From contig JANNQV010000025.1 in the NCBI GenBank assembly GCA_031400935.1, positions 1 through 64,000 of the forward strand: a stretch of 64,000 nt of DNA. The letters are read 5' to 3'. This DNA comes from Armatimonadota bacterium. GTDB lineage: Bacteria; Armatimonadota; Fimbriimonadia; Fimbriimonadales; Fimbriimonadaceae. Below the pieces are notes generated by a model. That model worked only from the letters and a program-made list of their open reading frames with translations. It made no database searches and was not told where the DNA came from. The position numbers were made by a program, and so were the translations under genes. Shown here piece after piece: positions 1 to 64,000 of the stretch (positions are counted from its first letter, which is position 1; every line of letters starts with the position of its first letter).

Positions 1-101
1 GGTCCCCTTGCGACAACTGTCATCGAAGCGAAATCGTATTCTGGTTTCAGAGAGTCATCGGTTTCAAATGTCTTTTTCATAGCTTTTTCTTTCAGATTCA
101 T
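1..101 (-). CDS. Partial small ORF (N-terminal 33 codons; the gene continues beyond the window start), putative antitoxin-like/DNA-binding protein
   Basis: ATG at 101..99 on the minus strand, read by hand as MNLKEKAMKKTFETDDSLKPEYDFASMTVVARGP. The KPEYDF motif resembles C-terminal regions of small type II antitoxins. It lies next to the DUF433/DUF5615 pair. It is not in the supplied ORF track because it is truncated. Confidence 0.25.
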   Translation of the reverse strand, partial: MNLKEKAMKKTFETDDSLKPEYDFASMTVVARG

Positions 102-125
102 TTAGCTCAAAGCGAATTCGGTTCG

Positions 126-455
126 CTATGGAATGGCAAGCAAACTCGCATTTTCTTCGATTTCAAAATCTAAGAGTTGCTGATGGCGCTGTCTCAATAG
201 AGATTCAACCAGATTTGTACGGCAATTTCCGAGCCGAATCCAGACGACCTTTGGTGGACCGCCTAGAACCATAGCTCTTTGCTGAAAGTCAGAGTCTTTG
301 CTAACAATAGTGAGGCCGTTCACCTTTGAGAAATCCCAGATTTCTGAGTCAGAGGACTCAATGCCAATTGAAACTACATGAATTGAATCTGGATAGAAGT
401 CAACTAGCAGTTCAACCAAATCTGGCGAAAGATTCGCATCGAACAGCAACTTCAT
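126..455 (-). CDS. DUF5615 family PIN-like toxin (Mut7-C-like)
   Basis: 109-aa ORF beginning MKLLFDANLSPDLVELL. It overlaps the upstream DUF433 gene by 4 bp, the classic two-gene TA arrangement. Confidence 0.6.
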   Translation of the reverse strand: MKLLFDANLSPDLVELLVDFYPDSIHVVSIGIESSDSEIWDFSKVNGLTIVSKDSDFQQRAMVLGGPPKVVWIRLGNCRTNLVESLLRQRHQQLLDFEIEENASLLAIP

Positions 456-736
456 TCGATAGGTGCCGCCAACCTACGTTCTCTCTCAGCCGCGAACGCT
501 AAACATGCTCGAATGTCTGTTTCGGTTAAGTAGGGAAACTCCTTAAGAATTTGCTCGTGCGACATTCCTGAAGCCAGATAGTCCAAAACGTCTGAAACGG
601 TAACTCTCATTCCACGAATGCATGGCTTTCCGCTTCGCTTATCCGGTTCAACGGTTATCACTTCTTGCCAGTTCATCTTCATATTGTACAGCAGAATTGT
701 AGCGTGCCAATTTTGAAGAATGACTCTAGCGAACAA
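452..736 (-). CDS. DUF433 family antitoxin-like protein
   Basis: 94 aa with a DUF433-like core (EPDKRSGKPCIRGMRVTVSDVLDYLASGMSHEQILKEFPYLTETDIRACLAFA). It is directly upstream of the DUF5615 gene and overlaps it. Confidence 0.6.
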   Translation of the reverse strand: MFARVILQNWHATILLYNMKMNWQEVITVEPDKRSGKPCIRGMRVTVSDVLDYLASGMSHEQILKEFPYLTETDIRACLAFAAERERRLAAPIE

Positions 737-741
737 ATGTG

Positions 742-840
742 CCCCTCACCCTCAGCTTCGCAGGTCCCTCTCCCCCACCAAGCTCCCCGATTTTTCCCTG
801 CGGCGGGGCAGGCGTTCCTCGCTGTGGGGGAGAGGGAACC
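742..840. repeat. C-rich/G-rich inverted repeat (CCTCTCCCCCAC ... GTGGGGGAGAGG); member of the GTGGGGAGAG dispersed motif family
   Basis: 12-bp inverted repeat at 767..778 and 824..835. The same GTGGGGAGAG core recurs at 42077..42090 and 51611..51622. It lies between the glgP stop and the TA operon start. Confidence 0.4.
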
Positions 841-863
841 TTAACTGCAAATGGGAAGGAGAA

Positions 864-3434
864 CTACCCCCCATTCTGCCAAACGACACAGTTCAGCTCG
901 GCAGGAATTACGATATCCTCATGCTTCGGAACAATTCGGAAGGCGTACCCAATTTCCCCAGCCGATTCGAGCTGGACTGAAGTCTCATAACGAAGAGGTG
1001 CAGCCTCGGATTCGATAAGAGACATATTCAGGACCTGGCTGCTGCCAATATCCCGGCTCGATTCGACCGGCCCATAAACTAGCTGAACATCAACTTCATT
1101 TGGCGAGAGGCTGCCAAGTGCTACTTCGGCTTGGAAATTGATGACTGCACCTACAATTGGCTCACCAGAAGTTTCCGCATTTGTGGAAACAAACTTCGCC
1201 TTTGGAAGCTCTGTTCGAATTCGAGCTCGCCAGTCTAAAGCCGCCTGCGCTCTGCTAAGCCCGTTCGTAGTGAGGGCCTGAAAGGCGTTCCAGGCTGGCA
1301 CATAGAAATTCCGCGCATAATCGCTCACCATTCGGGCAGTTGAGAATTGTGGCGAATGCTGCGCCATCGAGCGTTTCATCATGTGAATCCATTCATGCGG
1401 CAAGCCTTCATGGTTTCGGTTATAGAATTTCGGCCCGATTTCAGATTCGATTAGATGATAGAGTGCTTGGCTGTCAATCCAATCCTGCTGGCTTTCGTCA
1501 GGGAACTGCCGTTCGTCGCCAATCGCCCACCCGATTCCCGCTTCGTACGCTTCATCCCACCAACCATCGAGTACTGAGCAGTTCAGCCCGCCGTTCGGAA
1601 CGACCTTCATACCGCTGGTTCCGCTGGCTTCATGAGGGCGTCGAGGGTTATTAAGCCATACGTCCACACCTTGAACAAGGCGCCGAGCTACTTCCATATC
1701 GTAGTCTTCTAAGAAGACCATTCTCGACCTTGCGCCTTCGTCTTTCATAAAGGTCACGAGTTCTTGAATCAGCTTTTTGCCTCCATCATCCTTTGGGTGA
1801 CTCTTTCCTGCAATTACGATCTGGACTGGGCGTTCGGGATGGTAGAGAATGGCTTTCAACCGATCCTTATCGCTGAGCATGAGCGCAGCACGTTTATATG
1901 TTGCAAATCGCCTTGCAAAGCCGATTGTAAGGATGTCTGGGTCGAGAACGGTTTCGGCTTCCATCAAATCAAGCGGAGTTGCACCACGGCGTTTTAGGTT
2001 GGATTTCAACCTGCTACGCGAAAATCGAACAAGTTCCTTTCGAAGGGTTGCCTTTGTCTCCCACAATTCGCGGTCGTCAATCTGCCAAACCCGATTCCAA
2101 ATCTCTGAATCAGAAGATTGGGATCGCCATTCCAGTCCAATCGCACGATCCAAAAGTTCAGCTATGGGCTGACTGATCCATGTTGTCGTGTGAATTCCGT
2201 TCGTAACGGCCTGAATGGGAACTTCGTCTTCTGGATACCCCGGCCAACGCGAATGGAACATTCCCCGGGTTACTTTGGCGTGGAGTTTCGCCACGCCATT
2301 CAGGTAGTTCGCGTTTTCCATTGCGAATACCGCCATGTTGAAGGCTTCGCCTTCGTTTTCTTGATCGAGCTTGCCCAATTGAGCAAATTCTTCAAATGTA
2401 ATTCCCAATGGAGCGATATGGTGTCCGACATATTTTTGAAGGGTTTCAACTGCAAACAAGTCGAATCCAGCAGGTACCGGCGTATGCGTTGTGAAGACAT
2501 TTGAACTGACCACGATCTTGCGAGCGGTTCGAAAGTCCGTTCCGAAATCTTCCATCACTTGGCGAATTCGCTCGATAGTGAGGAACGCTGCATGTCCTTC
2601 GTTCATATGGCAAACGTCGGGCCGTTTGCCGACGGCACGGAGTGCTCTCATCCCTCCAATCCCCAGAATGATCTCTTGGCAAAGGCGCATTTCCTGGTCG
2701 CCTCCATAGAGGGTGTCGGTGATGTTCTGGTCGCCTGGGGCGTTTTCTAGAACGTTGGAATCTAAGAGGTATAGCTCAATTTTCCCGACAATCGCCTTCC
2801 AAATTTGACACGTAATGATACGGTCGAGGACTTCGACTTTAATCGTGATTGGCCGGTTATCTTCTCCTCGGACAATCGAAATCGGCATATTATGAAAGTC
2901 TGAAGTCAAATATTCTTCTTGCTGCCATCCGTCCGAATTCAGCCTCTGTCGGAAATATCCTCTTGAATAGAGCAGCCCGACCCCAACAAGAGGAATCCCC
3001 AAATCGCTCGCTGCCTTCAGGTGGTCGCCTGCCAAAATTCCAAGGCCGCCGGAATAAATCGGAAGCGATTCTGTGATCCCAAATTCAGCGCAAAAATACG
3101 CGATGATTTGGTTTTTGCCCCCGCTAAGGAATCCGAAATTTGTGGCTGGCTGCGAGAGATAATCGTCCAGATTATTCGCAATTCTTTGGACCCGCTCTAC
3201 GAAGTCTTCGTTCTTGGCTAGCTCTTGCAGCCGCTCCGATTTCGCTCGAAGGATGAGTTTGATCGGGTTGTGCTCGACGATATCCCATAGCTCGCGGTCA
3301 ATTTCTCGAAAGAGATTTCGGGCGTCGTGATTCCAAGACCAATAGAGGTTTTCGGCAATTCGGCGAAGGTCGGAAATCTCGGCTGGCAGGTTCTGAGCGA
3401 CGCCTAAGGTGTGGGAATATCGAGGAAATCTCAT
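864..3434 (-). CDS. glgP: Alpha-glucan (glycogen/maltodextrin) phosphorylase, GT35 family
   Basis: 856 aa. The PLP-lysine region EASGTSGMKVVPNGGLNCSVLDGWW matches the glycogen phosphorylase signature. The architecture resembles the alpha-glucan phosphorylase clade with an N-terminal DUF3417-like region. Confidence 0.85.
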   Translation of the reverse strand: MRFPRYSHTLGVAQNLPAEISDLRRIAENLYWSWNHDARNLFREIDRELWDIVEHNPIKLILRAKSERLQELAKNEDFVERVQRIANNLDDYLSQPATNFGFLSGGKNQIIAYFCAEFGITESLPIYSGGLGILAGDHLKAASDLGIPLVGVGLLYSRGYFRQRLNSDGWQQEEYLTSDFHNMPISIVRGEDNRPITIKVEVLDRIITCQIWKAIVGKIELYLLDSNVLENAPGDQNITDTLYGGDQEMRLCQEIILGIGGMRALRAVGKRPDVCHMNEGHAAFLTIERIRQVMEDFGTDFRTARKIVVSSNVFTTHTPVPAGFDLFAVETLQKYVGHHIAPLGITFEEFAQLGKLDQENEGEAFNMAVFAMENANYLNGVAKLHAKVTRGMFHSRWPGYPEDEVPIQAVTNGIHTTTWISQPIAELLDRAIGLEWRSQSSDSEIWNRVWQIDDRELWETKATLRKELVRFSRSRLKSNLKRRGATPLDLMEAETVLDPDILTIGFARRFATYKRAALMLSDKDRLKAILYHPERPVQIVIAGKSHPKDDGGKKLIQELVTFMKDEGARSRMVFLEDYDMEVARRLVQGVDVWLNNPRRPHEASGTSGMKVVPNGGLNCSVLDGWWDEAYEAGIGWAIGDERQFPDESQQDWIDSQALYHLIESEIGPKFYNRNHEGLPHEWIHMMKRSMAQHSPQFSTARMVSDYARNFYVPAWNAFQALTTNGLSRAQAALDWRARIRTELPKAKFVSTNAETSGEPIVGAVINFQAEVALGSLSPNEVDVQLVYGPVESSRDIGSSQVLNMSLIESEAAPLRYETSVQLESAGEIGYAFRIVPKHEDIVIPAELNCVVWQNGG

Positions 3435-3484
3435 GGCAACTAGGGAATTATCGGTTGGCTAGAGAAGGTACCTGGAAAATTTCT

Positions 3485-3630
3485 AGGAGCGTTGGCAAGT
3501 TGCTTCCAAGTGGTCGGCATGTGGCTAGCATGTTGAAGCCATCGGTAGAGCAACTTGCCAACAACCTGCCTAACACTTGCCAACAACTTGCCGACAACCT
3601 GAAGACCACTTGCAAACAACATGCCGACGA
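3485..3630. repeat. Array of imperfect direct repeats TTGCCAACAAC (x4, spacing 22/11/22 bp) plus an inverted copy, in the divergent glgP/SPFH intergenic region
   Basis: Repeat starts at 3555, 3577, 3588 and 3610. Inverted copy GTTGGCAAGTTGC at 3491..3503 versus GCAACTTGCCAAC at 3550..3562. Confidence 0.5.
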
Positions 3631-3680
3631 AGTGAATTCTCAGCAGGAATTTCCAAACTCATGCCGAATTCCCTCATTGG

Positions 3681-4760
3681 TTGCCTATGGACCTTAATCA
3701 ACTAAAGAAGGCATTTCAAGATATTGCCGAGCAGGCGCAACAGGCTCAGCAGGTACAAATCGCTAAGCAGCAACAAATTGGTGCACCGCCACCTGACCCT
3801 TTCGACGATTCAGGCCCACTGACTCCTGCGAGCCAATATCCTGCGGCCCGGCGAAAGCGGCAACCCACTTTGGAGAGAACTATGATCGTCAATTACCTTT
3901 CATTTATCGTCTGGATCGTCTTAATGGGCATCGGATGGATGCTCTTCGGAAGCCAATTCCGGGTCAGTGCCTCTTCATTTGGTGAAGCTCCATTTGGCAT
4001 GGCGTTCGCATGGTTTATTGGAAGCTGTCTGATTGCAAGCTCTCTCAAGCTCGCAGCGCAATGGGAACGAGTTCTTGTCTTTCGACTAGGCAAATACGGC
4101 AGAACTACTGGTCCTGGCGTGTTTTTCGTGATTCCACTATTAGAGCAAACTCGAGCAATTGATACGCGTGTGATCACCGTTGACATTCCACGACAAGAGG
4201 CGATCACAAAGGACAACGTTCCCATCGCCATTGATGGCGTTGTGTTCTTGCGCGTGGTTCGCCCCGATCAAGCCGTTATCAACGTTCAGGATTACATGTT
4301 CGCCATCGTTCAATTTGGGCGTTCTGCTTTGCGCGATGTCATCGGCGGTCGAACTCTTGACGAGGTCTTGAGTGAAAGAGAGGGCATCGGCAAGCAAATT
4401 GGGGAAATGCTGAAGACAGAAACCGAGCATTGGGGAATGGAGGTGGATGGAATTCGCATTCAAGACATCCTTTTGCCTGAAGACCTGAAGAAGGTCATGA
4501 GCCGCCAAGCTGGAGCTGAGCGGGAAAAGAGGGCGAACATTACCAAGTCTGAAGGCGATGCCATTGCCGCTGAAAACCTGGCGAAAGCAGCAAAAACCAT
4601 GCTTACCAGCCCTGGCGCGATGCAGTTGCGATCACTTCAGACCATAGACGGCCTTGGGCCCACGGCTTCCAATACTGTGGTGCTTTGTGTGCCGATAGAG
4701 GTTATGGAGGCGGTTGACGCCATCGCCAAGGCAAAGAGGGCGCATCAGGAGAAGGAGTGA
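3681..4760 (+). CDS. SPFH/band-7 (stomatin/slipin-like) membrane protein with a Q/P-rich N-terminal extension
   Basis: TM helix (IVNYLSFIVWIVLMGIGWMLF) followed by an SPFH core (VFRLGKYGRTTGPGVFFVIPLLE...). An alternative start at MIVNY (about 3882) is possible. Confidence 0.7.
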   Translation: MPMDLNQLKKAFQDIAEQAQQAQQVQIAKQQQIGAPPPDPFDDSGPLTPASQYPAARRKRQPTLERTMIVNYLSFIVWIVLMGIGWMLFGSQFRVSASSFGEAPFGMAFAWFIGSCLIASSLKLAAQWERVLVFRLGKYGRTTGPGVFFVIPLLEQTRAIDTRVITVDIPRQEAITKDNVPIAIDGVVFLRVVRPDQAVINVQDYMFAIVQFGRSALRDVIGGRTLDEVLSEREGIGKQIGEMLKTETEHWGMEVDGIRIQDILLPEDLKKVMSRQAGAEREKRANITKSEGDAIAAENLAKAAKTMLTSPGAMQLRSLQTIDGLGPTASNTVVLCVPIEVMEAVDAIAKAKRAHQEKE

Positions 4761-4763
4761 GCT

Positions 4764-5723
4764 TCAAATTCTCAGCCCTTGCTTCATCAACCACTCGTCA
4801 TCCAGGAACTTGCTCATATAGTTCCGAATGGAATCGGGAAGAACGACCACGATCCTTTCGCCGCCTTTGCATTCGCGGGCGATTTCTTCAACAGCTATCA
4901 GCGCGGAACCAGTCGAGCCGCCGACCAGCAAACCCTCTTCCCGAATGCACCTACGCGCCCAGCGGAACGAGTCTTCATCCTCGGTCTTCACCCAACGATC
5001 AATCACGCTCAGGTCAAGAGCTTCAGGAAAGAAATCGTAGCCGATTCCTTCCACCAAATACGGCCCGCCAGGTTCTCCTCCGCCCAAGATCGAGCCTTCG
5101 GGGTCTGCTCCAACGATCATGCAAGAGGGAAGTTGCTCTTTCAGATATCTTCCAATTCCAGAAATCGTGCCGCCCGTCCCAACTCCGGCGACCACATAAT
5201 CTAAGTTGCCATCCATCTGCTCAAAAATCTCTCGCCCAGTTCCAAAATAGTGCGCTGCGATGTTGTCGGGATTGGCATATTGATCGAGAATGTGCGAATT
5301 CTGCGTTTCCTCGTTCATCTTTCGGGCAACGCTGAACAGCGAATCTTCATCGTCTCGGGCGGCTTCTGTGCGAGTTCGGATTATCTTTGCCCCAAGCGCT
5401 TCCATCGTGCGCTGCTTTTCCATGCTCATCTTCATTGGCATGGCGATAATTAGCGGGTGCCCGAGAACTGCGCACGCCATCGCAAGCCCGATGCCTGTAT
5501 TGCCGCTGGTGGCCTCGATAATCGTGTCGCCTGGCTTCACCCTGCCTGACTTTTTGGCTTCCACAAGCATCCGAACGCCGATGCGGTCTTTCACCGATCC
5601 GCCAGGGTTCAGGTATTCACATTTCCCCCAGACTTCGACCGGATATTGCGCGAAGAGCTTGTTGATTCGGACCATCGGAGTGTTGCCGACAGCTTCAAGG
5701 ATTGTTGGAAAAGCGGTGTTCAT
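4764..5723 (-). CDS. cysK: PLP-dependent cysteine synthase / cystathionine beta-synthase family enzyme
   Basis: Motifs GGSVKDR, TSGNTGIGLA and GxGTGGT. The start is chosen at the internal Met (MNTAFP) because the upstream extension lies inside the lrp gene. The ATG overlaps the lrp stop as ATGA. Confidence 0.8.
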   Translation of the reverse strand: MNTAFPTILEAVGNTPMVRINKLFAQYPVEVWGKCEYLNPGGSVKDRIGVRMLVEAKKSGRVKPGDTIIEATSGNTGIGLAMACAVLGHPLIIAMPMKMSMEKQRTMEALGAKIIRTRTEAARDDEDSLFSVARKMNEETQNSHILDQYANPDNIAAHYFGTGREIFEQMDGNLDYVVAGVGTGGTISGIGRYLKEQLPSCMIVGADPEGSILGGGEPGGPYLVEGIGYDFFPEALDLSVIDRWVKTEDEDSFRWARRCIREEGLLVGGSTGSALIAVEEIARECKGGERIVVVLPDSIRNYMSKFLDDEWLMKQGLRI

Positions 5724-6184
5724 AGGGGTAGCGCCAAGGATGATTTCGGATTTGCCAAAACAAAAGAGCTTTTGATTTGTTGAATCCCTTTGATATGACT
5801 GAGCTTGAGCCGAATCAGATGCTCGTATGCTCGAATATCGGGCACTAGAATCTTGAGAAGGAAGTCGAATTCGCCGCTGACGTGATAGCATTCGACGATT
5901 TCGGGAATATCTCCAACGCTCTTGCGGAACCTCTCGATGGGTTGATCCTGGTGCAGCGAAAGACTAACCATTGCCCAAACTGTGATTCCAAAGCCTAGTT
6001 TTTCGGCATCTAGAACGGCAACATATTTTTTAATCAGCCCTGATTTTTCGAGATTTCGGACCCGGTGCAATGCAGAGGGCGGCGAGAGCTCGATCCGGTT
6101 AGCAAGCTCGGCGTTCGTGATCCTGCCATCCGCCTGTAGTATCCTCAATATCTGTAAATCAACATCGTCCAAAGAGTCCTTCAT
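5720..6184 (-). CDS. lrp: Lrp/AsnC family transcriptional regulator
   Basis: 154 aa. N-terminal HTH (DLQILRILQADGRITNAELANRIELSPPSALHRVRNLEKSG) and a C-terminal RAM domain. Confidence 0.85.
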   Translation of the reverse strand: MKDSLDDVDLQILRILQADGRITNAELANRIELSPPSALHRVRNLEKSGLIKKYVAVLDAEKLGFGITVWAMVSLSLHQDQPIERFRKSVGDIPEIVECYHVSGEFDFLLKILVPDIRAYEHLIRLKLSHIKGIQQIKSSFVLANPKSSLALPL

Positions 6185-6362
6185 TTGAAAGAGATTCTAT
6201 CCGATGTGAATCTCAAGAATGTCGCAGATTGATTGTGAAAGTGCAATTAGTACTAACAAAGCTCCATAATTTTGTCTCTAGAGCTAACATTTCTGAGCAT
6301 TGAGGTTGGAATGGACAATATGCGATTGCATTTTGAATTTCGAAACGCTACAATATCGGGAG

Positions 6363-8162
6363 ATGATTGAAGAGTTGACTTTGCCGCGCTGGGATGTATC
6401 CGCCTATTTTCCAAGCTTGGTTTCTGAGGAGTTTTCAGCGGCGGAGATGGAATTGAAATTTTCAATTGCCGCCCTAGAAAAAAGCATTCTGGAGCTTGGA
6501 GACTTGAACCCGAACTCACCAGAATTGGTCTCTTCGTTTGAAAACGTTTTGAAGCTCTACAACGAAACTGCAGATCAGTTGCGCTTGATTTCAACTTATG
6601 TTCGGTGTTTTGTCAATACAGATTCCAAGGATGATGTCGCGCTTCACAAGGATTCCGAGCTTGACCCATTTCGCGTTGCGTTGCAAGCCATTCGAACTAG
6701 GTGGGTAGGCATCATTCGAGAAACTGACATAGAATCGCTATTTTCAAAGAGTGATTTGCTGAAAGATCATGAGTTTGCTTTTCAGAAAGCCAAAGTAGTT
6801 GCAAATCACCAAATGTCGGAACCTGAAGAGCTACTTGCAGGGCAGCTTCGCACTACTGGATCACAGTCCTGGGAGAAGCTGTACGGAAGCTACACTTCAA
6901 TACTCGAAGGCGATGTTGTAGTACGAGGCGAGAAAAAGCGCCTACCCATGAGTTCGATTCGGGCGTTGGCGTACGATCCAATTGAGGCGACTCGTGAGTC
7001 CGCCTACTGCACTGAACTTAGAGTTTGGGAGAGTCATCGAGTGCCTTTAGCAGCTACGTTGAATGCGATCAAAGGGGAACACATTTCGTTGAGCAAGCGG
7101 CGAGATTGGAATTCTCCGCTTGATGAGTCCCTGTTTTCTGCAAATATTGACCGAGAGATTCTTGGTGCCATGCAGGAAGCTATTCGCGAAGCATTGCCGG
7201 TTTGGCGAAAGTATTTGAAGGTAAAGGGAAAGCGATTGGGCTATACGAACGGCCTTCCATGGTTTAGCCTTTTCGCGCCGATAGGAGGGCAGTCGAAGGG
7301 CGAATGGAACTACATCCAAGGCTCCGAAGCTATCTATGAGGCGTTTTCCGAATACGATAATGACCTTGTTGAGTATGCGAAGTTTGCAATTCAGTCGCAA
7401 TGGGTTGATGCAGAGCCAAGGTCTGGCAAAGTTGATGGTGCCTATTGTGCGGGAACGATGAACGGCGAATCGCGAATCTTGATGAACTTTAAGCCCTCCT
7501 TTAGCTCCGTTAGCACTCTTGCACATGAATTGGGTCATGGCTACCACAACTGGCTCCTTAAGGATCGAACTTCGGCTCAACGCCAAACACCTATGACACT
7601 TGCGGAAACTGCGAGCATCTTTTGTGAAACGCTTTTAGTACGTCATGGCATTCGAAACAAATCGGGTGAAGAGGTTCTGCAGATTCTCGAAGCTTCGCTA
7701 ATGGGAAATTGCCAGGTGATTGTGGACATACATAGCAGGTTCCTATTTGAAAAGGAAGTTTTTGACCGTAGAGGATCAAGCGAACTATCTGCAGACGAAT
7801 TGTGCTCGGTAATGAAGAAGGCGCAGCTAGATTCCTATGGCGATGGCCTGGATTCTGATTATCTGCATCCTTACATGTGGGCTGCCAAATCACACTACTA
7901 TTCTGGATTGCAAAGTTTCTACAATTATCCGTACACGTTTGGATTGTTGTTTGGTTTGGGGCTGTTTGCAATTTTCGAAGCCGAACCAAAGGGTTTTTCG
8001 GAACGGTACAAAAATCTGCTGTCCTCGACAGGAATGATGGATGCGGACGATTGCGCGAAAGAATTCGGAATCAATATTCGATCTAAAGACTTCTGGAAAG
8101 CAAGTCTCGGAGTTCTGGAACAATCCGTCAATCAATTTGTTGAGTTATCGCTAGTTTCATGA
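6363..8162 (+). CDS. pepF: M3 family oligoendopeptidase (PepF-like)
   Basis: HELGHGYH zinc-binding HExxH motif with M3-like length and composition. The ORF opens at 6300; the Met at 6363 is the more plausible start. Confidence 0.8.
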   Translation: MIEELTLPRWDVSAYFPSLVSEEFSAAEMELKFSIAALEKSILELGDLNPNSPELVSSFENVLKLYNETADQLRLISTYVRCFVNTDSKDDVALHKDSELDPFRVALQAIRTRWVGIIRETDIESLFSKSDLLKDHEFAFQKAKVVANHQMSEPEELLAGQLRTTGSQSWEKLYGSYTSILEGDVVVRGEKKRLPMSSIRALAYDPIEATRESAYCTELRVWESHRVPLAATLNAIKGEHISLSKRRDWNSPLDESLFSANIDREILGAMQEAIREALPVWRKYLKVKGKRLGYTNGLPWFSLFAPIGGQSKGEWNYIQGSEAIYEAFSEYDNDLVEYAKFAIQSQWVDAEPRSGKVDGAYCAGTMNGESRILMNFKPSFSSVSTLAHELGHGYHNWLLKDRTSAQRQTPMTLAETASIFCETLLVRHGIRNKSGEEVLQILEASLMGNCQVIVDIHSRFLFEKEVFDRRGSSELSADELCSVMKKAQLDSYGDGLDSDYLHPYMWAAKSHYYSGLQSFYNYPYTFGLLFGLGLFAIFEAEPKGFSERYKNLLSSTGMMDADDCAKEFGINIRSKDFWKASLGVLEQSVNQFVELSLVS

Positions 8163-8226
8163 TTTTTGAAGCAGTTTAAATGCCCCGTCCTTGGAGAGAG
8201 AACGGAGCAACAGTCATTCTACAAAA

Positions 8227-9279
8227 CTACGGATAGAACTGCCATTCAATCTCGTCGCAACGCTCAGTCCAACCGTCAATGTCACTAACATCTGCTGTTG
8301 GAACCCAGAACAGTTGTGCTCTGCTTTGTCCGGTAGTGGAATTTATATAGTTGGCAACATTTGTCGTAATGTCGATATTCAAGATCGCATCCGCGATTGT
8401 GGTGATTCTGTTCGCAATGTTGTTGAAACTTGACGTCGAATAGTTGTAAGCACGAAGAAACTCTATAAGGTCGTTCCTTGAAGCCGCAGTTTCACGCCGA
8501 ATTCTGATTTTCGATGGACTGTTAAGGGCTACAGGCAACGTCGAGGGTCGAGTTGTCGCCATTGTCAGTGTTGCATTGGCATCAAATTCGTCATTGAGAA
8601 TGAAAACTGGATCATTGTCGCTCAAGTGAAGAGAGCCAAGGGTTCCACCAAAATCTAGACCAGTATCAATCGTATATGAGGTAGCGTCAGTTGAAAGGAA
8701 ACTGAGTGCAGATACATTGTCAATTCCGACTGTCGCTGCTGCTCCTTCTCCTCCAGAGCTTGGCGGATCAAAGTCGTTGCGAATTTGCAAAAAACTGTTG
8801 GCTGCGAAAGTGGCAGCTAATGTATCTGTGCCCCAAACGAGAACCATGTTTGATGCTCGCAAGAAATACGTTGCGGTTACCCACCCGCTGTTTCCCGGAA
8901 GCGAGAAGCCAGGGTGAGTCACCCATCTTGCTCCTGTTGGGCCGTTAAACATGAGACGCATGTTGAGGGGAACAGCCGAAAAGTTCTTAATGTCCATCCG
9001 GACAATCGTGACTCCAGCCGAAGTGTAGTTCCCGCTCCATTGAAGATTGTTGTTCACTGCAGGTACCGATCCAGTTCCAAATCCACCAAGGCCTGTGAAT
9101 TGCAAGTAAGCATCTGTAGCACCTGCAGGACCACCCGAAGCGATGTTTACGGGATTCGCTCCACCTGACCAAAATAAAGTTGTCCCGTCTGTAAAGGTGT
9201 CAACCTGGCCCAAAACAACTTGTGCGTTGGCAGTCAAAGAAGTTATTACAAATGCAAAAAAAATAAAAATTCGTTTCAT
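8227..9279 (-). CDS. Secreted hypothetical protein, paralog of the 34040..35590 product (shared C-terminal module)
   Basis: Signal peptide MKRIFIFFAFVITSLTANAQ. The C-terminal roughly 140 aa aligns with the 34040..35590 product (SRNDLIEFLRAYNYSTSSF / SRNDITEFWQFRNYATSSW; LFWVPTADVSDIDGWT / YLWVPQADVSNIDGWT). Confidence 0.6.
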   Translation of the reverse strand: MKRIFIFFAFVITSLTANAQVVLGQVDTFTDGTTLFWSGGANPVNIASGGPAGATDAYLQFTGLGGFGTGSVPAVNNNLQWSGNYTSAGVTIVRMDIKNFSAVPLNMRLMFNGPTGARWVTHPGFSLPGNSGWVTATYFLRASNMVLVWGTDTLAATFAANSFLQIRNDFDPPSSGGEGAAATVGIDNVSALSFLSTDATSYTIDTGLDFGGTLGSLHLSDNDPVFILNDEFDANATLTMATTRPSTLPVALNSPSKIRIRRETAASRNDLIEFLRAYNYSTSSFNNIANRITTIADAILNIDITTNVANYINSTTGQSRAQLFWVPTADVSDIDGWTERCDEIEWQFYP

Positions 9280-9465
9280 AGCGTTGCTCTCCCTAAGATT
9301 ATGACGCCAACGATCAGCGATTCGGCATAGTACCGCACCGTGAAATTACTGGAAATTCGAGTAAAGGCGTACAGTTTGTTGGTCGCTGATTTGTCGAATT
9401 TTGGTTGGAACGTGAGCCGCCGTTTGAACCGATCTTAGCTTTCAACATGGTATTCTGCCAGCTTC

Positions 9466-10359
9466 ATGTCACGCGAAAACCATCAAGATATCCGAATCGG
9501 AACACTCGCCCCTTTGAGCAATGGTACCGACTATCTGCGCCAAATAATTCCTCATGGATTTGAGTCCTTTGAGCTTACGCTTTGGCAATACATTGGAGAG
9601 GTTGATCTTGATGCGTTTGCTGCTGAAATGCCTGATGTGCTTGGGGACGATGCGGTAATCAGTAGTTTGGGAATCTATGGAAACCCTCTCACTGATGAAA
9701 AAACAGCTGCGGATTGGGAAATTGTTATCAAGTCTTGCAAAAAATTTGGCTGTAAAGTAGTTTGCGGATTTGCAGGTGCGCTTGAGGATCGCCCTGTTGA
9801 TGAATCAATGCCGAAATTCAAAGAGGTTTTTGGAAAGATAGCCAAAGTCGCTGAAGGAGAAGGCGTAAAAATTGCTTTTGAAAACTGCGACATGGGCGGC
9901 TCTTGGAATCGGCCAGCTTGGAACATCGCTCACTCACCGAGAGCATGGGAAATGATGCTGAACGAAGTTCCTGGGGACACCCTTGGACTGGAGTGGGAGC
10001 CATGCCACCAAATGATCAGTCTCATTGATCCGATTGCCCAGCTTCGAAAATGGGCAAAGCGTGTTTATCATGTTCATGGAAAAGATGCGACGATTGCATG
10101 GGACGTGATCGAAAATTTGGGGATTCGGAGTGGGGAAGAGTACGTTTGGCATCGTACGCCTGGATTCGGGGACACAAACTGGACCGAAGTAATCTCGATT
10201 CTTCGCCAAAACGGATTTGAGGGAGCAATAGACATCGAAGGTTGGCATGACCCAATCTACCGAGATGAGCTCGAAATGACGGGTCAAGTCTATGCACTCG
10301 ACTACCTAAAGGCGTGTCGTGGCGGAGACTTTATTCCGAATCCAGTTTTGCAAAAGTAA
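9466..10359 (+). CDS. Sugar phosphate isomerase/epimerase (xylose isomerase-like TIM barrel)
   Basis: 297 aa with a TIM-barrel AP-endonuclease-2-like pattern (IAFENCDMGG, HVHGKD, IDIEGWHDP). Confidence 0.75.
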   Translation: MSRENHQDIRIGTLAPLSNGTDYLRQIIPHGFESFELTLWQYIGEVDLDAFAAEMPDVLGDDAVISSLGIYGNPLTDEKTAADWEIVIKSCKKFGCKVVCGFAGALEDRPVDESMPKFKEVFGKIAKVAEGEGVKIAFENCDMGGSWNRPAWNIAHSPRAWEMMLNEVPGDTLGLEWEPCHQMISLIDPIAQLRKWAKRVYHVHGKDATIAWDVIENLGIRSGEEYVWHRTPGFGDTNWTEVISILRQNGFEGAIDIEGWHDPIYRDELEMTGQVYALDYLKACRGGDFIPNPVLQK

Positions 10360-10364
10360 TGTGA

Positions 10365-10467
10365 CTTGCCCGTCCCGGGCAAGTGTGGCTCGACCGTCTC
10401 GGTTGAAGCCGCGCTACTCTGTTCCATGGGCGGAACGCCCATGCCAAGCTCGTCCGAAACTGACGAG
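10365..10467. repeat. Cluster of three GC hairpins with 3 to 7 nt loops between convergent genes
   Basis: CTTGCCCG-TCC-CGGGCAAG (10365..10383), CATGGGCG-GAA-CGCCCATG (10425..10443), GCTCGTC-CGAAACT-GACGAGC (10447..10467). They are the same GGGCG-NNN-CGCCC class as the hairpins inside dtd. Confidence 0.45.
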
Positions 10468-10477
10468 CCACGCAGCT

Positions 10478-11599
10478 CTATAACGCCTGCAGAAACTCCA
10501 GAAGTCGCTTTTGTTCCACAGGGCTAAGCTTCTGAAACGCTGCTTTGGAGTTTGAAGCCTCGCCTCCGTGCTTCAAAATTGCATCGAGAATCGTCGGTGC
10601 GCTACCATCGTGCCAATAAGGTCCTCCGAACACTCCCAACCCCCAAAGAGGCGCAGTGCGGTATTCGCCAATATCGTATTTGTCAATGGAAGTATGCAAA
10701 GGTTCGTTCGGCTGAATCTGGTGCGCTAAGAGGTCGGTATAGGCTTCAATCGTTTTCTTGTTTATTGCTGAAATTGAAGATTCGCCAGTTCGCAGACTTC
10801 CAACATGGCAAGTTTGGCAACCAACTTTAGTAAACAGTTTCTTGCCTTCCATAGCATTTGGAGTGAGCTTTGTTCGTGGAGGAGGGCCGAGCGTTTTGAT
10901 AAAAAACGACACGGCTTTAACTTGTCCAGCACCCAAACCGCCGGCAAAGTCTTCGCGCCCGTAAGGTTCAACTAGCATCCCAAGTTCACCCTTGAAAGCT
11001 TGAGTTACAAATAGATCAATACTCGAAACGTTTGGCTTCCACCCAAACTTTGCGGGCGAGCCGCCAAAAACGAGAGTTCGCCCTGAGATACCATCCTTAT
11101 TTTCGTCCGATGGATCAGCTAGTTTCGCGATCTCGACGTTTGGGACGGCCTCGAGCAAACCGAGGCCAAAAAGGGCAGGGGCACGCCGCGAAACTGCATC
11201 AGGAGGTCTAGAAGGCTCAACGAATCGCCGACTTTCATTCCGCTGAAGCCGGTGATACACTTTCAACCCAGTTCGGTCTTCGGAATCGGGAAGAAAGGTC
11301 ACAAAGGTTTTGGGGTCCTTGTTCGAACCGCCAAAATACGGCTCAAGATGGCATTTTGAACATTCGGTCTCATTGAAACCATTGCTCGACCGATCTGGGC
11401 GCCAAAGTTCCCAACGAAAAAGCCGCCTGCCACGAATATGGAGGTCCTCCTCGCTACTTGCCAGTCCCGGAATTGGATCGCCGATTTCAGCAGCGCTTGC
11501 AGCCAATGGGTATTCATCACTGACGCCAGTTCGAATAGTAGAGGCCGTATTGCCAATGAGGAACATATTAAGAACTGGCAGAATTGCGAGAAGATGCAT
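10478..11599 (-). CDS. Secreted di-heme c-type cytochrome (cytochrome c peroxidase / DUF1111-like oxidoreductase)
   Basis: Signal peptide. Two CxxCH motifs (CSKCH, CQTCH). The FGWKP motif resembles DUF1111 di-heme oxidoreductases. Confidence 0.6.
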   Translation of the reverse strand: MHLLAILPVLNMFLIGNTASTIRTGVSDEYPLAASAAEIGDPIPGLASSEEDLHIRGRRLFRWELWRPDRSSNGFNETECSKCHLEPYFGGSNKDPKTFVTFLPDSEDRTGLKVYHRLQRNESRRFVEPSRPPDAVSRRAPALFGLGLLEAVPNVEIAKLADPSDENKDGISGRTLVFGGSPAKFGWKPNVSSIDLFVTQAFKGELGMLVEPYGREDFAGGLGAGQVKAVSFFIKTLGPPPRTKLTPNAMEGKKLFTKVGCQTCHVGSLRTGESSISAINKKTIEAYTDLLAHQIQPNEPLHTSIDKYDIGEYRTAPLWGLGVFGGPYWHDGSAPTILDAILKHGGEASNSKAAFQKLSPVEQKRLLEFLQAL

Positions 11600-11697
11600 T
11601 CTTCTATTCTACGAAAGTAATGATGTCTTCTGCACCAATTTACCGAGAATTCTTCCATTTCAGGTACGATTTCGTTGTCCCCATCAAACTTTTCATT

Positions 11698-12267
11698 ATG
11701 AAACCCTCTACCAAAGTTGATAAGGCGTCGCCATCCGACATTGCAGATGCTGCTAGTCCCGTGCAACCTGAAGTTGCGCAAGCCGAAACTATTGATGCAA
11801 ACCTTGTTGCGATTTTAGATACATTGGCCGCAGTATCAGCCGAACGCGACTTGGCAAAGGATCAATCTATTCGAGCAATGGCCGAGCTTCAAAACGTTCG
11901 ACGCAGAAGCCAGGAACAAGTTGATTTGGTTCGAAAAATGGCAACGGAACATTTAGTCAGACAGCTTTTGCCAGTCCTGGATAACTTTGAGCGTTCCGCG
12001 TCGGCTTTGACAAGCGGAGCAAATGTGGAAGCAGTTTTGGAAGGGATTTCGGTTATTGAACGACAGCTTCGTGTAGCACTAGAGTCCGTGGCAGTAAAAC
12101 GAATGGAGTCGGTTGGAGCCGAATTTAATCCCGAGTTTCATGATGCAATTGGATTAGAAGCACACCCTGAACTGCCTGCAGATACCGTTTCGACTGAAAT
12201 CGAGGCTGGCTATACAATGGCTGGAAAAGTCATTCGGCCAGCGAAGGTGAGGGTTTCCCAAGGCTAG
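11698..12267 (+). CDS. grpE: Nucleotide exchange factor GrpE
   Basis: GrpE core (ELQNVRRRSQEQVDLVRKMATEHLVRQLLPVLDNFERS). The start is chosen at MKPSTKV; the ORF opens at 11584, overlapping the convergent cytochrome gene. Confidence 0.8.
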   Translation: MKPSTKVDKASPSDIADAASPVQPEVAQAETIDANLVAILDTLAAVSAERDLAKDQSIRAMAELQNVRRRSQEQVDLVRKMATEHLVRQLLPVLDNFERSASALTSGANVEAVLEGISVIERQLRVALESVAVKRMESVGAEFNPEFHDAIGLEAHPELPADTVSTEIEAGYTMAGKVIRPAKVRVSQG

Positions 12268-13649
12268 TGAGCAGAAAACTTTTTGGAACAGATGGAATTC
12301 GAGGAGTTGCCAATCAATTTCTTACTCCTGAGCTAGTTTTCGGGCTTGGGAAGGCTGCAGGGCAATTCTTGATTGATTCTCCAAGAGCGAACCGGGCTGT
12401 TATCGCGAGGGACACGCGACGAAGCGGGACGATGCTCAGCGCCGCAATGGCAGCAGGTTTGGCATCAGTTGGTGTTGAAGTAGACGATTTGGGAGTTGCA
12501 CCGACGCCGACTGTAACGTATGCAGCCAGGGTTTTTGACTATGGTGTAGGCGTCGTGATTTCAGCGAGTCACAATCCTGCGCCCGACAATGGCATCAAGC
12601 TCATCGGCCATGACGGTCGAAAGTTGAGCGACGACGAAGAACAAACAATTGAACTCCTCTTAGAAGTAAATACTTTTGCGCAGCCAGTCGGTTCGGAGAT
12701 TGGAAGTATTTCCAACGACCAATCTGTGGTTGACGCATATCTAAATTTTTTGGAGTCGCTCCTGCCAGAGCGACTCGACGGCATGAAAATAGCCATAGAT
12801 GCTGCTCATGGCGCGGCGTACCAGTTAGCTCCAGAAATTCTCGTTCGACTTGGGGCAGAAGTTCTCGTTTCGGGCGCAGAACCTGACGGAAACAACATCA
12901 ATGCTGACGGTGGGGCTACGAAACCAAGCGCGATTCAAGAATTCGTCGTTGATTGTTCGTGCGACTTAGGGGTAGCGTTTGATGGCGATGCTGACCGTGC
13001 TGTATTCTGCGATGCAAAGGGCACTCTAGTCAATGGAGACCGAACGATGGGTATTTGGGCATCGTATTGGAAGAATCAAGGAAGACTCAATCCGCAAATT
13101 GTTGTCGGTACGGTAATGAGCAATCAGGGATTTGAGAAGTATCTCAATTCTGAAGGAATTTCTTTGGAACGATCGCCGGTTGGTGATAAATACGTTTCCC
13201 AGAGAATTGATGCTACCGGATCAAAAATTGGAGGCGAGCAAAGCGGTCATATCATCTTTCCAGCCAATGGCCCGACCGGCGATGGATTAGCGACCATGCT
13301 AGAACTTCTTCGAATTTTGAAGCGTGAAAAACGCTCGCTTTCCACATTTATTGATGATTACGAACCCACTCCTCAAGTTCTTTATAATGTTTCTGTAGCT
13401 TCTAAAGATGGGTGGAACGAGAGCAAGCGAATCTTTGATGCCATCCAATTGGGCGAGCGAACGCTCGAAGGGAATGGAAGGGTAAACGTCCGCCCGAGTG
13501 GAACACAACCGATGATTCGAGTGATGGTCGAGGCGGAATCCTACGAACAACGGGATCGAGTCGCTGATTCGATAGTGAATGCGCTCATATCTGAACTTGG
13601 CGGAGAAATTTATAGCAAGGTTGATTTGACGCATGCTCTTGGCGATTGA
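12267..13649 (+). CDS. glmM: Phosphoglucosamine mutase
   Basis: MSRKLFGTDGIRG N-terminus and the SASHNP phosphoserine motif. 460 aa. Confidence 0.9.
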   Translation: MSRKLFGTDGIRGVANQFLTPELVFGLGKAAGQFLIDSPRANRAVIARDTRRSGTMLSAAMAAGLASVGVEVDDLGVAPTPTVTYAARVFDYGVGVVISASHNPAPDNGIKLIGHDGRKLSDDEEQTIELLLEVNTFAQPVGSEIGSISNDQSVVDAYLNFLESLLPERLDGMKIAIDAAHGAAYQLAPEILVRLGAEVLVSGAEPDGNNINADGGATKPSAIQEFVVDCSCDLGVAFDGDADRAVFCDAKGTLVNGDRTMGIWASYWKNQGRLNPQIVVGTVMSNQGFEKYLNSEGISLERSPVGDKYVSQRIDATGSKIGGEQSGHIIFPANGPTGDGLATMLELLRILKREKRSLSTFIDDYEPTPQVLYNVSVASKDGWNESKRIFDAIQLGERTLEGNGRVNVRPSGTQPMIRVMVEAESYEQRDRVADSIVNALISELGGEIYSKVDLTHALGD

Positions 13650-14364
13650 TTTAGGGAATACAAAGGCAGCTTTTGGGGTTTGGTCAGGAACTCGATGGAC
13701 TGATATCCGCCAATGGCCGTCACAATCGCTTAGTTCTAGCCCTGAACTTTTCGAATGGCTCAGTCAATTTAGGTTGGGAAATGGCGGAATCAAAGTCGTT
13801 TGCGCTAGTGTGAATCCGTCGGCAGAAGCAAGCCTTACCCGTGCAATTGAACGGACGTTGTACGCAGAGATTCATTTTCTGCGGACTGCACAGGATTTCA
13901 AGTTGAAGACGCTGTACTCTCCTGAGTTAGGCGCAGATCGAATGGCGAACATGGTTGGAGCATTGGACCAATTCAAGCCCCCTCTAATAGTAATTGACGT
14001 CGGAACTGCAACCACAATTGACGCGATAGATAAGACTGGAAGTCACATTGGCGGTGTGATCTTTGCCGGCCCTCAGTTTTCCATTGATGCGTTGCTTGCC
14101 AAATCGCCTTTGATGAAGCCTTCTGAATTACGGAACCACGAAGAACTCTTTAGCTTGAATACGACCGACGCGCTATCGAACGGCCATTTCCTTAGTCACT
14201 GGCACGCGTTATTAGGGATCGAACGTGAAATGAAGTTGGGGATGAAAGGAAGAGTTTCTGTTGTCACAACAGGCGGACTGGGACGAATGTTCAGTGAACT
14301 CGGGGAACTCGGCGAATACCGTCCAACCTTGGCGCTTGAAGGAATTCGGATCGTAAGTACATAG
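13633..14364 (+). CDS. coaX: Type III pantothenate kinase
   Basis: MLLAIDLGNTKAAFGVW N-terminus and a 243-aa acetate/sugar kinase fold typical of CoaX. It overlaps the glmM 3' end by 17 bp. Confidence 0.8.
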   Translation: MLLAIDLGNTKAAFGVWSGTRWTDIRQWPSQSLSSSPELFEWLSQFRLGNGGIKVVCASVNPSAEASLTRAIERTLYAEIHFLRTAQDFKLKTLYSPELGADRMANMVGALDQFKPPLIVIDVGTATTIDAIDKTGSHIGGVIFAGPQFSIDALLAKSPLMKPSELRNHEELFSLNTTDALSNGHFLSHWHALLGIEREMKLGMKGRVSVVTTGGLGRMFSELGELGEYRPTLALEGIRIVST

Positions 14365-14410
14365 TTTTGGCACGCGAATAAAGGCTCGACGCACACCAAA
14401 TGCAATTGAA

Positions 14411-15757
14411 CTAGAACCGTGCGTCAAACGCAAGACCGATCAGAACTGGCAGGGTTGGCGTTTGCTGACTGCCGCCGCCTATACTACCGGTGCCGCCTCT
14501 TCGAATTCGATAGAAGACTTGCCATCCAAATTCTTGAATTGGAATTCGGTTGGATCGAAAATCGCCCAAAGTCGCTGCAAGAGAATCTGCAAATACTCCT
14601 CGTTCCTTGCCGTTTCGAGTGTAGGATTGAACGGTTGCTCCTGGAATTGTGCTCTGCATTTGTGCGATATTTCCGTTCATCGGAACTTCCGCTCCAAAGT
14701 ATCTGCCATTTACAACTGGACGATTTGCTTGAAAGAAGGCAAAAATCCTCGCTCCCTTTGCCGAAAACATTGCGTAGATTTCTTTCTTTGCAACCATTGA
14801 GCTACTATCCGTTGCCGACTCCGTGTCAACTCCGGCTATGAAATCCTTTCCGTCAAGGTTGGCTCCAACTCCTGAAAAGAAGATAAAGACAGTTGCGTCT
14901 TCAGAAACTCGATCCGCCATCGCTTTTACGCTTGCCCGAATCTGTTGTGCCGTCGCATTTATGACCAGGTCAATGTTTTGTTCGCCATATCCCGCGTTCG
15001 CCATTAGGGACTCTCGGACGTGTTGAGCATCGTCGGCTCCCGAAGCAATTTTCAAAGATTCTAATTTGGATTCGGAATTCCCAATGATTAACGCGTATTT
15101 GTTTGAATTTATTGGAACTCGAATCCCAGAGTTGCTGAGCATTGGGGCATTGCCAGTTGAACTTGGTGTTCCCCCCGCGTTAGGATCAACCGTTGGAATT
15201 CCCGGCTGGTTGATGTCTCGACCCGTCATTTGAGCGACCAGCGAGATTTCCTCCGGCGACATTGGTTCGACATCCACTTTCCAAGTGAGTTGGCCTGATA
15301 CTTGAGTCAGCTTCTCTTCGAGTTGAATGCGCTTTGCGTTATTGTCGCCCTGTGCATAAATGGCGTTGAGAACAAAAAACGTTTCGTAGCTGTTCTGCTG
15401 TTTTGCCAAGAGTGCTTCAAGTTCAGTAGCCGCTTCAGCAAAAGCCTTGTTTCTGGCGGTCGCGTCCTTTTCTGCGGAACCCAATTTGAAGGCAGAATAA
15501 GCAGCGAGGAAATTTGGGGAATAGGGAACACCGTTTCGCCAGACTCTTCGTTCAGTTGCAGGTCCTGGCAAGATTGTTGCCTTGCTGAAGTCTTCTGTCC
15601 GGTAGGCAATAGCTTGTTTAAATGCTGTTCGGGCGCTTGCCCAATCGCCCTTTTTTGCGCTTGCAAGTCCAGTGTCGTAGCTTGACATCCAGCTTTGCGC
15701 TGGAGCAATTGCGGCCGCGCAAACGAGGCCGACCATCCATGAAATTCGTACATGCAT
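14411..15757 (-). CDS. Secreted caspase/CHAT-like (peptidase C14 fold) protein with an N-terminal TPR-like helical region; probably non-catalytic
   Basis: Signal peptide. Caspase-like core YALIIGNSESKL...ATVFIFFSGVGANLDG...FAFFQANRP, in which the His position (SGHG) reads SGVG and the Cys position (QACRG/DSCHSG) reads QANRP. Confidence 0.6.
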   Translation of the reverse strand: MHVRISWMVGLVCAAAIAPAQSWMSSYDTGLASAKKGDWASARTAFKQAIAYRTEDFSKATILPGPATERRVWRNGVPYSPNFLAAYSAFKLGSAEKDATARNKAFAEAATELEALLAKQQNSYETFFVLNAIYAQGDNNAKRIQLEEKLTQVSGQLTWKVDVEPMSPEEISLVAQMTGRDINQPGIPTVDPNAGGTPSSTGNAPMLSNSGIRVPINSNKYALIIGNSESKLESLKIASGADDAQHVRESLMANAGYGEQNIDLVINATAQQIRASVKAMADRVSEDATVFIFFSGVGANLDGKDFIAGVDTESATDSSSMVAKKEIYAMFSAKGARIFAFFQANRPVVNGRYFGAEVPMNGNIAQMQSTIPGATVQSYTRNGKERGVFADSLAATLGDFRSNRIPIQEFGWQVFYRIRRGGTGSIGGGSQQTPTLPVLIGLAFDARF

Positions 15758-15781
15758 TCGAATATATTCCTCTTACTTAAT

Positions 15782-16897
15782 TTAGAATCGAATTCCAAAG
15801 GTAAACGCTGTGTCCTTTGCGCCCGAGTCTGCGTTTCCAAACGCAATGTCAATGATCCAATTCTTAGCAGTCGGCCGGTATCCAATTCCGTAGGTGAATA
15901 CATTTCGATCGCTGAAATTCACACCCCCAGCAGGAACTACGGAATATCCAACCCTGATTGGAATTGTGAACGATTCTTTAGAATAGTGATATTCCATTCC
16001 GATGTGGCCAGCCGTATGTGAATCCTGCATAACACGTTCGCTGGATTCAGTGCTGAAAAAGTGCTCGATTTCGAGTCCGTAGACCATAAAATCGCTTCCT
16101 CCGCGATATCCATCTTGTCGTACGGCCAAGCTAACGGCAGCCCTGCCTGGAATTTTGGAATAAAGCGTTCCGGCGTCTTGCGGATCTTGGATTTCGATTG
16201 GAGTACGAACACTTGCACCGATTGTGAGATTAGATTTGCCCCTTGGGGTGAGAATAATTCCTGCAATTGCTCCAACGCCAAATCCTTCATCTTCAGAACG
16301 AGCGTCGCTTGTGGGAATATTCGGGTCAGTAAAGACAATTCTCTGCCGATTGTAGACAGAATTCATCGCTACGACCACTCCGAGACCGAAGCTAAAGCTT
16401 TGATCTTCAGAGGCCCTCCCCCAAGCCAGATTAAGAAAACTTGTGTTGATTCGAATTGAATCAAGATATTGCGATATGCCGCCAGGCAGGTTACTGCCGA
16501 ACTGATCATCGTGCATTGCACCGCCAACAGTCCAGCTAATACCAATGCCGCCTTTCCCCTTCCCGAGAGGCTTCGCATAGCCCACGTGTGAAAGACGAAT
16601 GTCGCCCGTAAAATCAAATGATTCTAAGCGCAAATCGTTTAGCGGCCCAGTCACTACTGTTTTCGTGTCGGGGAACGATCTACTCGCAACTGCTGCGATG
16701 GGCTGACTCACATATCCTAGGCCAGCTGGATTATAGTGTGCTGACAACGTGTCGGCTGAAGAACCATAAAGAGAGCCACCTGCTCCGAATGCTCGGCCAC
16801 CGGCATCAAACGAAGTAAGTAAATCTGGGACTTGCGCATAGGCAGAGCCTGCGACAAATGCCATTCCAATGCTAAAGAGCTTCCTTGCAACTAACAT
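15782..16897 (-). CDS. Outer-membrane beta-barrel protein (FadL/PorV-like)
   Basis: Start chosen at MLVARKLFSIGMAFVAGSAYAQ (signal peptide). Alternating beta-strand pattern and a C-terminal aromatic residue (..FTFGIRF). 17-bp gap to the upstream gene. Confidence 0.5.
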   Translation of the reverse strand: MLVARKLFSIGMAFVAGSAYAQVPDLLTSFDAGGRAFGAGGSLYGSSADTLSAHYNPAGLGYVSQPIAAVASRSFPDTKTVVTGPLNDLRLESFDFTGDIRLSHVGYAKPLGKGKGGIGISWTVGGAMHDDQFGSNLPGGISQYLDSIRINTSFLNLAWGRASEDQSFSFGLGVVVAMNSVYNRQRIVFTDPNIPTSDARSEDEGFGVGAIAGIILTPRGKSNLTIGASVRTPIEIQDPQDAGTLYSKIPGRAAVSLAVRQDGYRGGSDFMVYGLEIEHFFSTESSERVMQDSHTAGHIGMEYHYSKESFTIPIRVGYSVVPAGGVNFSDRNVFTYGIGYRPTAKNWIIDIAFGNADSGAKDTAFTFGIRF

Positions 16898-16913
16898 ATT
16901 ATTCTCCGTAATT

Positions 16914-17888
16914 CTACCGGTACCTAACGAGAACTTCTTGAGGGACTCCAGAATTTCCAGCTTTATCAATGATCGTGACAACGATCTTGAATTCTTTTGG
17001 CAATCCATTTCTCCACCGAAGGCGTCCCGTCCATCGGTTTGTGGTTCCGTTGATATTTCTAAACGTTCGAAGCGAAATACGGCCAATATAGGCGCCACCA
17101 GTAGTTCGGGCTACTACATCAACGCCTGAAACATCAACTGAGTTTCCTGCTCCATCAACTATGTCAACGGCAACAGAGACATTCGCTCTCGCCGCCAACC
17201 GAATATCAGTTCTAGGTTGAAGGATGATTGCGGTCGGATTGATCCTATCCACAATGACTTCAAAACTTCGAACTTCCTCGTTGTCGGCCTGATCTCTTAG
17301 TCGGATATTGATGGTTTTAGAGCCATCGAACTCGATTCCAGATGTATCCCAAATGACCGTAAATTCATCGTTGATGAGAACAGTGCCCGTGTTATTTGGA
17401 ATGTCTTGCCCGCCAACTTGAACTCGATAATCCTTAAAATTGGGCTCAAGAACTTTTACTCGAACTGAAACACTGCCTCGCACAAACGTATTTGTAATTG
17501 GGTTGAATTGCAAGAATTTGGGCTTGGTTACATCTAAGATTACGTTGACTGTAACGGGTATGTAGGTTTGACCGGGCTCTGTTACAGTAACGACGATTGC
17601 GTAGCTTCCTTCCGGTACTCCCTGATTAAAGTTCAGCGTAAGCGTACCGTTAATCGGATTCACGCCATCAGGGGTGAAATCATCGCTAACCGTGAACTGG
17701 CCGCCTGGGCCTGTCGCAACAGCCTCAACATGGACTTCGATGGTTGCCCCTGTAATGTTGAACCTGATCGTATTCGATAATCCAATAAATGAGCTTTCAG
17801 TTGGCGAAGTGACAGTCAAAGTCTGCGCAGTAGAAACCACGGATAGTGAAGCCATCAGCCCGAATAGGCAAAAAATCTTGCGTAACAT
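16914..17888 (-). CDS. Secreted protein with repeated Ig-like domains
   Basis: Signal peptide MLRKIFCLFGLMASLSVVSTAQ followed by three beta-sandwich-like repeats (TVTxP..., VxVxDxAGN). Confidence 0.5.
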   Translation of the reverse strand: MLRKIFCLFGLMASLSVVSTAQTLTVTSPTESSFIGLSNTIRFNITGATIEVHVEAVATGPGGQFTVSDDFTPDGVNPINGTLTLNFNQGVPEGSYAIVVTVTEPGQTYIPVTVNVILDVTKPKFLQFNPITNTFVRGSVSVRVKVLEPNFKDYRVQVGGQDIPNNTGTVLINDEFTVIWDTSGIEFDGSKTINIRLRDQADNEEVRSFEVIVDRINPTAIILQPRTDIRLAARANVSVAVDIVDGAGNSVDVSGVDVVARTTGGAYIGRISLRTFRNINGTTNRWTGRLRWRNGLPKEFKIVVTIIDKAGNSGVPQEVLVRYR

Positions 17889-18414
17889 TATGTGTCCTCG
17901 TATTTTCCTTTACGTTCGCTCGAATCTATATTGTAGGGTATTTGACTGGCTTTCGTCAACAACGTGCCCAGTTTGTACCTGATTCGCTTTGTTTGACTTC
18001 AACTTACTCAGCTGCGTTCGGTATTTAAGGCAAATTCACCGTGTATCAGCTTGGATTTAACCTAAATAGACGAAGTTCAAGCCCAAATTGATGCGAAGCA
18101 ATTCAAGAACTTGCTTGAATTTTTCTAATTTGGAAACTCACCCTCTAGCAATTGTTCGAATAATCCCGATAATCAGTGTCGGGGAAGAATTGAGAAAATG
18201 GTGTTGACAATTTTTTTGCTTAACCTAGCCAATAGAATGGATGTTCTCCGCTCTCTGTTCTCTGAATCGAAACCGCCACAACTGTTCAAATGTAAGTGGA
18301 AAGTGCTTCCTATGCTTGATTTTGCTGCGATGGCTCTTAAATTCGCCCCGAATGTCCGATACGCAATCGGATTCACCAGTACATTAATTTTGGAACACAA
18401 AGCAATCCGGCAAT

Positions 18415-19326
18415 ATGTTGTCTCGAATACCGCAAAATGTGAGGAGAGTTGTTTTAGTGGCCTTTGACGATCCAGAATTGAATAATATCCGTGGGAAAAT
18501 TGCTCGCGCGATCCAAGAACTCCCTGCGCTTCCGGTTGTTGTTACAAAGGTTCTCGAAGTAACCCAACGAGAAACGGTATCTGCAACAGAGATCGAGCGC
18601 CTTATAGGTTCAGATCCAGCGATTGCTACTAAAACCCTACGCATTGTCAATTCTGCTTATTACGGTATGTCCAAACAAATTGGAAGTTTGAGCCAAGCCG
18701 TTGTGATCTTGGGTGTGCAGCAGCTTAGAAATTTGGTGCTAAGTATAAGTGCAATGTCATTGTTCAAAGCTCAATCCGTTTCGGCAAGGGATGCGCATCA
18801 CAAATTTTGGCTGCATTCAATTGCTTCTGCATCGGCAGGGTTGACCTTAGCGCGAAAGAGGGGCCTACCATCGCACGAGCAGGAAGTCGCTTTTGTCGGT
18901 GGACTTCTTCATGATGTCGGTCGCTTGTTTCTTTTTACAAATTTTACAGAAACGTATCTGGAAATTGATCGCCGTTTTCGAGAAGGAGAGGTCCTCGAAG
19001 ACCTTGAAATGAGTTTGCTGGGGCTCACACATGCTCAGGTTGGGCAAGTTTTGGCGCAAGTTTGGCATTTTCCCGAACCACTTTCCGAATTGATGGGATC
19101 GCATAACGGCCCGTTCAACTCGGAGACTGACACGCTCTTGTTGACAATGCATGTAGCTCACCTTCTAGCTGATCAAGTGTTGTTCGATCCGAACGCACTC
19201 AGTAGGCTCGATCCCTTTGCTTCTCAATGGCTTGACGGATTTGACGAGGAAGTATTGCAAATTCAAATTGAGGTTGAAGCAAGAGTTGACTCTTTCGAAA
19301 AGATCTACGGGCTGCTTGCAGCATAA
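18415..19326 (+). CDS. HDOD domain protein
   Basis: HDOD signature region (SAYYGMSKQIGSLSQAVVILGVQQLRNLVLSISA ... GGLLHDVGRLFL). Directly upstream of fliD. Confidence 0.7.
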   Translation: MLSRIPQNVRRVVLVAFDDPELNNIRGKIARAIQELPALPVVVTKVLEVTQRETVSATEIERLIGSDPAIATKTLRIVNSAYYGMSKQIGSLSQAVVILGVQQLRNLVLSISAMSLFKAQSVSARDAHHKFWLHSIASASAGLTLARKRGLPSHEQEVAFVGGLLHDVGRLFLFTNFTETYLEIDRRFREGEVLEDLEMSLLGLTHAQVGQVLAQVWHFPEPLSELMGSHNGPFNSETDTLLLTMHVAHLLADQVLFDPNALSRLDPFASQWLDGFDEEVLQIQIEVEARVDSFEKIYGLLAA

Positions 19327-19392
19327 CAAGCAACTTCTTTATGTAGAGAGCTGGTTGAGATCAGCCGATAACTACAGGAGAGTAGGTAAATC

Positions 19393-21672
19393 ATGGGCGT
19401 TGGATCAAGCTTAAGCGGCGTAACATTTAGCGGAATTGGTAGCGGAATTGACACAGAGTCAATCATTTCGCGTTTGATGGCGCTTGAACAGATTCCAATA
19501 AATCGCCTTCAGGTTCAAAGACAGCAACTAGAGGGAAGAAAAGCTGCGTTGGCAGCCTTTCGAGAACGAGTCGCAGCTGTTTCTTCAGCCGGAGCAGCAC
19601 TCAACTCTTCATCAGCATTCAATCCAGTTTCAGCTGCATCGTCAAATGCTGCGACCGCAACGGTTAGTGCAAGTTCGGGAGCAGTTTCAGGAACCTACAA
19701 CCTAGCCGTCTCAAAACTCGCTCAATCGCACAAAATTGCAAGTTCAGCTCAAGCCGATTTGACTACAGCACTAAATGTCTCGGGTCGAGTGATGCTGAAT
19801 GGTCGAATGGTTTCAATAGAAGTCACCGATACATTGACATCCGTTGCCCAAAAAATTAACAGCTCTCAGTCTGGAGTTACTGCAAGTATCATTAACGGCG
19901 GGGCGGGACAAGCATATCTAACGCTGTCGTCGGCTACTTCGGGTGCAAACGGGAAGATTCAAATTTCCGACCTCTCAGGATCAGTCGCATCATCTTTGGG
20001 ATTCACAACTGGTGCAGCCTCCATTCGTGAAGCCGTAACTAATGGCGCAGCGAGCAGCACATTCTCTGCTTCAACAACTGCAATTGGGACTCTGTTGGGT
20101 GTCACTGATTTGACTTCAACTACGGTCAACATAAACGGTACCGATATCTCTTTGAATCTGCAAACGCAATCCCTTCAAGACATTGCAAATACGATTTCGG
20201 CCTCAGCTGCCGGAGTGACAGCTAGTGTCAAAGCGGTAACAGCAAACGGAACAACCCGGCATAGAATCGAAATTGTCGGGAATTCTGGCACACCGACATT
20301 TGTTGATCCCAATGGAACACTTGAGTCATTAGGATTTCTCCAAAAGGGGTTCGGCAGCCAGCTTCTTGCTGCTCAAAACGCTGCATTTACAATTGACGGC
20401 ATGACCTTTTCAAATGCGTCAAACACGGTCACGACCGTAATTCCTGGTGTCACCTTAACTCTTCTCAAAGCGAATGAAACGACTCCAGAAACGTCAACGA
20501 TCAACTTGAGTCAAGACAATACGGCTGTAAAGACGAAAATCAAAGACTTCATGATCACTTATAACAATTTGGTTGACTTTGTTAAAGCAAATTCTGCGTT
20601 TGATAAGGAGAATTTTGATTCTGGCCTTCTTTTTGGAGATGCAACCGTTCAATCTGTAGAGTCGGCATTGTCTCAGACGATGTTCAATACTGTCCAAGGC
20701 TTGGCAACTTCCTATTCAAATATGGGTCAACTTGGCTTCACATTTGATACGGATAGCAAGCTAAAACTTGATGAATCAATTCTTGACACGGTTTTGAACT
20801 CAAATCCGGAAGCTGTAGGCAATGTGTTTCGTACTACAGGAGCCGGTTCAACCGAGTCGCTTCAATTTGTTTCGAGTACAACAAAGACAAAGATAACGGG
20901 CAGCGGAAGTTACTCAGTCAATATCTCGCAGTTAGCTACCAAAGGCTATCATAGGGCTGCAATAGCTCAAACAAGTGTAAACGCAGCTGTCGAAACTCTA
21001 ACTTTCAATGGTGCGTCCCTAGGCAATACGGCTTATTCGTTGACAGTTCCTGCGGGGAACTCCCTTCAGGCAACAATTGACCTAATCAACAACGATTCGA
21101 AGCTAAAAGACATCCTGATAGCAACCAACGACGGTGGATCGCTAAAAGTTGAAGCAAGAAAATTCGGGACTAACGGCAACTTCACCGTTTGGTCCAACCT
21201 TGATGCTGCCGCTGATAATTCAGGAATTGGAAAAGTGGACGGAGTAATTGGAGCGCCAGTTCATTACACTGGTCTGGATACCGCAGGAACAATCAACGGA
21301 GAAACTGCGACGGGCAGCGGCCAATTCCTAACCGGCAGCGTAGGGAACGCGAACACCGAGGGTCTTCAAATTCTTTACACAGGCACCACAACTGGCAACG
21401 TTGGAACTGTCAAGTTTTCGCGAGGTGTTGCCGCCAGTATTCAAGACTTGGTGACTCAATTTACAGACGGTGTTTCAGGCCTGCTAACAGCGAACGACAA
21501 CTCGTTGCAAGCGCAAATCAAGAATATTGATGACACAATCGGGTCTATTCAAGCTCGGACTGTGCTAAAGAACCAAGAGCTTCGTAGGCGATTCTCAGTA
21601 ATGGAGCAATCCATCGCACGATTTCAGCAACAAGCTGGGCAGCTAAACGCGATTTCTTCAGGACTAAGATAG
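19393..21672 (+). CDS. fliD: Flagellar filament cap protein FliD (hook-associated protein 2)
   Basis: FliD N-terminal motif (GIGSGIDTESIISRLMALEQIPINRLQ) and C-terminal coiled coil (LKNQELRRRFSVMEQSIARFQQQAGQLNA). 759 aa. Confidence 0.8.
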   Translation: MGVGSSLSGVTFSGIGSGIDTESIISRLMALEQIPINRLQVQRQQLEGRKAALAAFRERVAAVSSAGAALNSSSAFNPVSAASSNAATATVSASSGAVSGTYNLAVSKLAQSHKIASSAQADLTTALNVSGRVMLNGRMVSIEVTDTLTSVAQKINSSQSGVTASIINGGAGQAYLTLSSATSGANGKIQISDLSGSVASSLGFTTGAASIREAVTNGAASSTFSASTTAIGTLLGVTDLTSTTVNINGTDISLNLQTQSLQDIANTISASAAGVTASVKAVTANGTTRHRIEIVGNSGTPTFVDPNGTLESLGFLQKGFGSQLLAAQNAAFTIDGMTFSNASNTVTTVIPGVTLTLLKANETTPETSTINLSQDNTAVKTKIKDFMITYNNLVDFVKANSAFDKENFDSGLLFGDATVQSVESALSQTMFNTVQGLATSYSNMGQLGFTFDTDSKLKLDESILDTVLNSNPEAVGNVFRTTGAGSTESLQFVSSTTKTKITGSGSYSVNISQLATKGYHRAAIAQTSVNAAVETLTFNGASLGNTAYSLTVPAGNSLQATIDLINNDSKLKDILIATNDGGSLKVEARKFGTNGNFTVWSNLDAAADNSGIGKVDGVIGAPVHYTGLDTAGTINGETATGSGQFLTGSVGNANTEGLQILYTGTTTGNVGTVKFSRGVAASIQDLVTQFTDGVSGLLTANDNSLQAQIKNIDDTIGSIQARTVLKNQELRRRFSVMEQSIARFQQQAGQLNAISSGLR

Positions 21673-21875
21673 CTTAAATCGTCCGCTGACGAAACCATCT
21701 TAGCGCAGTTGCATTTACTCGGAATACTCATAGCATTCATGCCTGTTTTGAACCCAAAAAAGCAGGTAATTATCGCCGGAACTTCTGCAACCATTCAATC
21801 CGATTCTTTCATTGTGCCAATTGAAGTTGGCACATAGGTAACGGAATACCTTCAGAAAATCGGGGACGTGCAAGG

Positions 21876-22079
21876 ATGGCGCGAAGAAATCTAAAAATTG
21901 TAAAACTGTTGGAACCAGAATTATGCGTTGAGTGCAGGTTTGCTCAAATGGCAGACGTTGAAGCAACAGATGGTTCCATGCAGCGCATGATTTATTGTCG
22001 CCGACTTGATTGCGACAACTGGGACTTCGGAAGTGCTGAGCCAGCGAGAAGCGTTCATGTAGATGAAGAAGCGGCGTAG
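21876..22079 (+). CDS. Small Cys4 (zinc-ribbon-like) hypothetical protein
   Basis: 67 aa with CxxC...CxxxxC. Poor RBS spacing. No FliS-like gene follows fliD. Confidence 0.3.
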   Translation: MARRNLKIVKLLEPELCVECRFAQMADVEATDGSMQRMIYCRRLDCDNWDFGSAEPARSVHVDEEAA

Positions 22080-22084
22080 GGGTC

Positions 22085-22232
22085 ATTGGTTGTAAGTTAT
22101 CGGTTATTAGTTATTAGTTATTAGTTGATGGTTGTTGGTTACAGGTTGTTGTTACGTTTTGATTGATGGATGTATGAGCCTTTCCCTCCGCTAACCGCAA
22201 ACTGCCACCTGCCAAGCAACTGCGGACGCCTG
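22085..22232. repeat. Composite dispersed repeat: (GGTTATTAGTT)n on one side, CCGCTAACCGCAAACTGCCACC on the other
   Basis: Tandem GTTATTAGTT x3 at 22102..22131. Related to ACCAATAACCAAC (42109..42160), the inverted repeats at 57704..57819, and CCGCTAACTGACAACTGCCGCC at 32360..32384. Confidence 0.5.
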
Positions 22233-22297
22233 TTCCGCCATGACTTTTGACCCACCACTTGATCATGCAGTAGACTTCGCGTGTTGTCTCATTCAAC

Positions 22298-23194
22298 GTG
22301 CCCGAAAAGAATCAAAATTCTAAACTTTCCAGACGAAGCCTAATCAAACGGGTCGTCCTTGTAGCCAGTGGTGTGTCCGTTCTGGACGCCTTTGTTATCG
22401 AACCGAATTGGTTCCGCTTTTTCACCCAAACAGTTCCTATAATGGACCTCCCCCCAGAATTCGAGGGCTATCGAATCGCTCTCTATTCCGACATTCACGC
22501 ACCAAGAGACATAACGAAGAAAAACGCACAGAAGGCCGTAGAGTTGGCGATGGATTTCCGACCAAATTTGATTGTGCTTCCGGGTGACTTTGTCGCTCAG
22601 CCAAGGGGAGTTCATTGGGTTCCAAACCTTATGGAATACTTCGACGGCCTGGAAGCGCCTGACGGCATATTTGGAGTCTTAGGCAACCATGACCATTGGA
22701 CGAACGCCAAGGAAGTCGAGCGAAGAATTCATGCTGAAACACCAATTGAACTGATTCACGGTAGGCACATCCGTTTGAGGCGGGGAACTGGTGCCTTGGT
22801 TTTGGGTGGAGTCAATGACCTTTGGTGCGGGAACACAGATATTGATGAAGCATTGCAGGGAGTTGATCCAATCGTTCCACGAATATTGCTCAGCCACAAC
22901 CCCGATCTCGCCGAGATTTCGACCGCTAAAGCAAGAGTTGATTTGATGCTGAGCGGGCACACTCACGGTGGGCAAATTCGAGTTCCGTTCGGCCCTGCGA
23001 TCCACACCCCTTCAAAGTTTGGAGACAAGTTCGCCCAGGGACTGGTTGAAGGGAAAAGGTACAGGGTTTTCGTGACACGAGGAATCTGTTCTGCATTCCA
23101 TGCGCGATTTATGTGCCGACCCGAAGTTGTCGGTATTACCTTGCGGAGAATGAATTCGATTGAAGCTGAATCAAAGGCGGAAATCCATTCATAG
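22298..23194 (+). CDS. Metallophosphoesterase (calcineurin-like, YkuE-type) with a Tat-like signal
   Basis: SRRSLIKRVV twin-arginine-like N-terminus. Motifs GDFV, GNHD, GHTHGGQ. Confidence 0.75.
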   Translation: MPEKNQNSKLSRRSLIKRVVLVASGVSVLDAFVIEPNWFRFFTQTVPIMDLPPEFEGYRIALYSDIHAPRDITKKNAQKAVELAMDFRPNLIVLPGDFVAQPRGVHWVPNLMEYFDGLEAPDGIFGVLGNHDHWTNAKEVERRIHAETPIELIHGRHIRLRRGTGALVLGGVNDLWCGNTDIDEALQGVDPIVPRILLSHNPDLAEISTAKARVDLMLSGHTHGGQIRVPFGPAIHTPSKFGDKFAQGLVEGKRYRVFVTRGICSAFHARFMCRPEVVGITLRRMNSIEAESKAEIHS

Positions 23195-23216
23195 AAGGTA
23201 TAGTTACGTTCCCAAC

Positions 23217-23292
23217 GCGCTCGTAGCTCAGTGGATAGAGCAACAGGTTGCGGACCTGTAGGTCGGAGGTTCGAGTCCTCTCGAGCGCGCCA
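23217..23292 (+). tRNA. tRNA-Arg (anticodon read as GCG)
   Basis: 76-nt cloverleaf folded by hand. Acceptor GCGCTCG/CGAGCGC, D-arm GCTC/GAGC with A20, anticodon stem ACAGG/CCTGT, loop TTGCGGA, T-arm GGAGG TTCGAGT CCTCT, discriminator G, encoded CCA. Confidence 0.85.
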
Positions 23293-23302
23293 TTTTCCTA
23301 AT

Positions 23303-23440
23303 TGTCCATTCCGGACACATGGGTAACAGGACGTTCCGAAGACATAGGTTACACTCTTCTTGTGTCCATTCCGGACACATTGGAAACGAGTACCTCAAGC
23401 CGTTCAAAGAGCCAACACTTAACCGAATGGTTAAGTGTTG
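23303..23440. promoter_or_regulatory. Two copies of the palindrome TGTCCATTCCGGACACAT (49 bp apart) plus a perfect 13-bp-stem hairpin CCAACACTTAACC-GAAT-GGTTAAGTGTTGG
   Basis: Copies at 23303..23320 and 23352..23369. Hairpin at 23410..23439. Located between the tRNA-Arg and the ytxH-like gene. Confidence 0.4.
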
Positions 23441-23522
23441 GAAAAAATTATCAAAAAAACAGTAACGGAATTCCAAAGAAGGGCGTACAATATAAGTATT
23501 CGCAATTAGGAGAAATACGAAA

Positions 23523-23759
23523 ATGAGTGATAGAGACAATGCAAACGGTTTGCTTTATATGTTGGCTGGAGTGGGACTTGGCGCGATTATCGGCGCAGCC
23601 GCAGGCCTGCTTTTTGCCCCTAAACCAGGAGCAGAGACCAGAGAAGAACTTGCAGACAAACTAAAAGAACTGAAAGACAAGACTGGTGAATGGGTAAACG
23701 AGCAACGTGCGAAGCGAAACGCCACGCCCAGCGAGCTTTTAGAAGAAATCGGAGCGTAA
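23523..23759 (+). CDS. YtxH-like (DUF948) small membrane/stress protein
   Basis: 78 aa. GxxxG-rich TM segment followed by APKPGAETREELADKLKELKDKTGEW, typical of YtxH. Confidence 0.6.
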   Translation: MSDRDNANGLLYMLAGVGLGAIIGAAAGLLFAPKPGAETREELADKLKELKDKTGEWVNEQRAKRNATPSELLEEIGA

Positions 23760-23786
23760 CAGCCAAGAACGAGTATCCTTACCAGC

Positions 23787-24980
23787 ATGACAGGTTGGAG
23801 GTTAGCGCTTTGGTTGGGAATGGCTTGCGGCGCATTGTGGTTCCTCTACCTCGTGCGCGGCATTTTATTGCCGTTTTTGCTGGCAATAATTATCTCCGTC
23901 GTACTTGATCCTTCAATTCGGAAGCTACGAATGCGAGGCATGAACCGGTTTTGGGCGGTTTCGCTCGTAATGGTCGCGTTTTTTGCGATCGTGACTGGAT
24001 TTGCAGTTTGGCTCACACCGATGGTTGGTGGGCAGGTCACGACGTTTAAACAAACTGTTGAAAAAGTCAGTTCAAGCATTGCAGCCCCAGATCCGAATCA
24101 AAACTTTTTTGTACGGTGGAACCCTGTAATCGTCGCTGAAATGCCAGAGCGTCAAGATTTTATTGACCAAACCCTAAAACAATTTGAGCCGCAACTCAAG
24201 GCGGTAGGCATTCCAACTACGCGGAAAGCACTTTATGACCGCTATATTGCTCCAAACAGCAAGCAAATTTCGGCTGGAGTGCAGAACTTCTTTAATAGTT
24301 TGTTCGGATTTGTAGCAGGTCTCACATCGCAGATATTCTTGCTTGTTTTGACTCCGCTGTTGGTTTTCATGCTTCTTGTTGATCTTGAGCGTATCAAAAA
24401 GCGATCAGTAACATGGATTCCTCCAGCAATACGTGCCTCGACCGTAGAATTGATCAGCGAAATCAGCGATGTTTTCACAAGCTACCTTCGCGGAATGACG
24501 TTGCTGGTCGTTCTCTATATGTGTGCCGCATCGCTTTTGCTTCTTCTACTTGGCGTTCAATATTCAATCTTGATTGGAATGGCGGCGGGCTTCATCTATC
24601 TCATACCTTACATCCGAGTTTTCATTTCGCTGCCGATATTGTTTTTCGTGAGCTTTATGAGTGGATCAGACAAGCTCTTGTTTTTCACTTTGCCATCCAC
24701 GTTGCACTATGCGATGGCGGTTTGTATCATTTTCTTTGCGTTTGATGCATCGTATGACACACTTGTCTCGCCTCGAGTCATTGGTAAGGCAGTTGGGCTC
24801 AACCCTGTCGTATCCATGTTTGTGTCCTTAGCTGGTGGTGCGCTCTTTGGGATTCCTGGGATGTTACTTGCGTTTCCTACTGCTGGGGCTTGCAAAGTGA
24901 TTCTGGACCGGATGTTACGATATACATCTACGACTCCATCGGTACTTTCTTTGCCTTCAGTTCCCTTGAGGCATCGTTAG
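23787..24980 (+). CDS. AI-2E family transporter (PerM/UPF0118)
   Basis: 397-aa polytopic membrane protein with AI-2E-like topology and conserved proline/glycine-rich TM motifs. Confidence 0.8.
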   Translation: MTGWRLALWLGMACGALWFLYLVRGILLPFLLAIIISVVLDPSIRKLRMRGMNRFWAVSLVMVAFFAIVTGFAVWLTPMVGGQVTTFKQTVEKVSSSIAAPDPNQNFFVRWNPVIVAEMPERQDFIDQTLKQFEPQLKAVGIPTTRKALYDRYIAPNSKQISAGVQNFFNSLFGFVAGLTSQIFLLVLTPLLVFMLLVDLERIKKRSVTWIPPAIRASTVELISEISDVFTSYLRGMTLLVVLYMCAASLLLLLLGVQYSILIGMAAGFIYLIPYIRVFISLPILFFVSFMSGSDKLLFFTLPSTLHYAMAVCIIFFAFDASYDTLVSPRVIGKAVGLNPVVSMFVSLAGGALFGIPGMLLAFPTAGACKVILDRMLRYTSTTPSVLSLPSVPLRHR

Positions 24981-25040
24981 GGGTTTTGGGAGTGCCGTCA
25001 AGCCCCCGGGCTTCAGCAGCGATCTCTGCAATTCTTTATA

Positions 25041-25210
25041 GTCCCTACAGGGACTGTCGAAAAATGATCCCAAAGGGATCCAATGATAATAGCCGGAGTT
25101 CGAACGAAGAGAGACCACTGGTTCAAACGGTCTCCAAATTATGCACTACGGAGGATTTCCAGATTCCCATATCCCAGTTTCTCAACACTCCCTTACAGGG
25201 ATTGATCCCT
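25041..25210. repeat. Cluster of short hairpins with 3-nt loops between convergent genes
   Basis: GTCCCT-AC-AGGGAC (25041..25054), GATCCC-AAA-GGGATC (25066..25080), TCCCT-TAC-AGGGA (25189..25201, overlapping the kinase stop codon). Confidence 0.4.
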
Positions 25211-27406
25211 TTTCAACCTTGCAACCAGCTGCTCTGGCGTAATTCGAACTGTTCTGTTTCCGGAATCCAATGACACAGCCATCTCTATCGGCTCAATCCT
25301 AAATGTTGCGACCCCACTATCAAACGTGAACTCAACTAGCTCATCTGCCATTTCAACAGACTCAAGTCGGCCCGTTGCGACGCGCCATTTCTTAATCAAT
25401 CCGCCAAACGAGATTTCTTCATCCGTAATCAAAAGCCTTCCAGATTTTTCCTCTAGCTTCGATTCAGAATTGCCTTCATTCTCGAATACTTTCGTAGCTG
25501 GACCGTCCCAAAGCAGATCAGGCCGCTTGGGATGTTCTAACCCAATCTCGCCTCGAACATACGACTGAACTATCGCGTCGCTTAAGTCATCGTTAAACTG
25601 AGTTTCAGCCTGAGATTCAGGCAAGTTAAGCCCGATTCGGTGCCATTCAAAGGGTGCAAGGCTCCGTTCCAGATGGTTTTTTAGAGCTTCAATTGAAGAA
25701 TGCACGAGTTTGAGCGCATATAAATCATGGTCGAACTCGGTTCCGCAATCAGCGCATACGAATCCTGGTTGTTTGCTAGATTTCCCAACGCCGAGCCATC
25801 TCAATTCTTCGATAGACAAGTGCCTGCCAATCAGCAGGTCGCAAGAATGGTAAGGGTCGCGGTCTACGTTAATCAGTGTAATTGAAGTATCCGTCAGAAC
25901 ATAATCCGCTCCGCACGAATCGCATTCTGCGTTTCCGCCAGAAGCCGGAAGGTGCGCAGCAATTCTTGCCCATTGCTCTGGATAGAGGGCTCCATATTGG
26001 CTTGTGTTTGCAGGAATTGCTTGTCGCCGTCTTCCATCAGTTAGTTGGTCGAATTGTGCTCCGCACGCTTTGCACATATACAGGGTTTGCGTGCGGCCAG
26101 AGTCATCCAGCCACTGTTCGCCGGTCTTTGAAACGGGTTCAGAATTCAATTCATCGGGAGTGCAGAGCCATAGTTCGCCGTCGGGCTCGAATTTCGCATT
26201 GCACTCAGCGCAGAAAATCGAAACACCTTTTTTGAACATTCCAGACTTCTGGTTCTTGAGCACTCCCGCCTTGCAATGCGGACAGATACCATTGGGAAGG
26301 CGATTTTCAATTTGCCCGAGTTTGCCGTCCCTGCAACAAGGACATTGGGACTCGGAAGTCGGGCGAATTCGGACGATGCCATCTCGGCAAGCTGGGCATT
26401 GCCTAGGTTTGAGCGGTTTCGGCTGCTCTAGAATCCCGATTTGACACGCTGGGCATTGGCGCTTTTGGAATCGTAACGATTTCAGTTGACCTGCTCTTGC
26501 GTCGAAGTCTGCCAACGAAAGTGGGACGATAAAGGTCTCATTTCCTTGGAGAATTCCAATCAATTCTGCGGCGGATTTGGCTCTGTCCTTGAGCGATTTC
26601 TGCAAACCTCGGTCAATTGCGTTCTTTAATCCGAGTGGCAAATCTGGGCGTTCGGCTTCCATGAGTTCTAGGGGCGTCGCTTCTTCTTTGGTTCGAGAAA
26701 TTTCGGGAAGAACGGCAGCGAAAATTGAAGCGCATAGCGCGTAAAGGTCGGTTGCGGGACCTCTATGCACATTTGACTTTAGAACTTCTGGTGCCGCAAT
26801 CTCAGAAAGAAACTGTTGCAGTTGCGAGTCGGTTCGATCAGCTTCCCATTCGCGAGCGGCGCCTGGGTCAATGAGAAAGCCTTGTCCAGGCTCGAAAAGA
26901 ATGTTTGAAGGCCGAATATCGTGATGCAATCTTGTTCGATGAATGGCTTCCAGGGCTTCAAGCAAACTCTTAAGAAGATGCAGCGCATCGCGAGAATCAA
27001 GTGCCCCAGATTGCGCGATTAGGGCTTGCAGATTTGGGGCTTCCTCGAAATATGGCGAAACCGAGAAGGCTGTCCCAAGTTCTTCGAAAGTGGCGATCAC
27101 GGGCAAATTGCCCGATACTTGAATCTTGCCGACTTGAGTGGCATGAGAAATAAACCTGCGACGAAGTTCATGGGCGATTGTCCATTCTTGGCCGAGATCG
27201 GCGTATCCTCCAGGTAATCGGGAAGCCGCATTTGGAAACAGTTCGCGGACTGCAACATGGCTTTCTCGCAGTTTGTCCAATGCCAAATATGTACAGCAAA
27301 ACCCACCCATCCCAAGGCACTTCAGAATTTCAAATCGCTCATAGAGAACGATATTTGGTGCGAGCGGGGTTCTTGTACCTTGTTGTTCCGTTTGCGCTTG
27401 CAACAT
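25193..27406 (-). CDS. Ser/Thr protein kinase fused to four zinc-ribbon (CxxC) pairs and a C-terminal bPH-like domain
   Basis: Kinase subdomains (GMGGFCCTYLA, HHDIRPSNIL, DPG). Eight CxxC motifs. C-terminal LLITDEEISFGG...RLESVE resembles a bacterial PH domain. The start is chosen at MLQAQ; the ORF opens at 27559 through an (SP)5 tract. Confidence 0.75.
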   Translation of the reverse strand: MLQAQTEQQGTRTPLAPNIVLYERFEILKCLGMGGFCCTYLALDKLRESHVAVRELFPNAASRLPGGYADLGQEWTIAHELRRRFISHATQVGKIQVSGNLPVIATFEELGTAFSVSPYFEEAPNLQALIAQSGALDSRDALHLLKSLLEALEAIHRTRLHHDIRPSNILFEPGQGFLIDPGAAREWEADRTDSQLQQFLSEIAAPEVLKSNVHRGPATDLYALCASIFAAVLPEISRTKEEATPLELMEAERPDLPLGLKNAIDRGLQKSLKDRAKSAAELIGILQGNETFIVPLSLADFDARAGQLKSLRFQKRQCPACQIGILEQPKPLKPRQCPACRDGIVRIRPTSESQCPCCRDGKLGQIENRLPNGICPHCKAGVLKNQKSGMFKKGVSIFCAECNAKFEPDGELWLCTPDELNSEPVSKTGEQWLDDSGRTQTLYMCKACGAQFDQLTDGRRRQAIPANTSQYGALYPEQWARIAAHLPASGGNAECDSCGADYVLTDTSITLINVDRDPYHSCDLLIGRHLSIEELRWLGVGKSSKQPGFVCADCGTEFDHDLYALKLVHSSIEALKNHLERSLAPFEWHRIGLNLPESQAETQFNDDLSDAIVQSYVRGEIGLEHPKRPDLLWDGPATKVFENEGNSESKLEEKSGRLLITDEEISFGGLIKKWRVATGRLESVEMADELVEFTFDSGVATFRIEPIEMAVSLDSGNRTVRITPEQLVARLKRDQSL

Positions 27407-27435
27407 TTCGTATTTGAATTCTGGCAGAACTTGGG

Positions 27436-27466
27436 AAGGGGATGGGGATGGGGATGGGGATGGGTG
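27436..27466. repeat. (GGGGAT)4GGG hexanucleotide tandem repeat (G-quadruplex-capable), 30 to 60 bp upstream of the kinase start
   Basis: Read directly: GGGGATGGGGATGGGGATGGGGATGGG. Confidence 0.7.
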
Positions 27467-27507
27467 CAGGGTATGGAGTCCAGGAAAGAGGATTGAGTCT
27501 TTAACTG

Positions 27508-27585
27508 GGAACCGATAACTGACAACTGAAAACCGATGACTTTGAAACGCGCACCACAAACCCTTAACCCCAAACCCTTCCCCAA
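27508..27585. repeat. G-poor dispersed repeat copy (GAACCGATAACTGACAACTGAAAACCGATGAC ... CAAACCCTTAACCCCAAACCCTTCCCC)
   Basis: Shares the AACTGACAACTG core with 32369..32380 and 42147..42158. Confidence 0.4.
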
Positions 27586-27608
27586 AAGTGGAGCTAAACT
27601 AAGGAACC

Positions 27609-28364
27609 ATGGTCGCCCTCTTCGCTGTCGCGATTTGCCAGTATGCTTTTTTTCCTTCTGCTCCACTGATCTATTCGGTTGTGATTGAGATGAATGGCAC
27701 ATTGCCCATTTTAGGAGGTAAAGAAGGGAAAGCGACAATTGAGTTCGATATGCGAGTTATCGGTCTTTTGCAGGATGCTGAAAAGCGGTCACAGGCAGAA
27801 TATGAGTTGCTCTCCTTTCGCACGAAAATGAATGGCGCACTACTTCCATTTGGGCTCGCAAGCGTAAAAGACTTCTTTCCGAAATCTATGTTTTCTTATA
27901 GTTCGACTGGTGAAGTGCTTCATACGACGGCTCCCAAGAAGAGCCTTCCAGCTTCAATGCCAGGGCTAGATTCGCAAAAATTACCGGAAACGACTTTCAT
28001 GCCAATAGTGTTTGGGAAAGGCTCTTCGTGGAACTTTGATAGAACTTTCAATGGAACCAAAATCCGATATTCGGCAACCTCAAAGCCCACAACCGAAGCA
28101 ATGGAAGAATGTGTATTTTCAGCATCACAAGCCGTGAAGTCTTGGGAGGATGAGTCAAACCGTCCAATAGCATCAAGGGAAGGTGCTGCTTTTGAAGTGG
28201 GTTCGCAATTGACCGCAAAGGGATTGCTGAGTTTTGATAAAGTTCAGCAATGCTTGATCCGATCGGAAACAACTGTTGAGATTGAAGGCGATGCGAGGCA
28301 CATTGAATCGAAGCAGTTGTTTCATCGGAAGCTGATGCTCAGAATTGTTTGCACCTTGAAATAG
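27609..28364 (+). CDS. Hypothetical protein with an N-terminal hydrophobic segment
   Basis: 251-aa ORF with coding-like composition and no recognisable motifs. Divergent from the kinase gene. Confidence 0.4.
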   Translation: MVALFAVAICQYAFFPSAPLIYSVVIEMNGTLPILGGKEGKATIEFDMRVIGLLQDAEKRSQAEYELLSFRTKMNGALLPFGLASVKDFFPKSMFSYSSTGEVLHTTAPKKSLPASMPGLDSQKLPETTFMPIVFGKGSSWNFDRTFNGTKIRYSATSKPTTEAMEECVFSASQAVKSWEDESNRPIASREGAAFEVGSQLTAKGLLSFDKVQQCLIRSETTVEIEGDARHIESKQLFHRKLMLRIVCTLK

Positions 28365-28581
28365 CAATAGGCATCTTCGATGTGAGGAGCCGACTCTGGT
28401 GTAACTCAAATCTCAGAGTAAGAGTAGCTCCGCGGACCAAAATGCGGAGCCTAGTCGTCTGTCGCTTCAAGTTGGTAACGTGCGTAGCTCCGCGCTCCAC
28501 GATTCGGCGCAACAACTGAATCGAAATGATTTGTCCCAAGCAGAGAAACATGGATTCGAGCCAAAATCTCCTATAAATTCC

Positions 28582-30138
28582 ATGCAACACCAAATCGTTC
28601 TCGTAGTAGATTTTGGGGGGCAATATTCCCAGCTGATTGTCCGAAGAGTTCGCGAATTTGGCATCTACAGCGAAATGGTGCCTTGGACGAAAGCCGAGTC
28701 CTTCATTCGAGGCAAAAGGCCGGATGCGGTCATTTTGAGCGGCGGCCCCCGCTCCGTTCTGGAAACAAAGGCACCATCAATTGAACTGACCAATTTAGAG
28801 GGGATTCCGACGCTTGGAATCTGCTATGGAATGCAGCTCATGGCGCATCAGCTTGGCGGGGAAGTTGAAAGGTCAAGCGACAGGGAATATGGTCTGAGGC
28901 AGGTAAAGGTCAAAGGCCCGACAGTTCATCCGCTAAAGGAATGGCGACTTGTTGATTCATTAGACAATCCGCAAGTTTGGATGTCGCATGGCGACCAGGT
29001 TTTAAGCATTCCTCCAGATTTCGAATGGACAGCGGAAACCGATTCATGCCCATTTGCAGGAATGGAGAGTGAATCGAGGCAAATGTTTGGCGTTCAGTTT
29101 CACCCAGAAGTTACGCACACAATTTCGGGCAGGGAAGTACTACGATCCTTTCTGATTGAAAAGGCGAAACTCACTTGCGATTGGACTGGCGAAAGCTTTG
29201 TCGAAGACTCAGTTAAGCAAATTCAAACACAAGTTGGACCCACTGGAAAAGTGCTGTGCGCGGTTTCAGGAGGAGTGGACAGTTCTGTCATGGCTGCTTT
29301 GCTCATTCGAGCGATAGGCGAGCGAGCCGTTTGCGTTTTTGTTGATCATGGGCTTTTAAGAAAAGATGAAGCCATTGGGGTTGAGGAGACTTTCGCAGGA
29401 CATTTCCATGCAAACCTCAAAGTTTTTCGGGAGCAAGAACGCTTCTTTGGTTCTCTTAAGGGCGTCACTGACCCAGAGCAAAAGAGAAAGATCATTGGTG
29501 AAGAATTTGTCAATGTATTTGACGCTCACGCCACAGAACTTGAGGATTGCGACTTCTTGGCACAAGGCACAATCTATCCCGACGTGGTGGAATCCGGCTC
29601 GGATACGGCGGCCAAGATCAAGAGTCACCACAACGTAGGCGGTATGCCCGATTGGTTCAAAGCGAAACGAACGATTATTGAGCCGCTTCGCTTATTGTTT
29701 AAAGATGAAGTTCGCCAAGCCGGGCGATTACTTCGCTTGCCCGATGAAATGGTGGATCGGGAGCCGTTTCCTGGCCCAGGCTTGGCAGTTCGAATCACCG
29801 GAGAAGTCACGCCTGAACGAGTTAAGATCGTCCAAGAAGCGGATGCAATCTTTCGCGATGAGCTTAGAGCTTCTGGAGCCAACAAGGGGATTTGGCAGTC
29901 TTATGCTGCCTTGCTGGACGTTCGAAGTGTCGGCGTAATGGGCGATGAGCGAACCTATCAGCAGCCAATCGTGCTTCGAGCGGTGGAAAGTGAAGATGCG
30001 ATGACGGCGACGGCAGTTCGAATTCCGTATGAAGTTTTGGAACGGGTTTCGTCGAGAATTGTGAACGAGGTGCACGGGGTCAATCGGGTGTTTTACGATT
30101 TGACTAGCAAGCCGCCAGCCACTATTGAGTTGGAGTAA
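28582..30138 (+). CDS. guaA: GMP synthase (glutamine-hydrolysing)
   Basis: GATase1 region (GICYGMQ) and ATP-pyrophosphatase motif (SGGVDSSV) with a conserved C-terminal dimerisation domain. The start is chosen at MQHQIVLVVDFGGQYSQL. Confidence 0.9.
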   Translation: MQHQIVLVVDFGGQYSQLIVRRVREFGIYSEMVPWTKAESFIRGKRPDAVILSGGPRSVLETKAPSIELTNLEGIPTLGICYGMQLMAHQLGGEVERSSDREYGLRQVKVKGPTVHPLKEWRLVDSLDNPQVWMSHGDQVLSIPPDFEWTAETDSCPFAGMESESRQMFGVQFHPEVTHTISGREVLRSFLIEKAKLTCDWTGESFVEDSVKQIQTQVGPTGKVLCAVSGGVDSSVMAALLIRAIGERAVCVFVDHGLLRKDEAIGVEETFAGHFHANLKVFREQERFFGSLKGVTDPEQKRKIIGEEFVNVFDAHATELEDCDFLAQGTIYPDVVESGSDTAAKIKSHHNVGGMPDWFKAKRTIIEPLRLLFKDEVRQAGRLLRLPDEMVDREPFPGPGLAVRITGEVTPERVKIVQEADAIFRDELRASGANKGIWQSYAALLDVRSVGVMGDERTYQQPIVLRAVESEDAMTATAVRIPYEVLERVSSRIVNEVHGVNRVFYDLTSKPPATIELE

Positions 30139-30374
30139 CGAAATTCCCCTCCCTTTTTAGACTTTGTCTAAGCGGACAAGAGTTGGGAGTTGATGTTTTG
30201 CAGCAGCTTTGATAGGTAAAACTATTGACCTCTCAGATTAGGAGACTGGTCGGTGATTTGGTTGGTCGGCAATGGGGACGCTTGGATTGGCGGTATTCGG
30301 ACTTTTGAATCGTGATGTAAACTGAATTGATTCAGTTGACCTTTATGTTGGGAACTTGAACCTAGGAATTTGGA

Positions 30375-31457
30375 ATGAAAAGCAGATTGCTACTTGCATG
30401 TCACTTTGCACTGTTAGGTTTTTCATGTTGTACGTGTGCTCAGCAATATAGACTTGATGTTCTCGGCGGGTTAGGTGGTTCGCATAGCTTTGCGACGGGC
30501 ATTGGTGCTTACGGGCAGGTTGTCGGTTACGCAAACACTCCACCGCCCTCTAATACTCATGGTTTCTTGTATTCGGATGGCACAATGCAAGATATTGGAA
30601 CGTTAGGCGGGCCAAATTGCTATGCAACTGGAATCAACGCTTCAAACCAGGTAATAGGCTATTCATCCTACGGTGCAGACGAACATGCTTTCGTGTTCAG
30701 TTCCAGGTCACTTACAGACATAGGTACGTTGGGCGGCACCAGAAGTAGGGCATTTGGAATAAACAATTCGGGACAAATTGTGGGCAATGCATACACTGCA
30801 CAAAATGCCGCAGATCATGCCTTTCTTTATTCGGGTAATTCAATGAGCGATTTGGGAACATTGGGTGGTACTCAAAGCGTGGCTTATGATATTAGCTCGT
30901 CTGGTAAGGTTGTGGGCGTAAGTTCTAATCAATTGGGGCTATTCCGAGCATTTGTGTACACCAGTGGGACTATGATTGATATTGGAACTTTAGGCGGCAG
31001 TGAAAGTTGCGCATATGGAGTCAACAGTTCTGGTCAGGTTGTAGGCCATTCAAACATTGTCAGCACGCAAAACCAACACGCATTTCTATACACAGAGGGA
31101 ACGATGGTTGATTTGGGAACCCTAGGCGGAAGCACAAGCTATGCCCACGGAATTAACTCATCTGGCGACGTTGTAGGCTTTTCATCGATCGGATTTTCAA
31201 GTAATCACGCTTTTCTTTTTTCTGGCGGTTCAATGCATGACTTAAACGATTTGGTTGATAGTTCTGGAGCAGGATGGGAGATTTTTGAAGCACGTGCGAT
31301 CAACGACTCAGGCCAGATTGCTGGAACTGCCTTCAACCTTAGTTCAGGCATAACCTCCGCAGTACTGTTGAATCCAGTCCCAGAACCAAGCTCAGTTACA
31401 ATTCTAGCTATGGGCGTAATAATTTCGTCACTAAGGGCAATGCGCAGGATAGATTAG
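30375..31457 (+). CDS. HAF-repeat extracellular protein with a PEP-CTERM sorting signal
   Basis: Signal peptide. Seven or more DIGTLGG-type HAF repeats. C-terminal VPEPSSVTILAMGVIISSLRAMRRID (PEP motif, then TM helix, then basic tail). Confidence 0.7.
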   Translation: MKSRLLLACHFALLGFSCCTCAQQYRLDVLGGLGGSHSFATGIGAYGQVVGYANTPPPSNTHGFLYSDGTMQDIGTLGGPNCYATGINASNQVIGYSSYGADEHAFVFSSRSLTDIGTLGGTRSRAFGINNSGQIVGNAYTAQNAADHAFLYSGNSMSDLGTLGGTQSVAYDISSSGKVVGVSSNQLGLFRAFVYTSGTMIDIGTLGGSESCAYGVNSSGQVVGHSNIVSTQNQHAFLYTEGTMVDLGTLGGSTSYAHGINSSGDVVGFSSIGFSSNHAFLFSGGSMHDLNDLVDSSGAGWEIFEARAINDSGQIAGTAFNLSSGITSAVLLNPVPEPSSVTILAMGVIISSLRAMRRID

Positions 31458-31598
31458 AGAAGAACTGACTACGTCTGTGTTAACTTCCATTACCTAAGTC
31501 CCACTGCCCCTGAATTGCACATCTATCGTGTCAGAACATTGGTTATTTGAAGGCAGACCAGTTCGTATAGTCATCCTACCTGGGTGGCCTGCACCTCG

Positions 31599-31627
31599 CA
31601 AAAAAGGAAGGGACTTTCTAGCCCTTC
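31599..31627 (-). terminator. Rho-independent terminator of the HD-domain gene
   Basis: Minus-strand hairpin GAAGGGCTAGAAAGTCCCTTC followed by CTTTTTTG. It overlaps the stop codon. Confidence 0.5.
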
Positions 31628-32172
31628 AACCCCAACTCTCCCGCATTCCCCCTCATCGCCTCAATCAAATTCCCAATGTGAACTGAAAGCTCCATCCCAA
31701 TCAACTCTGCCCCTTCCCGGACCTCGTCACGATTCACACCAGCGGCGAAGGATTTATCCTTTAATTTCTTGGTTACACTCGAAGGCTCGATGTCCATCAC
31801 AGACTTTGAAGGACGAACATATACGCAAGCCGTGATCATTCCGCAAAGTTCGTCGCATGCGAAAAGAAACTTTTCCATCAAGGAATCGCGCGAAATTCCC
31901 AAAACCGAATTGTGCGAACCGATTGCGCGGATGATCTCGCTTGGCCAACCTTCAGATTCCAGATGCCTCATTCCCCAAGCCGGATGGTCGTTTGGATGCT
32001 CTTCATAATCGAAATCGTGTAAAAGCCCGGTGATCCCCCAAGTTTCCACGTCCTCACCAAGGTTTGCTGCGTACCAACGCATGGCGGTTTCGACTGAAAG
32101 GCAATGGCGTCGGAGCGAGTCGCTTCGGACGTGGGAATGGAGAAGGGCGAGGGCGTCGGGGCGGGATTTCAT
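31618..32172 (-). CDS. HD domain phosphohydrolase
   Basis: HD motif region ([32 protein letters not shown]). 184 aa. Confidence 0.7.
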
Positions 32173-32176
32173 TTTA

Positions 32177-32399
32177 GGTAAGCAGTAAGCGGTTGGCGGA
32201 TAGCAGTTGGCGGAGGACAGGATTCGATTGGTGGTCTTTCATACTAAATAATTGAACTTGAAACAAAATTATTACTCAAGAGACCTTCCATCCGCGCTTT
32301 CCAATGATGAAGTTCCATTCCCAACCGCCAACTGCTATCCGCTTACTGCGAACTCCAAACCGCTAACTGACAACTGCCGCCCTAACTCCCCTGCCTGCC
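32177..32399. repeat. Inverted repeats GCGGTTGGCGGATAGCAGTTGGCGG / CCGCCAACTGCTATCCGC flanking about 110 bp, plus a CCGCTAACTGACAACTGCCGCC copy that encodes the last 10 codons and stop of the amidohydrolase
   Basis: Arms at 32189..32213 and 32325..32342. The nt 32363..32395 translate on the minus strand to GRGVRAAVVS-stop. Confidence 0.5.
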
Positions 32400-33814
32400 T
32401 TCACTCCTTCCTTAACTTTTCCTTCAGAAACAGCGACAACACCATTCACCACCACAAACTGAACGCCAACTGATGTTTCTGCAGGCTTGTCAAAAGTGGC
32501 TCTATCCAAGATTGTCTTAGGATCAAAAATAGTCAAATCAGCGTCGCAACCAACTTGAACCCTGCCCTTTTTCTTAAAGGCTGGGCATCTGCGTTCGAAT
32601 CGCTTAGCGGTCTTGAGTGTCATTTTCTCAATGGCTTGATTGAGAGTCAATATGCCGACATCGCGGGAATAGTGCCCTAAAACTCGGCAAAAAGTGCCTG
32701 ATGTGCGCGGATGACCGGCTCCGTCGCGAATCCTTCCATCGCTTCCAACCATTGTGATTGGGCTGGAAGCCGCCGCGCGGACTGCCGCTTCTGGGATGGC
32801 ATGAGCGATGACAAATCCGCCTTCGGCGCGATATTTTTCAAAGGATCCTTTGGTGAGCCGCTCGTGGGTCTTTGCCCATTCCAAGTCTCCATACGTGATT
32901 CCAAATTTCTTTTCCCAGTCTCCAGCAAAGACTTCGCTGGCGATGCCAGTTCCGAAGGCCGTGTAAGGGTAAAAATCGCAGGTTACATCGAATCCGCGTC
33001 TTTGGGCTTTTGCGATGAATTCGAGGGCTTGTGTAGTGCTTGAAAGTGCCATGCTGGGAACGTGGCAAATATGCAGCGGCGCCCCTGTCGCCATCGCCGT
33101 TGCCATCACTTCTTGAAAGCCGACGAGCGCGCTGAAGTCGTCTTCTAGAGTCCCATATCGCGTATGGCAATGGCAGCTTGCTTTGTATTTTGCGGCGACC
33201 TGAAACGCTTCTAGGACCTCCCAACGGGTGGTTGACGGGCGATATTCAAGCCCAAATCCAACACCCAATCCGCCAGCTTTCAGATTTTTCTCAATATGAG
33301 CGCAAATCCTCTTCATTTCTTCAGGGGCGGCTGCCCGGCTGATTTCGTCGTCTTGATCCCTCAGAACCGAGCTTCTGGCGTGCCCGTGTCCGGCGCCCGC
33401 ACCAAAATTGCAAAGTCTTTTGCCAGCGTTTTCCGAATACCACTTGGCTACGTCTTCTGCTCCACCTTCCATCTGAAGGGATGTGGTTACTCCGTCCAGA
33501 ATCTGGAGCCTGTCGTTGGATTCGTCTTGGCCATGGGCGATCGGGTCAATGAATCCGGGCGCAACGACAAACCCTTTGGCGTCAATTTCCTTCTTGCCAC
33601 GAATTGGACTTGAAGTGATGGCCATGATTCGATTTCCGTTAATGGCAACGTTTCGAATGGCATCCGTTTTCGTTTCAGGATCAATGACTCGTCCGTTGTG
33701 AATCACGATGTCATATTGTTTCTGGCCAAAGAATCCAAACGAACTCGAAGGAATGGAAACCGCGCTAACTGTAGTTGCCAGAAAAGTCCTTCGAGTCATG
33801 AGTAACTTTAGCAT
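32363..33814 (-). CDS. Amidohydrolase (N-acyl-D-amino-acid deacylase-like) with a Tat-type signal
   Basis: MTRRTFLATTVSAVSIPSSSFG twin-arginine motif. Metal-dependent hydrolase motifs (PGFIDPIAHG, HCHTR). Confidence 0.75.
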   Translation of the reverse strand: MLKLLMTRRTFLATTVSAVSIPSSSFGFFGQKQYDIVIHNGRVIDPETKTDAIRNVAINGNRIMAITSSPIRGKKEIDAKGFVVAPGFIDPIAHGQDESNDRLQILDGVTTSLQMEGGAEDVAKWYSENAGKRLCNFGAGAGHGHARSSVLRDQDDEISRAAAPEEMKRICAHIEKNLKAGGLGVGFGLEYRPSTTRWEVLEAFQVAAKYKASCHCHTRYGTLEDDFSALVGFQEVMATAMATGAPLHICHVPSMALSSTTQALEFIAKAQRRGFDVTCDFYPYTAFGTGIASEVFAGDWEKKFGITYGDLEWAKTHERLTKGSFEKYRAEGGFVIAHAIPEAAVRAAASSPITMVGSDGRIRDGAGHPRTSGTFCRVLGHYSRDVGILTLNQAIEKMTLKTAKRFERRCPAFKKKGRVQVGCDADLTIFDPKTILDRATFDKPAETSVGVQFVVVNGVVAVSEGKVKEGVKAGRGVRAAVVS

Positions 33815-34039
33815 TTCCTGAGAAATCCAAAACCAAATGAACAACTCGTTGTCCAAATGATAAAAATGCTCGGGAACTTCGCACGATTTGAATCATTTCG
33901 AACGTCTATAGTTTGGAGAGGGGAGAAGTAGAAACACCAGGTAAATCTGCTTGGTTTACCCAGCAATGTTTCGAGGGAGTCCCTCATCAACGTATTCTGT
34001 ACCAGCTGTGCTCCAATGAGGGTGCAGATTTATTGAAAT

Positions 34040-35590
34040 GTGGAGGATGAATTGAAAGTACAAAGCTTAACAATTATTGCTGCTATTGCAGCTGTGACAA
34101 TGGTCTGTGGCAATGCCACGGCTCAAAAGTTTGGCAAACGCAATGTCTTTGGATATTCTGGTTCGACTAGAACCGTGGCAGATTCAAATATTCAACGAGC
34201 ACGTCCGTTGCGATGGGCGCCGATTGACAAGTTTGGCAATCAGATTGGTCCATGGGTTTCCATGGTTCTAGATAACGATTGGCCCAATGGCCCATGGACA
34301 ACGATTTTTGATGCGATTGAGCTAAGTCCAGCAACCCTTGTCCCAGCTGCCCCAAACGGTGCACCGTACGAGAATCCAGGCTACGGACCTGCTTACATGG
34401 TTACGGGGAATTATGGCTTGACGTCTAACACTCCAGGTGCCAGATTTCGAGCTCCAGCCACATTTGAAATGACATTTTGGACCAACGACATGGAAATCAA
34501 TCCGCTTTATGCAGGGTTTGACGCAAATCGTTGCTCTTTCATGTGGTACTGGAACCCTGTTGGAGGTGCAGGTACAGAGGCTTGCATCATAAATATTAAC
34601 AACGCAGAAACGTTTGCTAATACAGCCGTAGGGCTTCCGCCACCTTCTGGACCCAACAACATTTCATGGGGCGGCGCTTTTGACGGCGTTGCGCTCGATT
34701 TTGGAATGACACTTCCAATTGGTGGCTTCTATGCAAATATTGACCTAGACGCAGGACCGACGCCATTAAGTATGGAGCTTCCAGGCGATGGCAAGGGTGC
34801 ATACATCGTAACGGTGAGAAGCGCAGCTACAACGCTGGCTTCTCGTGCACAACCGTACTTCTGGATCACGAAGCAAACAAATTATGGGTTGCCGGGTGGC
34901 AATCCGAGCAAACAAGGCCCATTCGAATGGGATGACGATACCGACATCGCAAGCACGTTGCCATTTCCAGCTGGGTACATAAACAACTCAGACGGGCGAC
35001 ACATGACTGATCCTCCGGGACCAGCGCATTTGGTAGAGTTCTACGATTACACAGGAGCAATCGGCCCTCCGATCATTGAACCTTTGGGACCTGCTTACGG
35101 CCTCTATTCAAATTTCGGGGCTTTTACAGCTACTTCAGAATCTGAACTGACGGTAGATGCTGGACTTCTCTTTGGCGGATCAGCTTCTTCTCTTCGAATA
35201 GCCGGCGATAGTGACATCTTGTACGTCCTCTGTGATGAATTTGATGCGATCGGCACTATTAGGCTAACAAAAGATACTTCAGTAACCACAACGACTGCGA
35301 TTTCGGTGATCGGCTCAACAAAATCAAGCCGAAACGATATTACTGAATTCTGGCAATTTAGAAACTACGCCACAAGCTCGTGGCAAACTGTTGGATTTCG
35401 AAATAGCCCATTAGGATCGTTTGTATCAAACCGAATTGACGCGACCGCAGGCGCAGCGAGTTTCCTGGATGGTAGCGGGGTTCTTCAATTCCGATACCTA
35501 TGGGTTCCTCAAGCAGATGTCAGCAATATTGATGGCTGGACAATGGAAGTGGATAGGTTGACTGTTTTTGTAAAAGGAACGGACGACTAG
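34040..35590 (+). CDS. Secreted hypothetical protein, paralog of the 8227..9279 product (shared C-terminal module)
   Basis: GTG start with a signal peptide. The C-terminal roughly 140 aa aligns to the 8227..9279 product. A structured leader (nested inverted repeats) sits at 33940..34040. Confidence 0.6.
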   Translation: MEDELKVQSLTIIAAIAAVTMVCGNATAQKFGKRNVFGYSGSTRTVADSNIQRARPLRWAPIDKFGNQIGPWVSMVLDNDWPNGPWTTIFDAIELSPATLVPAAPNGAPYENPGYGPAYMVTGNYGLTSNTPGARFRAPATFEMTFWTNDMEINPLYAGFDANRCSFMWYWNPVGGAGTEACIININNAETFANTAVGLPPPSGPNNISWGGAFDGVALDFGMTLPIGGFYANIDLDAGPTPLSMELPGDGKGAYIVTVRSAATTLASRAQPYFWITKQTNYGLPGGNPSKQGPFEWDDDTDIASTLPFPAGYINNSDGRHMTDPPGPAHLVEFYDYTGAIGPPIIEPLGPAYGLYSNFGAFTATSESELTVDAGLLFGGSASSLRIAGDSDILYVLCDEFDAIGTIRLTKDTSVTTTTAISVIGSTKSSRNDITEFWQFRNYATSSWQTVGFRNSPLGSFVSNRIDATAGAASFLDGSGVLQFRYLWVPQADVSNIDGWTMEVDRLTVFVKGTDD

Positions 35591-35615
35591 GCATTTCATA
35601 CCCGATTGAACCTAA

Positions 35616-35648
35616 CACCCCCGAAATTGCTTCGGGGGTGCTTTTTTT
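35616..35648 (+). terminator. Rho-independent terminator
   Basis: Perfect 10-bp stem CACCCCCGAA-ATTGC-TTCGGGGGTG followed by TTTTTTT. Confidence 0.7.
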
Positions 35649-35768
35649 GAAAAAAATAAAAAAAATAAAAAAATCCTTTCCTTTTCGAGAAAAGTACTAT
35701 ACAATGTGGAAGCGCTCTCCATTAAGAGCGCCGCATTCGTGGAAACGCGAGTGTTAGGAGGAATCATA

Positions 35769-36557
35769 ATGTTACGTAAAATCAATCGGGCGTTCACACT
35801 AATTGAACTATTGGTTGTAATCGCAATTATCGCAATTCTTGCAGCGATTCTATTCCCTGTGTTTGCGCAGGCAAAAGGCAGTGCAAAAACTACCTCGACT
35901 CTCTCCAACATGAAGCAGCAAATCACTGCACTCATCATGTATATGGACGACTATGATAACGTTCTGCGCGGACGATACAATGCTCCGCCAAGTACGGGCC
36001 CATTGGTACCGTATACATCTGAGAACATGATTTGGACGGGATATATTTATCCCTATATGAAGAACAAGGAAGCGTTTTTGGATGTGCGTTCGAAGGAACT
36101 GACAAAATATGCTGATGCTTGGCCAGATCGTGGTTGGCCATCCATCGGACAGAACTCTACGACTGGTGGTTGGTATTGGACAGCAAATCCAAACCAGATG
36201 GTGCTTGAGAGTGCAGATAAATTCAAAAACGTAGCGAAAGTCGTCATGTTGTTCACGAGCTTCTCAGGCGACACTTTGATTGGGCGCCGTGGATATTTAG
36301 CTAAAAACAATGCTGTAAATCTACCGACACCTGGACAAGTTTCAATGAACGACGTTCATAATGAAGGAACAGTCCTGGGCTTCCTTGATGGTCATGCCAA
36401 GAGGTACAAAACGGTAGCTTTGCTAGGCAATCCACTCGGTGACCCGACTTGTGACAACGCTCTGATACCATCAGTTACTGGTGAGTGGTGGCTAGATCGA
36501 AACGCAGCGAAGCTCAAAATGAATCTTTGGGACAACTGCATCATGGATCCTAACTAA
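35769..36557 (+). CDS. DUF1559 family protein with a prepilin-type N-terminal cleavage/methylation domain
   Basis: FTLIELLVVIAIIAILAAILFPVFAQAK pilin-like N-terminus. C-terminal DGHAKRYK motif typical of DUF1559. Confidence 0.75.
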   Translation: MLRKINRAFTLIELLVVIAIIAILAAILFPVFAQAKGSAKTTSTLSNMKQQITALIMYMDDYDNVLRGRYNAPPSTGPLVPYTSENMIWTGYIYPYMKNKEAFLDVRSKELTKYADAWPDRGWPSIGQNSTTGGWYWTANPNQMVLESADKFKNVAKVVMLFTSFSGDTLIGRRGYLAKNNAVNLPTPGQVSMNDVHNEGTVLGFLDGHAKRYKTVALLGNPLGDPTCDNALIPSVTGEWWLDRNAAKLKMNLWDNCIMDPN

Positions 36558-36623
36558 GAGGTCCAATGTGAAATCATGCCACCCGAACCATCGGGTGGCA
36601 TCCTTTGAGTTGGAAATAACGAT

Positions 36624-36902
36624 ATGAACAAATTCTCAATAATTCTAATTGCGCTTGGTTTGTTTTTTGCAGGTGGCTGCGGCAGTGAGCCAGTACCAAC
36701 TTCTTCGGCTCAAAGCGGGGCTGGAATTTCAGCTGTGCCTACCAGCGGTCCAGGAGCGCCTGATGTAACTCCAAGTTCAGAAGTCAAGGTGATCAACGAT
36801 CCCGCCCAGGCTCCTAAAGGACAGGGCTACATCGTAAAACCTGCTAATCCGAATGATCCAAAATATCAAGCTGATCCAAGGCTTGGGGGCGGCGGAGGGT
36901 AA
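36624..36902 (+). CDS. Small lipoprotein (Gly/Pro-rich)
   Basis: Lipobox LFFAGGC. 92 aa. Followed by a strong terminator. Confidence 0.5.
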   Translation: MNKFSIILIALGLFFAGGCGSEPVPTSSAQSGAGISAVPTSGPGAPDVTPSSEVKVINDPAQAPKGQGYIVKPANPNDPKYQADPRLGGGGG

Positions 36903-36956
36903 TTCCCTCGTTATCCTAGTTAGTTGCACAGGGGAGTGCAATGTATTTGGGAAGAG

Positions 36957-36995
36957 CTTGGCCTCCACATTTTGGAGGCCAAGTTTTTTTGTTTT
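36957..36995 (+). terminator. Rho-independent terminator
   Basis: CTTGGCCTCCA-CATTT-TGGAGGCCAAG followed by TTTTTTTGTTTTGGTTTTT. Confidence 0.7.
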
Positions 36996-37053
36996 GGTTT
37001 TTGATGTCGCGACCTTCTTCCGAACCCTCGATCCTCAAAGCTCATCTGACTTC

Positions 37054-37189
37054 TCCCTTCCTTTGAAGGAAGGGCTGGGGATGGATGGCGCTAACTTCGA
37101 ACTCATACAGTTCTTCGAGACTAAGTGCCACTGAATGCAACTTGGGAAACACTTGCCATCCACCCTTAATCCCTCCTTCAAAGGAGGGA
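37054..37189. repeat. MITE-like 136-bp palindromic element with about 35-bp imperfect terminal inverted repeats (TCCCTTCCTTTGAAGGAAGGGCTGGGGATGGATGG ... CCATCCACCCTTAATCCCTCCTTCAAAGGAGGGA)
   Basis: The TIRs are read directly, and each TIR is itself a hairpin. A related fragment (CCCCTTCCTCCCTTGGGAGGAAGGGG + CTTTCGAACTC) lies at 48230..48267. Confidence 0.5.
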
Positions 37190-37212
37190 AAAGTCTGCCT
37201 CTCATTCAAGTC

Positions 37213-37989
37213 TCAAAACCGGTGTTTAAGTAGCGTCCAAAACGCTTCTGGGGCGTCGGTCCACCGAATCTTCTTCCCTGCCTCTTTTGAGCGCGGATGG
37301 TATTGAATGGGCAATTCCATGATCTTATGCCCGCCTCGAATTGCCTTTGCGGTAACTTCCGGGCAAAACTCGAACCTCATGCAAGTTAGATTCATCCCTT
37401 GAATCACATCGGTTCGAAACGCCTTGTAGCAAGTGGCTTCGTCCTTTACCCTTCGAAAATAAAGAATCGCAACCGCCCACGAAAGCAGGACGTTGACTAC
37501 TTTGTTGGGCAATGCCATGCCAGCAGGGAAGCCGGAGGAAAACCGATTTCCATAAACGACCGTTGCTTCGCCCTTGAGTATCGGCGCGACAATCACTGGA
37601 ATCTGCTCCGGCGCATATTCCAGATCGGCGTCTTGTACGATGGTTGCTTTGCCATTGCAAAAGGGAAGCGCCTTTCGAATCGCCTCGCCTTTTCCCGTTT
37701 TGCTCTCACATTCAACTAGAACGATGCGCTCACCATAGGTTCGAAGTATCTCGCCGGTTCGATCTGTTGAACCCGCATTGACGACTACGACTTGAGTGGA
37801 AATTGGCAATGCAAGGAGGCGATCAACGACTTCGCCGATCGTTGCCTCTTCGTTATATGCGGGCACGACAATGGAAACATCATGAGACCCTCGATCCTTG
37901 CTCCGCTGTGAGGATCGAGGGATCGGTTGCTGGCTCAAGCGAGCACCATAGCTTCTTTGCCCCGGAAATACTCGCCAAGCCGAAGGCAC
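37213..37989 (-). CDS. Family 2 glycosyltransferase (dolichyl-phosphate mannose synthase-like)
   Basis: VSIVVPAYNEE...DAD GT2-A motifs. The annotated start overlaps the carB-C 3' end by 55 bp, so the true start is uncertain. Confidence 0.7.
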   Translation of the reverse strand: MPSAWRVFPGQRSYGARLSQQPIPRSSQRSKDRGSHDVSIVVPAYNEEATIGEVVDRLLALPISTQVVVVNAGSTDRTGEILRTYGERIVLVECESKTGKGEAIRKALPFCNGKATIVQDADLEYAPEQIPVIVAPILKGEATVVYGNRFSSGFPAGMALPNKVVNVLLSWAVAILYFRRVKDEATCYKAFRTDVIQGMNLTCMRFEFCPEVTAKAIRGGHKIMELPIQYHPRSKEAGKKIRWTDAPEAFWTLLKHRF

Positions 37990-39596
37990 GATGATTTGGA
38001 GGGATCGGCAAATATCTCAAGCGCATCTGCCAAAGCTTCAGCGGTGTCAATGCTTGTTATGCAGGCAACACCGATTTCTATGCAAGCCCTTCGGATTTGA
38101 GCTGCTTCGCGTTCGGCTTGCTTGTGAGTGCTAGGCGAATTGATGAGAATGCTGATTTCGCCTTGCATGATTCTGTCAAGAAGATTCGGCGAGCCTTCGC
38201 TGATTTTCATCACCCAAAGGTTTTCGATTCCAGCTTGTATTAGGGCGTCATGCGTTCCGCCAGTGGCGGCAATTTTGTATCCTTGATTGGCGAATGTTCG
38301 TGCAATCTGGACAGCTTTTTCCTTATCGTCATCTTTCACGGAAATGAGAACGTATCCATCGCCTTTGAACTGAATTCCGCTCGCGATCATGGCCTTGTAC
38401 AAAGCGGCGTTGAAGTGGTGGTCAATCCCCATGATCTCGCCTGTTGATTTCATTTCTGGGCCGAGGCTGGGTTCGACTTTTCGGAGTTTTTGGAAGCTGA
38501 ACACGGGTGCCTTGACTGCGAAGAGTACGGGTTCTGGAAGGACAGCTTTTCGTTCAATGAAATCGCTTTCTGGAACAACATAGCCCTTTGCCGATTCACT
38601 GCTAGAGGGTTCCAAGCACCAAAGTCCGCTTTGATAACTAAGGTCTGTAAGCTCTTCTCCCATCATGCAACGAGTTCCGAGGTCTACCATTGGGATTCCG
38701 GTGACTTTGCTGAGAAAGGGCACGGTCCGACTCGCACGCGGATTGACTTCAAGGACGTAGGCAATCTCGTTTTGAATGACAAATTGGATATTCATTAAGC
38801 CTTTGATCTTCAATGCTCGTGCAATTTTGCAAGCACTTTCAATCATTTGGGATTGAACTTCCAAAGTAAGTCCGACGGCTGGATATACTGCCATCGAATC
38901 GCCGCTATGAACTCCCGCGCGCTCAATGTGCTCCATGATTCCAGGAACTAAGGTTGATTCTCCATCGGAAATCACGTCAACTTCAGCTTCAACCCCTAAG
39001 AGGTATTGGTCAACGAGCACCGGTTGCCCTTCGCTTGCGGATTCAGCTTCTCCATAGAATTCGCGCAATTGCGCTTCGTCGTATACAATTTCCATTGCTC
39101 TTCCGCCCAAAACAAAACTTGGGCGAACGAGAACTGGATAGCCAACGCTGTTAGCGATCTCGACTGCTTGACTTAGGGATCGAACGGCTTTTCCTTTCGG
39201 GCGCGGTACGTTCAATTCTTCGAGCAAAGCGTCGAACTGCTCCCGATCTTCTGCCATAGCTATGGATTTGGGTGAAGTGCCGAGAACTCGAACTCCAGCA
39301 TCTTGGAGCGGCTGAGCTAGGTTAATTGCGGTTTGTCCGCCAAACTGGCAAACGACGCCGATGGGCTTCTCATGATTTACAACCTGAAGAACATCTGGCA
39401 GGGTAACAGGTTCAAAATAAAGCCCGTCAGAGGTGTCGAAGTCTGTTGAAACGGTCTCGGGATTATTGTTAATGACGATCGCGCGATAGCCGATCTTTTC
39501 GAGAGCCCAAACGCAATGGACGCAAGAGTAGTCGAATTCAATACCTTGACCGATTCGAATCGGCCCGGAGCCAAGAACAAGAATCGTATCGGGCAT
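37935..39596 (-). CDS. carB: Carbamoyl-phosphate synthase large subunit, C-terminal half (second ATP-grasp plus MGS-like domain)
   Basis: MPDTILVLGSGPIRIGQGIEFDYS matches the start of the second CarB repeat. C-terminal MGS-like domain (GYKIAATGGTHDAL). Complements the separately encoded N-half at 40483..42030. Confidence 0.8.
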   Translation of the reverse strand: MPDTILVLGSGPIRIGQGIEFDYSCVHCVWALEKIGYRAIVINNNPETVSTDFDTSDGLYFEPVTLPDVLQVVNHEKPIGVVCQFGGQTAINLAQPLQDAGVRVLGTSPKSIAMAEDREQFDALLEELNVPRPKGKAVRSLSQAVEIANSVGYPVLVRPSFVLGGRAMEIVYDEAQLREFYGEAESASEGQPVLVDQYLLGVEAEVDVISDGESTLVPGIMEHIERAGVHSGDSMAVYPAVGLTLEVQSQMIESACKIARALKIKGLMNIQFVIQNEIAYVLEVNPRASRTVPFLSKVTGIPMVDLGTRCMMGEELTDLSYQSGLWCLEPSSSESAKGYVVPESDFIERKAVLPEPVLFAVKAPVFSFQKLRKVEPSLGPEMKSTGEIMGIDHHFNAALYKAMIASGIQFKGDGYVLISVKDDDKEKAVQIARTFANQGYKIAATGGTHDALIQAGIENLWVMKISEGSPNLLDRIMQGEISILINSPSTHKQAEREAAQIRRACIEIGVACITSIDTAEALADALEIFADPSKSSCLRLGEYFRGKEAMVLA

Positions 39597-39749
39597 GCAA
39601 GTCCAATTGTGACTCATGCCTTGCTCGCGACGCTTGGATGGCTTGTATGGATTGTATAGATTCTATGGAGGATGCGGAATGCAGAATGCAGATTTGAAGA
39701 GCTACAAAGTTATGAAGCAAGTACTTAGGCAATTCAATCAAATAGCTGT

Positions 39750-40496
39750 CTAATGAAGCTTGACCAACGGGAAGACTTCGACATCAACGCCCTGACAAAA
39801 GATCACGTGCTCAATCTTTCGGTCTGGTAGCCCAATGGATTGGGCCAAGTCTGTTTCGAACCGCTCTAAGGATACGTTGGCTAGTTGGTATGGCTTGTGA
39901 TGAACTTGGCCCAGCATCATTGTTCCGTTTGAAAGTGTATAGAGTTGATATCTTTCAACGAGCCAAAATTCAAATGTTCCAGGTGCAGCCGAATGGAAAT
40001 CGGTCTCGTGGTCATATTTGAGAGTCATCGAAGCATGAGGTTCGTCGAGCCTTCTAATTCTGTAATCAATCGTTTGGCCGCTCAAATGAACTGCCATATC
40101 TGAATGCAAATAATTTAGCCCGAAGAAGTTTTTGGCATACTCACAAGCCAGCCATCTTGAAGCATCGAGTGAAAAGAACCAAACTCCTGGATCCATGCCG
40201 TTTCGATGTACATAGGTTCTAACATTTGTTTCCGGAAATGCGGATAGCCACGGAATTGCTGGCAACCCAGGATATCGAATGCTGTTCATCGTGAAGGCAA
40301 CTATGCCAATCCAAGCTTGCTCGACTCCATTTGCGTCTGGAAATGTGTCAATTTCAAGCTCAAGTGGAACGTGATTTCTCAGCATATCGGGCGAGACAGG
40401 ATAGTGGAGAAAGCATAAGTCTCGCCAAGATTGCAGCATCACTGGCTTCCCAATTGGCCGTGAACGCATTTGCAGATACTTGCTAATCGGCAGCAT
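39750..40496 (-). CDS. DUF2071 (YqjF-like, acetoacetate-decarboxylase-fold) protein
   Basis: 248 aa with length and motifs ([17 protein letters not shown]) consistent with DUF2071. It lies between the two carB halves and overlaps the carB-N 3' end by 14 bp. Confidence 0.6.
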
Positions 40497-42030
40497 CGTT
40501 TTCTTCGCCTACCGTTGCATAGAAGTAGGGGGTGTGTGACTCAAATTCTGCGGCGCATGTGTCAACCATTTTGTAAACTTGATTGGGCTGATGTTCAATG
40601 AGGGTATTGTGTTCATCATCAATTAGGTTCTGAAGTTTAGATAGGAACCACTTGTCAACTTTGCAAAGTTTGTTTACTTCGTCAATGCTCCAACCTCTCC
40701 GAAGGCCTTCTGCGATTGCCCATAGTCGTTCGTCTGTAGGGATTCTGATGGCACTTCTAAGTGCTTCATCCCGCATGGCCTCGAATTTCTCGTGTCTGAG
40801 GTCCTTCTGCTTCACTTCCAAGCCTCGAATAGCCTTCATCAGCGCAGATTCAAAATTCCTGTCAATCGCCATGACCTCACCAGTTGCCTTCATTTGAGTG
40901 AAGAGAGTGCGATCGCCACCAGAGAATTTGTCAAACGGCCAACGGGGGATTTTCACTACACAGTAGTCAAGCGCAGGTTCAAAACACGCCTTTGTTGTTC
41001 GAGTGACCTCGTTTTCAATCTGGTCTAAGGTCTTACCAACGGCAATTTTTGCGGCTACTCGAGCGATTGGGTAGCCGGTCGCCTTAGAAGCGAGGGCTGA
41101 GGATCTTGAAACTCGCGGATTGACTTCGATAATGTAATAGTCAAAGCTGTCTGGATTCAGGGCCATCTGGACGTTGCAGCCACCTTCAATGCCGAGAGAA
41201 TTGATGATTTTCAATGCGGCGGTTCGCATCATGTGGTATTCAAGATCGCTCAATGTTTGGCTTGGCGCAACAACAATCGAATCTCCTGTGTGAACGCCCA
41301 TGGGGTCGAAATTTTCCATGTTGCAAACGGTTATGCAGTTTCCAGCCGAATCGCGCATCACTTCATATTCAATTTCTTTCCAGCCCAAAAGGCTGCGTTC
41401 CACCATGATTTGGCTCTTCATTGAAAGCTTCAAGCCCTTGCAGCCGATTTCCCAAAGCTCTTCGGGAGAGTAGGCAACACCGCCACCCGTTCCTCCCAAA
41501 GTGTAGGCTGGACGAACGATTCGTGGGTATGCAAACTGGATGGGTCGTCCGCTCTCGCTAGGGACTTCAACAGGCAGAATGGCTCGAAGCTGATCTTCGG
41601 TTTCGACGATAAAGCTCTCAGGAACAGGCTCCTTAATTTCGCGCATGAGAGTTCGAAATTCCTCCCTGTCTTCTGCTTTTCGAATTGCCGAAAGAGGTGT
41701 GCCAAGAACACGTACATTGTTTCTCTCAAGAATTCCAGCATCGGATAGCTGGATCGCCAAATTGAGGCCAGTTTGTCCGCCTAAGGTGGGTAAGAGGGCG
41801 TCTGGCTTCTCCCGAATTATCACCCTTTCACAAAAATCAACGGTCAACGGTTCGATGTAAAGAGCATCCGATACTTCCGGATCGGTCATGATCGTTGCTG
41901 GATTTGAATTGATCAGGACGACTTGATGGCCTTCTTCTCGAAGGCTTTTGCAGGCTTGAGTTCCTGCGTAGTCAAATTCGGCGGCTTGTCCGATTACGAT
42001 GGGTCCCGAACCGATAACAAGCACCTTCAT
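40483..42030 (-). CDS. carB: Carbamoyl-phosphate synthase large subunit, N-terminal half (first ATP-grasp plus oligomerisation domain)
   Basis: [52 protein letters not shown] is the canonical CarB N-terminus. 515 aa. It ends after the oligomerisation domain at its own stop codon. Confidence 0.85.
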
Positions 42031-42053
42031 TCAAAAGCGAATTATATCATTTT

Positions 42054-42160
42054 TGGGGATCGGGAAGTGGAGTGTGGAGAGTGGTGCGTGGGGAGAGGGT
42101 GTACAGCAATCAACCAATAACCAACAACCAATAACCAATAACCAACAACTGACAACCAAG
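42054..42160. repeat. Composite dispersed repeat: G-rich GGGAAGTGGAGTGTGGAGAGTGGTGCGTGGGGAGAGGGTG joined to ACCAATAACCAACAACCAATAACCAATAACCAACAACTGACAACCAAG
   Basis: Read directly. Both halves have relatives elsewhere in the window (51591.., 57761.., 22102.., 32360..). Confidence 0.5.
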
Positions 42161-42167
42161 TACCGAT

Positions 42168-43262
42168 CTACCGTCGCCGCGGGATCATTCTTCTTCCAAA
42201 CATCATTCCACCCTGTTGGAAACTGTCAACACCATCAATCGGCGTCCAAAAAACAGATTGTCGCAAACCTGAGCTTAGGAACAATGCGAGGCGGCCACCG
42301 CCATCAAAATTCACTCGATACACGCCGTAATCATCAATTGAGCCGCTCAAAACCGTAAATGCAACCTGGACTCCAGTATGACTTGGCGATGGGCCGTACT
42401 CATCGCGAGTGTCAGTTGTTAGTCTAGTAGCTGTCGAGCTAGCAATGGCTGGTACGGAATAGATATCGAAGTTTCCATTTCGGTCAGTAGCAAAATAAAT
42501 GGTCGAGCCATCTTTGCTCCATTGCGGATTGATGTCGTCAGCTCCGTTGAGCGTCAAATTTACGAACCCTGTGCCATCCAAGTTCAACAGCCCGATATCT
42601 GCCTTGCCGCCAACAATTCTGGAGATTGCAAGCTTGTCACCTGTTGCGTTTACAAACGCTTCTTCAGCATCGCCGATTCTTAGCAAACCGCTTCCGTTCG
42701 TATTGATCGTGTAGACCCCAAAATCGCCTTCAGTTGCCGAAGCCGTGAAAACAATCTGGCTCCCATTTGGAAGGTATTGAACAGTCCCAACGTAAAGGAA
42801 ATTACTGGTAGTGAGTCGAGACGAACCAGAAATGGTAGGATTTGCGCCCCGGAAAAGGTCATAACGAGGATTTGACAAGCTCGAAGTGTAAAAGAAAGCG
42901 TATTGAGTGACGGGCAAATTTGGAGTCGCAACAGGAATGTTTTGGGTCAAATTGGCGAATGGGGTAACTGATGTTCCATCGGAATTCATGAATTTGACGG
43001 CTGTCCCAGAGCCATTTACGTCGCTAAAGAAGACCTTGTCGTCAGGAAGTGCCGATCCACCACCAGAAGTTGTGGAAGTCGTAGAGGTAGTGGATGTGGT
43101 CGAAGTTGTGGAAGTTGTAGAAGTTGTAGAAGTGGTTGAGTTGGTAGAGGTAGTTCCGGTTGTGCCTCCTCCCCCGCCGCCACATCCAATAAGGATGGCA
43201 AAAAGCAACGCAACGATAAAAGCAATAATTGGGCTGTACGATCGGAACCTGGCGATTTCCAT
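42168..43262 (-). CDS. Lipoprotein with a (TTS)n linker and TolB-like PD40 beta-propeller repeats
   Basis: Lipobox LIGCGGG. TTSTNSTTSTTSTTSTTSTTSTTSTTSTTS linker encoded by a 9-bp tandem repeat (43072..43165). PD40 motifs (DGSTIYFATDRNGNFDIYSV). The track ORF opens at 43316 with a TTG start; the ATG at 43262 is preferred. Confidence 0.6.
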   Translation of the reverse strand: MEIARFRSYSPIIAFIVALLFAILIGCGGGGGGTTGTTSTNSTTSTTSTTSTTSTTSTTSTTSTTSGGGSALPDDKVFFSDVNGSGTAVKFMNSDGTSVTPFANLTQNIPVATPNLPVTQYAFFYTSSLSNPRYDLFRGANPTISGSSRLTTSNFLYVGTVQYLPNGSQIVFTASATEGDFGVYTINTNGSGLLRIGDAEEAFVNATGDKLAISRIVGGKADIGLLNLDGTGFVNLTLNGADDINPQWSKDGSTIYFATDRNGNFDIYSVPAIASSTATRLTTDTRDEYGPSPSHTGVQVAFTVLSGSIDDYGVYRVNFDGGGRLALFLSSGLRQSVFWTPIDGVDSFQQGGMMFGRRMIPRRR

Positions 43263-43342
43263 TGGATGATATTTAGACACATTCAGGGTGTGGAAGTGTT
43301 CGGCAAACAACGTCAATCTTTGAATATTCGTAGACTAACCTA

Positions 43343-43383
43343 GTAAAAACAGATTCCCCCCAACTTCTACAAGTTGGGGGAAT
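43343..43383 (-). terminator. Rho-independent terminator of the metalloprotease gene
   Basis: Minus-strand hairpin ATTCCCCCAAC-TTGTAGAA-GTTGGGGGGAAT followed by CUGUUUUU. Confidence 0.6.
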
Positions 43384-43393
43384 GATTTATTCG

Positions 43394-45943
43394 CTAGTTG
43401 CAGATTATTTTCTTTACAACGAAATTGTCAATCGCAGCTTCAGTAACCCCATCGTTCGGGTTGTCCGTTGCCATGAACCTTACAACCATGTTGTTCGAAG
43501 TTGAAACAAAAGCACCGACTCGAAAGCTCTTTCGAATCCACGAGTTGTTTCCTGTTCCTGTGACCGTTTCAATGGTCGTCCAAGATGCTCCACCGTTGTT
43601 GGATATTTGAACTGTGAATACGTCAGGAACTCCATTTACTGAGTAGAACCACCGGCTGTATTCGATTATGCCTTCGCTTCCGCTAAGGTCGAATACGGGT
43701 GACTTTAGTTCAGTTGGACCTCCATCAACATCCGCCGCTCCAACTGCCCCGCCAACGACTCCTTGGCCTGTGAAGAAGCAGTTTGCACCAGTATCTGTGG
43801 AATCGTTTTCCGGTTGCGCAGGAACGGATCCGTTAACGGTTCCGATAGGATCGCCTCTTATCCAAGCCCCGGCCGAAAGTGCGGTGTTGGTTACTGTCCA
43901 AGGATTTGCAGCTTCAAACGTATCTGTGAATATGGTCGTGGTGGACAATCCAAGGATATAGCTCATGGGTGCCGATGCACCGCCAGCTGGAAAGAACACG
44001 GTATGCCCCTGATCATCTTGAACAGAGATATAGTAATCCACTTGAGAACCGCAGTTAGATTGATCTATTCCGCCCCACATAAAGCCAGGGTCGTTGTATT
44101 CAAGCATAGTTGTCTGATCCCATGCACTGCCATTTATTCGAAAGTTGATTCGAATGGATGGGATTATTGGATTCGATACGTTGGATCGAACTTGAAACCT
44201 CATGGGATGGTAAATATCAACGTTTGGTTGATAGACGACAAACCCCGATGGCATCGAAATTGGAACGAAAGTCAGCCATTGCAAAGCAGGAGCGGTTAAG
44301 CCTTTGAATCCGAATCCAAATGCGATGTCATCGTAATGGGGGGTTCCGTTACCTAGGTTCGCGTCATTGTCATCAAGAGTGAGGACATCAACCGTTAAAC
44401 CAGGTGTGATTCCAGGAGGATGCAATAGAATTGAATTGACTGCGTAATTTCGCATCAATCCCAATCCAATAGCATGTCCTATTGTTGTGTCCATTTTCCG
44501 AACGGTCTCCCAGAACGCGCCGCTAACAATCATGCCAGCGGTGTGAACTTCAGAACCTGCGTTCTCTGGATAGTGAATGGTGTTAATAGCATTTCGTAGC
44601 GGGCCAGTTCCAAATCCTTGAAAGTCAACACCTAAGAGAGGAGTGTCGCCAAGCAAGGAAGCAATTACATCGCCCATGCCCTCTCCATAGCCGCCCTGTC
44701 CAGTTCCAGCACGGTTAATGATGAAATGGCCGTATTCGTGGTAAATAACCGTTGAATAAGCAGTGTTCGGGCAAGAACCACCAGCATTGAAGAAGTTGAT
44801 CGTCATGTTTCCGCTGTTGAAGTTTGCGTTGCAAGTGGAAGCCTGATTTACGTTGGTAGTCAGCGAAATGTCAATACCTGGAAAAGCTGGGCTCATGGCT
44901 TTCGTGAAGTCATGAACTACGTGTGTTTGAAGATAAGCATTCACCTGAGCGACATCGAATTGAGCCAATCCGGCAGCATAGACGATATTGTTCGGTCCTG
45001 GAGGCGTTACGCTTGTACTTGAAGTTAAAGGAACTCCTTGCGCAGGCACAACTGTCGAATATCGGCCTACTAATCCTGAAGTCACTGTTACCGGAATTGC
45101 CCCTCCGTTTGCGATCGTGTAGTTTCCATTTACATCAGTGTAAGCAAAATTGCCGCCAGTGATACTGACTCTTAGGTGCGGCAAATTTGCCAATACTTCT
45201 GGATAACCGGGCCAATCTGGCATCAAGCCTGGGGAAGTCCAACCTTTTACTGAGCCTGACACGTCAACCTCGAGGACTTCGTTGCGGCGCTTTAGGATTT
45301 GTCCGGAAACAGCATCAACCCAAATCGTAGATGCTAGGTCGGTACTGTAAGCATTTCCGGTTGCCATGAATTTCCAAGCCAAGTGCTGGGCTGTTTCTCC
45401 GAGCCAAACTACAAGAATCGGCGCTGTAAAGGTAGTGTAAAGCGGATCGTTTTGCCGGAAATTCAAAACTGCTTTTGAAGCTGAGATTCTAACTTTTGGC
45501 AATGAACTGGTTACACTTCGACCATTCGCGCTTGCCAAAACAATTGGGTTTCCAAGTTGATTTCGAACAAGAATTGTCAAAAAACCGTTTTCGACGGGCA
45601 CTCCGCCCGCGACCTCTTGAAAATAGACGGCTGTAAATTTGCCGTTTGAAACATCTTGTGATCCGGTTCCGATGAATTCGCCTTCATTTGGAAGAAATAA
45701 ATCAGAGTATGACTTTACAAAATTTAATGCGGCCTCTTCTGGCGTGTATCCGCCGCCGAAAGGTGCCCCAAAAACCCTTTCGATGTTCGAGCCGCTAAAC
45801 AAAAATTGAACCTCAGGCTGGGTTCCACGCAGTTGCGACATCGCATCTTGTTGTCGCGTTACCGCATCCGATTGAGCTTGGGCAAATGTTGTCGTTGCCA
45901 GTGCAATAACGACAGCATAAAACCCGAATCTATTGATTCGCAT
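43394..45943 (-). CDS. Secreted zinc metalloprotease (thermolysin/fungalysin-like HExxH...GEGxxD) with a C-terminal beta-sandwich module
   Basis: Signal peptide. HEYGHFII followed by GYGEGMGD (Glu-zincin third-ligand motif). The C-terminal roughly 120 aa weakly resemble the shared module of the 8227..9279 and 34040..35590 proteins (NNSWIRKSFRVGAF; IDNFVV). Confidence 0.65.
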   Translation of the reverse strand: MRINRFGFYAVVIALATTTFAQAQSDAVTRQQDAMSQLRGTQPEVQFLFSGSNIERVFGAPFGGGYTPEEAALNFVKSYSDLFLPNEGEFIGTGSQDVSNGKFTAVYFQEVAGGVPVENGFLTILVRNQLGNPIVLASANGRSVTSSLPKVRISASKAVLNFRQNDPLYTTFTAPILVVWLGETAQHLAWKFMATGNAYSTDLASTIWVDAVSGQILKRRNEVLEVDVSGSVKGWTSPGLMPDWPGYPEVLANLPHLRVSITGGNFAYTDVNGNYTIANGGAIPVTVTSGLVGRYSTVVPAQGVPLTSSTSVTPPGPNNIVYAAGLAQFDVAQVNAYLQTHVVHDFTKAMSPAFPGIDISLTTNVNQASTCNANFNSGNMTINFFNAGGSCPNTAYSTVIYHEYGHFIINRAGTGQGGYGEGMGDVIASLLGDTPLLGVDFQGFGTGPLRNAINTIHYPENAGSEVHTAGMIVSGAFWETVRKMDTTIGHAIGLGLMRNYAVNSILLHPPGITPGLTVDVLTLDDNDANLGNGTPHYDDIAFGFGFKGLTAPALQWLTFVPISMPSGFVVYQPNVDIYHPMRFQVRSNVSNPIIPSIRINFRINGSAWDQTTMLEYNDPGFMWGGIDQSNCGSQVDYYISVQDDQGHTVFFPAGGASAPMSYILGLSTTTIFTDTFEAANPWTVTNTALSAGAWIRGDPIGTVNGSVPAQPENDSTDTGANCFFTGQGVVGGAVGAADVDGGPTELKSPVFDLSGSEGIIEYSRWFYSVNGVPDVFTVQISNNGGASWTTIETVTGTGNNSWIRKSFRVGAFVSTSNNMVVRFMATDNPNDGVTEAAIDNFVVKKIICN

Positions 45944-46124
45944 AATTCCTCCTATCTAACCGCCGCCCCGGTGGGCGTCACAGATATAGTCCTATTTTAG
46001 CGGCTAATTAGTTCGGATCGTGTGAGCTTTTTTCAAAATACTAGAATTCTTTGCTGAGAACCTTCAAAACCCGGCAAAATTGCCGACGATACCAATAAGG
46101 CCGCAATGTGCCTTGTTTGAATAT

Positions 46125-48221
46125 ATGAAGCAACTTCAGAATCTTCTCAAGCATACAGATCTGCTCTTTGGAGTGGGACTCGTTGTCGTTGTTGCAATTT
46201 TAATTTTGCCATTGCCCCATTGGGCATTGGACATGGGGCTTGTTGTGGCAATTGCATCGGCTGTCATCATCTTGCTCAGCTCGGTAAACGTGACCGATCC
46301 GCTTCAATTTTCTGTTTTCCCTTCGCTCTTGCTCGTTACGACGCTTTTTCGGCTTGCGTTGAGCATCGCCGCAACGAAACTCATTCTGGGTACTGGCCAA
46401 GCCGGGGCTGTCATCGAAACGTTCGGTAACTTCATCATGGGTGGCGACTTTATCGTCGGCGTTGTGGCGTTTCTGATCCTTGTCATTGTTCAATTTATTG
46501 TAATTACCAATGGTGCTGGACGTGTTTCAGAAGTTGTAGCTCGATTTACCTTAGATGCAATGCCAGGCAAGCAGATGGCGATTGACGCCGACCTTGCCGC
46601 AGGCTCGATTGACGAAGACCAAGCCAAGGAACGTCGAGAAAATGTAAAGCGTGAAGCCGATTTCTATGGTGCGATGGACGGCGCATCCAAATTTGTAAAA
46701 GGCGATGCAATCGCTTCGATTCTAATCATCATTATCAATATCATCGGCGGCTTTGCCGTTGGGTTCATGAAGGGCCAAGGCGACGCCTTGACGATCATGA
46801 AGACTTACACAATTCTAAGCGTCGGCGAAGGACTCGTTTCGCAGCTTCCGGCTTTGCTCATTAGTACCGCGAGCGGTTTGCTTGTCACCCGTTCAGGGCA
46901 ACAAAGAAGCATGGGCGCCGAAGTCATCGGCCAAATGCTAGGCCAGCCTAAAGCACTCACTTATGCTGGCGGAGCGCTCGCAGGAATGTCGCTGGTGCCA
47001 GGATTTCCAACGGTCATCTTTCTCATCGCTGCGGCGGGCTGTTTTGGAATCGGGCAGTTTATGGAGAAAACTCCTGGTGCTCGAAAACTCGTTGGTGCGG
47101 AAACTATGGACGAAAAGAAGGCAGACGCAAAGCTAGTGGAAGCCGCGGCAAAGCAAAGCGTTCCGCAGGGACCGGATTCAGTCTTGCCACTGCTTGCCGT
47201 TGATCCCCTAGAAATCGAAATCGGGCACGGCTTGACCAAACTTGCCGATGCCCGGGTTGGCGGAGATATGTCGGAACGGGTTACCTCAACCCGAAAACAG
47301 ATCGCATTAGAACTCGGGTTCGTAATGCCGACCGTTCGAATTCGCGATTCCATTCATTTGAAGAGTACGGAATACGCGATCAAAGTTCGCGGCGAAGAGG
47401 TTGCAAGGGCTGAAATCATCCCGAATATGCACCTTGCCATCTCTAGCGGGGAAGTGTTTGGCTCGGTTCCAGGAATAACTACAAAAGACCCTGTTTTTGG
47501 ACTCGATGCAATATGGATTGACCCAGCCAACCGAGAAACCGCCGAGCGATCTGGATATTCAGTAATCGAGCCTTCAGCGGTCATTACAACTCATTTAGGA
47601 GAAGTTGCCAAGGCCGCGGCATCCGAATTGCTTACAAGGCAAGACGTTTTCAAGCTCATCGAGAACGCGAAATTGCAAAACGAAAGCGCAGTTACCGAAC
47701 TCATTCCAAATGTTCTCACTGTTGGTGATGTGCAAAAAGTCCTTCAGCACCTTCTTCGAGAGCGAGTTCCGATTCGAGACATGGTCACCATTTTGGAAAC
47801 CATGGCAGACTTTGGCACACGCGTCAAAGACCCAGATCAGCTAGGCGAACTCGTTCGCGCAAACGTCGCCCGAACGATTACGCGCCAATTTGTAGACCCC
47901 ACGAACAAGCTTGCCTGCATCACTCTTGACCCAGCCCTTGAAAGAGATTTGGTTGAAAATGTAAACCTGACGAACTTCGGCTCAATGCTTGTCATCACTC
48001 CAGAGCAACAGCGCGACCTCATGGAATCCATCCGCGCAGAGGTTGACCGCGCCAATGTGCAAGGCTTCCATGCCGTTCTTCTTTGCGGAAACCAGCTTCG
48101 CCTTCCTCTCAAGAGGCTGGTTGAAAAGCAGCTTCCAACCCTGGCAGTCATGGCGTACAACGAAGTGGCAGAAACGGCAGAAGTGGAATTCATAGGGCAG
48201 CTAAAAGCCTTCGCGGCGTAA
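46125..48221 (+). CDS. flhA: Flagellar biosynthesis protein FlhA
   Basis: Canonical FlhA motifs (MPGKQMAIDADLAAGSIDEDQAKERRENVKREADFYGAMDGASKFVKGDAIA). The start is chosen at MKQLQNLL. Confidence 0.9.
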   Translation: MKQLQNLLKHTDLLFGVGLVVVVAILILPLPHWALDMGLVVAIASAVIILLSSVNVTDPLQFSVFPSLLLVTTLFRLALSIAATKLILGTGQAGAVIETFGNFIMGGDFIVGVVAFLILVIVQFIVITNGAGRVSEVVARFTLDAMPGKQMAIDADLAAGSIDEDQAKERRENVKREADFYGAMDGASKFVKGDAIASILIIIINIIGGFAVGFMKGQGDALTIMKTYTILSVGEGLVSQLPALLISTASGLLVTRSGQQRSMGAEVIGQMLGQPKALTYAGGALAGMSLVPGFPTVIFLIAAAGCFGIGQFMEKTPGARKLVGAETMDEKKADAKLVEAAAKQSVPQGPDSVLPLLAVDPLEIEIGHGLTKLADARVGGDMSERVTSTRKQIALELGFVMPTVRIRDSIHLKSTEYAIKVRGEEVARAEIIPNMHLAISSGEVFGSVPGITTKDPVFGLDAIWIDPANRETAERSGYSVIEPSAVITTHLGEVAKAAASELLTRQDVFKLIENAKLQNESAVTELIPNVLTVGDVQKVLQHLLRERVPIRDMVTILETMADFGTRVKDPDQLGELVRANVARTITRQFVDPTNKLACITLDPALERDLVENVNLTNFGSMLVITPEQQRDLMESIRAEVDRANVQGFHAVLLCGNQLRLPLKRLVEKQLPTLAVMAYNEVAETAEVEFIGQLKAFAA

Positions 48222-48229
48222 AGCATTAG

Positions 48230-48266
48230 CCCCTTCCTCCCTTGGGAGGAAGGGGCTTTCGAACTC
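48230..48266. repeat. Palindromic hairpin CCCCTTCCTCCCTTGGGAGGAAGGGG + CTTTCGAACTC between the convergent flhA and BNR genes (related to the 37054..37189 element)
   Basis: Perfect 12-bp stem with a 2-nt loop. Likely a bidirectional terminator or REP-like element. Confidence 0.5.
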
Positions 48267-51002
48267 CTACTGCCTGACTGTAAACAGCACCTGATCAAAC
48301 CGGACTCGCCACTTTGCAATGACATCCGCCGCCCAGGGCTCCGCTGTGACAAGTGCTTTGATTTCCCGGTTCGCTGGCGAGACAAAGCGAGAGGGATCGC
48401 CGGTTGCGACAAATTCAAAGGTCGAATCGGTTGTTGTTGTAGGCCGGAAATCGAGTTCTTCCCACTGGTTGCTATTCCAATTGAACAGCCTTGTCCTTAG
48501 CCCGAGATTGCGCTGCGTGGCATTCACTTCCAGCTTAAATGCAAGATAGCTTACATTGCCATGAGGCGAGACCGATGTGAATTGAACGCCCATCGGAGTC
48601 ACAAGACCAGGAGCAGTGAAATCGCCCAAAATGTCCAGCTTGTCGTTATCGCTGGCATAGAGGCTTGAAAGCCTTCCGCTCATCAAATTGCCCCAAATGA
48701 TGTTGTAGGTTGTCGGCGAAAGCGGCTCGGTTACTGAATCGAGAATATCCGCCGAATAAACACCCCTTCCATGAGTTACCGCAAGGAGCTTCGTTCCGGT
48801 TACCCATCGAAGCTCTTCCACGGGCGCGATTCCAGGGCCGACGTTTTGCGTTGACCAATTTTGCCCGCCGTCGCTGGATGTGAACAATCCAACATCAGTC
48901 CCTACATAAATCCAATTGGAATTGATCGGGTGAGTGGTAACGGCACTGATGGGCGTGCTGGGCAAGTCGCCGCTAATGTCCGTCCAGTTCGTTCCGCCAT
49001 TCGTCGTCATCCAGAGGTTGTTTGATTCGTAACCCATGAATGAAACCAGAATTCGGTTTGTGTTGTTTGGGTCAATTCGAATCGAACCAACCCATCTGGC
49101 AGGCAGTTGGGTTGCTCCGTTGTCAACTCGTGTCCAAGTCGGCGTTACCGCCGCTCCGTTGATTGTTTTCCAAACTTCGCCGTTGTTGTATCCAACCCAA
49201 ATCAAGTTGCTGTTGCTTTGTGCGATTGTAAAGGTCGAGATATTCCAAGGCGGGTTTGTAGCAAAATGCGCCTCATCGTTCTTGGAGCGGCCATTTGGCC
49301 TTCCTCCTGGCTGAATCGTCGGCTTGATAGCGGTCCAAGTGGGCGTTCCAGCTTTGATGTTATTGGATCGCCAAAGGCTTCTTGCACCAACGAGCATTCG
49401 GTTCGCATTACTTGGATCAAGGCCAAAGTAAGCGATGAAGTTGCAAGTTGTGGAGCTTCCCGCGTCAGTAATTCCGCTGTAGCAATAGTTGTAGCTACCG
49501 CCAGCACCGCCTGTTGTGCTTCTTACGATCTGGGCGTAATAGATTCCGGCATACCAATAGTTAACATCTGTAGGATCGTATTCGCAATAGACGCCATCGC
49601 CGCCGAAGACCGTTCCCCAATCTTGAGGAAGACCTGTGTAGCGAATCGTTCCGTTATCTTGCAATCCAGCTATCATGTTGCCATTGGCGGGATTCATTAC
49701 GGCGCCATAAACCTGTGCAATCCCGAGATTGTGGTTCAGGTTGTTTACCGGATTTAGTGTGTGATCGTTAGAACGATAGATGCCTCCATCGCAACCCACA
49801 AAAATGCGGCGATTGGTTGTTCCATTAAAGTTCGGATCGGATACGATGGCATGCATGTCGGCATGAACCCCGTTGAGCCCTTGTGTAAAAGTTGCACCGG
49901 CATTTGCACTTCTGTACAAGTAGACGCCGCCTAAAATTAGATTGTTTGCGTTTGCAGGATCAACCCAAAGCACATTGTTATAGGCTGCATAGGTGCTGAT
50001 TCCCCCACCAGTAGTTGTAAGTGTGAAAGTTGAGCCGCCATTCACCGAACGGTAAATTTTGATCGCGCTGCCTACACTTGCAGCACAATAGACCGTGTTT
50101 GGGTTGCTCGGTGCATAACGAACTTCAGAGCGATGGGGATTGGGGAGACCCGTCGCTGCAGTCCAGCTTAAACCGCCGTTGATGGAAACTTTCACGCCGT
50201 CATCGTGGAAACCTGAAATTACTTTTTGTCCATCAGTAGGATGAAACTGGACGTCGTAAGCAAGTCCCAACGAAGTTCTAACCCAAGTCGTGCCTCCATC
50301 GGTGGATCGCCAAACTCCTGATCCTGTCGCCGCCAGCATGTTTTGAGAATTCGTCGGCGAAATCGCAATGCGGTTTACAAAATACCAATCTGGCGTATTC
50401 GTAAAGGCAATTTGGCTCCAAGAAGTTCCGCCATCGGTGGATTTGAAGATTCCGGCACCTCGAACGGCCGCCGTGTTTGATGTTCCTTCGACAGTTTCAA
50501 AGAAGCCTTCTCCCGTGCCGGCAAAAAGGGTGTTTGGATTCGTTTGATCAAGTGCCATGCAGCCGATTGGCATAACTGGCATGAAATCGTCCATTGGCAA
50601 CCACGAAACGCCTGCATCAATGGTTTTCCATATACCACCGCTAAGCCCGCCCGTCCACATGATGTTTGTGTTCGTTGGGTGGATCAGAATGCTTCGAACT
50701 CGTCCGCCCAAATTGCCGGGACCATGCCATGTCCAACCGCCTGGAAAAACGCCCGCTCCATCAGAAGGGTCTACGATAAGATCTCGTTGAGAAATGGCTA
50801 ATGCAATAGCTCCGTCGGGGACCTTGCCGTTTTCTGACATTCGCTTATCAGATCGAAAATTCGCCGCTGCTACTGGACTGTCGAAATCGGATTCAGCTTC
50901 AGTAATTTGCCTAGGTTCCATGGAAGAGCAGACAATCAAAATGCCGATACCAAATACGAAGTAAGACCAAGCCACCACATTCAATTTCATTGTTGTCACC
51001 AA
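48267..51002 (-). CDS. Secreted BNR/Asp-box repeat protein (sortilin/VPS10- or GH74-like beta-propellers) with a C-terminal module distantly resembling the 8227..9279 and 34040..35590 family
   Basis: At least six S-x-D-G-G-x-T-W-type repeats (STDGGTSW, STDGGTTW, SINGGLSW, SVNGGSTF, SSDGGQNW, TTNGGTNW). N-terminal signal/TM segment. Confidence 0.65.
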   Translation of the reverse strand: MVTTMKLNVVAWSYFVFGIGILIVCSSMEPRQITEAESDFDSPVAAANFRSDKRMSENGKVPDGAIALAISQRDLIVDPSDGAGVFPGGWTWHGPGNLGGRVRSILIHPTNTNIMWTGGLSGGIWKTIDAGVSWLPMDDFMPVMPIGCMALDQTNPNTLFAGTGEGFFETVEGTSNTAAVRGAGIFKSTDGGTSWSQIAFTNTPDWYFVNRIAISPTNSQNMLAATGSGVWRSTDGGTTWVRTSLGLAYDVQFHPTDGQKVISGFHDDGVKVSINGGLSWTAATGLPNPHRSEVRYAPSNPNTVYCAASVGSAIKIYRSVNGGSTFTLTTTGGGISTYAAYNNVLWVDPANANNLILGGVYLYRSANAGATFTQGLNGVHADMHAIVSDPNFNGTTNRRIFVGCDGGIYRSNDHTLNPVNNLNHNLGIAQVYGAVMNPANGNMIAGLQDNGTIRYTGLPQDWGTVFGGDGVYCEYDPTDVNYWYAGIYYAQIVRSTTGGAGGSYNYCYSGITDAGSSTTCNFIAYFGLDPSNANRMLVGARSLWRSNNIKAGTPTWTAIKPTIQPGGRPNGRSKNDEAHFATNPPWNISTFTIAQSNSNLIWVGYNNGEVWKTINGAAVTPTWTRVDNGATQLPARWVGSIRIDPNNTNRILVSFMGYESNNLWMTTNGGTNWTDISGDLPSTPISAVTTHPINSNWIYVGTDVGLFTSSDGGQNWSTQNVGPGIAPVEELRWVTGTKLLAVTHGRGVYSADILDSVTEPLSPTTYNIIWGNLMSGRLSSLYASDNDKLDILGDFTAPGLVTPMGVQFTSVSPHGNVSYLAFKLEVNATQRNLGLRTRLFNWNSNQWEELDFRPTTTTDSTFEFVATGDPSRFVSPANREIKALVTAEPWAADVIAKWRVRFDQVLFTVRQ

Positions 51003-51077
51003 TTTGTGTTTGACTGTACTTTAGCATGAGACGACCAGAAATCGTTATGTTGTTTTAGCAAAACTAGCAATTTTCAA

Positions 51078-51590
51078 TTGCTTGGATCGCGTATCCTACT
51101 TGGAATGATTGAAAGGGCCGATCAATTTAGGATTGAAGCAAGGACCGACCTTATGGCAGTTGAAATCCTCTTCAGAGAATACGCAGCAGAGCTAGACATA
51201 GATTTTTGCTTCCAAGGATTTGAGGCAGAAATTTCGTCGTTGCCAGGAAAATACGCAGTTCCGATGGGTGCAATTTTGCTCGCGACTGATGCGAGTTCTG
51301 GAAGAGAAGCAGGCATTGTCGCGCTTCGTCCTTTTGGCGATTCTGGTCAATGCGAGATGAAGCGAATGTATGTTCGCCCGGAGTTTAGAGGAAAAGGCCT
51401 AGGACGAATGCTTGCTGTCGAAATAATTGCTGTGGCTTCACAGGCAGGATATACTGAAATGCTGTTGGATACGCTTCATAAACTTCAACCTGCGATAAAG
51501 CTTTACAAGGACCTGGGCTTCGAGGAAATTGAAGCGTATTATGACAATCCGATTGAAGGAGTGGTCTATTTGAGGAAGATGATCCTATAG
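51078..51590 (+). CDS. GNAT family N-acetyltransferase
   Basis: Acetyl-CoA binding motif (RMYVRPEFRGKGLGRML). Confidence 0.75.
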   Translation: MLGSRILLGMIERADQFRIEARTDLMAVEILFREYAAELDIDFCFQGFEAEISSLPGKYAVPMGAILLATDASSGREAGIVALRPFGDSGQCEMKRMYVRPEFRGKGLGRMLAVEIIAVASQAGYTEMLLDTLHKLQPAIKLYKDLGFEEIEAYYDNPIEGVVYLRKMIL

Positions 51591-51658
51591 TGATGAGTGG
51601 GGAATGGAGAGTGGGGAGAACAGATTCAATTCAATCTATACATCCAACTCATCCGACG
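51591..51658. repeat. Dispersed repeat copy with imperfect termini GATGAGTGGGGAATG ... CATCCAACTCATC (GTGGGGAGAG core); its right end encodes the RimM C-terminus (SSDELDV-stop)
   Basis: Read directly. Same GGATGAGTTGG core as 54684..54700. Confidence 0.45.
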
Positions 51659-52151
51659 ATTCTCCCAGCATCCCATCAATCAGCTTAACTGTAATCGTTT
51701 CTGTATCAAAATCAACCATTTCCACGAACTGTTCAATGGCTGGAATCAGGATTTCGCCAATTACCAAAACATCATGAGCAGGGTACTCCTGGACAGCGTC
51801 AACTTGGCCTACTGTTTGGCCATCGGTGGTTACAACGGTCATTCCGATGAGATCTTCAACTAAATATTCGTCGTCATCGAGTTCTGGCCGCTCGCCTTTT
51901 GGAACTGAAAGAATTTCCCACTTCAAGGCTTCGGCTTGCTCAATTTTCCGAATTCCTTCAAGTTCCAAAACGACCTGGTTTTTCTGCAAACGACTTGCCA
52001 GAATCTTGTACGATTCGCCTTTTAGCAAAACGAATTTACCAGCGTCGAACCGCTCCACCATATTGGTCATCAATTCTACTTTCATTTGGCCGCGAAGGCC
52101 AAATGTAGTCACAATCTTACCGATAGGAACGACAGGAGGTTTTTTTGCCAC
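51636..52151 (-). CDS. rimM: Ribosome maturation factor RimM
   Basis: RimM N-terminal motif (IGKIVTTFGLRGQMKV) and a PRC barrel. In the ffh-rpsP-KH-rimM operon. Confidence 0.75.
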   Translation of the reverse strand: MAKKPPVVPIGKIVTTFGLRGQMKVELMTNMVERFDAGKFVLLKGESYKILASRLQKNQVVLELEGIRKIEQAEALKWEILSVPKGERPELDDDEYLVEDLIGMTVVTTDGQTVGQVDAVQEYPAHDVLVIGEILIPAIEQFVEMVDFDTETITVKLIDGMLGESSDELDV

Positions 52152-52393
52152 TAGTTATCGGTAACGATTTTGACAAAGGCCTTTTCTCGCGACTTTGCAG
52201 CAACTGCGCTTACTACGCACCGAATTGCCGAAACAACACGACCGCTTCTGCCAATAACCTTGCCCACATCATCGCCTGCTACTCGAACAAAAAATGTTCG
52301 CGTATGGCCATCGAGGCTCTCTTCAACTTCAACTTGGTCTGCGTGTTCAACAACGCCAGACACTAATTCTTCAACAAAGGATTTATAGCTCAT
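52151..52393 (-). CDS. KH-domain protein (YlqC/UPF0109)
   Basis: 80 aa with KH GxxG motif (VIGRSGR). Canonical position between rpsP and rimM. Confidence 0.7.
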   Translation of the reverse strand: MSYKSFVEELVSGVVEHADQVEVEESLDGHTRTFFVRVAGDDVGKVIGRSGRVVSAIRCVVSAVAAKSREKAFVKIVTDN

Positions 52394-52402
52394 AGTGGCT
52401 CC

Positions 52403-53047
52403 TTAGGCTTGCGGTGCAGCCTCTTCGGTAACGGCATCAACTGTCGCAGTTTCATCTGCAACGGCATCTGCGCTGGCAGTTAGTTCGGCAATTGGTCCTT
52501 CAGGTGCAACAGCTTCAATATCGGTAGCGGTTTCGGCAGGTGCTTCCACAATTTCTTCAACAATGGCTTCAACTGGTGCTTCTGCAACTACTTCAGGTGC
52601 TGTTTCAACAACGGCTTCAACTGCAACGGTTTCAACCGGTGTTTCAACGACTTCTGCAACAACTGGCGCGGTTTCGGCAACAGGTTCGGGCTTTGCCGCT
52701 GTTTCGACTGGCGCAGCTTTAATGACCGATTGAACAGACATAGAAGATGTTCGCTTGTCGAGGAATTTGTAGGACTTCTTGGCTGAAGGACGCTGCTCGA
52801 AATACTTTTCGAGAATGCCGACGCGGTTCATGATGATCGCGGCAGTTTCAGAGGGCTGTGCGCCTTCTAAAAGCCAGTGAATCGCCCGATCTTCTTTGAT
52901 GTTGATTAGCTTCGGCTTTGTTACCGGGTTGTAGGTGCCGATGATCTCAATGAAGGCACCATCTCGGCCCGCCGTGCTTTTCGCAACAACTACACGATAA
53001 AAGGGACGGTGCTTGCTGCCCGACCTACGCAATCGAATTTTTACCAA
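52403..53047 (-). CDS. rpsP: 30S ribosomal protein S16 with an approximately 125-aa low-complexity acidic A/E/V/T-rich C-terminal extension
   Basis: MVKIRLRRSGSKHRPFYRVVVAKSTAGRDGAFIEIIGTYNP is canonical S16. The tail is encoded by degenerate GCTTCAAC/GTTTCAAC repeats. Confidence 0.85.
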   Translation of the reverse strand: MVKIRLRRSGSKHRPFYRVVVAKSTAGRDGAFIEIIGTYNPVTKPKLINIKEDRAIHWLLEGAQPSETAAIIMNRVGILEKYFEQRPSAKKSYKFLDKRTSSMSVQSVIKAAPVETAAKPEPVAETAPVVAEVVETPVETVAVEAVVETAPEVVAEAPVEAIVEEIVEAPAETATDIEAVAPEGPIAELTASADAVADETATVDAVTEEAAPQA

Positions 53048-53243
53048 TTTAATTTTCTCCTATATCAGTCCCGACTTCGCGGGGCTTCCTCACCTCTCGT
53101 TTACCCCGAAGTTCGGGATCGCGAAAGCCCTGATTTCTCAGGAGGGTGGTCTTTCACTATTTACGGAATAAATTCCGTGGATCGTGGTGCGGAAAAAATT
53201 CCGCGCTCCGTTCTAGTTTCGCATTTCGTGACAAGTTTCGATT

Positions 53244-54572
53244 TCAGCGGCGGCGATGTTTCTTCATCTTCTTTTCCATTTGAGTGAAATGCTTCATGTT
53301 CTTCTTCATTTCATGGAATTGCTTGATGAGCTGATTCACTTCTTCGACGCTGGTGCCCGATCCTCGCGCAATGCGCTTTCTTCGGGAACCATTGATTATA
53401 TCCGGATTTGTCCTCTCTGCGGTTGTCATCGAGAGAATAATCGCCTCAACTCGGTTCATGCTGCCATCATTTAGCTTGTCTAAAGCCTCCTGAGGGATTT
53501 GTGCACCAATTCCTGGAATCATTTTGAGAAGGCTTTGCATGTTGCCCATTTTCTTCATCGCTTTGAACTGCTGAAGCATGATATTGAAGTCAAGTCCGCC
53601 CTTTCGTACGGCGGCTTCCATTTCCTTGGCGTCGTCTTGATCGAAGGCTTCTTCGGCTCGTTCGATGATTCCCATCACATCGCCAAAGCCAAGAATTCTT
53701 TCTGCCATTCGTTGGGGATGAAATTGGTCGAGAGCTTCTGTTTTCTCGCCAACGCCGATAAATCGAACCGGAACACCCGTCGCTTGCCGAACGCTTAGAA
53801 CCGCTCCACCGCGAGTGTCTCCATCGAGTTTGGTAAAGATCGCACCAGTCAGCGGCACTTTTTCATGGAAAGCATTGGCAACGTTTACTGCTTCTTGACC
53901 GGTGGTTGAATCTAGTACAAGGAACGTTTCTGTTGGCTTAACGGCTTTGACGATGCTTTCAAGCTCCTGCATCAATCCGCCGTCAATTTGAAGGCGGCCA
54001 GCAGTATCAACTATTAGCACATCGCACATCAAATGACGGCAACGATCTAAAGCTTCTTTTGCTATGGCAACTGGGGAACTGCCGTCTATTTTTGCAAAGA
54101 CGGGGACACCGATTTGCTCACCTAGAACTTGCAATTGCGTGATTGCCGCAGGCCGTTGAATGTCGCAAGCCGCAAGCATGACCTTTTTGTCTTGCTTTTG
54201 TAGCCAGAGTGCCAACTTGGCGGCGGTTGTAGTCTTCCCCGAACCTTGCAATCCGCAAAGCAGGATGACAGTCGGCGGACTCGAACTCCAACTGAATTTG
54301 GCGGTCTCGGCTCCAAGAAGCGAAACTAATTCATCTCGGACAATTTTGAGAATGGTTTGATCGCCGGTCAGGTTTCCGAAAATGTCTTCGCCGACGGCTT
54401 GTTCTTTGACTCGAGCCATGAAGTCTTTCGCGACTTGGAAATTTACGTCTGCTTCAAGGAGTGCGACTCGAACTTCGCGGAGCATTTCGGCGACGTCATC
54501 TTCGGTTAACCGGCCTTTGCGCCGAAGCCCCATGAATATCCCGGAAAGGCGTTTTGTCAGGTTGTCGAGCAT
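53244..54572 (-). CDS. ffh: Signal recognition particle protein Ffh
   Basis: The start is chosen at MLDNLTKRLSG, the canonical Ffh N-terminus. GTPase motifs (GLQGSGKTT, DTAGR). M-domain with a Met-rich C-terminus. Confidence 0.9.
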   Translation of the reverse strand: MLDNLTKRLSGIFMGLRRKGRLTEDDVAEMLREVRVALLEADVNFQVAKDFMARVKEQAVGEDIFGNLTGDQTILKIVRDELVSLLGAETAKFSWSSSPPTVILLCGLQGSGKTTTAAKLALWLQKQDKKVMLAACDIQRPAAITQLQVLGEQIGVPVFAKIDGSSPVAIAKEALDRCRHLMCDVLIVDTAGRLQIDGGLMQELESIVKAVKPTETFLVLDSTTGQEAVNVANAFHEKVPLTGAIFTKLDGDTRGGAVLSVRQATGVPVRFIGVGEKTEALDQFHPQRMAERILGFGDVMGIIERAEEAFDQDDAKEMEAAVRKGGLDFNIMLQQFKAMKKMGNMQSLLKMIPGIGAQIPQEALDKLNDGSMNRVEAIILSMTTAERTNPDIINGSRRKRIARGSGTSVEEVNQLIKQFHEMKKNMKHFTQMEKKMKKHRRR

Positions 54573-54599
54573 TGATAGGGAGTGTACCGGGGCTGTAGG

Positions 54600-54725
54600 T
54601 GATGCTATTGATCTGGGTGAGAGAAATGAACTGGGTGACTTGGGTGCCCGGAAGGGTTTGTCAGCTTCTCGGAATTCACTCATTTCACCCAACTCATCCA
54701 ATTCAGCCGCATCACCCAATTCACG
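54600..54725. repeat. Imperfect inverted repeats CTGGGTGAGAGAAATGAACTGGGTGACTTGGGTG / CACCCAACTCATCCAATTCAGCCGCATCACCCAA in the divergent ffh/BNR promoter region
   Basis: Read directly. Shares GGATGAGTTGG with 51641..51658. Confidence 0.45.
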
Positions 54726-54758
54726 TCGAATCCGTATCTTCAGTATCATAGGAAAGTT

Positions 54759-57689
54759 ATGGTTGTCCTCACATTCGTCGCCGCTTTAATTCTTCCAAAT
54801 CCGGAACTGCAGCAAACTCCTCAGCTTCTTAAGAGGCTCAAAGCCCCTTACACAATGGCGGAGGATGTTAAGAAGCATTTCGCGCCGCAGATTGGAATGG
54901 ACACGACTGAACGACTTGCCGGGTATGAAAAGCGGCTCAAAATGGAGTCAGATTCGATAACCCAAGCTTTAACGTGGAGGTCAGTAGGCCCCGAAGTTCA
55001 AAGCGGGCGAGTCATCAGAGTTCTTTCAAATCCTAAAAATCCAGACGATATTTATGTTGCTTTCGCAACTGGTGGACTTTGGAGAACAAAAGATGGCGGA
55101 GTCAAATGGAAGGCGCTTTTTGAAAAGCAAAGTAGCTTTGGGATCGGCGATATGGCTCTAGGACCCGATGGCAAGACCATCTGGATCGGAACGGGCGAGC
55201 ACAACAGCCAACGAACTTCCTATCAGGGAACAGGCGTTTTCAAATCAACCGACAGCGGCGAAACCTGGCAGCACGTGGGTCTTGAAGACATCAATCACAC
55301 AGGTGCGATTTGCGTTAACCCTAAGAATGGGAACGACGTGGTCGTTGCTGGACTAGGACACCTGTATTCGAGCAATTCAGAGCGTGGCATATTCAAGACA
55401 TCCGACGGCGGAAAGACTTGGAACCAAACTCTGAAAATCAATGACCTTACCGGCGTCATTGACATGACAATGGACCCCAATGATCCGAAAACCATTTACG
55501 CATCTTCGTGGGATCGAGATCGAAGGGCATGGGATTTCCGAGATGCCGGACAAGCGACTGCAATTTACAAGTCGGCCAATTCAGGTTCAACTTGGCAGAA
55601 ACTCGATGGTGGGTTGCCATCTGGCGATTTAGGACGAATCGGATTAAGTGTCAGTGAATCTAACTCAAATGTAGTTTACGCATTCATTGACAACTGGAAC
55701 GCAGACCCAGACACGATCTACGACGACGAATACGCCCCATCGGGAACTTTGACTCCGTGGCGATTCCTTCAGTTGAAGGACGAGCAATTTAACCAAATTT
55801 CTAAAGAGGCTATTGAGAGATTCGTGACCCGCTACCTACCTGCAGGAACAAAGGCTGACGACATTATTCAAGGCGTCAAAGGCAAGAAGATGACATTGGA
55901 AGCCGTTGCTCAACTTATGGAAAAACGGAGCGCAAACGTTTTTGCAATTGAAAGAGTCACTCACCAAATATGGCGATCCGATGACAAGGGAAAGACTTGG
56001 AAGAAGACTCACGCCTACCGATTTGGGGTTCATGGAGGCTACTATTTTGGCGAAATCCGCGTGAATCCAACAAATCCAGACGATCTATGGACGCTTGGAA
56101 CTCTTTTGCTTCGATCTAAGGATGGCGGGAAGACCTGGAAGCGAACCGCGAATAGTGTGCATGTTGATTTTCACGACCTATGGTTTGATCCGCGAGATTC
56201 AAAACGAATGGTTGTCGGATGCGACGGAGGACCGTATTTCAGTGGTGATGACGGTGAAACTTGGCGGCATTGGAACAATTTGCCAGTAGGGCAAACCACA
56301 ACTCTAGCGGTTGACAACAAAGTGCCCTACAACATATATGTTGGCTTGCAAGACAACGGAACTTTGGTCGGACCAAGCACATACAACCCCGGGCGTACTT
56401 CGCTCAATGCGTGGAAAGCTATTGGTGGCGGAGATGGAAGCTGGATTGCTGTTGACCCGCGCGATGATGGAGACCTGGTTTATGTCGCCTCGCAATGGGG
56501 ATCGCATCAAGCGATCAATCAGAAAACGAACGAAAGATGGGGCTCTGCGGCTCGTGCTCAGCAAGGCCAGACGCCGCTTCGATATCAATGGATTTCGCCA
56601 CTGATTATTTCATCTCACCACCCAGATATTCTTTATTTGGGATCGCAGTTTGTACATCGCTCGATGAACAAGGGGCGTGCCTGGACGACGATCAGTCCAG
56701 ATTTGACCACAAACCGTGAGCAGGGCGATGTTCCGTACGCGACGATCAAAACTCTGGACGAAAGCCCATTCAAGTTCGGGCAATTGATTGCTGGAACGGA
56801 TGACGGAATCGTCAAACTAACAGTTGACCACGGCACAAATTGGACGGACATAACTCCTCCCGCGAAGAATAAGTGGGTTTCGAGAGTGCTGTTTTCGAAG
56901 TTTGAAACAAACACAGTTTACGTGACCCAAACCGGCTACCGAGAGGATGATTATAGGCCGTACGTTTGGCGGTCCACAGACCTTGGGAAGAACTGGACTT
57001 CCATAGCAAGCAACCTGCCATTGGAGTTTGTGAATTCGATAAAGGAAGACCCGCGAGAGAAGAATATTCTTTACTTGGCTACTGGAATCGGCGTGTTTCG
57101 AAGCACAGATACCGGTAACTCATGGGAAGTGCTTGGCGGAAATTTCCCACGATGTGCGGTTCACGATATCGTGATCCACCCGCGAGATTTGGAGATTGTC
57201 GCAGCGACTCATGGAAAGAGCGTTTGGGTTTTTGACCTCAAACAGCTTGACAAACTGACGGTTGATATTCAATCCAAACCAATCCATATGTTTGATTTAC
57301 CAACGATGGCGTTTACAGACACGTGGGCGATGCGGCGTTCGGAAAATTATGATGGCGAGCCTGCTCGAGAACCAACGGTTGGCAGTTGGCTCTGGCTTAA
57401 GGCAGGCGGAAAGGGAACGATTCGCATAAAAGACGCCGCTGGAAAGGTTTTGAAGGAGAAGTCCTTTGATGCACTCCGTGGGCTTCAGCAATGGACTATC
57501 GAACTCGTCCTTTATCCAGCGACTAGCAAATGGGCGATAGACAACAAGAATCGGCCCCGGACCACGATTGAAGAAATCCTCGCGGATCCATTTGGACCAG
57601 CTCGAGGGAAGTATCTGCCCGCGGGAGAGTATTCGGTCGAAATTTCGGTTGGCGATGTGACCCAAACGGTGAAGTGGAAGTTGCTTTAA
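54759..57689 (+). CDS. Secreted BNR/Asp-box repeat protein (sortilin/VPS10- or GH74-like)
   Basis: At least nine BNR-type repeats (KDGGVKW, TDSGETW, SDGGKTW, NSGSTW, DDKGKTW, KDGGKTW, DDGETW, TDLGKNW, TDTGNSW). N-terminal hydrophobic signal. Confidence 0.65.
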   Translation: MVVLTFVAALILPNPELQQTPQLLKRLKAPYTMAEDVKKHFAPQIGMDTTERLAGYEKRLKMESDSITQALTWRSVGPEVQSGRVIRVLSNPKNPDDIYVAFATGGLWRTKDGGVKWKALFEKQSSFGIGDMALGPDGKTIWIGTGEHNSQRTSYQGTGVFKSTDSGETWQHVGLEDINHTGAICVNPKNGNDVVVAGLGHLYSSNSERGIFKTSDGGKTWNQTLKINDLTGVIDMTMDPNDPKTIYASSWDRDRRAWDFRDAGQATAIYKSANSGSTWQKLDGGLPSGDLGRIGLSVSESNSNVVYAFIDNWNADPDTIYDDEYAPSGTLTPWRFLQLKDEQFNQISKEAIERFVTRYLPAGTKADDIIQGVKGKKMTLEAVAQLMEKRSANVFAIERVTHQIWRSDDKGKTWKKTHAYRFGVHGGYYFGEIRVNPTNPDDLWTLGTLLLRSKDGGKTWKRTANSVHVDFHDLWFDPRDSKRMVVGCDGGPYFSGDDGETWRHWNNLPVGQTTTLAVDNKVPYNIYVGLQDNGTLVGPSTYNPGRTSLNAWKAIGGGDGSWIAVDPRDDGDLVYVASQWGSHQAINQKTNERWGSAARAQQGQTPLRYQWISPLIISSHHPDILYLGSQFVHRSMNKGRAWTTISPDLTTNREQGDVPYATIKTLDESPFKFGQLIAGTDDGIVKLTVDHGTNWTDITPPAKNKWVSRVLFSKFETNTVYVTQTGYREDDYRPYVWRSTDLGKNWTSIASNLPLEFVNSIKEDPREKNILYLATGIGVFRSTDTGNSWEVLGGNFPRCAVHDIVIHPRDLEIVAATHGKSVWVFDLKQLDKLTVDIQSKPIHMFDLPTMAFTDTWAMRRSENYDGEPAREPTVGSWLWLKAGGKGTIRIKDAAGKVLKEKSFDALRGLQQWTIELVLYPATSKWAIDNKNRPRTTIEEILADPFGPARGKYLPAGEYSVEISVGDVTQTVKWKLL

Positions 57690-57692
57690 GAT

Positions 57693-57821
57693 TTGTTCGG
57701 GTTTGTTGTTAGTTATTGGTAATTAGTTGTTGAATTGGAAGTGCAACGAACCGCGAGCTGCTAACAACCAATAACTAACAGCGAATAACTAACAACCAAT
57801 AACCAAGAACCAATAACTATA
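57693..57821. repeat. Long imperfect inverted repeat (GTTTGTTGTTAGTTATTGGTAATTAGTTGTTG ... CTAACAACCAATAACTAACAGCGAATAACTAACAACCAATAACCAAGAACCAATAACTA) between convergent genes
   Basis: The arms are reverse-complementary (TTGTTAGTTATTGGT / ACCAATAACTAACAA). Member of the ACCAATAAC family. Probably a bidirectional terminator. Confidence 0.55.
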
Positions 57822-57829
57822 TTCCGCTC

Positions 57830-58378
57830 TCAACCTTCCACAATTATCGTAACTGGCCCTTCGTTGACAAGCGAAACCTGCATATCTGCCCCAAATCTGC
57901 CCGATTGGACATTGGGGCAGATTTGCTTTAGTTCGTTGAGCAATGAGTTGTATAGCTTTTCAGCTTGATCGTAAGGAGCAGACTCGACAAAGCTCGGCCT
58001 TCTGTTTTTCGAAGTTTCGCCGTAAATCGTAAAGTTTGAAATGCAAAGTATTCCTGCTTTTTTCTGTGGCTCGGGCGTCTCGCCCGAGAGGGGCGTATCC
58101 GTCTCGGACGTTGTCTGATCACCCTTGGGCGAGACGCCCAAGGCACTCATATCCGAGCCGAACATGACACACGAATCAGCCCAAGATAGGTTCATCTTCC
58201 CAGATTGATCATTGAAGATTCGAAGTCCCCATATCCGATCAGCTAGCTTTCTGGCATTGGCTTCAGTGTCGTCTCTGTGCGCAGCGACCAGGACTACAAG
58301 GCCGACACCGATGGCTCCGGTTGCTTCTCCATTTACCGAAACGCTGGCCTGAGAAACTCGCTGAACAACTGCTTTCAT
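57830..58378 (-). CDS. dtd: D-aminoacyl-tRNA deacylase carrying an in-frame insertion of about 35 aa
   Basis: MKAVVQRVSQASVSVNGEATGAIGVGLVVLVAA ... GKMNLS ... SNFTIYGETSKNRRPSF ... GRFGADMQVSLVNEGPVT are canonical Dtd. 182 aa against a typical 145 aa or so. Confidence 0.8.
   Translation of the reverse strand: MKAVVQRVSQASVSVNGEATGAIGVGLVVLVAAHRDDTEANARKLADRIWGLRIFNDQSGKMNLSWADSCVMFGSDMSALGVSPKGDQTTSETDTPLSGETPEPQKKAGILCISNFTIYGETSKNRRPSFVESAPYDQAEKLYNSLLNELKQICPNVQSGRFGADMQVSLVNEGPVTIIVEG
58068..58159. repeat. Double-hairpin palindromic element inserted in frame inside dtd
   Basis: CTCGGGCG-TCT-CGCCCGAG (58070..58088) and CCTTGGGCG-AGA-CGCCCAAGG (58123..58143) are inverted copies of each other, flanked by GGCTCGG / CCGAGCC. 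They encode the extra Dtd residues. Confidence 0.55.
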
Positions 58379-58446
58379 ATCTCAGATTTTAGAACGAAAA
58401 TCAAATTCGCGAACACATTTCATTCATTTCGGGATATAACCAACGC

Positions 58447-60558
58447 ATGACTCTGATAATTCCTATCTTTGTGCTGGCCATGACAAACACCTTTCAAACT
58501 GATCACACCGAAACGAGGAGGTCTGATTTCAAAGAGACTCTTCATGGCAGAGAAATGGCCGACCCGTATCGCTGGCTTGAAGACGCCAATTCTGATGAGA
58601 CCAAAGCATGGGTTCAGGCTCAAAACAAGGTCACTTTTGACTATCTTGCAAATTTGCCTGATCGGAAAGCAATTGCAAAGCGCTTTGAAGAGCTTTACAA
58701 TTTTGAAAAGTTCGGGACGCCTAGCTACATCGCTGGAAAGTATTTTTGGAATTACAACAGCGGCCTGCAAAATCAAGATGTGATTTATTGGGCAAAGAAA
58801 ATCAGCGGCGAAAAGAAGGTGCTGATTGACCCGAACACCCTCTCCAATAATGGAACGGTTGCTCTAAGCGGAATGTCAATCTCAGACGATGGAAAGCGCC
58901 TTGCATACGCCGTCAGCCGAGGCGGTTCTGATTGGAAGGAATGGTATGTCCGCGATATCGAGACTAGCAAGGATTTGGAAGACCATATCGAATGGTCGAA
59001 GTTCAGTGATGCCTCATGGGATCACCAAGGCAACGGCTTTTACTATTCGAGATACGATGCTCCTAAAGTCGGAACCGCTCTTCAAGAGCAAAACTTCTAC
59101 CAAAAACTTTACTATCATCGAGTCGGTGACCACCAAGCGAACGACAAACTGATTTATGAGCGGAAGAATCAAAAAGAATGGGGGATAGGCGGCACGGTCA
59201 CCGAAGATGGGCGTTTCCTCGTTTTACCGATCTGGAAAGGCACAAACCGCGAAAATCAGATTTTCTATAAAGATTTCAACGACAAATCGGGCAAGGTGGT
59301 TGAGCTAATTGCCGGGTTCGACGCTCAGTACACGTTTCTTGGCAATTTCGGGCACATCTTTTACTTTCAAACTGACAAAAATGCTCCTCTTGGCAAAGTA
59401 ATTTCGATTGACGTTCGAGAGCCAATGAACCGAAAAGAGGTCATTCCGCAGTCGAAACAGGCTCTGGAAGGAGTCAGCATGACTGGCGGCAGACTTTTTG
59501 CAAACTATCTGAAGGACGCCTACACGCAGATCAAAGTCTACGATTTGAGCGGACATTTTGAACGAGACGTGAAGATGCCCGGAATAGGAACTGGAGGCGG
59601 ATTTGACGGCAGGCGGGATGACCGATTTACTTTCTATAGTTATGCCAGTTTCGACACTCCGACGACAATTTATAGATATGACATTGACAGCGGGAAAAGC
59701 GAGAAGATTTTTCAGCCAAAGGTTAAGTTTGATCCAAGCAAGTTTGAAACAAAGCAAGTCTTTTACAAGAGTGCAGATGGCACCAGAATTCCCATGTTCA
59801 TCAGCCACAAAAAGGGATTGAAGCTGGATGGAACAAATCCTACGCTTCTTTATGGCTATGGTGGATTTAGTTCAGCAATGACGCCGTTTTTCTCGCCTTC
59901 ACGCCTGCTCTGGATGGAAGCTGGCGGCGTTTCTGCGGTGGCGTGCATTCGCGGAGGAAGCGAGTACGGTAAGGCTTGGCACGATGGCGGAAAGCTGTTC
60001 AAGAAGATGAATTGCTTCCAAGATTTCATATCGGCAGGCGAATATCTGATAGAGAAAAAATACACGTCTAAGCCACGGTTAGCTATTCAAGGCGGCTCCA
60101 ACGGCGGATTGCTCGTTGGCGCTTGTATGAACCTTCGCCCCGATCTGTTTGCAGTTTGCCTGCCCGAAGTCGGCGTCATGGACATGCTCCGCTTCCACAA
60201 ATTCACGATTGGTTGGGCTTGGACGAGCGACTATGGCTCGCCCGACAAGAAAAAGGATTTCGAATACTTGCTGAAGTACTCTCCGCTTCACAACCTGAAA
60301 CTAGGCACGAAGTATCCGGCGACCTTGATTATCACAGGCGATCATGACGACCGAGTTGTGCCAGCTCATAGTTTCAAATATGCTGCTCAGCTTCAGTATT
60401 GCCAGTCGGGCGATGCTCCCGTGATGATTCGTATTGAGACGCAAGCTGGGCATGGCGCTGGCAAACCGACGACGAAGATTATTGAAGAAATCGCTGACAA
60501 ATGGGCGTTTGCTTTGCACAATCTGGCTTACAAGTTGCCGAGTGGGTTTGGGAGGTAG
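58447..60558 (+). CDS. Prolyl oligopeptidase (S9A family)
   Basis: N-terminal beta-propeller region (DPYRWLED) and a catalytic domain with GGSNGGLLVG (Ser nucleophile), Asp and His (QAGHGAG). Confidence 0.85.
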   Translation: MTLIIPIFVLAMTNTFQTDHTETRRSDFKETLHGREMADPYRWLEDANSDETKAWVQAQNKVTFDYLANLPDRKAIAKRFEELYNFEKFGTPSYIAGKYFWNYNSGLQNQDVIYWAKKISGEKKVLIDPNTLSNNGTVALSGMSISDDGKRLAYAVSRGGSDWKEWYVRDIETSKDLEDHIEWSKFSDASWDHQGNGFYYSRYDAPKVGTALQEQNFYQKLYYHRVGDHQANDKLIYERKNQKEWGIGGTVTEDGRFLVLPIWKGTNRENQIFYKDFNDKSGKVVELIAGFDAQYTFLGNFGHIFYFQTDKNAPLGKVISIDVREPMNRKEVIPQSKQALEGVSMTGGRLFANYLKDAYTQIKVYDLSGHFERDVKMPGIGTGGGFDGRRDDRFTFYSYASFDTPTTIYRYDIDSGKSEKIFQPKVKFDPSKFETKQVFYKSADGTRIPMFISHKKGLKLDGTNPTLLYGYGGFSSAMTPFFSPSRLLWMEAGGVSAVACIRGGSEYGKAWHDGGKLFKKMNCFQDFISAGEYLIEKKYTSKPRLAIQGGSNGGLLVGACMNLRPDLFAVCLPEVGVMDMLRFHKFTIGWAWTSDYGSPDKKKDFEYLLKYSPLHNLKLGTKYPATLIITGDHDDRVVPAHSFKYAAQLQYCQSGDAPVMIRIETQAGHGAGKPTTKIIEEIADKWAFALHNLAYKLPSGFGR

Positions 60559-60580
60559 GAAAGCGATTCAATCGCGAGAC

Positions 60581-61504
60581 ATGAAACTGTCGACTTCTTT
60601 GCTTATGGGATCAATGCTCATATGTCTCCTTAGTAATGTTGGATGTTCATCGAATTCAAGAATATCAAATTCGCCCAATCATAGCTGGTTAAACGAAAAA
60701 TCGAGTTTGGATAACGTCAAAGCCTTACCGAGGTTTCATGACATGAAGAAAGGAGAATACACCTTACGAATGGAGAGAGAGTACTTTTTCTTCGTCAGAG
60801 ACGACGGTATCAAACCGCGACTTATAACAGTTGCGGAAATTTATCAGGAGGATCAGGAATCCCTCAGTTTCGCTATAACAGTTAGCCTCCCTTATAAGGA
60901 ACGTGAGAATGGGCTACCTGTCGATGGCGAACTGGATCGAGTTTGCCGAATCGAAGACAAGATCATGGAGCACGTTGAATCAAAAGGTGGACTCTATGTG
61001 GGGCATATTACTTTCAATGGGGCATTGAAGGCCGTATTCTATTCGCCTGTTCGGCTAGAATCTGCCCTTAAGATCAAAACTGGACACTTGAAGTCCATTA
61101 CGATTTCTCTCGAAGTAAGATCGGACCCCAGTTGGCATGTTTATTCACTTGAAATGGCACCTACAACCATTGAAAGAGAACAAAGCACGTACCGCCGGCT
61201 AATGAAAACCCTAAAGGACAGCGGCGATGATCATTCAAAATCTCGCACCGTAGATTTTGCGGCATTGTTCTCAAATGAACACGGCAGAGCAGATTTTCTA
61301 AAAGAAGCTGAGAAACTCGGCTTCGAGAAAAGTTCGACCTTGAAACCCCTATGGACCGATGATGAAGGGATGTTCTGGTGCGAAATGGTCAAAGTGTCAA
61401 CTCTTGAATCCAACGAGATTTTTGAATGTACTTCTCAACTTCGGAAGTTAGCAAATCAGTTTGGGGGCAAGTTTGATGGTTGGGCATGTACAGTCGAGAA
61501 ATGA
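60581..61504 (+). CDS. Lipoprotein with DUF695/RraB-like C-terminal region
   Basis: Lipobox LLSNVGC. C-terminal ...KFDGWACTVEK resembles the RraB-family ending. The ORF opens at 60434 inside the POP gene; the start at 60581 is preferred. Confidence 0.45.
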   Translation: MKLSTSLLMGSMLICLLSNVGCSSNSRISNSPNHSWLNEKSSLDNVKALPRFHDMKKGEYTLRMEREYFFFVRDDGIKPRLITVAEIYQEDQESLSFAITVSLPYKERENGLPVDGELDRVCRIEDKIMEHVESKGGLYVGHITFNGALKAVFYSPVRLESALKIKTGHLKSITISLEVRSDPSWHVYSLEMAPTTIEREQSTYRRLMKTLKDSGDDHSKSRTVDFAALFSNEHGRADFLKEAEKLGFEKSSTLKPLWTDDEGMFWCEMVKVSTLESNEIFECTSQLRKLANQFGGKFDGWACTVEK

Positions 61505-61506
61505 GA

Positions 61507-63768
61507 TCACATTGAGGGAGGTGGTGGCTCCCCGAACTTCATCTGCCCACTTGATTCCTCTACTGTCTTCCGAAAGTCTGCCGGAAGTTGTTCGTACGGC
61601 ACGTAAGAATTTCCTGGCGGCATGATGGCGTCCATCAGATTGCCATTCAGGCTTGCCCTCTCGGTCAGTTGGACAGTAATGGAGTAGGTCACCCTTTTTC
61701 CCATTTTGAAGCCTTCATAGGCTGTAAATCCGCCCCGGCTGTTTCCAGGCAAGTTCGTGTTTGCTGAAACCGAACGATAGATTCCAAGCTCACGAGCGGT
61801 GAACAGTTTGGATTCTTCGCTGGTTGGAGAATTTGCCATGACTGCGTCTTCGTCATCCATTTCTAGCTCAACAAAGCCCGTTGCCGGAATTCCGCCGGAA
61901 AGGTATTCGGTTCTTTCTTCAGAGAGAAATTCGGACCCGCCGCCAAAGGAGAATCCTTCGCCGCTGGAAAACGCTCTGACGGTTCTGTTTACATTTCCTC
62001 CAGACTCAGGAGCCTCGATATTTGGCCCACCTTGCGAATCGAAAACAAGCGAGTGGATCAAAGTTCTTTGATTCGGTCCCAATAACCTCAGTTCAAGCTT
62101 TCCACCATCCATAAGTTGTCGTCGTCGCAACGGATCCAGCGAGCCCCACAGCTTTGTAAGTTCAAAGTCTTGCTGTGCGCCCTTTAGGAAACGTGATCTT
62201 GATTCTGAAACGATTAGGCCGCAATATCGGTCAACAAATCCTCCGGAAACGTACTTCGCGTTCTGCGACTGCAAGTAGTATGCGAGCGTGTCCAAACCGA
62301 GCCTTCCTTCTTTAGCAATAGTCTGAATCAGATTTGAAGTAGCAATTCTTGACGGCCGGGTCAACCGAGTTTGGATTGGATCGAGCGGACGTACTACGGT
62401 CCATCCGTCCTTTGACATGACTTCTGAATCCAACGTTGACGAGACAATTTGAAAGAGTTGAGTCGGCGAAAGCGTTTGGTGAACTCTTGAAGCTAACCGA
62501 GTTGCCGCATAGTCTGGAACAATCGCAATCAGGTTCGACTTTTGTTCATCCGCAGCACCCAATAACGCCTCCGATACAGCAAAACTGAGGGGATCGAATT
62601 TGTCCGGAGACAATAGCTTGGCTCTCCATTCTGGCGTGACAACAGGTTTTGCTGTTGGTGCAGCTGATGGCGCTGTACCGTCCAATGCGATGGCAACTCC
62701 AACTGATTGTCTGGTTCTCCGGCTTCCACCCAAGCTCAAAACAAAGATGTCACTATTGGAGTTTGCAGGAGCATATTGAATCAAAGTTGAATGCTGTTTT
62801 GCTGAATCGGAAAAAGCAATTGGAGTCTCAGTTCCGGTACTTGGAACTGATGATGATGATGTTTCCCTCAAATTCATGAATAGGTTTGATTGACTTACGA
62901 TATTTCCCTTTTGGTCTGCGATCATAAGGCTGAAGGAAATGGAATTTGAACCGTTGCGAAATACAATAAGCAATGCCTTGCCTAGAGGGCTGTTCATTGG
63001 TTTGTTTGCGGACTGGCCGAACATCACAATCTCGTTCTCGGCTCGTTTTGGTTGAGGCAGTGCAGCGCGTTCTGCTAAATAAATGGCATGAAGGCGGGCA
63101 TATTCGTTGAGCGCTAAACTCGCAGGACCGGGAAGAGACCGTTGCATCGCAGTCGGATTTGTTGAAAACACGGTTCGGGTATCTGAAGGAAGTTGGACCA
63201 ACACTTTTGGATCGAGGGAAGCAACAATTTTCTGAAGGCAATAAAGCCCTGGAGTTGTAACTTGCAGGATTGAAGCCGGAGCCGCCAATTCGTTTGCGTT
63301 ATGTAATTCTCCGATTCTGTTCTGGTTCTGAGATTCCCGCTCAGCCTGAATTCGGGCTTGCTCCCGGTTGTAGGGTCCCATCACACCTAATTCTTTTGCA
63401 ATTCTTACTTGCTCAGCAATGATCTTTGGCAGCATTGCCAACTGTGTTCGTGCCCATTCAGCTGTTTCGTGGCGGCTTGTATAAGCTAGTTGATACGAAG
63501 TTCCGCTCCTTTGCCATTCGCCCCCTAAGCATTCGGCGACGTTCGCCATGAATTCGCGAAGGGTCACGTTGTCAACTTTGACAATCACTGGCTCCGAACC
63601 CAAGAACCCTGGAACTGTGAGCTGAACACCCGAATCTTTTGAAACGGTTGCAATTACCGATTTAAGCGGTTGAGCGACAGATTTGAAGGTGACTTTGGTA
63701 TCAAGTTCATCGGCAAAAGCGACTGAACTGATTGCTAAAGTTGAAAAAAGAAGGGTTGCGAATTTCAT
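61507..63768 (-). CDS. Large secreted hypothetical protein
   Basis: Signal peptide MKFATLLFSTLAISSVAFA. 753 aa with coding-like composition and no confident motif. Confidence 0.5.
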   Translation of the reverse strand: MKFATLLFSTLAISSVAFADELDTKVTFKSVAQPLKSVIATVSKDSGVQLTVPGFLGSEPVIVKVDNVTLREFMANVAECLGGEWQRSGTSYQLAYTSRHETAEWARTQLAMLPKIIAEQVRIAKELGVMGPYNREQARIQAERESQNQNRIGELHNANELAAPASILQVTTPGLYCLQKIVASLDPKVLVQLPSDTRTVFSTNPTAMQRSLPGPASLALNEYARLHAIYLAERAALPQPKRAENEIVMFGQSANKPMNSPLGKALLIVFRNGSNSISFSLMIADQKGNIVSQSNLFMNLRETSSSSVPSTGTETPIAFSDSAKQHSTLIQYAPANSNSDIFVLSLGGSRRTRQSVGVAIALDGTAPSAAPTAKPVVTPEWRAKLLSPDKFDPLSFAVSEALLGAADEQKSNLIAIVPDYAATRLASRVHQTLSPTQLFQIVSSTLDSEVMSKDGWTVVRPLDPIQTRLTRPSRIATSNLIQTIAKEGRLGLDTLAYYLQSQNAKYVSGGFVDRYCGLIVSESRSRFLKGAQQDFELTKLWGSLDPLRRRQLMDGGKLELRLLGPNQRTLIHSLVFDSQGGPNIEAPESGGNVNRTVRAFSSGEGFSFGGGSEFLSEERTEYLSGGIPATGFVELEMDDEDAVMANSPTSEESKLFTARELGIYRSVSANTNLPGNSRGGFTAYEGFKMGKRVTYSITVQLTERASLNGNLMDAIMPPGNSYVPYEQLPADFRKTVEESSGQMKFGEPPPPSM

Positions 63769-63776
63769 AATTGAAC

Positions 63777-64000
63777 CTAGTTTCTAACAGTGGATACGAT
63801 TTGGTTTGGCTCGAGGGTTCCTATAGCTGTCCTAATTTGAAATTCTCCCGGCAGAATTGAGAGCACGTAGAGATTGAGGACTAGAAATACTGCAACGAGA
63901 ACAGGAAGATTCCATCGAGGCAATTTCGCGAATAACGATTGCCATCCAATGGCAAAGAGAATCGCAATTGGGCCGATTGCAGGCAATAGATAGCGGGCTT
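63777..64000 (-). CDS. C-terminal fragment of a membrane protein (the gene continues beyond the window end)
   Basis: Hydrophobic ORF with no stop before the window edge. The Met at 63986 may be internal. Confidence 0.25.
   Translation of the reverse strand, partial: ARYLLPAIGPIAILFAIGWQSLFAKLPRWNLPVLVAVFLVLNLYVLSILPGEFQIRTAIGTLEPNQIVSTVRN

What the first reader, a model, noticed from the sequence alone, without database searches (positions are those of the whole stretch)
37935..42030. carB split into two genes with a DUF2071 gene between the halves
The N-terminal half of CarB (first ATP-grasp plus oligomerisation domain, 515 aa, 40483..42030) and the C-terminal half (second ATP-grasp plus MGS-like domain, about 554 aa, 37935..39596) are separate ORFs, each with its own start and stop. 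Each half begins with the canonical MK/MPxxILVLGSGPIxIGQ motif, so this is not a frameshifted pseudogene. A DUF2071/YqjF-like gene (39750..40496) sits between them and overlaps the carB-N 3' end by 14 bp. A GT2 glycosyltransferase overlaps the carB-C 3' end. Split carB is known from a few deep-branching taxa (for example Aquifex and Methanocaldococcus), but an intervening, translationally overlapping gene is unusual. Either DUF2071 is functionally tied to carbamoyl-phosphate synthesis or an insertion disrupted an ancestral fused gene.
Basis: partly seen in the sequence, partly recalled or inferred. Interest (0 to 1): 0.6.

Follow-up and report, generated by a model that had tools for sequence, protein, structure and literature searches.

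The report
Split carB operon carrying DUF2071 passenger
The large subunit of carbamoyl-phosphate synthetase really is encoded as two intact genes with a DUF2071 gene between them, but this split is an old trait of the whole bacterial group (Armatimonadota), the genes between the halves differ from genome to genome, and nothing yet shows DUF2071 works with the enzyme.

Summary
On the minus strand lie carB-N (40483-42030, 515 aa), DUF2071 (39750-40496, 248 aa, its ATG 14 nt inside carB-N), carB-C (37935-39617) and a GT2 glycosyltransferase. Both halves keep the CarB ATP-grasp motifs, and the break falls at E. coli residues ~555/560.

It is neither an artefact nor a pseudogene. The window lies in Armatimonadota, class Fimbriimonadia. 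The 120 closest protein clusters to each half are all stand-alone halves, including Fimbriimonas ginsengisoli Gsoil 348. Chthonomonas has the same breakpoint.

The content of the gap varies:
- DUF2071 alone (this window);
- DUF2071 plus a secreted 203-213 aa protein;
- two TPM-domain genes;
- a methyltransferase plus a 327-aa protein;
- halves unlinked, or carB fused.

DUF2071 is an acetoacetate-decarboxylase-like fold without an invariant lysine, under purifying selection. It follows carB-N in three different genomic contexts, but it is absent from four other Fimbriimonadia carB-N loci and from 0 of 80 other DUF2071 loci.

Best reading: an Aquifex-type three-chain CPS whose operon carries a tightly coupled, lineage-specific passenger gene. 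A functional DUF2071-CPS link remains possible (~15%).

The parts
42041..42049 (-). Extended -10-like element TGATATAAT, with 10 nt between it and the carB-N ATG. It is a possible promoter giving a near-leaderless mRNA.
   Evidence: Read directly from the sequence. The consensus scan did not list it and instead listed a weaker site at 42229-42202. Function is inferred, not shown.
40483..42030 (-). carB-N, 515 aa: the carboxyphosphate-synthetic ATP-grasp half plus a shortened oligomerisation domain. It ends 9 residues after the conserved TPYFY motif.
   Evidence: One search aligns residues 3-473 to E. coli CarB 10-473 and residues 479-513 to E. coli 519-553, so the equivalents of E. coli ~474-518 are missing. 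The ATP-grasp motifs [18 protein letters not shown] and [18 protein letters not shown] are intact.
39750..40496 (-). DUF2071 (PF09844) gene, 248 aa. Its ATG lies 14 nt inside carB-N, which suggests translational coupling.
   Evidence: One search gives E 7.6e-64. The N-terminal 20 residues are conserved in homologues, which supports the ATG at 40496. The AF2 model has pLDDT 95.7. Foldseek finds the acetoacetate-decarboxylase-like fold at TM ~0.6 and 9-14% identity. dN/dS is ~0.09 against L165.
39618..39749 (-). 132-nt spacer with short tandem repeats (TTGTATGGA x4 at 39634-39669, ATGCAGA x3 at 39672-39692). This is where the two closest relatives carry an extra 203-213 aa secreted-protein gene.
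   Evidence: One search finds no trace of the extra gene in the window, and the ~60 nt upstream of carB-C are conserved with L165. No promoter, terminator or Rfam match was found here.
37935..39617 (-). carB-C, 560 aa (553 aa from the ATG at 39596): the carbamoyl-phosphate-synthetic ATP-grasp half plus the MGS-like allosteric domain.
   Evidence: One search aligns residue 10 to E. coli 560. The motifs LVRPSFVLGGRAMEIVY, AGVHSGDS and EVNPRASRTVPFLSKVTG are intact. There is a ~37-aa insertion after E. coli residue 876.
37213..37938 (-). GT2 glycosyltransferase (DPM1/AglJ-like). Its TTG start overlaps the carB-C stop by 4 nt, and it is conserved downstream of carB-C in L165 and L082.
37888..37921 (-). 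Perfect 11-bp hairpin (CCCTCGATCCT-N12-AGGATCGAGGG) inside the 5' end of GT2. It lies within a 42-nt in-frame insertion that L165 lacks.
   Evidence: RNAfold -27 kcal/mol for the 75-nt stretch. A third copy of the arm lies at 37025-37035.

Best explanation
The window comes from a member of Armatimonadota, class Fimbriimonadia, close to Fimbriimonadaceae. In this group the carB gene underwent an old fission in the linker between the oligomerisation domain and the second ATP-grasp domain.

The two products, CarB-N and CarB-C, most likely assemble with CarA into a three-chain glutamine-dependent carbamoyl-phosphate synthetase, as shown biochemically for Aquifex aeolicus. CarA is encoded elsewhere in this genome.

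In this lineage the two halves still share one transcription unit: carB-N, DUF2071, carB-C, GT2. DUF2071 is translationally coupled to carB-N through a 14-nt overlap, and GT2 to carB-C through a 4-nt overlap.

DUF2071 is a real, selected gene encoding an acetoacetate-decarboxylase-like protein of unknown chemistry. It is best seen as a lineage-specific passenger occupying the gap between the halves. The same gap holds other unrelated genes in other Armatimonadota.

Shown: the gene structure, the intact motifs, the clade-wide split, the variable gap content and the fold. Inferred: complex formation, co-transcription, translational coupling and the passenger status of DUF2071.
For: - **Structure and domains:**
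- **Breakpoint and motifs:** the break maps to E. coli residues ~555/560 with all ATP-grasp motifs conserved.
- **Selection:** dN/dS is 0.02-0.09 for all four genes against L165 (dS is saturated, so the ratios are rough).
- **Clade-wide split:** all 120 best clusters for carB-N are 494-896 aa and all 120 best for carB-C are 537-646 aa. They include F. ginsengisoli Gsoil 348 (complete genome CP007139), where the C-half stands alone.
- **Same breakpoint in another class:** Chthonomonas and other Armatimonadota share it.
- **Variable gap content:**
  - DUF2071 alone (window);
  - DUF2071 plus a secreted 203-213 aa protein;
  - two TPM-domain genes;
  - a SAM-methyltransferase plus a 327-aa protein;
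  - halves unlinked;
  - fused carB.
- **No mobile-element signature:** no terminator between the genes and no inverted or direct repeats flanking DUF2071.
- **Biochemical precedent:** Aquifex CPS.A + CPS.B + GLN form one active complex (PMC6022934, citing Ahuja et al. 2001).
Against: - No expression or protein-interaction data exist, so co-transcription and complex formation are inferences.
- carA is not in the window.
- DUF2071 directly follows carB-N in three different genomic neighbourhoods, even where carB-C has moved away. One bacteroidete, Halpernia humi, has a DUF2071 gene 92 nt downstream of a fused carAB. This recurrence is more than a pure passenger model strictly requires.
- An internal promoter in the 132-nt spacer cannot be excluded.
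Confidence: 0.7

Rival explanations
1. DUF2071 is functionally tied to the split CPS. It could be an assembly or scaffold factor for the two half-subunits, or an enzyme acting on a CPS-related metabolite. On this view, selection keeps it translationally coupled to carB-N.
For: - carB-N is followed immediately by DUF2071 (overlaps of -14, -14, -1 and -4 nt, or a +34 nt gap) in the window, L165, L082, L083 and L168. These represent three different flanking contexts, two of them without carB-C nearby.
- The linked DUF2071 proteins are not obviously monophyletic in a rough NJ tree.
- Halpernia humi has carA, a fused carB and then DUF2071.
- DUF2071 is under purifying selection.
Against: - Four other Fimbriimonadia carB-N loci lack DUF2071 (L084, L169, L170, L172).
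- In the genome of L170 the DUF2071 gene lies ~55 kb away (L091).
- DUF2071 homologues closer to the window's than those of L083 and L168 are not near carB.
- None of 80 metagenomic DUF2071 loci has carB within 6 kb.
- Only 1 of ~76 non-Armatimonadota carB loci has a DUF2071 gene nearby.
- Unrelated genes (a secreted protein, TPM domains, a methyltransferase, GT2) occupy the same operon positions.
- Overlapping reading frames resist rearrangement, so the pair would persist neutrally.
- No known acetoacetate-decarboxylase-like enzyme uses carbamate or carbamoyl phosphate (my knowledge).
Confidence: 0.15
2. A recent insertion of DUF2071 or a mobile element broke a previously fused carB in this genome, so the locus is a disrupted or decaying gene.
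For: Fused carB does exist in the group: P0005 (Fimbriimonadaceae, HZH99255.1) and L004. In relatives, mobile REP/RAYT units sit in frame inside carB-N.
Against: - The same breakpoint occurs in more than 100 clusters and in another class without DUF2071.
- Both halves are under strong purifying selection with intact motifs.
- No repeats or transposase flank DUF2071, and the window has no RAYT homologue.
Confidence: 0.03
3. The split is an assembly or sequencing artefact of a normal fused carB.
For: None was found.
Against: The arrangement is identical in independent assemblies: a Logan contig of SRR20217196 and an NCBI 72.6-kb contig. Syntenic relatives come from JGI and ENA assemblies. The complete genome of the cultured type strain F. 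ginsengisoli also has a stand-alone C-half.
Confidence: 0.01

Closest known systems
[quoted passage not shown] 2001, as summarised in PMC6022934)
   Same: The large subunit is encoded as two separate genes, each holding one ATP-grasp half. Here the break lies in the inter-half linker, at E. coli residues ~555/560. A three-chain complex with CarA is expected.
   Different: In this window the halves lie in one apparent operon with an unrelated gene between them. In Aquifex the halves are unlinked (from memory, not checked here). The N-half here has a shortened oligomerisation domain lacking E. coli ~474-518. No biochemistry exists for any Armatimonadota enzyme.
Methanocaldococcus jannaschii split carB (the COG0458 label reads 'split gene in MJ')
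   Same: carB is split into N- and C-terminal sections. From memory, the locus tags MJ1378 and MJ1381 imply two genes between the halves, so an interrupted arrangement would not be without precedent.
   Different: It is an archaeal lineage with different intervening genes. The locus tags could not be verified with the tools (one search found no papers).
DUF2071 / YqjF family (PF09844), part of the acetoacetate-decarboxylase-like clan
   Same: Strong Pfam match. The predicted fold matches ADC-like enzymes Sbi_00515, MppR, Swit_4259 and ADC. The [10 protein letters not shown] motif is invariant.
   Different: No lysine is invariant in the alignment of 22 homologues. This agrees with PMC4520260, which reports that the Schiff-base lysine of ADC is not conserved in DUF2071. 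The chemistry is therefore probably different and remains unknown.

Membership tests
Split-gene CPS large subunit (Aquifex type) | Two separate complete ORFs, each homologous to one half of CarB | tested here: met
   The N-half matches model positions 8-471 and the C-half 555-1051 of TIGR01369. Both score above the NF003671 cut-off (771.7 and 650.9 against 599).
Split-gene CPS large subunit (Aquifex type) | Break at the boundary between the oligomerisation domain and the second synthetase domain, not inside a domain | tested here: met
   The N-half ends at about E. coli residue 555 and the C-half begins at about 558-560. The breakpoint is the same in 10 relatives.
Split-gene CPS large subunit (Aquifex type) | ATP-grasp catalytic and nucleotide-binding motifs intact in both halves | tested here: met
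   The alignments to E. coli CarB show the R129, R169, E215, H243, Q285, E299, N301 and R303 region and the R715, H788, Q829, E841, N843 and R845 region conserved. Residue numbering is from memory of the E. coli enzyme.
Split-gene CPS large subunit (Aquifex type) | A carA (glutaminase subunit) partner in the genome | tested here: inconclusive
   No carA lies in the 64-kb window; the only hit is guaA at 28480-30138. Relative L083 has carA 2 kb upstream of carB-N.
Split-gene CPS large subunit (Aquifex type) | The halves and CarA form one complex with glutamine-dependent CPS activity | not testable with these tools
   This needs biochemistry. The structure tool does not accept multimers.
DUF2071 (PF09844) | Full-length match to the family profile above the gathering score | tested here: met
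   215.7 bits against a cut-off of 27, covering profile positions 2-212 of 212.
Acetoacetate-decarboxylase-like enzymes (ADC, MppR, Sbi_00515) | ADC-like double-barrel/cone fold | tested here: met
   The AF2 model has pLDDT 95.7. Foldseek gives E 3e-11 to 1e-8, TM 0.55-0.65, for 24 ADC-superfamily chains and nothing else significant.
Acetoacetate-decarboxylase-like enzymes (ADC, MppR, Sbi_00515) | Conserved Schiff-base-forming active-site lysine | tested here: not met
   No lysine appears among the invariant or nearly invariant columns of alignments A1 and A2. PMC4520260 states that Lys115 is not conserved in PF09844.
Disrupted gene / pseudogene | Relaxed selection, lost motifs, or close relatives with an intact gene | tested here: not met
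   dN/dS is 0.02-0.03 for both halves. The motifs are intact. The closest relatives are all split.

The most novel reading that the evidence does not exclude
DUF2071 is an accessory component of the split carbamoyl-phosphate synthetase in part of the Fimbriimonadia. It might help the two half-subunits assemble, or act on a labile CPS intermediate or by-product. That would explain why it stays translationally coupled to carB-N in three different genomic contexts and turns up once next to carAB in a bacteroidete. If true, this would give the first functional handle on a large family of unknown function.
Probability: 0.15. Interest if true: 0.6.

Novelty: new member of a known kind. Interest (0 to 1): 0.3.

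Why it matters
Split carB is usually cited for a few thermophiles such as Aquifex and Methanocaldococcus. Here it is the normal state of a whole mesophilic bacterial lineage, including a cultured type strain, yet both halves are annotated simply as 'large subunit'.

The lineage offers a natural series of one essential enzyme: fused, split and adjacent, split with different inserted genes, and split and unlinked. That series is useful for studying gene fission, operon decay and subunit assembly.

For annotation, it is a warning that neither half is a pseudogene. For DUF2071, it offers a weak, testable lead but no function.

Tried and rejected
- **Genome-contig scan with carB-N:** It returned mostly fused carB from other phyla and no Fimbriimonadia. 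It was still useful for four other Armatimonadota and as a background set.
- **Metagenome-contig scan with the DUF2071 profile:** it also saturated, returning only 35-49% identical homologues, none near carB.
- **PDB sequence search with the DUF2071 profile:** no significant hit, so fold comparison was needed.
- **First structure job:** It was rerun with alignment A2.
- **Rfam over the operon:** nothing found, so there is no known pyrimidine or arginine leader.
- **Promoter/terminator scan:** counts were at or below the shuffle expectation and were not informative for operon structure.
- **Repeat search:** no inverted or direct repeats bracket DUF2071, and no RAYT homologue occurs in the window. 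A recent mobile insertion was therefore rejected.
- **REP hairpin motif from L169:** not enriched in the window.
- **Literature:** nothing on split carB in Armatimonadota, nothing on DUF2071 function beyond fold assignment, and the M. jannaschii locus tags could not be verified.
- **NJ trees:** too poorly resolved to distinguish one ancestral carB-N-DUF2071 linkage with losses from several gains.
- **AlphaFold-multimer of the halves with or without DUF2071:** not possible with the tool.


Full report
**1. What is in the sequence**

On the minus strand there are four consecutive ORFs.
- carB-N runs 40483-42030 (515 aa).
- A 248-aa gene runs 39750-40496. Its ATG lies 14 nt inside the end of carB-N (ATGCTGCCGATTAG).
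- After a 132-nt spacer, carB-C runs 37935-39617 (560 aa, or 553 aa from the second ATG at 39596).
- A GT2 glycosyltransferase follows. Its likely TTG start at 37938 overlaps the carB-C stop by 4 nt.

- carB-N has the pre-ATP-grasp domain, the ATP-grasp domain and part of the oligomerisation domain (CarB model positions 8-471).
- carB-C has the second pre-ATP-grasp and ATP-grasp domains plus the MGS-like domain (positions 555-1051).
- The middle gene is PF09844 DUF2071 (E 7.6e-64).

**2. Mapping on E. coli CarB**

Against the E. coli structure sequence:
- N-half residues 3-473 align to E. coli 10-473, and residues 479-513 align to 519-553.
- C-half residue 10 aligns to E. coli 560.

The break therefore sits in the linker between the oligomerisation domain and the carbamoyl-phosphate-synthetic domain. 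The nucleotide-binding and catalytic motifs of both ATP-grasp domains are conserved.

There are two peculiarities. The N-half lacks the equivalents of E. coli ~474-518, the second part of the oligomerisation domain. The C-half has a ~37-residue insertion after E. coli residue 876.

**3. Source and reliability**

The closest homologues are named Fimbriimonadaceae, Fimbriimonadales, Fimbriimonas or Armatimonadetes. Identical proteins occur on a 72,626-bp NCBI contig and on a 25,050-bp Logan contig of SRR20217196. The arrangement is not an assembly artefact.

**4. The split is a clade trait**

- The 120 best 90%-identity clusters for carB-N are all 494-896 aa.
- The 120 best for carB-C are all 537-646 aa. 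They include the cultured type strain Fimbriimonas ginsengisoli Gsoil 348, where the C-half stands alone with no carB-N within 10 kb in the complete genome.
- Among the 150 best 50%-identity representatives of the whole protein universe, about nine in ten are ~1000-aa or longer fused CarB, and only about a dozen are half-length. The split is uncommon overall but fixed here.
- The breakpoint is the same in all loci read. N-halves end 8-14 residues after TPY(F/Y)Y, and C-halves start 3-10 residues before LVLGSGPIRIGQ. This includes Chthonomonas and two other Armatimonadota.
- Fused forms also exist: an Armatimonadota MAG (L004) and a Fimbriimonadaceae fragment (P0005, HZH99255.1).

**5. What lies downstream of carB-N or between the halves varies**

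| Locus | Arrangement |
|---|---|
| Window / L001 | N > DUF2071 > C > GT2 |
| L165, L082 | N > DUF2071 > secreted 203-213 aa protein > C > GT2 |
| L172 | N > TPM > TPM > C |
| L170 | N > TPM..., no C within 6 kb; that genome's DUF2071 is ~55 kb away |
| L083 | carA ... N > DUF2071 > 5'-nucleotidase, no C |
| L168 | N > DUF2071 > M20 peptidase > 5-oxoprolinase genes, no C |
| L084, L169 | N alone |
| Chthonomonas L003, Armatimonadota L005 | N > SAM-methyltransferase (overlapping) > 327-aa protein > C |
| L002 | N > URO-D-like gene, no C |

L165 carB-N is 94% and L082 carB-N 84% identical to the window's. The window has no trace of the extra secreted-protein gene they carry. The ~60 nt upstream of carB-C are conserved with L165, so the window most likely lost that gene.

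An intervening, often overlapping gene is thus the rule in this phylum. Its identity is not conserved.

**6. DUF2071**

- It is a real gene. Its N-terminus is conserved from the first ATG. dN/dS is ~0.09 against L165, though dS is saturated.
- It evolves faster than its neighbours: 67% amino-acid identity against 94% for carB-N and 88% for carB-C.
- The AF2 model is confident (pLDDT 95.7). It matches only the acetoacetate-decarboxylase-like superfamily (Sbi_00515, MppR, Swit_4259, ADC) at TM ~0.6 and 9-14% identity.
- No lysine is invariant. This agrees with the published note that the Schiff-base lysine is absent from this family (PMC4520260). Invariant polar residues include E89, T90, N91, R93, Y95, E181, R182, Y183, H200 and Y203. 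The chemistry is unknown.

Linkage to carB:
- Positive at five loci in three different neighbourhoods (window, L165, L082; L083; L168).
- Negative at four other Fimbriimonadia carB-N loci.
- Negative at two closer DUF2071 homologues (L166 at 52% identity and L167 at 47%).
- Negative at all 80 metagenomic DUF2071 loci.
- Negative at ~75 of ~76 carB loci outside Armatimonadota.
- The exception is Halpernia humi, where a bona fide DUF2071 gene (E 5.8e-52) lies 92 nt downstream of a fused carAB. Related Weeksellaceae loci lack it. With ~1500 flanking genes inspected, one such hit is not significant.

**7. Mechanism proposed**

The enzyme is most likely an Aquifex-type CPS built from CarA, CarB-N and CarB-C (precedent: PMC6022934). 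In this lineage the halves are probably co-transcribed. No terminator-like site separates them, and a TGATATAAT element lies 10 nt upstream of the carB-N ATG.

DUF2071 is probably translated by ribosomes terminating on carB-N, and GT2 by ribosomes terminating on carB-C. Overlapping frames cannot be separated without damaging a gene. That alone can explain why the carB-N-DUF2071 pair outlives the DUF2071-carB-C link. I therefore treat DUF2071 as a passenger (confidence 0.7 for the whole model) and give a true functional link about 0.15.

**8. Rivals**

A recent disruptive insertion and an artefact are both rejected, for the reasons given under the rival explanations.

**9. Novelty**

I found no paper describing split carB in Armatimonadota or any function for DUF2071. 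The phenomenon is a new, large set of members of a known kind (split CPS), with an unusually variable gap. It is modestly interesting for the evolution of gene fission but not surprising mechanistically.

**10. Side observation with more novelty than the finding itself**

In several Fimbriimonadia, carB-N carries a ~240-290-aa insertion that is in frame and free of stop codons.
- It sits in the oligomerisation domain, between [13 protein letters not shown] and ...PTDERLW.
- It encodes an IS200-like Y1 (RAYT-type) transposase with an intact HUH motif.
- It is bracketed by inverted pairs of REP-like hairpins, CATGACCGTCCCGGTCATG and TTCGACCGTCCCGGTCGAA, which are themselves translated.

The window has no such element in carB. 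It does have a 42-nt in-frame insertion containing a perfect 11-bp-stem hairpin at the 5' end of GT2.

Noticed in passing
L169:7216-8037 (carB-N of a Fimbriimonadia MAG, GCA_046598515.1); proteins P0013, P0106, P0118, P0120, P0364: A complete RAYT-type (PF01797, HUH motif NHVH intact) transposase unit is inserted in frame, without stop codons, inside the oligomerisation domain of carB-N. It is flanked by inverted doublets of REP-like hairpins (CATGACCGTCCCGGTCATG and TTCGACCGTCCCGGTCGAA) that are themselves translated. At least nine 90%-identity clusters carry it. The four insertions compared (P0013, P0106, P0118, P0120) are only 45-48% identical to one another.
   Followed up: partly
P0005 (HZH99255.1, Fimbriimonadaceae, 2315-bp contig) and L004:9624-12986: Fused carB exists within the same group. 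In P0005 the two halves are joined by an unusual ~25-aa linker (ETEHDLLHAREGHNTHERDARAT) that resembles translated REP-type sequence. This suggests a secondary re-fusion or a read-through of a former intergenic repeat. No DNA was available to check.
   Followed up: partly
window 37888-37921 (also 37025-37035): A perfect 11-bp-stem hairpin (CCCTCGATCCT-N12-AGGATCGAGGG) sits in frame in codons ~4-18 of the GT2 gene, directly after the carB-C stop. It lies within a 42-nt insertion that relative L165 lacks. A third copy of the arm lies just downstream of GT2, so the gene is bracketed by inverted copies. The motif occurs 4 times in the window against 0.9 expected by chance.
   Followed up: partly
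window 42107-42159 and 39634-39692: Short tandem repeats occur in the two non-coding stretches of the operon: (CAATAAC/CAACCAATAACCAA)n upstream of carB-N, and TTGTATGGA x4 plus ATGCAGA x3 in the DUF2071-carB-C spacer. No Rfam family matches and their function is unknown.
   Followed up: partly
window 40483-42030 and 37935-39617: The oligomerisation domain of carB-N is truncated, lacking E. coli ~474-518. Across Fimbriimonadia the stretch between LIDVE and VFKMVDTC varies from ~15 to ~250 residues. carB-C carries a ~37-aa insertion after E. coli residue 876.
   Followed up: partly
L031:13261-13968 (Halpernia humi DSM 21580): A bona fide DUF2071 gene (Pfam E 5.8e-52) lies 92 nt downstream of a fused carA-carB pair. 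It is not seen at the carB loci of related Chryseobacterium, Cloacibacterium or Apibacter.
   Followed up: partly
L003:3194-5014 and L005:9370-11435: In Chthonomonas and a related Armatimonadota MAG the same carB breakpoint holds a SAM-dependent methyltransferase, overlapping the carB-N stop by 11 or 4 nt. It also holds a 327-aa membrane/coiled-coil protein of unknown function.
   Followed up: partly
L165:6780-7391 and L082:9326-9967: A 203-213 aa protein with a signal-peptide-like N-terminus and no Pfam match lies between DUF2071 and carB-C in the two closest relatives. It is missing from the window. A weak homologue lies upstream of carB-N in L169.
   Followed up: partly
window 42168-43316 (tandem repeat at 43065-43143): The gene upstream of carB-N encodes a PD40 beta-propeller protein with a (TST)n low-complexity tract encoded by a 9/18/36-nt tandem repeat. 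The neighbouring 849-aa protein (43394-45943) has no Pfam domain but is syntenic in L165 and L082, next to flhA (46080-48221).
   Followed up: no

Follow-up and report, generated by a model that had tools for sequence, protein, structure and literature searches.

Cyanobacterial short tandemly repeated repetitive (STRR) heptamers have the units CCCCAGT (STRR1), TTGGTCA (STRR2) and CAACAGT (STRR3). These heptamers were reportedly described by Mazel et al. in 1990. Nostoc 7120 carries contiguous heptamers, for example GAC(C/T)AAT x8 upstream of recO (bioRxiv 10.1101/2022.06.06.494920). The heptameric simple-sequence repeats (SSRs) of Xanthomonas (GGGAATC) and Nostoc PCC 7120 (GGGGA(T/C)T) were analyzed by Rehm et al. 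2015 (PMC4692102). In the first 50 bp past a stop codon their G-rich strand is the sense one, and in the last 50 bp ahead of a start codon it is the antisense one. They form inverted pairs, overlap stop codons and keep a conserved position while their length varies (PMC4692102). Transcripts began or ended at G4-type repeats more often than at controls, and the repeat-bearing loci of Xanthomonas were more stable than controls (PMC4692102). TAACTGA direct repeats are found in marine Beggiatoaceae and in some Cyanobacteria and Bacteroidetes (MacGregor 2015, PMC4679880), with 169 direct sets and one inverted set in the Beggiatoa genome (PMC4679880). According to the summary of Mrazek 2007 given in PMC4679880, the long SSR unit found most often is the heptamer, which was attributed to polymerase slippage.

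The DNA analyzed here, called the window, is the whole stretch of 64,000 nt. With a probability of about 0.8, its intergenic repeats are heptanucleotide simple-sequence arrays of the same kind as the Xanthomonas and Nostoc SSRs, the cyanobacterial STRRs and the TAACTGA repeats, in a Fimbriimonadia-like member of the Armatimonadota. Their identity as heptamer arrays is well supported, while the function that we propose for them is a guess, wrong perhaps twice as often as right. An earlier sequence-only reading of the window had listed eight sites as copies of a lineage-specific REP/MITE-like family. Unusual sequence is indeed present at all eight, and four further sites that were absent from its list (3490-3629, 27427-27471, 37056-37188 and 39634-39692) are included below.

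Identity of the repeats

The repeats are characterized by a period of seven. In the 64-kb window, 80 segments of 35 nt had a self-match of at least 70% at lag 7, whereas 100 dinucleotide shuffles gave 0.03 such segments on average (maximum 3). Other lags (5, 8, 10 and 13) gave 0-1 such segments each, and the excess at lags 7/14 is massive. The pattern AACY-N3-AACY-N3-AACY, with at most one mismatch, was matched 33 times in the 64-kb window against 2.3 expected, and the matches cluster in five intergenic regions at 22.1, 27.5, 32.2-32.4, 42.1 and 57.7-57.8 kb. The strand asymmetry of the sites is seen in their G+T fractions, which range from 0.14 to 0.86. These values agree with the sequence-only reading that an over-represented, strand-asymmetric class of intergenic repeats is present. 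Its motifs ACCAATAACCAAC and TAACTGACAACTG are members of a single robust motif family. Its two others were rejected as family motifs, since over-representation in the 64-kb window was absent for GTGGGGAGAG (4 matches, 2.7 expected) and at best borderline for GGATGAGTTGG (4 matches, 1.2 expected).

Alignment of 56 units from 8 arrays gave the heptamer consensus [A/G][A/C][C/T]AAC[C/T]. The AAC core at positions 4-6 is conserved (48-53 of the 56 units), and positions 1-3 and 7 vary two-fold. Such a combination of conserved and variable positions is unlike what simple decay would predict. A second heptamer type is G-rich (TGGRGAG/GGGATG), and a few arrays have units of 6, 9 or 11 nt. The arrays are highly degenerate, with one exact x3 unit and few exact x2 units in the window; the single exact x3 unit suggests that slippage is currently slow. 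Phase-variation SSRs were rejected as an identity because of this degeneracy and because the adjoining genes are housekeeping genes. Every clear array is located either between ORFs or in the 5' part of an ORF that had been called too long, and the arrays reach up to stop and start codons. Two weak matches in coding DNA, at 7451 and 46218, resemble chance. An independent Logan assembly is identical across 47830-60196, and thus the arrays in that part of the window are not assembly artefacts.

The sites were not found to be copies of one element, for several reasons. First, an all-against-all blastn of 11 sites gave best cross-site matches of 35-41 nt, all of them within heptamer arrays, so that the relatedness claimed for the copies holds as a 7-nt unit grammar in common among the array sites and not as a single element. 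Secondly, the sites are between 59 and 227 nt long and have no termini, spacer or element length in common, and neither target-site duplications nor terminal inverted repeats can be seen at them. Third, a dispersed family defined by long words in common was rejected, as 489 shared 12-mers were counted against ~370 after shuffling and those lying off the arrays look like chance. Lastly, no transposase or RAYT was found among 48 ORFs of the 64-kb window scanned against Pfam. REP, REPIN and BIME sequences and MITEs are likewise intergenic, hairpin-capable and often located between convergent genes. However, they are defined elements with a consensus and termini, mobilised by RAYT or by an IS transposase, whereas the sites here have only the 7-nt grammar in common and evolve by gain and loss of units. 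A REP/REPIN identity was rejected because no 20-40-nt palindrome consensus extends across sites, and a MITE identity because there are no TIRs, TSDs or uniform length and the differences between orthologs are internal unit indels. The resemblance to REPs that had been proposed is thus one of intergenic location and hairpin shape, but not of element consensus or mobility features. The arrays are locally generated degenerate heptanucleotide tandem repeats, not copies of one dispersed element.

Other identities were also rejected. Rfam 15 at gathering score finds only a tRNA-Arg (23217-23292) and no known RNA family at the arrays. A cyanobacterial origin or STRR membership does not fit a host with Armatimonadota relatives and flagellar genes and a single HIP1 site (GCGATCGC) in 64 kb, and no tandem pair of STRR1-3 units occurs on either strand of the 64-kb window.

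Arrays and adjoining genes

At 42.1 kb two arrays adjoin on the + strand. The first (42054..42101) is a G-rich degenerate heptamer array, TGGGGAT CGGGAAG TGGAGTG TGGAGAG TGGTGCG TGGGGAG AGGGTGT, which is C-rich on the sense (-) strand and ends 24 nt before the start of the carB N-half at 42030. The second (42103..42160) is an AAYAACC array of 8 units (TRF period 7/14/21, 85-95% matches; AACY matches 42112-42164), which reads GGTTRTT on the sense (-) strand and begins 8 nt past the stop of a PD40-repeat gene (42168). ORF 41999-42358 translates the array (...QQSTNNQQPITNNQQLTT...), and its earlier description as a spurious ORF was correct. At 22.1 kb, an AAYAACY array of ~10 units on the - strand (22081..22150; tandem-repeat, AACY-pattern and unit-table evidence) abuts the ATG of ORF 21715-22086(-) and contains the sole exact x3 unit of the window (AGTTATT on +). 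Nearby, a GCNAACY array of 4-5 units (22183..22220, +) lies upstream of a metallophosphoesterase gene (22298+). A GGGATG/GGGGATG x5 array (27427..27471, +; TRF period 6, 96% matches; G4 regex match) lies ~30 nt upstream of the likely start of a Ser/Thr kinase gene (ATG 27397, -), on the kinase antisense strand. Two A/C-rich heptamer arrays at 27500..27585 (+), GANAACY x6 (including TAACTGACAACTGA) and then CCCNNAA x5, reach to 24 nt before the 27609(+) start; the CCCNNAA part is G4-capable on the - strand. At 39634..39692 (+), a TRF-type tandem-repeat scan found a 9-mer array (TTGTATGGA x4) and then a GAATGCA heptamer array, A/C-rich on the sense (-) strand and 17 nt upstream of the start of the carB C-half (39617). 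A short G-rich heptamer array at 51591..51658 (+), TGATGAG TGGGGAA TGGAGAG TGGGGAG, directly follows the stop of a GNAT gene, and a 14-nt partial complement of it sits within the last rimM codons.

The arrays have a preferred orientation relative to genes. For arrays nearest a stop codon the sense strand is G/T-rich by 13:0 (3 neutral), against a symmetric background of 42:41 in 217 after-stop flanks. For arrays nearest a start codon the sense strand is A/C-rich by 7:4. The rule of G-rich sense after stops and antisense before starts holds in the window, before starts as a tendency. Unrelated metagenome contigs that contain AACCAAY arrays lean the same way, although this trend is weak and non-significant under strict counting (16:11, 15:8). 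A keto-skew pair detector applied across relatives gave 8:0, a count that was not relied on because several of its matches lie inside coding DNA. Transcription-associated mutation bias was rejected as the cause of the polarity: it fits convergent sites but predicts the opposite at divergent ones, and the divergent sites at 3.5, 22.1, 27.5 and 54.6 kb still show the G/T-to-A/C polarity.

Forward orientation just upstream of a start lacking a Shine-Dalgarno (SD) sequence was found for 32174-32215 (HD gene), 22081-22150 (ORF 22086(-)) and 27500-27585 (27609(+)), but not for 32317-32380, 42103-42160 and the 57.7-kb arms. Half of the AACY arms adjoin no start codon, and the absence of SD sequences is general in the genome and not particular to array-bearing genes. 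A TATAAT-like box precedes several starts by 5-15 nt, so the adjoining array may be upstream of the promoter and outside the mRNA of that gene.

The sequence-only reading had also proposed that the repeats supply the final codons of RimM and of an amidohydrolase. The orthologs do not bear this out. Thirty orthologs of the amidohydrolase conserve its tail G[KR]xxRA-AVVS, which is identical in an 89% relative despite a different downstream array. RimM, at 171 aa, is of normal length, within the 163-181 aa of its relatives, all of which end in short acidic tails. Judged from these orthologs, gene-end remodelling by repeats is not supported.

Folding and inverted pairs

Five inverted-pair sites, each consisting of an array and its own reverse complement, fold well (z -3.3 to -7.1 against shuffles), and paired arrays form imperfect hairpins of 100-230 nt. 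At 57.7 kb, between convergent genes, the arm at 57697..57735 (-), G/T-rich on +, starts 8-11 nt past the stop of a Sortilin/BNR-repeat gene (57689). The other arm, AAYAACY x9 at 57756..57822 (+; TRF period 14, 4.2 copies; AACY matches), ends 8 nt before the dtd stop (57830, -). This hairpin (57693-57825) folds with z -5.7/-4.2. Its arms have 8 and ~5 units with the surplus units unpaired, which argues against tight selection on the fold. At 32.2 kb, the arm at 32174..32215 (-), reading GCCAACT GCTATCC GCCAACC GCTTACT GCTTACC on -, ends 5 nt before the start of the HD-domain gene (32172). Its partner at 32317..32380 (+), GCNAACY x8 on + and G/T-rich on the sense (-) strand, covers the final four codons and the stop (32363-32365) of the amidohydrolase gene and continues in phase into the spacer. 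The pair (32170-32405; inverted repeats I3/I7/I16) folds at -80.3 kcal/mol, z -3.3, with arms unequal by one 7-nt unit.

Two further hairpins lie between divergent genes. One, at 3490..3629 (+), is a period-11 array hairpin (TRF period 11/33; inverted repeats I1/I2; z -3.7) with a G/T-rich arm at 3490-3535 and a CAACTTGCCAA-type arm at 3551-3629. The other, at 54600..54725 (+), lies between ffh (called start ~54533) and the 54759(+) gene, and an ffh gene call of 429 aa puts it outside the gene. Its left arm is G/T-rich (CTGGGTG...) and its right arm is of the TCACCCAAC type. It was listed earlier as a member of the family and is a genuine hairpin (54595-54730, z -4.2/-3.8), but its TRF period is 9, not 7. 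A long imperfect hairpin between convergent genes at 37056..37188 (+), with a G-rich arm and then a C-rich arm (inverted repeat I4; z -7.1), is not periodic, and its relation to the heptamer arrays is thus uncertain. The site at 742..840 (-), after the stop of a glucan phosphorylase gene, had been counted as a family copy. It is a non-periodic G/C-rich stem (GGTCCCTCTCCCCCAC / GTGGGGGAGAGGGAACC; z -1.4), the sole site with C-rich-first polarity, and probably outside the heptamer class.

The long imperfect hairpins reported earlier were thus confirmed at 57.7, 54.6 and 32.2 kb, but three unpaired sites are not hairpins, with poorer folds than shuffled sequence (z +1.6 to +2.4). These are 22085-22232 (z +2.4) and 27500-27590 (z +1.6), which are unstructured, and 42054-42160, where the two adjoining arrays do not pair with each other (z +1.7). 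The fold at 51585-51665 is weak (z -0.3/-1.7). Inverted pairs are frequent, occurring at 32.2, 57.7, 3.5 and 54.6 kb in the window and also in the relatives L082, L205 and L015. G4-capable sequence (four or more G3 tracts) was found only at 27433-27471(+), 27561-27583(-) and L082 11436-11459, and the G4 regex scan gave no match in the AACY/GGTTRTT arrays.

Intrinsic terminators resemble the hairpins in being stem-loops just past stop codons, but the array stems are long and imperfect and contain A/T. In a scan of the window no array hairpin had a U-tract and no array a terminator-like match. Intrinsic terminators and sigma-70 promoters were both rejected as identities, since consensus scans gave neither enrichment nor matches at arrays. 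Canonical intrinsic terminators occur elsewhere in the window (35616-35640, 36950-36990 and 43355-43382), and thus the arrays are not needed for termination. Rho-utilisation sites were rejected because the RNA after stops would be G/U-rich and C-poor, the opposite of rut.

Comparison with relatives

The relatives of RimM, the amidohydrolase and Dtd are Fimbriimonadaceae/Armatimonadota MAGs, and the host is Fimbriimonadia-like. The density of period-7 arrays is 2.2 per 100 kb in Armatimonadota relatives (371 kb) against 0.2 per 100 kb in other phyla (982 kb), where the loose-threshold matches were mostly low-complexity AT-rich sequence. Some relatives carry arrays of different units and some have none. 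In L205 the 57.7-kb hairpin is conserved, with 28 nt (4 units) missing from the 57756..57822 arm and 7 extra nt in the other arm. In L082 an inverted pair likewise occupies the spacer between the amidohydrolase and HD genes but is made of other units (GGGTTTA/GGGTATG), and the 39634..39692 array is partly conserved with a different unit number. The 42.1-kb arrays are absent from the orthologous L082 spacer, whose only conserved sequence is the promoter-like AAAATGATATAMT...TTTTGAATG. At orthologous sites, the 7- and 28-nt indels point to slippage and turnover of arrays, and not to insertion of mobile copies.

AACCAAY arrays were found in >120 unrelated metagenome contigs, none of which is a close relative of the window. 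These contigs, and the fact that the class is known from other phyla, show that the repeats are not strictly lineage-specific, contrary to what had been supposed.

Discussion

The arrays are a known kind of repeat in a new phylum, and no new kind of element. Like the heptamers of Xanthomonas and Nostoc, they are degenerate tandem heptamers, ~90% intergenic, with many inverted pairs capable of forming stem-loops. They differ in that most units here (AAYAACC/GGTTRTT, GCNAACY) are without G3 tracts and cannot form quadruplexes, that the units are more degenerate and in another phylum, and that some arrays have periods of 6, 9 or 11 nt instead. The G3-tract criterion defines a G4 subclass, not heptameric SSRs generally. 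The TAACTGA repeats are likewise intergenic heptamers, often a few nt upstream of SD-less starts in forward orientation, mixed with other heptamers and differing by 7-nt-step indels between strains. However, half of the arrays here are inverted pairs and many follow stop codons. The TAACTGA/CAACTGA unit itself occurs at 27516 and 32364 (near-variant TAACTGACAACTG), and exact TAACTGA is present in the 64-kb window as 7 single copies with no tandem pair. As with the cyanobacterial STRR and Nostoc heptamers, the tandem units are typical of their lineage and lie at many intergenic sites near promoters or starts, and the GACCAAT of Nostoc is close to AACCAAT here.

We propose that the arrays arise and are resized by slipped-strand mispairing in a 7-nt register, and that the arms of pairs may be kept complementary by selection on the fold, by quasipalindrome template switching or by both. 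When transcribed, paired arrays would be stem-loops without a U-tract, marking or protecting the ends of transcripts and insulating adjoining genes. Unpaired A/C-rich arrays would supply structure-free sequence before many SD-less starts.

The strongest alternative, although a doubtful one, is that the arrays are a neutral by-product. They would then be functionless products of slippage that persist where selection allows, with their orientation due to mutational or repair asymmetry or to the purging of harmful orientations. Fast turnover between close relatives, with the 42.1-kb arrays absent from L082, suits this explanation, and so do the unequal hairpin arms, the unit types that differ between genomes, the relatives free of arrays and the independent existence of canonical terminators. 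It accounts poorly for the 13:0 orientation near stops over a symmetric background, and for the inverted-pair layout that was kept in the amidohydrolase-HD spacer though its units changed fully. The hairpin conserved in L205, the AAC core conserved across independent arrays and the stability of repeat-bearing loci in Xanthomonas (PMC4692102) also argue against it.

An unlikely explanation is that the 7-nt unit is bound by a single-strand nucleic-acid-binding protein of the OB-fold type (such as cold-shock or S1), which would act on RNA to control translation or the melting of hairpins. A 7-nt period cannot keep one face of a duplex, which would favour recognition of a single strand. The constancy of AAC beside the variable positions 1-3 and 7 and the location of A/C-rich arrays just upstream of SD-less starts are consistent with such sites. 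In addition, the same has been proposed for the TAACTGA repeats (PMC4679880) and the Nostoc heptamers (bioRxiv 10.1101/2022.06.06.494920). On the other hand, the units differ widely between related genomes and within the window, and both the arms that adjoin no start codon and the genome-wide lack of SD sequences weaken the association with starts.

A more elaborate proposal, and a slightly less probable one, is that the arrays are a lineage-wide intergenic punctuation acting on single-stranded RNA. They would be G/U-rich within ~15 nt after stops and A/C-rich before SD-less (possibly leaderless) starts and would be read unit by unit by a protein with a 7-nt footprint, while pairing of the two array types would turn the spacer from an open leader into an insulating hairpin and back. 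If this were true, the rule that an array abuts the ORF lying 5' of its G/T-rich strand, seen in Gammaproteobacteria, Cyanobacteria and Armatimonadota, would reflect one conserved mechanism, and not slippage noise.

Very improbable, lastly, is a mobile family of the REP/REPIN or MITE type, spread by transposition and able to replace gene 3' ends: the intergenic location, the long imperfect hairpins, the recurrence of one heptamer type at several loci of a genome (GTAAATC at four or more loci in L015, AAYAACY at three or more here) and the CCCTAAA/CCCCAAA-type units at different loci in the window and in L082 would suit it, but there is no element-length consensus with termini, spacers or target duplications, the window has no transposase or RAYT, orthologs differ by whole-unit indels and the C-termini supposed to be repeat-encoded are conserved.

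As heptamer arrays, the repeats have consequences for annotation. They give rise to spurious ORFs (41999-42358) and to gene starts called too far upstream (ffh, kinase), and they apparently break short-read assemblies, since contig L002 of a relative ends within an array. Thus, annotation of Armatimonadota MAGs should mask arrays. For the repeat class itself, the window adds a fourth phylum, a poorly studied one, to those in which heptameric intergenic repeats are known. The orientation rule and the habit of forming inverted pairs hold in this new phylum, which makes a stronger case that the rule is a general property in need of a mechanism.

Heptamer arrays in the window

The intergenic repeats in the window are a real and statistically strong feature, which the sequence-only reading classified wrongly as a REP/MITE-like family. 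The sites share no common consensus or termini, no transposase is present among the genes of the 64-kb window, and orthologous sites differ by whole-unit indels. Self-similarity at lag 7 (and 14) far exceeds every other non-coding period. When 35-nt windows with at least 70% self-match were counted across the whole window, 80 were observed at lag 7, against a mean of 0.03 (maximum 3) in 100 dinucleotide-preserving shuffles. The same scan gave 0-1 windows each at periods 5, 8, 10 and 13, and 18-58 at periods 6, 9, 11 and 12, in part due to in-frame coding repeats. The pattern AACY-N3-AACY-N3-AACY, in phase with at most one mismatch, had 33 matches in the window (2.3 expected, maximum 8), 30 of which lie inside five intergenic regions at 22.1, 27.5, 32.2-32.4, 42.1 and 57.7-57.8 kb. 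Pooling 56 units from eight arrays gave [A/G][A/C][C/T]AAC[C/T], with the AAC core kept in 48-53 units and the remaining positions roughly two-fold degenerate. The only exact threefold heptamer is AGTTATT (22103).

The site first flagged, 42054-42160, consists of two adjoining arrays, seven G-rich heptamers (TGGGGAT, CGGGAAG, TGGAGTG, TGGAGAG, TGGTGCG, TGGGGAG, AGGGTGT) followed by eight A/C-rich AAYAACC-type heptamers. The ORF at 41999-42358 is spurious, as had been proposed. The ffh ORF likewise runs too far, across the 54.6 kb site; the gene itself is called at 429 aa. Other sites include G-rich heptamers at 51591-51620, five GGGATG hexamers at 27427-27471, 9-mers at 39634-39669 and 54683-54725, and 11-mers at 3490-3629; the curated sites total 1,364 nt. 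Across 47830-60196, a stretch that spans three array sites, the window matches an independent Logan assembly (run SRR20217205) exactly, so the arrays are not assembly artifacts.

Folding and orientation

The sites fall into two structural classes, for which fold energy is given relative to shuffles (z; negative values indicate better folding, and paired values refer to the + / - strands). Class 1 sites are an array followed by its own reverse complement and form long imperfect hairpins that fold far better than shuffles. The hairpins proposed between convergent genes belong here, for example 57693-57825 (z -5.7/-4.2), as do 54595-54730 (z -4.2/-3.8), 3485-3632 (z -3.7), 32170-32405 (z -3.3; the arms of the 32.2 kb pair differ by exactly one unit) and the non-periodic 37050-37195 (z -7.1). 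Two sites of the original list, 51585-51665 (z -0.3/-1.7) and 742-842 (z -1.4, a non-periodic G/C stem), are present but weak. Class 2 sites are unpaired strand-asymmetric arrays, whose folds are poorer than those of shuffles: 42050-42165 (z +1.7), 22085-22232 (z +2.4) and 27500-27590 (z +1.6).

Nine of the window's ten paired or double sites have a G/T-rich 5' arm and an A/C-rich 3' arm on either strand, the exception being 742-840. All period-7 arrays of the window and relatives were also scored against the nearest ORF end. On the sense strand, stop-adjacent arrays were G/T-rich in 13 cases, A/C-rich in none and neutral in three, most of them lying no more than 16 nt from the stop; the count is 12:0 when two arms of one hairpin are counted once. 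Start-adjacent arrays were A/C-rich in seven cases and G/T-rich in four, some of the four being mis-assigned to over-extended ORFs. The background is symmetric (42 G/T-rich vs 41 A/C-rich among 217 after-stop flanks). Unrelated metagenome contigs with AACCAAY arrays gave a trend of the same sign, not significant by strict counting.

Gene ends

The repeats had also been thought to encode two C-termini, which is supported for neither. In the amidohydrolase, 30 orthologs share the tail ...G(K/R)x(L/V/M)R(A/G)..., and an 89% relative has the same AAVVS end with a different downstream array. The heptamer phase extends through the last four codons plus the stop, which suggests that the array borders on the end of the gene or originated there; such arrays are known to tend to touch or overlap stop codons (PMC4692102). 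RimM shows no extension. At 171 aa, ending in GESSDELDV, it falls inside the 163-181 aa span of its relatives (one distant homolog is 195 aa), and the tails of all are short, acidic and variable in sequence (GEDLDT, EEVLDE, DELETNEP and others). A swap of the last few codons is conceivable.

Arrays in relatives

At a strict threshold, 371 kb of DNA from Armatimonadota relatives yielded 2.2 period-7 arrays per 100 kb, and 982 kb of other phyla from the same query yielded 0.2 per 100 kb; with a looser threshold, most matches in other phyla were AT-rich low-complexity stretches and not true heptamer arrays. The distribution is patchy. Within the DNA seen, arrays are present in the relatives' loci designated L015, L007, L003, L006, L013, L002, L082 and L205 and absent from many others and from L083/L084 at 67% identity. 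The favored units differ from genome to genome: GTAAATC and GCAATCG in L015, TGATGAG in L007, GGTTGTT in L002 and GGGTTTA in L082. GGGTTTA / CCCTAAA-type units (L082 11433-11467 and 11542-11589; window 27552-27585) are the plant-type telomere heptamer and are quadruplex-capable; similar units lie at different loci in the window and L082. The 1.5-kb L002 contig ends within a GGTTGTT array (1447-1479), 16 nt past the rimM stop. Short-read assembly of these MAGs probably breaks at heptamer arrays.

Orthologous sites gain and lose whole units and turn over fast, keeping the inverted layout. For example, the dtd / Sortilin-like convergent spacer has 84% column identity between the window and L205 and a conserved loop, with a 28-nt (4 x 7) indel in one arm and a 7-nt indel in the other; the L205 hairpin has z -4.5/-4.7. 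The amidohydrolase-to-HD-gene spacer has an inverted heptamer-array pair in both the window and L082 (~89% protein identity), touching the stop codon at one end and the start codon at the other, built of GCAGTTG/GCGGATA-type units in the window vs GGGTTTA/GGGTATG-type units in L082 (z -2.9). The 107-nt double array of the PD40-to-carB spacer is missing in L082, where only the promoter-like AAAATGATATAMT...TTTTGAATG beside the start is kept. The 39.6 kb array is partly kept in L082 with a different unit number. Slipped-strand mispairing in a 7-nt register would be the simplest cause of such changes. Either selection on the fold or quasipalindrome template switching may maintain the complementarity of the arms. 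In the summary in PMC4679880, heptamers were proposed as favored by polymerase slippage (Mrazek 2007).

Comparison with known heptamer repeats

The window arrays belong to a known class of bacterial heptameric intergenic repeats. Each structural property measured has precedent in earlier reports. The heptameric SSRs of Xanthomonas (GGGAATC) and Nostoc 7120 (GGGGAYT) characterized by Rehm et al. 2015 (PMC4692102) are 89-93% intergenic, form 70-75 inverted pairs per Xanthomonas genome, and keep their position across species while length and sequence vary. Their G-rich strand is sense up to 50 bp past a stop codon, at times overlapping it, and antisense up to 50 bp ahead of a start. These SSRs are mostly transcribed, and transcript starts/ends are commoner at G4-type (quadruplex) repeats than at controls. 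MacGregor 2015 (PMC4679880) described TAACTGA heptamers just 5' of Shine-Dalgarno-poor starts in Beggiatoaceae, Cyanobacteria and Bacteroidetes, with between-strain indels in 7-nt steps. In Nostoc, GAC(C/T)AAT x8 overlaps the recO start and affects regulation (bioRxiv 10.1101/2022.06.06.494920).

The window arrays differ in several respects. First, the host phylum is new, and our literature search found no paper tying Armatimonadota to such repeats. Secondly, unlike G4-type heptamers, the prevailing AACY/GGTTRTT units are incapable of forming quadruplexes, a capacity confined to the 27.4-27.6 kb arrays and the L082 arm. Third, the arrays are strongly degenerate. Lastly, 6-, 9- and 11-nt periods occur among the heptamers.

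Host and gene surroundings

RimM, amidohydrolase and Dtd relatives come from MAGs of Fimbriimonadaceae, Fimbriimonadales and other Armatimonadota; 'Armatimonadota bacterium SOY_40_concoct_342' (JANNJE01, ~88%) is the nearest. A cyanobacterial host was ruled out; HIP1 occurs once in 64 kb. Housekeeping genes include ffh-rpsP-khpA-rimM, guaA, grpE, dtd, glucan phosphorylase and the flagellar fliD (19393-21672) and flhA (FHIPEP; 46080-48221). An Rfam search of the window matched only tRNA-Arg. The carB gene, for the carbamoyl-phosphate synthase large subunit, is split into an N-half (515 aa, 40483-42030) and a C-half (560 aa, 37935-39617) with a DUF2071 gene in between (39750-40496); L082 (2834-7508) has the same arrangement plus an additional 203-aa ORF.

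Several genes contain in-frame inserts or repeats. D-Tyr-tRNA deacylase (57830-58378) is 182 aa vs the usual 145, with a low-complexity insert of ~37 aa (~58040-58170) whose DNA holds a 23-nt inverted repeat (58066-58088 / 58124-58146, 87% complementary). Because relatives are 145-183 aa long, and the 88%-type relative (158 aa) has a shorter, different insert, this is a fast-changing region within a conserved enzyme. The convergent spacer at 10360-10477 has several G+C-rich palindromes (GACTTGCCCGTCCCGGGCAAGT; GGGCGGAACGCCC; GTGGCTCG...CGAGCCAC) unrelated to the heptamer arrays, and the dtd insert contains the GTGGCTCG word again. Ribosomal protein S16 (52403-53047) was called at 214 aa, of which only residues 8-66 are the S16 domain; its long C-terminal extension has 12/24-nt tandem repeats (52542-52624). 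In the N-terminal region of the PD40-repeat protein, 9/18/36-nt tandem repeats (43065-43143) encode a Thr/Ser-rich linker, also found in L082 (about 1650-1800) at a different length.

Possible functions

No U-tracts were found on the hairpins, and canonical terminators exist elsewhere in the window. One of these, CACCCCCGAAATTGCTTCGGGGGTG plus a T-run, is directly followed by a (AAAAAAATA)x2.7 tract (35616-35673). Many window genes lack a Shine-Dalgarno sequence and have a GATATA/TGATATAAT/TATAAT/TATCAT-like box 5-15 nt before the ATG, for example carB (42036-42050, -; kept in L082), the 54759 gene (54744-54749, +), ffh (about 54538-54545, -), S9 peptidase (about 58430-58440, +) and rpsP (53060-53075, -). 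This arrangement suggests that many mRNAs of the lineage are leaderless or have very short leaders. Some arrays may therefore sit upstream of promoters and outside the downstream mRNA.

A purely neutral origin of the arrays, with a filter on orientation, is possible, at a chance only slightly below that of the reading we favor. Binding of the array units by a single-strand protein is improbable. The reading we favor, at about one chance in three, is a joint one. Transcribed inverted pairs would form stem-loops at 3' ends or between cistrons, protecting or insulating the transcripts, and unpaired A/C-rich arrays would give structure-free sequence ahead of start codons.

Follow-up and report, generated by a model that had tools for sequence, protein, structure and literature searches.

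A REP-type double hairpin carried in frame by the dtd gene of an Armatimonadota bacterium, probably as a tolerated passenger

Bacterial genomes contain short dispersed palindromic repeats known as REPs. A genome typically carries tens to hundreds of them, for the most part outside genes and near 3' gene ends, and their cognate RAYT (a Y1/HUH transposase) is encoded by a gene flanked by the repeats. Bacterial MITEs are defined by terminal inverted repeats of 15-30 bp and by target-site duplications. GTAG-tagged REPs were catalogued by Di Nocera et al. (PMC3733652), who describe stems of 6-9 bp, dimers whose units lie 20-100 bp apart, and the head GTGG in O. terrae (GTAG-20 REPs). These repeats typically adjoin the 3' ends of convergent ORFs, and many dimers lie in frame inside genes, where they encode 20-30 amino acids. 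Armatimonadota receive no mention in that survey.

Three further systems bring palindromes into or near coding sequence. The RPEs of Rickettsia, classed in the same survey as CGTC-tagged REPs, are palindromic repeats found in frame in housekeeping genes, many per genome; they are translated and presumably tolerated as segments on the protein surface. RPE-4 and RPE-6 have a CGTC tag, stems of 8-9 bp that start with AT, loops of 4-5 nt and a CCA-like tail (PMC3733652). In the mitochondria of Nematomorpha, long and perfect inverted repeats lie inside translated genes, with arms that encode conserved regions (PMC6649704). Lastly, template switching is documented to create and maintain hairpins; its products have near-perfect reverse-complement arms and compensated changes, without single-sided intermediates (PMC8794818).

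Here we analyse a window of 64,000 nt from an Armatimonadota bacterium (assembly GCA_031400935.1, contig JANNQV010000025.1, positions 1-64,000, forward strand). The tRNA-proofreading gene dtd in this window carries a GC-rich double hairpin within its reading frame. We consider the insert to be a copy of a short dispersed REP-type palindromic repeat, present in frame as a tolerated passenger rather than as a functional domain, a reading to which we assign a probability of about 0.6.

A sequence-only reading of the window had described a 182-aa dtd ORF whose surplus residues, between GKMNL and SNFT, are encoded by two GC hairpins with 3-nt loops that are inverted copies of each other. The ORF list, the PF02580 match and an alignment to E. 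coli Dtd confirm its coordinates and sequences, and the hairpins are as described. The features of the two loci discussed below are as follows.

57830-58378, minus strand: dtd ORF (D-aminoacyl-tRNA deacylase), 182 aa, with the insert between GKMNL and SNFT.
58063-58159, plus strand: inserted double-hairpin element (REP dimer, REPIN-like), homologous to 10360-10457 by MAFFT, alignment score and covariance model.
58065-58088, plus strand: REP unit 1, head (T)GTGG and hairpin CTCGGGCG-TCT-CGCCCGAG; fits the unit pattern with 2 mismatches.
58099-58107, plus strand: central conserved motif CCGTCTCGG, a partial unit; the 9-mer is also at the homologous position 10394.
58123-58146, minus strand: REP unit 2, inverted, reading GTGC-CTTGGGCG-TCT-CGCCCAAGG on the minus strand; reverse-strand covariance match of 44.5 bits.
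10360-10473, plus strand: intergenic homolog cluster of three GTGG/GTGA-headed units, 48 kb from dtd; homologous over 10360-10457.
10360-10384 (plus strand), 10384-10402 (plus strand) and 10448-10472 (minus strand): the intergenic units.
10425-10443: extra intergenic hairpin, CATGGGCG-GAA-CGCCCATG.

The protein belongs to the Dtd family by its profile match (PF02580), its 7993 homologs, its SxFT, RPSF and GPV motifs and its predicted fold. The names that the homologs bear suggest a Fimbriimonadales-like member of the Armatimonadota as the source. Against E. coli Dtd (1JKE), query residues 2-65 and 107-178 align, and query residues 66-106 stand opposite just four E. coli residues (66-69 of 1JKE), from which we estimate a surplus of about 37 aa. 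The insert, translated from the minus strand, supplies about 31 of these (SDMSALGVSPKGDQTTSETDTPLSGETPEP). The reading frame stays open through the insert, whose length is divisible by three, and the family-invariant residues are all retained, including N115 F116 T117, R127 P128 S129 F130 and G174 P175 V176. In the AlphaFold2 model, 109 core residues have pLDDT values above 90 and insert residues 81-103 fall below 50; Foldseek aligns the model to 1jke_A with an E-value of 1.7e-17, a TM score of 0.94 and an rmsd of 1.7 Å. Because the residues are intact, the core is confidently predicted and the fold resembles 1JKE, the gene appears functional, with an insert that resembles a floppy, disordered surface loop. 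The model thus agrees with the earlier expectation that the extra residues form a solvent-exposed loop.

A second, smaller inverted repeat lies within dtd near its 3' end, in conserved coding sequence (57880-57926, GCATATCTGCCCCAA / TTGGGGCAGATTTGC; arms of 15-16 nt, 88-93% complementary). Just 3' of the dtd stop and before a convergent sortilin-like ORF there is an AT-rich inverted repeat at 57702-57819, which may be a bidirectional terminator; its arms, of 23-31 nt and with 80-84% complementarity, repeat a (TTAGTTATTGG)-like motif and its complement. The SRP54-S16-KH-RimM cluster beside dtd has on either side one of two large paralogous Sortilin/Vps10-BNR proteins (54759-57689, 976 aa; 48267-51002, about 907-911 aa). 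Ribosomal protein S16 is usually about 80-90 aa long; the homolog here (52403-53047, minus strand) has 214 aa and presumably a long extension.

The two dtd hairpins, CTCGGGCG-TCT-CGCCCGAG at 58070-58088 and CCTTGGGCG-AGA-CGCCCAAGG at 58123-58143, are perfect and are reverse complements of each other. The inverted units to which they belong are 35 nt apart and could also pair over the longer range, in a 23-nt stem that joins 58066-58088 to 58124-58146 with 87% complementarity. Folded as RNA, the segment 58040-58185 reaches -65.4 kcal/mol (z = -4.0), a stability that no shuffle out of 200 attains. The element also contains internal partial duplications, with CGTCTCG/CGAGACG occurring three times. 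An Rfam search of the insert returned no family; its sole match was a sub-threshold chance miRNA hairpin. The hairpins could in principle be read as a terminator; there is no T tract behind them on either strand, and we discarded this idea.

The same hairpin class had been reported between genes at 10365-10443, and the resemblance proves to be wider: comparison of the two sequences indicates that the insert and the intergenic cluster are homologous over 10360-10457. The cluster fills the whole 118-nt gap between the convergent ORFs 9466-10359 (plus) and 10478-11599 (minus). The first of these, of the AP-endonuclease-2 family, has a stop codon TAA that directly abuts the TGTG of the first unit; the second, of the DHOR family, ends 5 nt beyond the last unit.

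In a MAFFT alignment of 58060-58162 with 10358-10463, 60 of about 100 columns are identical and there is a single gap, of 6 nt. A sensitive same-strand local alignment (+3/-2 scoring with stiff gap costs) gives 58060-58162 against 10360-10457 a score of 87, whereas the runner-up site in the window scores 49 and 120 dinucleotide shuffles average 55 (sd 4.5, maximum 68). Scans with permissive gaps rank the intergenic site first in three of four schemes by a small margin (54 versus 49), and with +2/-3 scoring and gap costs of -5/-2, a scheme blind to identities of about 60%, it does no better than shuffles. The homology can also be followed through its landmarks. Four anchors are colinear in both copies: TGTG with hairpin 1, then CCGTCTCGG, then hairpin 2, then TCCGA, at spacings of 36/33, 28/34 and 25/25 nt. 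The 9-mer CCGTCTCGG occurs within the window at 10394 and 58099 only, and these two occurrences are aligned with each other by MAFFT. The hairpin 1 stem differs between the copies in three places, all three compensated with no pair broken, and 100% of its cells are paired; sliding the partner lowers this share to 29-54%. The 19-nt unit TGTGGCTCGNCCGTCTCGG, allowing at most 3 mismatches, has four matches in the window where 0.01 would be expected: three intergenic (two direct, one inverted) and one in dtd. The sequence GGGCGnnnCGCCC is found in the window at 10428, 58073 and 58127 only, against an expectation from composition of about 0.04.

Further copies were sought in about 73 kb of the source genome, that is, in the window and a contig extension of about 9 kb (L215). 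A covariance model built from both copies scores only these two loci in the window, and no third copy was found in the scan of the window and the extension. A six-frame composite peptide of the element, searched against 5.8 billion protein clusters, recovered Dtd itself only; such a search misses copies as diverged as the intergenic one and speaks to near-identical copies in frame. The pattern GGCTCGNNCGTCTCG N15-45 GGCGNNNCGCC, scanned over genome contigs, gave no Armatimonadota record among the matches listed, which are single chance matches in GC-rich genomes.

The closest ortholog (L002/P0002) has 158 aa, is 79% identical in Dtd over the aligned residues and sits in a syntenic gene neighbourhood. 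Its loop DNA contains no palindrome (fold z = +0.2) and no repeat unit, which speaks for a lineage-specific insert. With the element removed (about 94 nt, about 31 aa), the window's Dtd would keep 14 loop residues, compared with 18-20 in L002 and L003, which fits insertion into a loop that was already slightly extended. An objection from length, that the gene has gained 72 nt over its sister ortholog and the element measures 92 nt, was dropped once the borders of the element had been set by homology. Part of the right arm could be ancestral, since the residues G-E-T..P beside it are also present in the loop of the sister ortholog (GETLLP).

An assembly error at a repeat, or a decaying dtd pseudogene in a metagenome-assembled genome, might also produce a gene of this shape. 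The dtd copy is known only from the NCBI MAG and Logan SRR20217205, assemblies that possibly derive from one set of reads. An artefact or a dying gene would hardly be expected to keep an open frame, a length that is a multiple of three and every invariant residue; the flanks are moreover syntenic with those of L002, and an independent assembly of a different sample, SRR20217196, shows the related intergenic copy without a single base difference. We regard this explanation as extremely improbable.

To what class of element does the insert belong? Judged by its anatomy, it is a REP dimer or cluster built of 19-24 nt GTGG-headed units, and REPIN-like. The hairpin stems measure 8, 9, 8, 8 and 7 bp (at 58070-58088, 58123-58143, 10364-10384, 10425-10443 and 10448-10468, respectively). 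Of the five heads, three read GTGG (58066, 10385 and, on the minus strand, 10471), one GTGA (10361) and one GTGC (58146, minus strand); GTAG never occurs. These heads are compatible with the GTGG variant of O. terrae, though too few to define a consensus. Units that combine a 4-nt head with a GC-rich hairpin (stem of 7-9 bp) resemble in build the REPs of the GTAG superfamily. As in REPINs and BIMEs, inverted units lie 20-100 nt apart and can fold as one larger hairpin. The cluster abuts the 3' ends of two convergent ORFs, a placement typical of GTAG REPs, and the copy in dtd, like the catalogued intragenic dimers, is in frame and encodes about 30 aa. Since this anatomy matches published GTAG/GTGG REPs, which are also known in frame, the element appears to be a new member of the REP superfamily and not a new type of element. 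The earlier suggestion that elements of this type had never been described is therefore not upheld: GTAG/GTGG REPs and their in-frame dimers of 20-30 aa were already on record (PMC3733652).

In other respects the element departs from a typical REP. It is present at 2 loci, as 4-6 units within about 73 kb, where typical REPs number tens to hundreds of copies; no RAYT gene turned up in the available sequence, and identity between the copies is only about 60%. A Pfam scan of 20 window ORFs, like the gene calls of L001, L215 and L216, revealed no tyrosine transposase. The low number of loci, the absence of a transposase from these ORFs and gene calls, and the absence of a visible target-site duplication all count against the REP reading.

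The insert had also been likened to the RPEs of Rickettsia and to Correia-like MITEs. The first likeness holds as to lifestyle, in that a palindromic repeat sits in frame in a housekeeping gene and would be tolerated there. It does not extend to structure: a terminal CGTC tag and a CCA tail are both missing, CT or CG opens the stems, and the loops have 3 nt; and RPEs occupy many genes per genome, whereas here one gene and one intergenic locus are involved in about 73 kb. We rejected membership of the CGTC-REP/RPE group, as CGTC occurs only inside a loop and stem (GGGCGTCTCGCCC) and the features of stem and loop differ. Like Correia/NEMIS and other MITEs, the element is a small non-coding palindromic insertion of about 100 nt. 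The 7-nt bracket that had been proposed to delimit it is present (GGCTCGG at 58068, CCGAGCC at 58153); unlike the terminal repeats of a MITE, its positions in one copy do not correspond to those in the other. Neither copy shows a target-site duplication, nor do they have a visible terminal repeat in common, and a Correia-type MITE was set aside on these grounds. The Nematomorpha share with this locus the presence of inverted repeats inside a translated gene; there the arms encode conserved regions, and in dtd the palindrome does not reach beyond a non-conserved insert predicted to be disordered.

The best account of these observations is that a REP-type copy inserted into the sole Dtd loop that tolerates extra residues, or was captured there. 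The frame would have been kept open, so that about 94 nt of element would be read as about 31 unstructured, solvent-exposed residues with the catalytic core unchanged. Mobility would presumably come from single-strand transposition by a tyrosine transposase of the RAYT/IS200-IS605 type, as has been proposed for REPs. With an identity of only about 60% between the copies, there is no sign of recent transposition. On this account the element would be mobile, the rest of the genome would be expected to hold many further copies and the insert would be neutral. The central claim of the sequence-only reading, that a repeated palindromic element is carried in frame as a tolerated surface loop, agrees with the second copy, the sister gene that lacks the element, the intact core and the open frame.

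The dtd loop could instead have grown in place, by local duplication (template switching or quasipalindrome extension) from a short seed such as the G-E-T-P codons, with no foreign element involved. The resemblance to template-switch products is real, both in the near-perfect reverse-complement arms and in the compensated changes. The threefold CGTCTCG/CGAGACG duplication within the insert suggests local copying, and G-E-T..P is common to the sister loop, although this match comprises three residues only in a fast-evolving loop. The window is rich in long intergenic inverted repeats that have tandem repeats for arms, and inserts in the same loop of other Armatimonadota dtd genes, with mirrored tandem 9-mers ((GGTGAGAAT)n against (ATTCTCAC)n), look like local expansions. 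Both these inserts and the element's own duplications weigh against the REP reading. Template switching, however, is local and by itself yields no homologous copy 48 kb away, and growth in place leaves the significant, colinear and structure-compensated homology with the intergenic cluster unexplained. We find an origin wholly in place unlikely; later remodelling of an inserted REP element by local template-switch events is plausible.

Other long inverted repeats in the window (765-837, 3490-3629, 32177-32361 and 37056-37188) are intergenic, have arms of 14-46 nt and are unrelated to the dtd element. Several have tandem-like repeat arms, one G+T-rich and the other A+C-rich. The repeat at 32177-32361 occupies the entire gap between two ORFs, and that at 3490-3629, with repeated ACTTGCCAACAAC motifs, lies in a divergent promoter region. 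The same architecture is seen in a relative (L009:6533-6710), where the entire relA-dtd gap is an inverted repeat with arms (GATTTACG)n / (CGTAAATC)n, 26 nt long, 92% complementary and 126 nt apart.

Among the relatives examined, every long insert in the GKMNL-SNFT loop is hairpin-forming and is unrelated in sequence to the window element. These inserts are listed here with their positions in each locus.

L006/P0010, 5594-5655: 21-nt arms, fold z -3.8.
L213/P0122, 4303-4374: stem of about 40 bp, fold z -7.5.
L211/P0121, 9097-9236: the largest, an 85-aa insert (294 nt) forming one giant hairpin, fold z -3.7.
L009/P0056, 6920-7042: fold z -2.5.
L007/P0030, 10235-10296: fold z -1.8 to -2.1.
L214/P0149, 1981-2006: perfect 12-bp hairpin, fold z -1.5.

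Short inserts in the loop have fold z values near 0. As a control we folded 146 windows from 30 insert-less dtd genes, which have a mean z of -0.28 and a minimum of -2.86, with 2% at or below -2.5; the 80 dtd loci obtained in a metagenome search for related loci, nearly all of them insert-less, served as a control set. The genes P0030, P0056, P0121 and P0122 have a homologous insert in common, the 5' arm made of (GGTGAGAAT)-like repeats (Gly-Glu-Asn) and the 3' arm of their complement (Gln-Leu-Ser). In this clade pairing takes in 84.5% of cells, a share that falls to 44-57% once the partner is slid, and there are 10 double-change pairs where sliding gives 2-6; with four sequences, the apparent compensation is only suggestive. 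Copies of the other lineages' inserts were sought in their own flanks of 5-20 kb and none was found, and a hairpin family CCCCTCTCCCC/GGGGAGAGGGG sought across the loci matched L214 only.

One may ask whether such hairpins are kept for a purpose, acting in cis on mRNA stability, processing or translational pausing, or through a function of the loop in the protein, so that their recurrence reflects selection. At least four unrelated sequence forms of hairpin insert occupy the same loop (z from -1.5 to -7.5), and pairing is kept across the divergence of P0030, P0056, P0121 and P0122, as selection would predict. The sister ortholog and most relatives nevertheless do without the structure, and almost every one of the 80 dtd loci from metagenomes has a length of 432 nt. 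The window insert is predicted to be disordered, has no Rfam family and lacks a terminator-like T tract. Tolerance of the loop, combined with mutation that generates or inserts hairpins, would explain the recurrence without any function. A selected role seems to us improbable, and we prefer the reading of the window insert as a REP-type passenger.

The recurrence itself can be read in two ways: either this is the sole Dtd loop in which insertions survive, and hairpin-making processes supply most of them, or the hairpins are maintained. A broader proposition, that the GKMNL-SNFT loop is a recurrent site for the landing or growth of hairpin-forming DNA across Armatimonadota, with at least four unrelated palindromic inserts of 28-294 nt, we put forward only tentatively and think rather unlikely. 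If it were true, there would be selection on nucleic-acid structure in a coding region, or the palindromes would be self-maintaining in-frame insertions; in the latter case, capture of a REP followed by template-switch homogenisation would be shaping protein loops.

In-frame insertion of palindromic or REP sequences is, as an event, already known from other bacteria. The dtd gene described here offers a clean case beyond Proteobacteria and Rickettsia, in which a REP-type repeat is translated within an essential-type housekeeping enzyme and one disordered Dtd loop absorbs about 30 extra residues. If the recurrence in other Armatimonadota holds, the dtd loop would be a tractable system for learning how palindromic DNA enters, persists and grows in coding sequence, and for testing whether such elements partly drive the variation in loop length among bacterial proteins.
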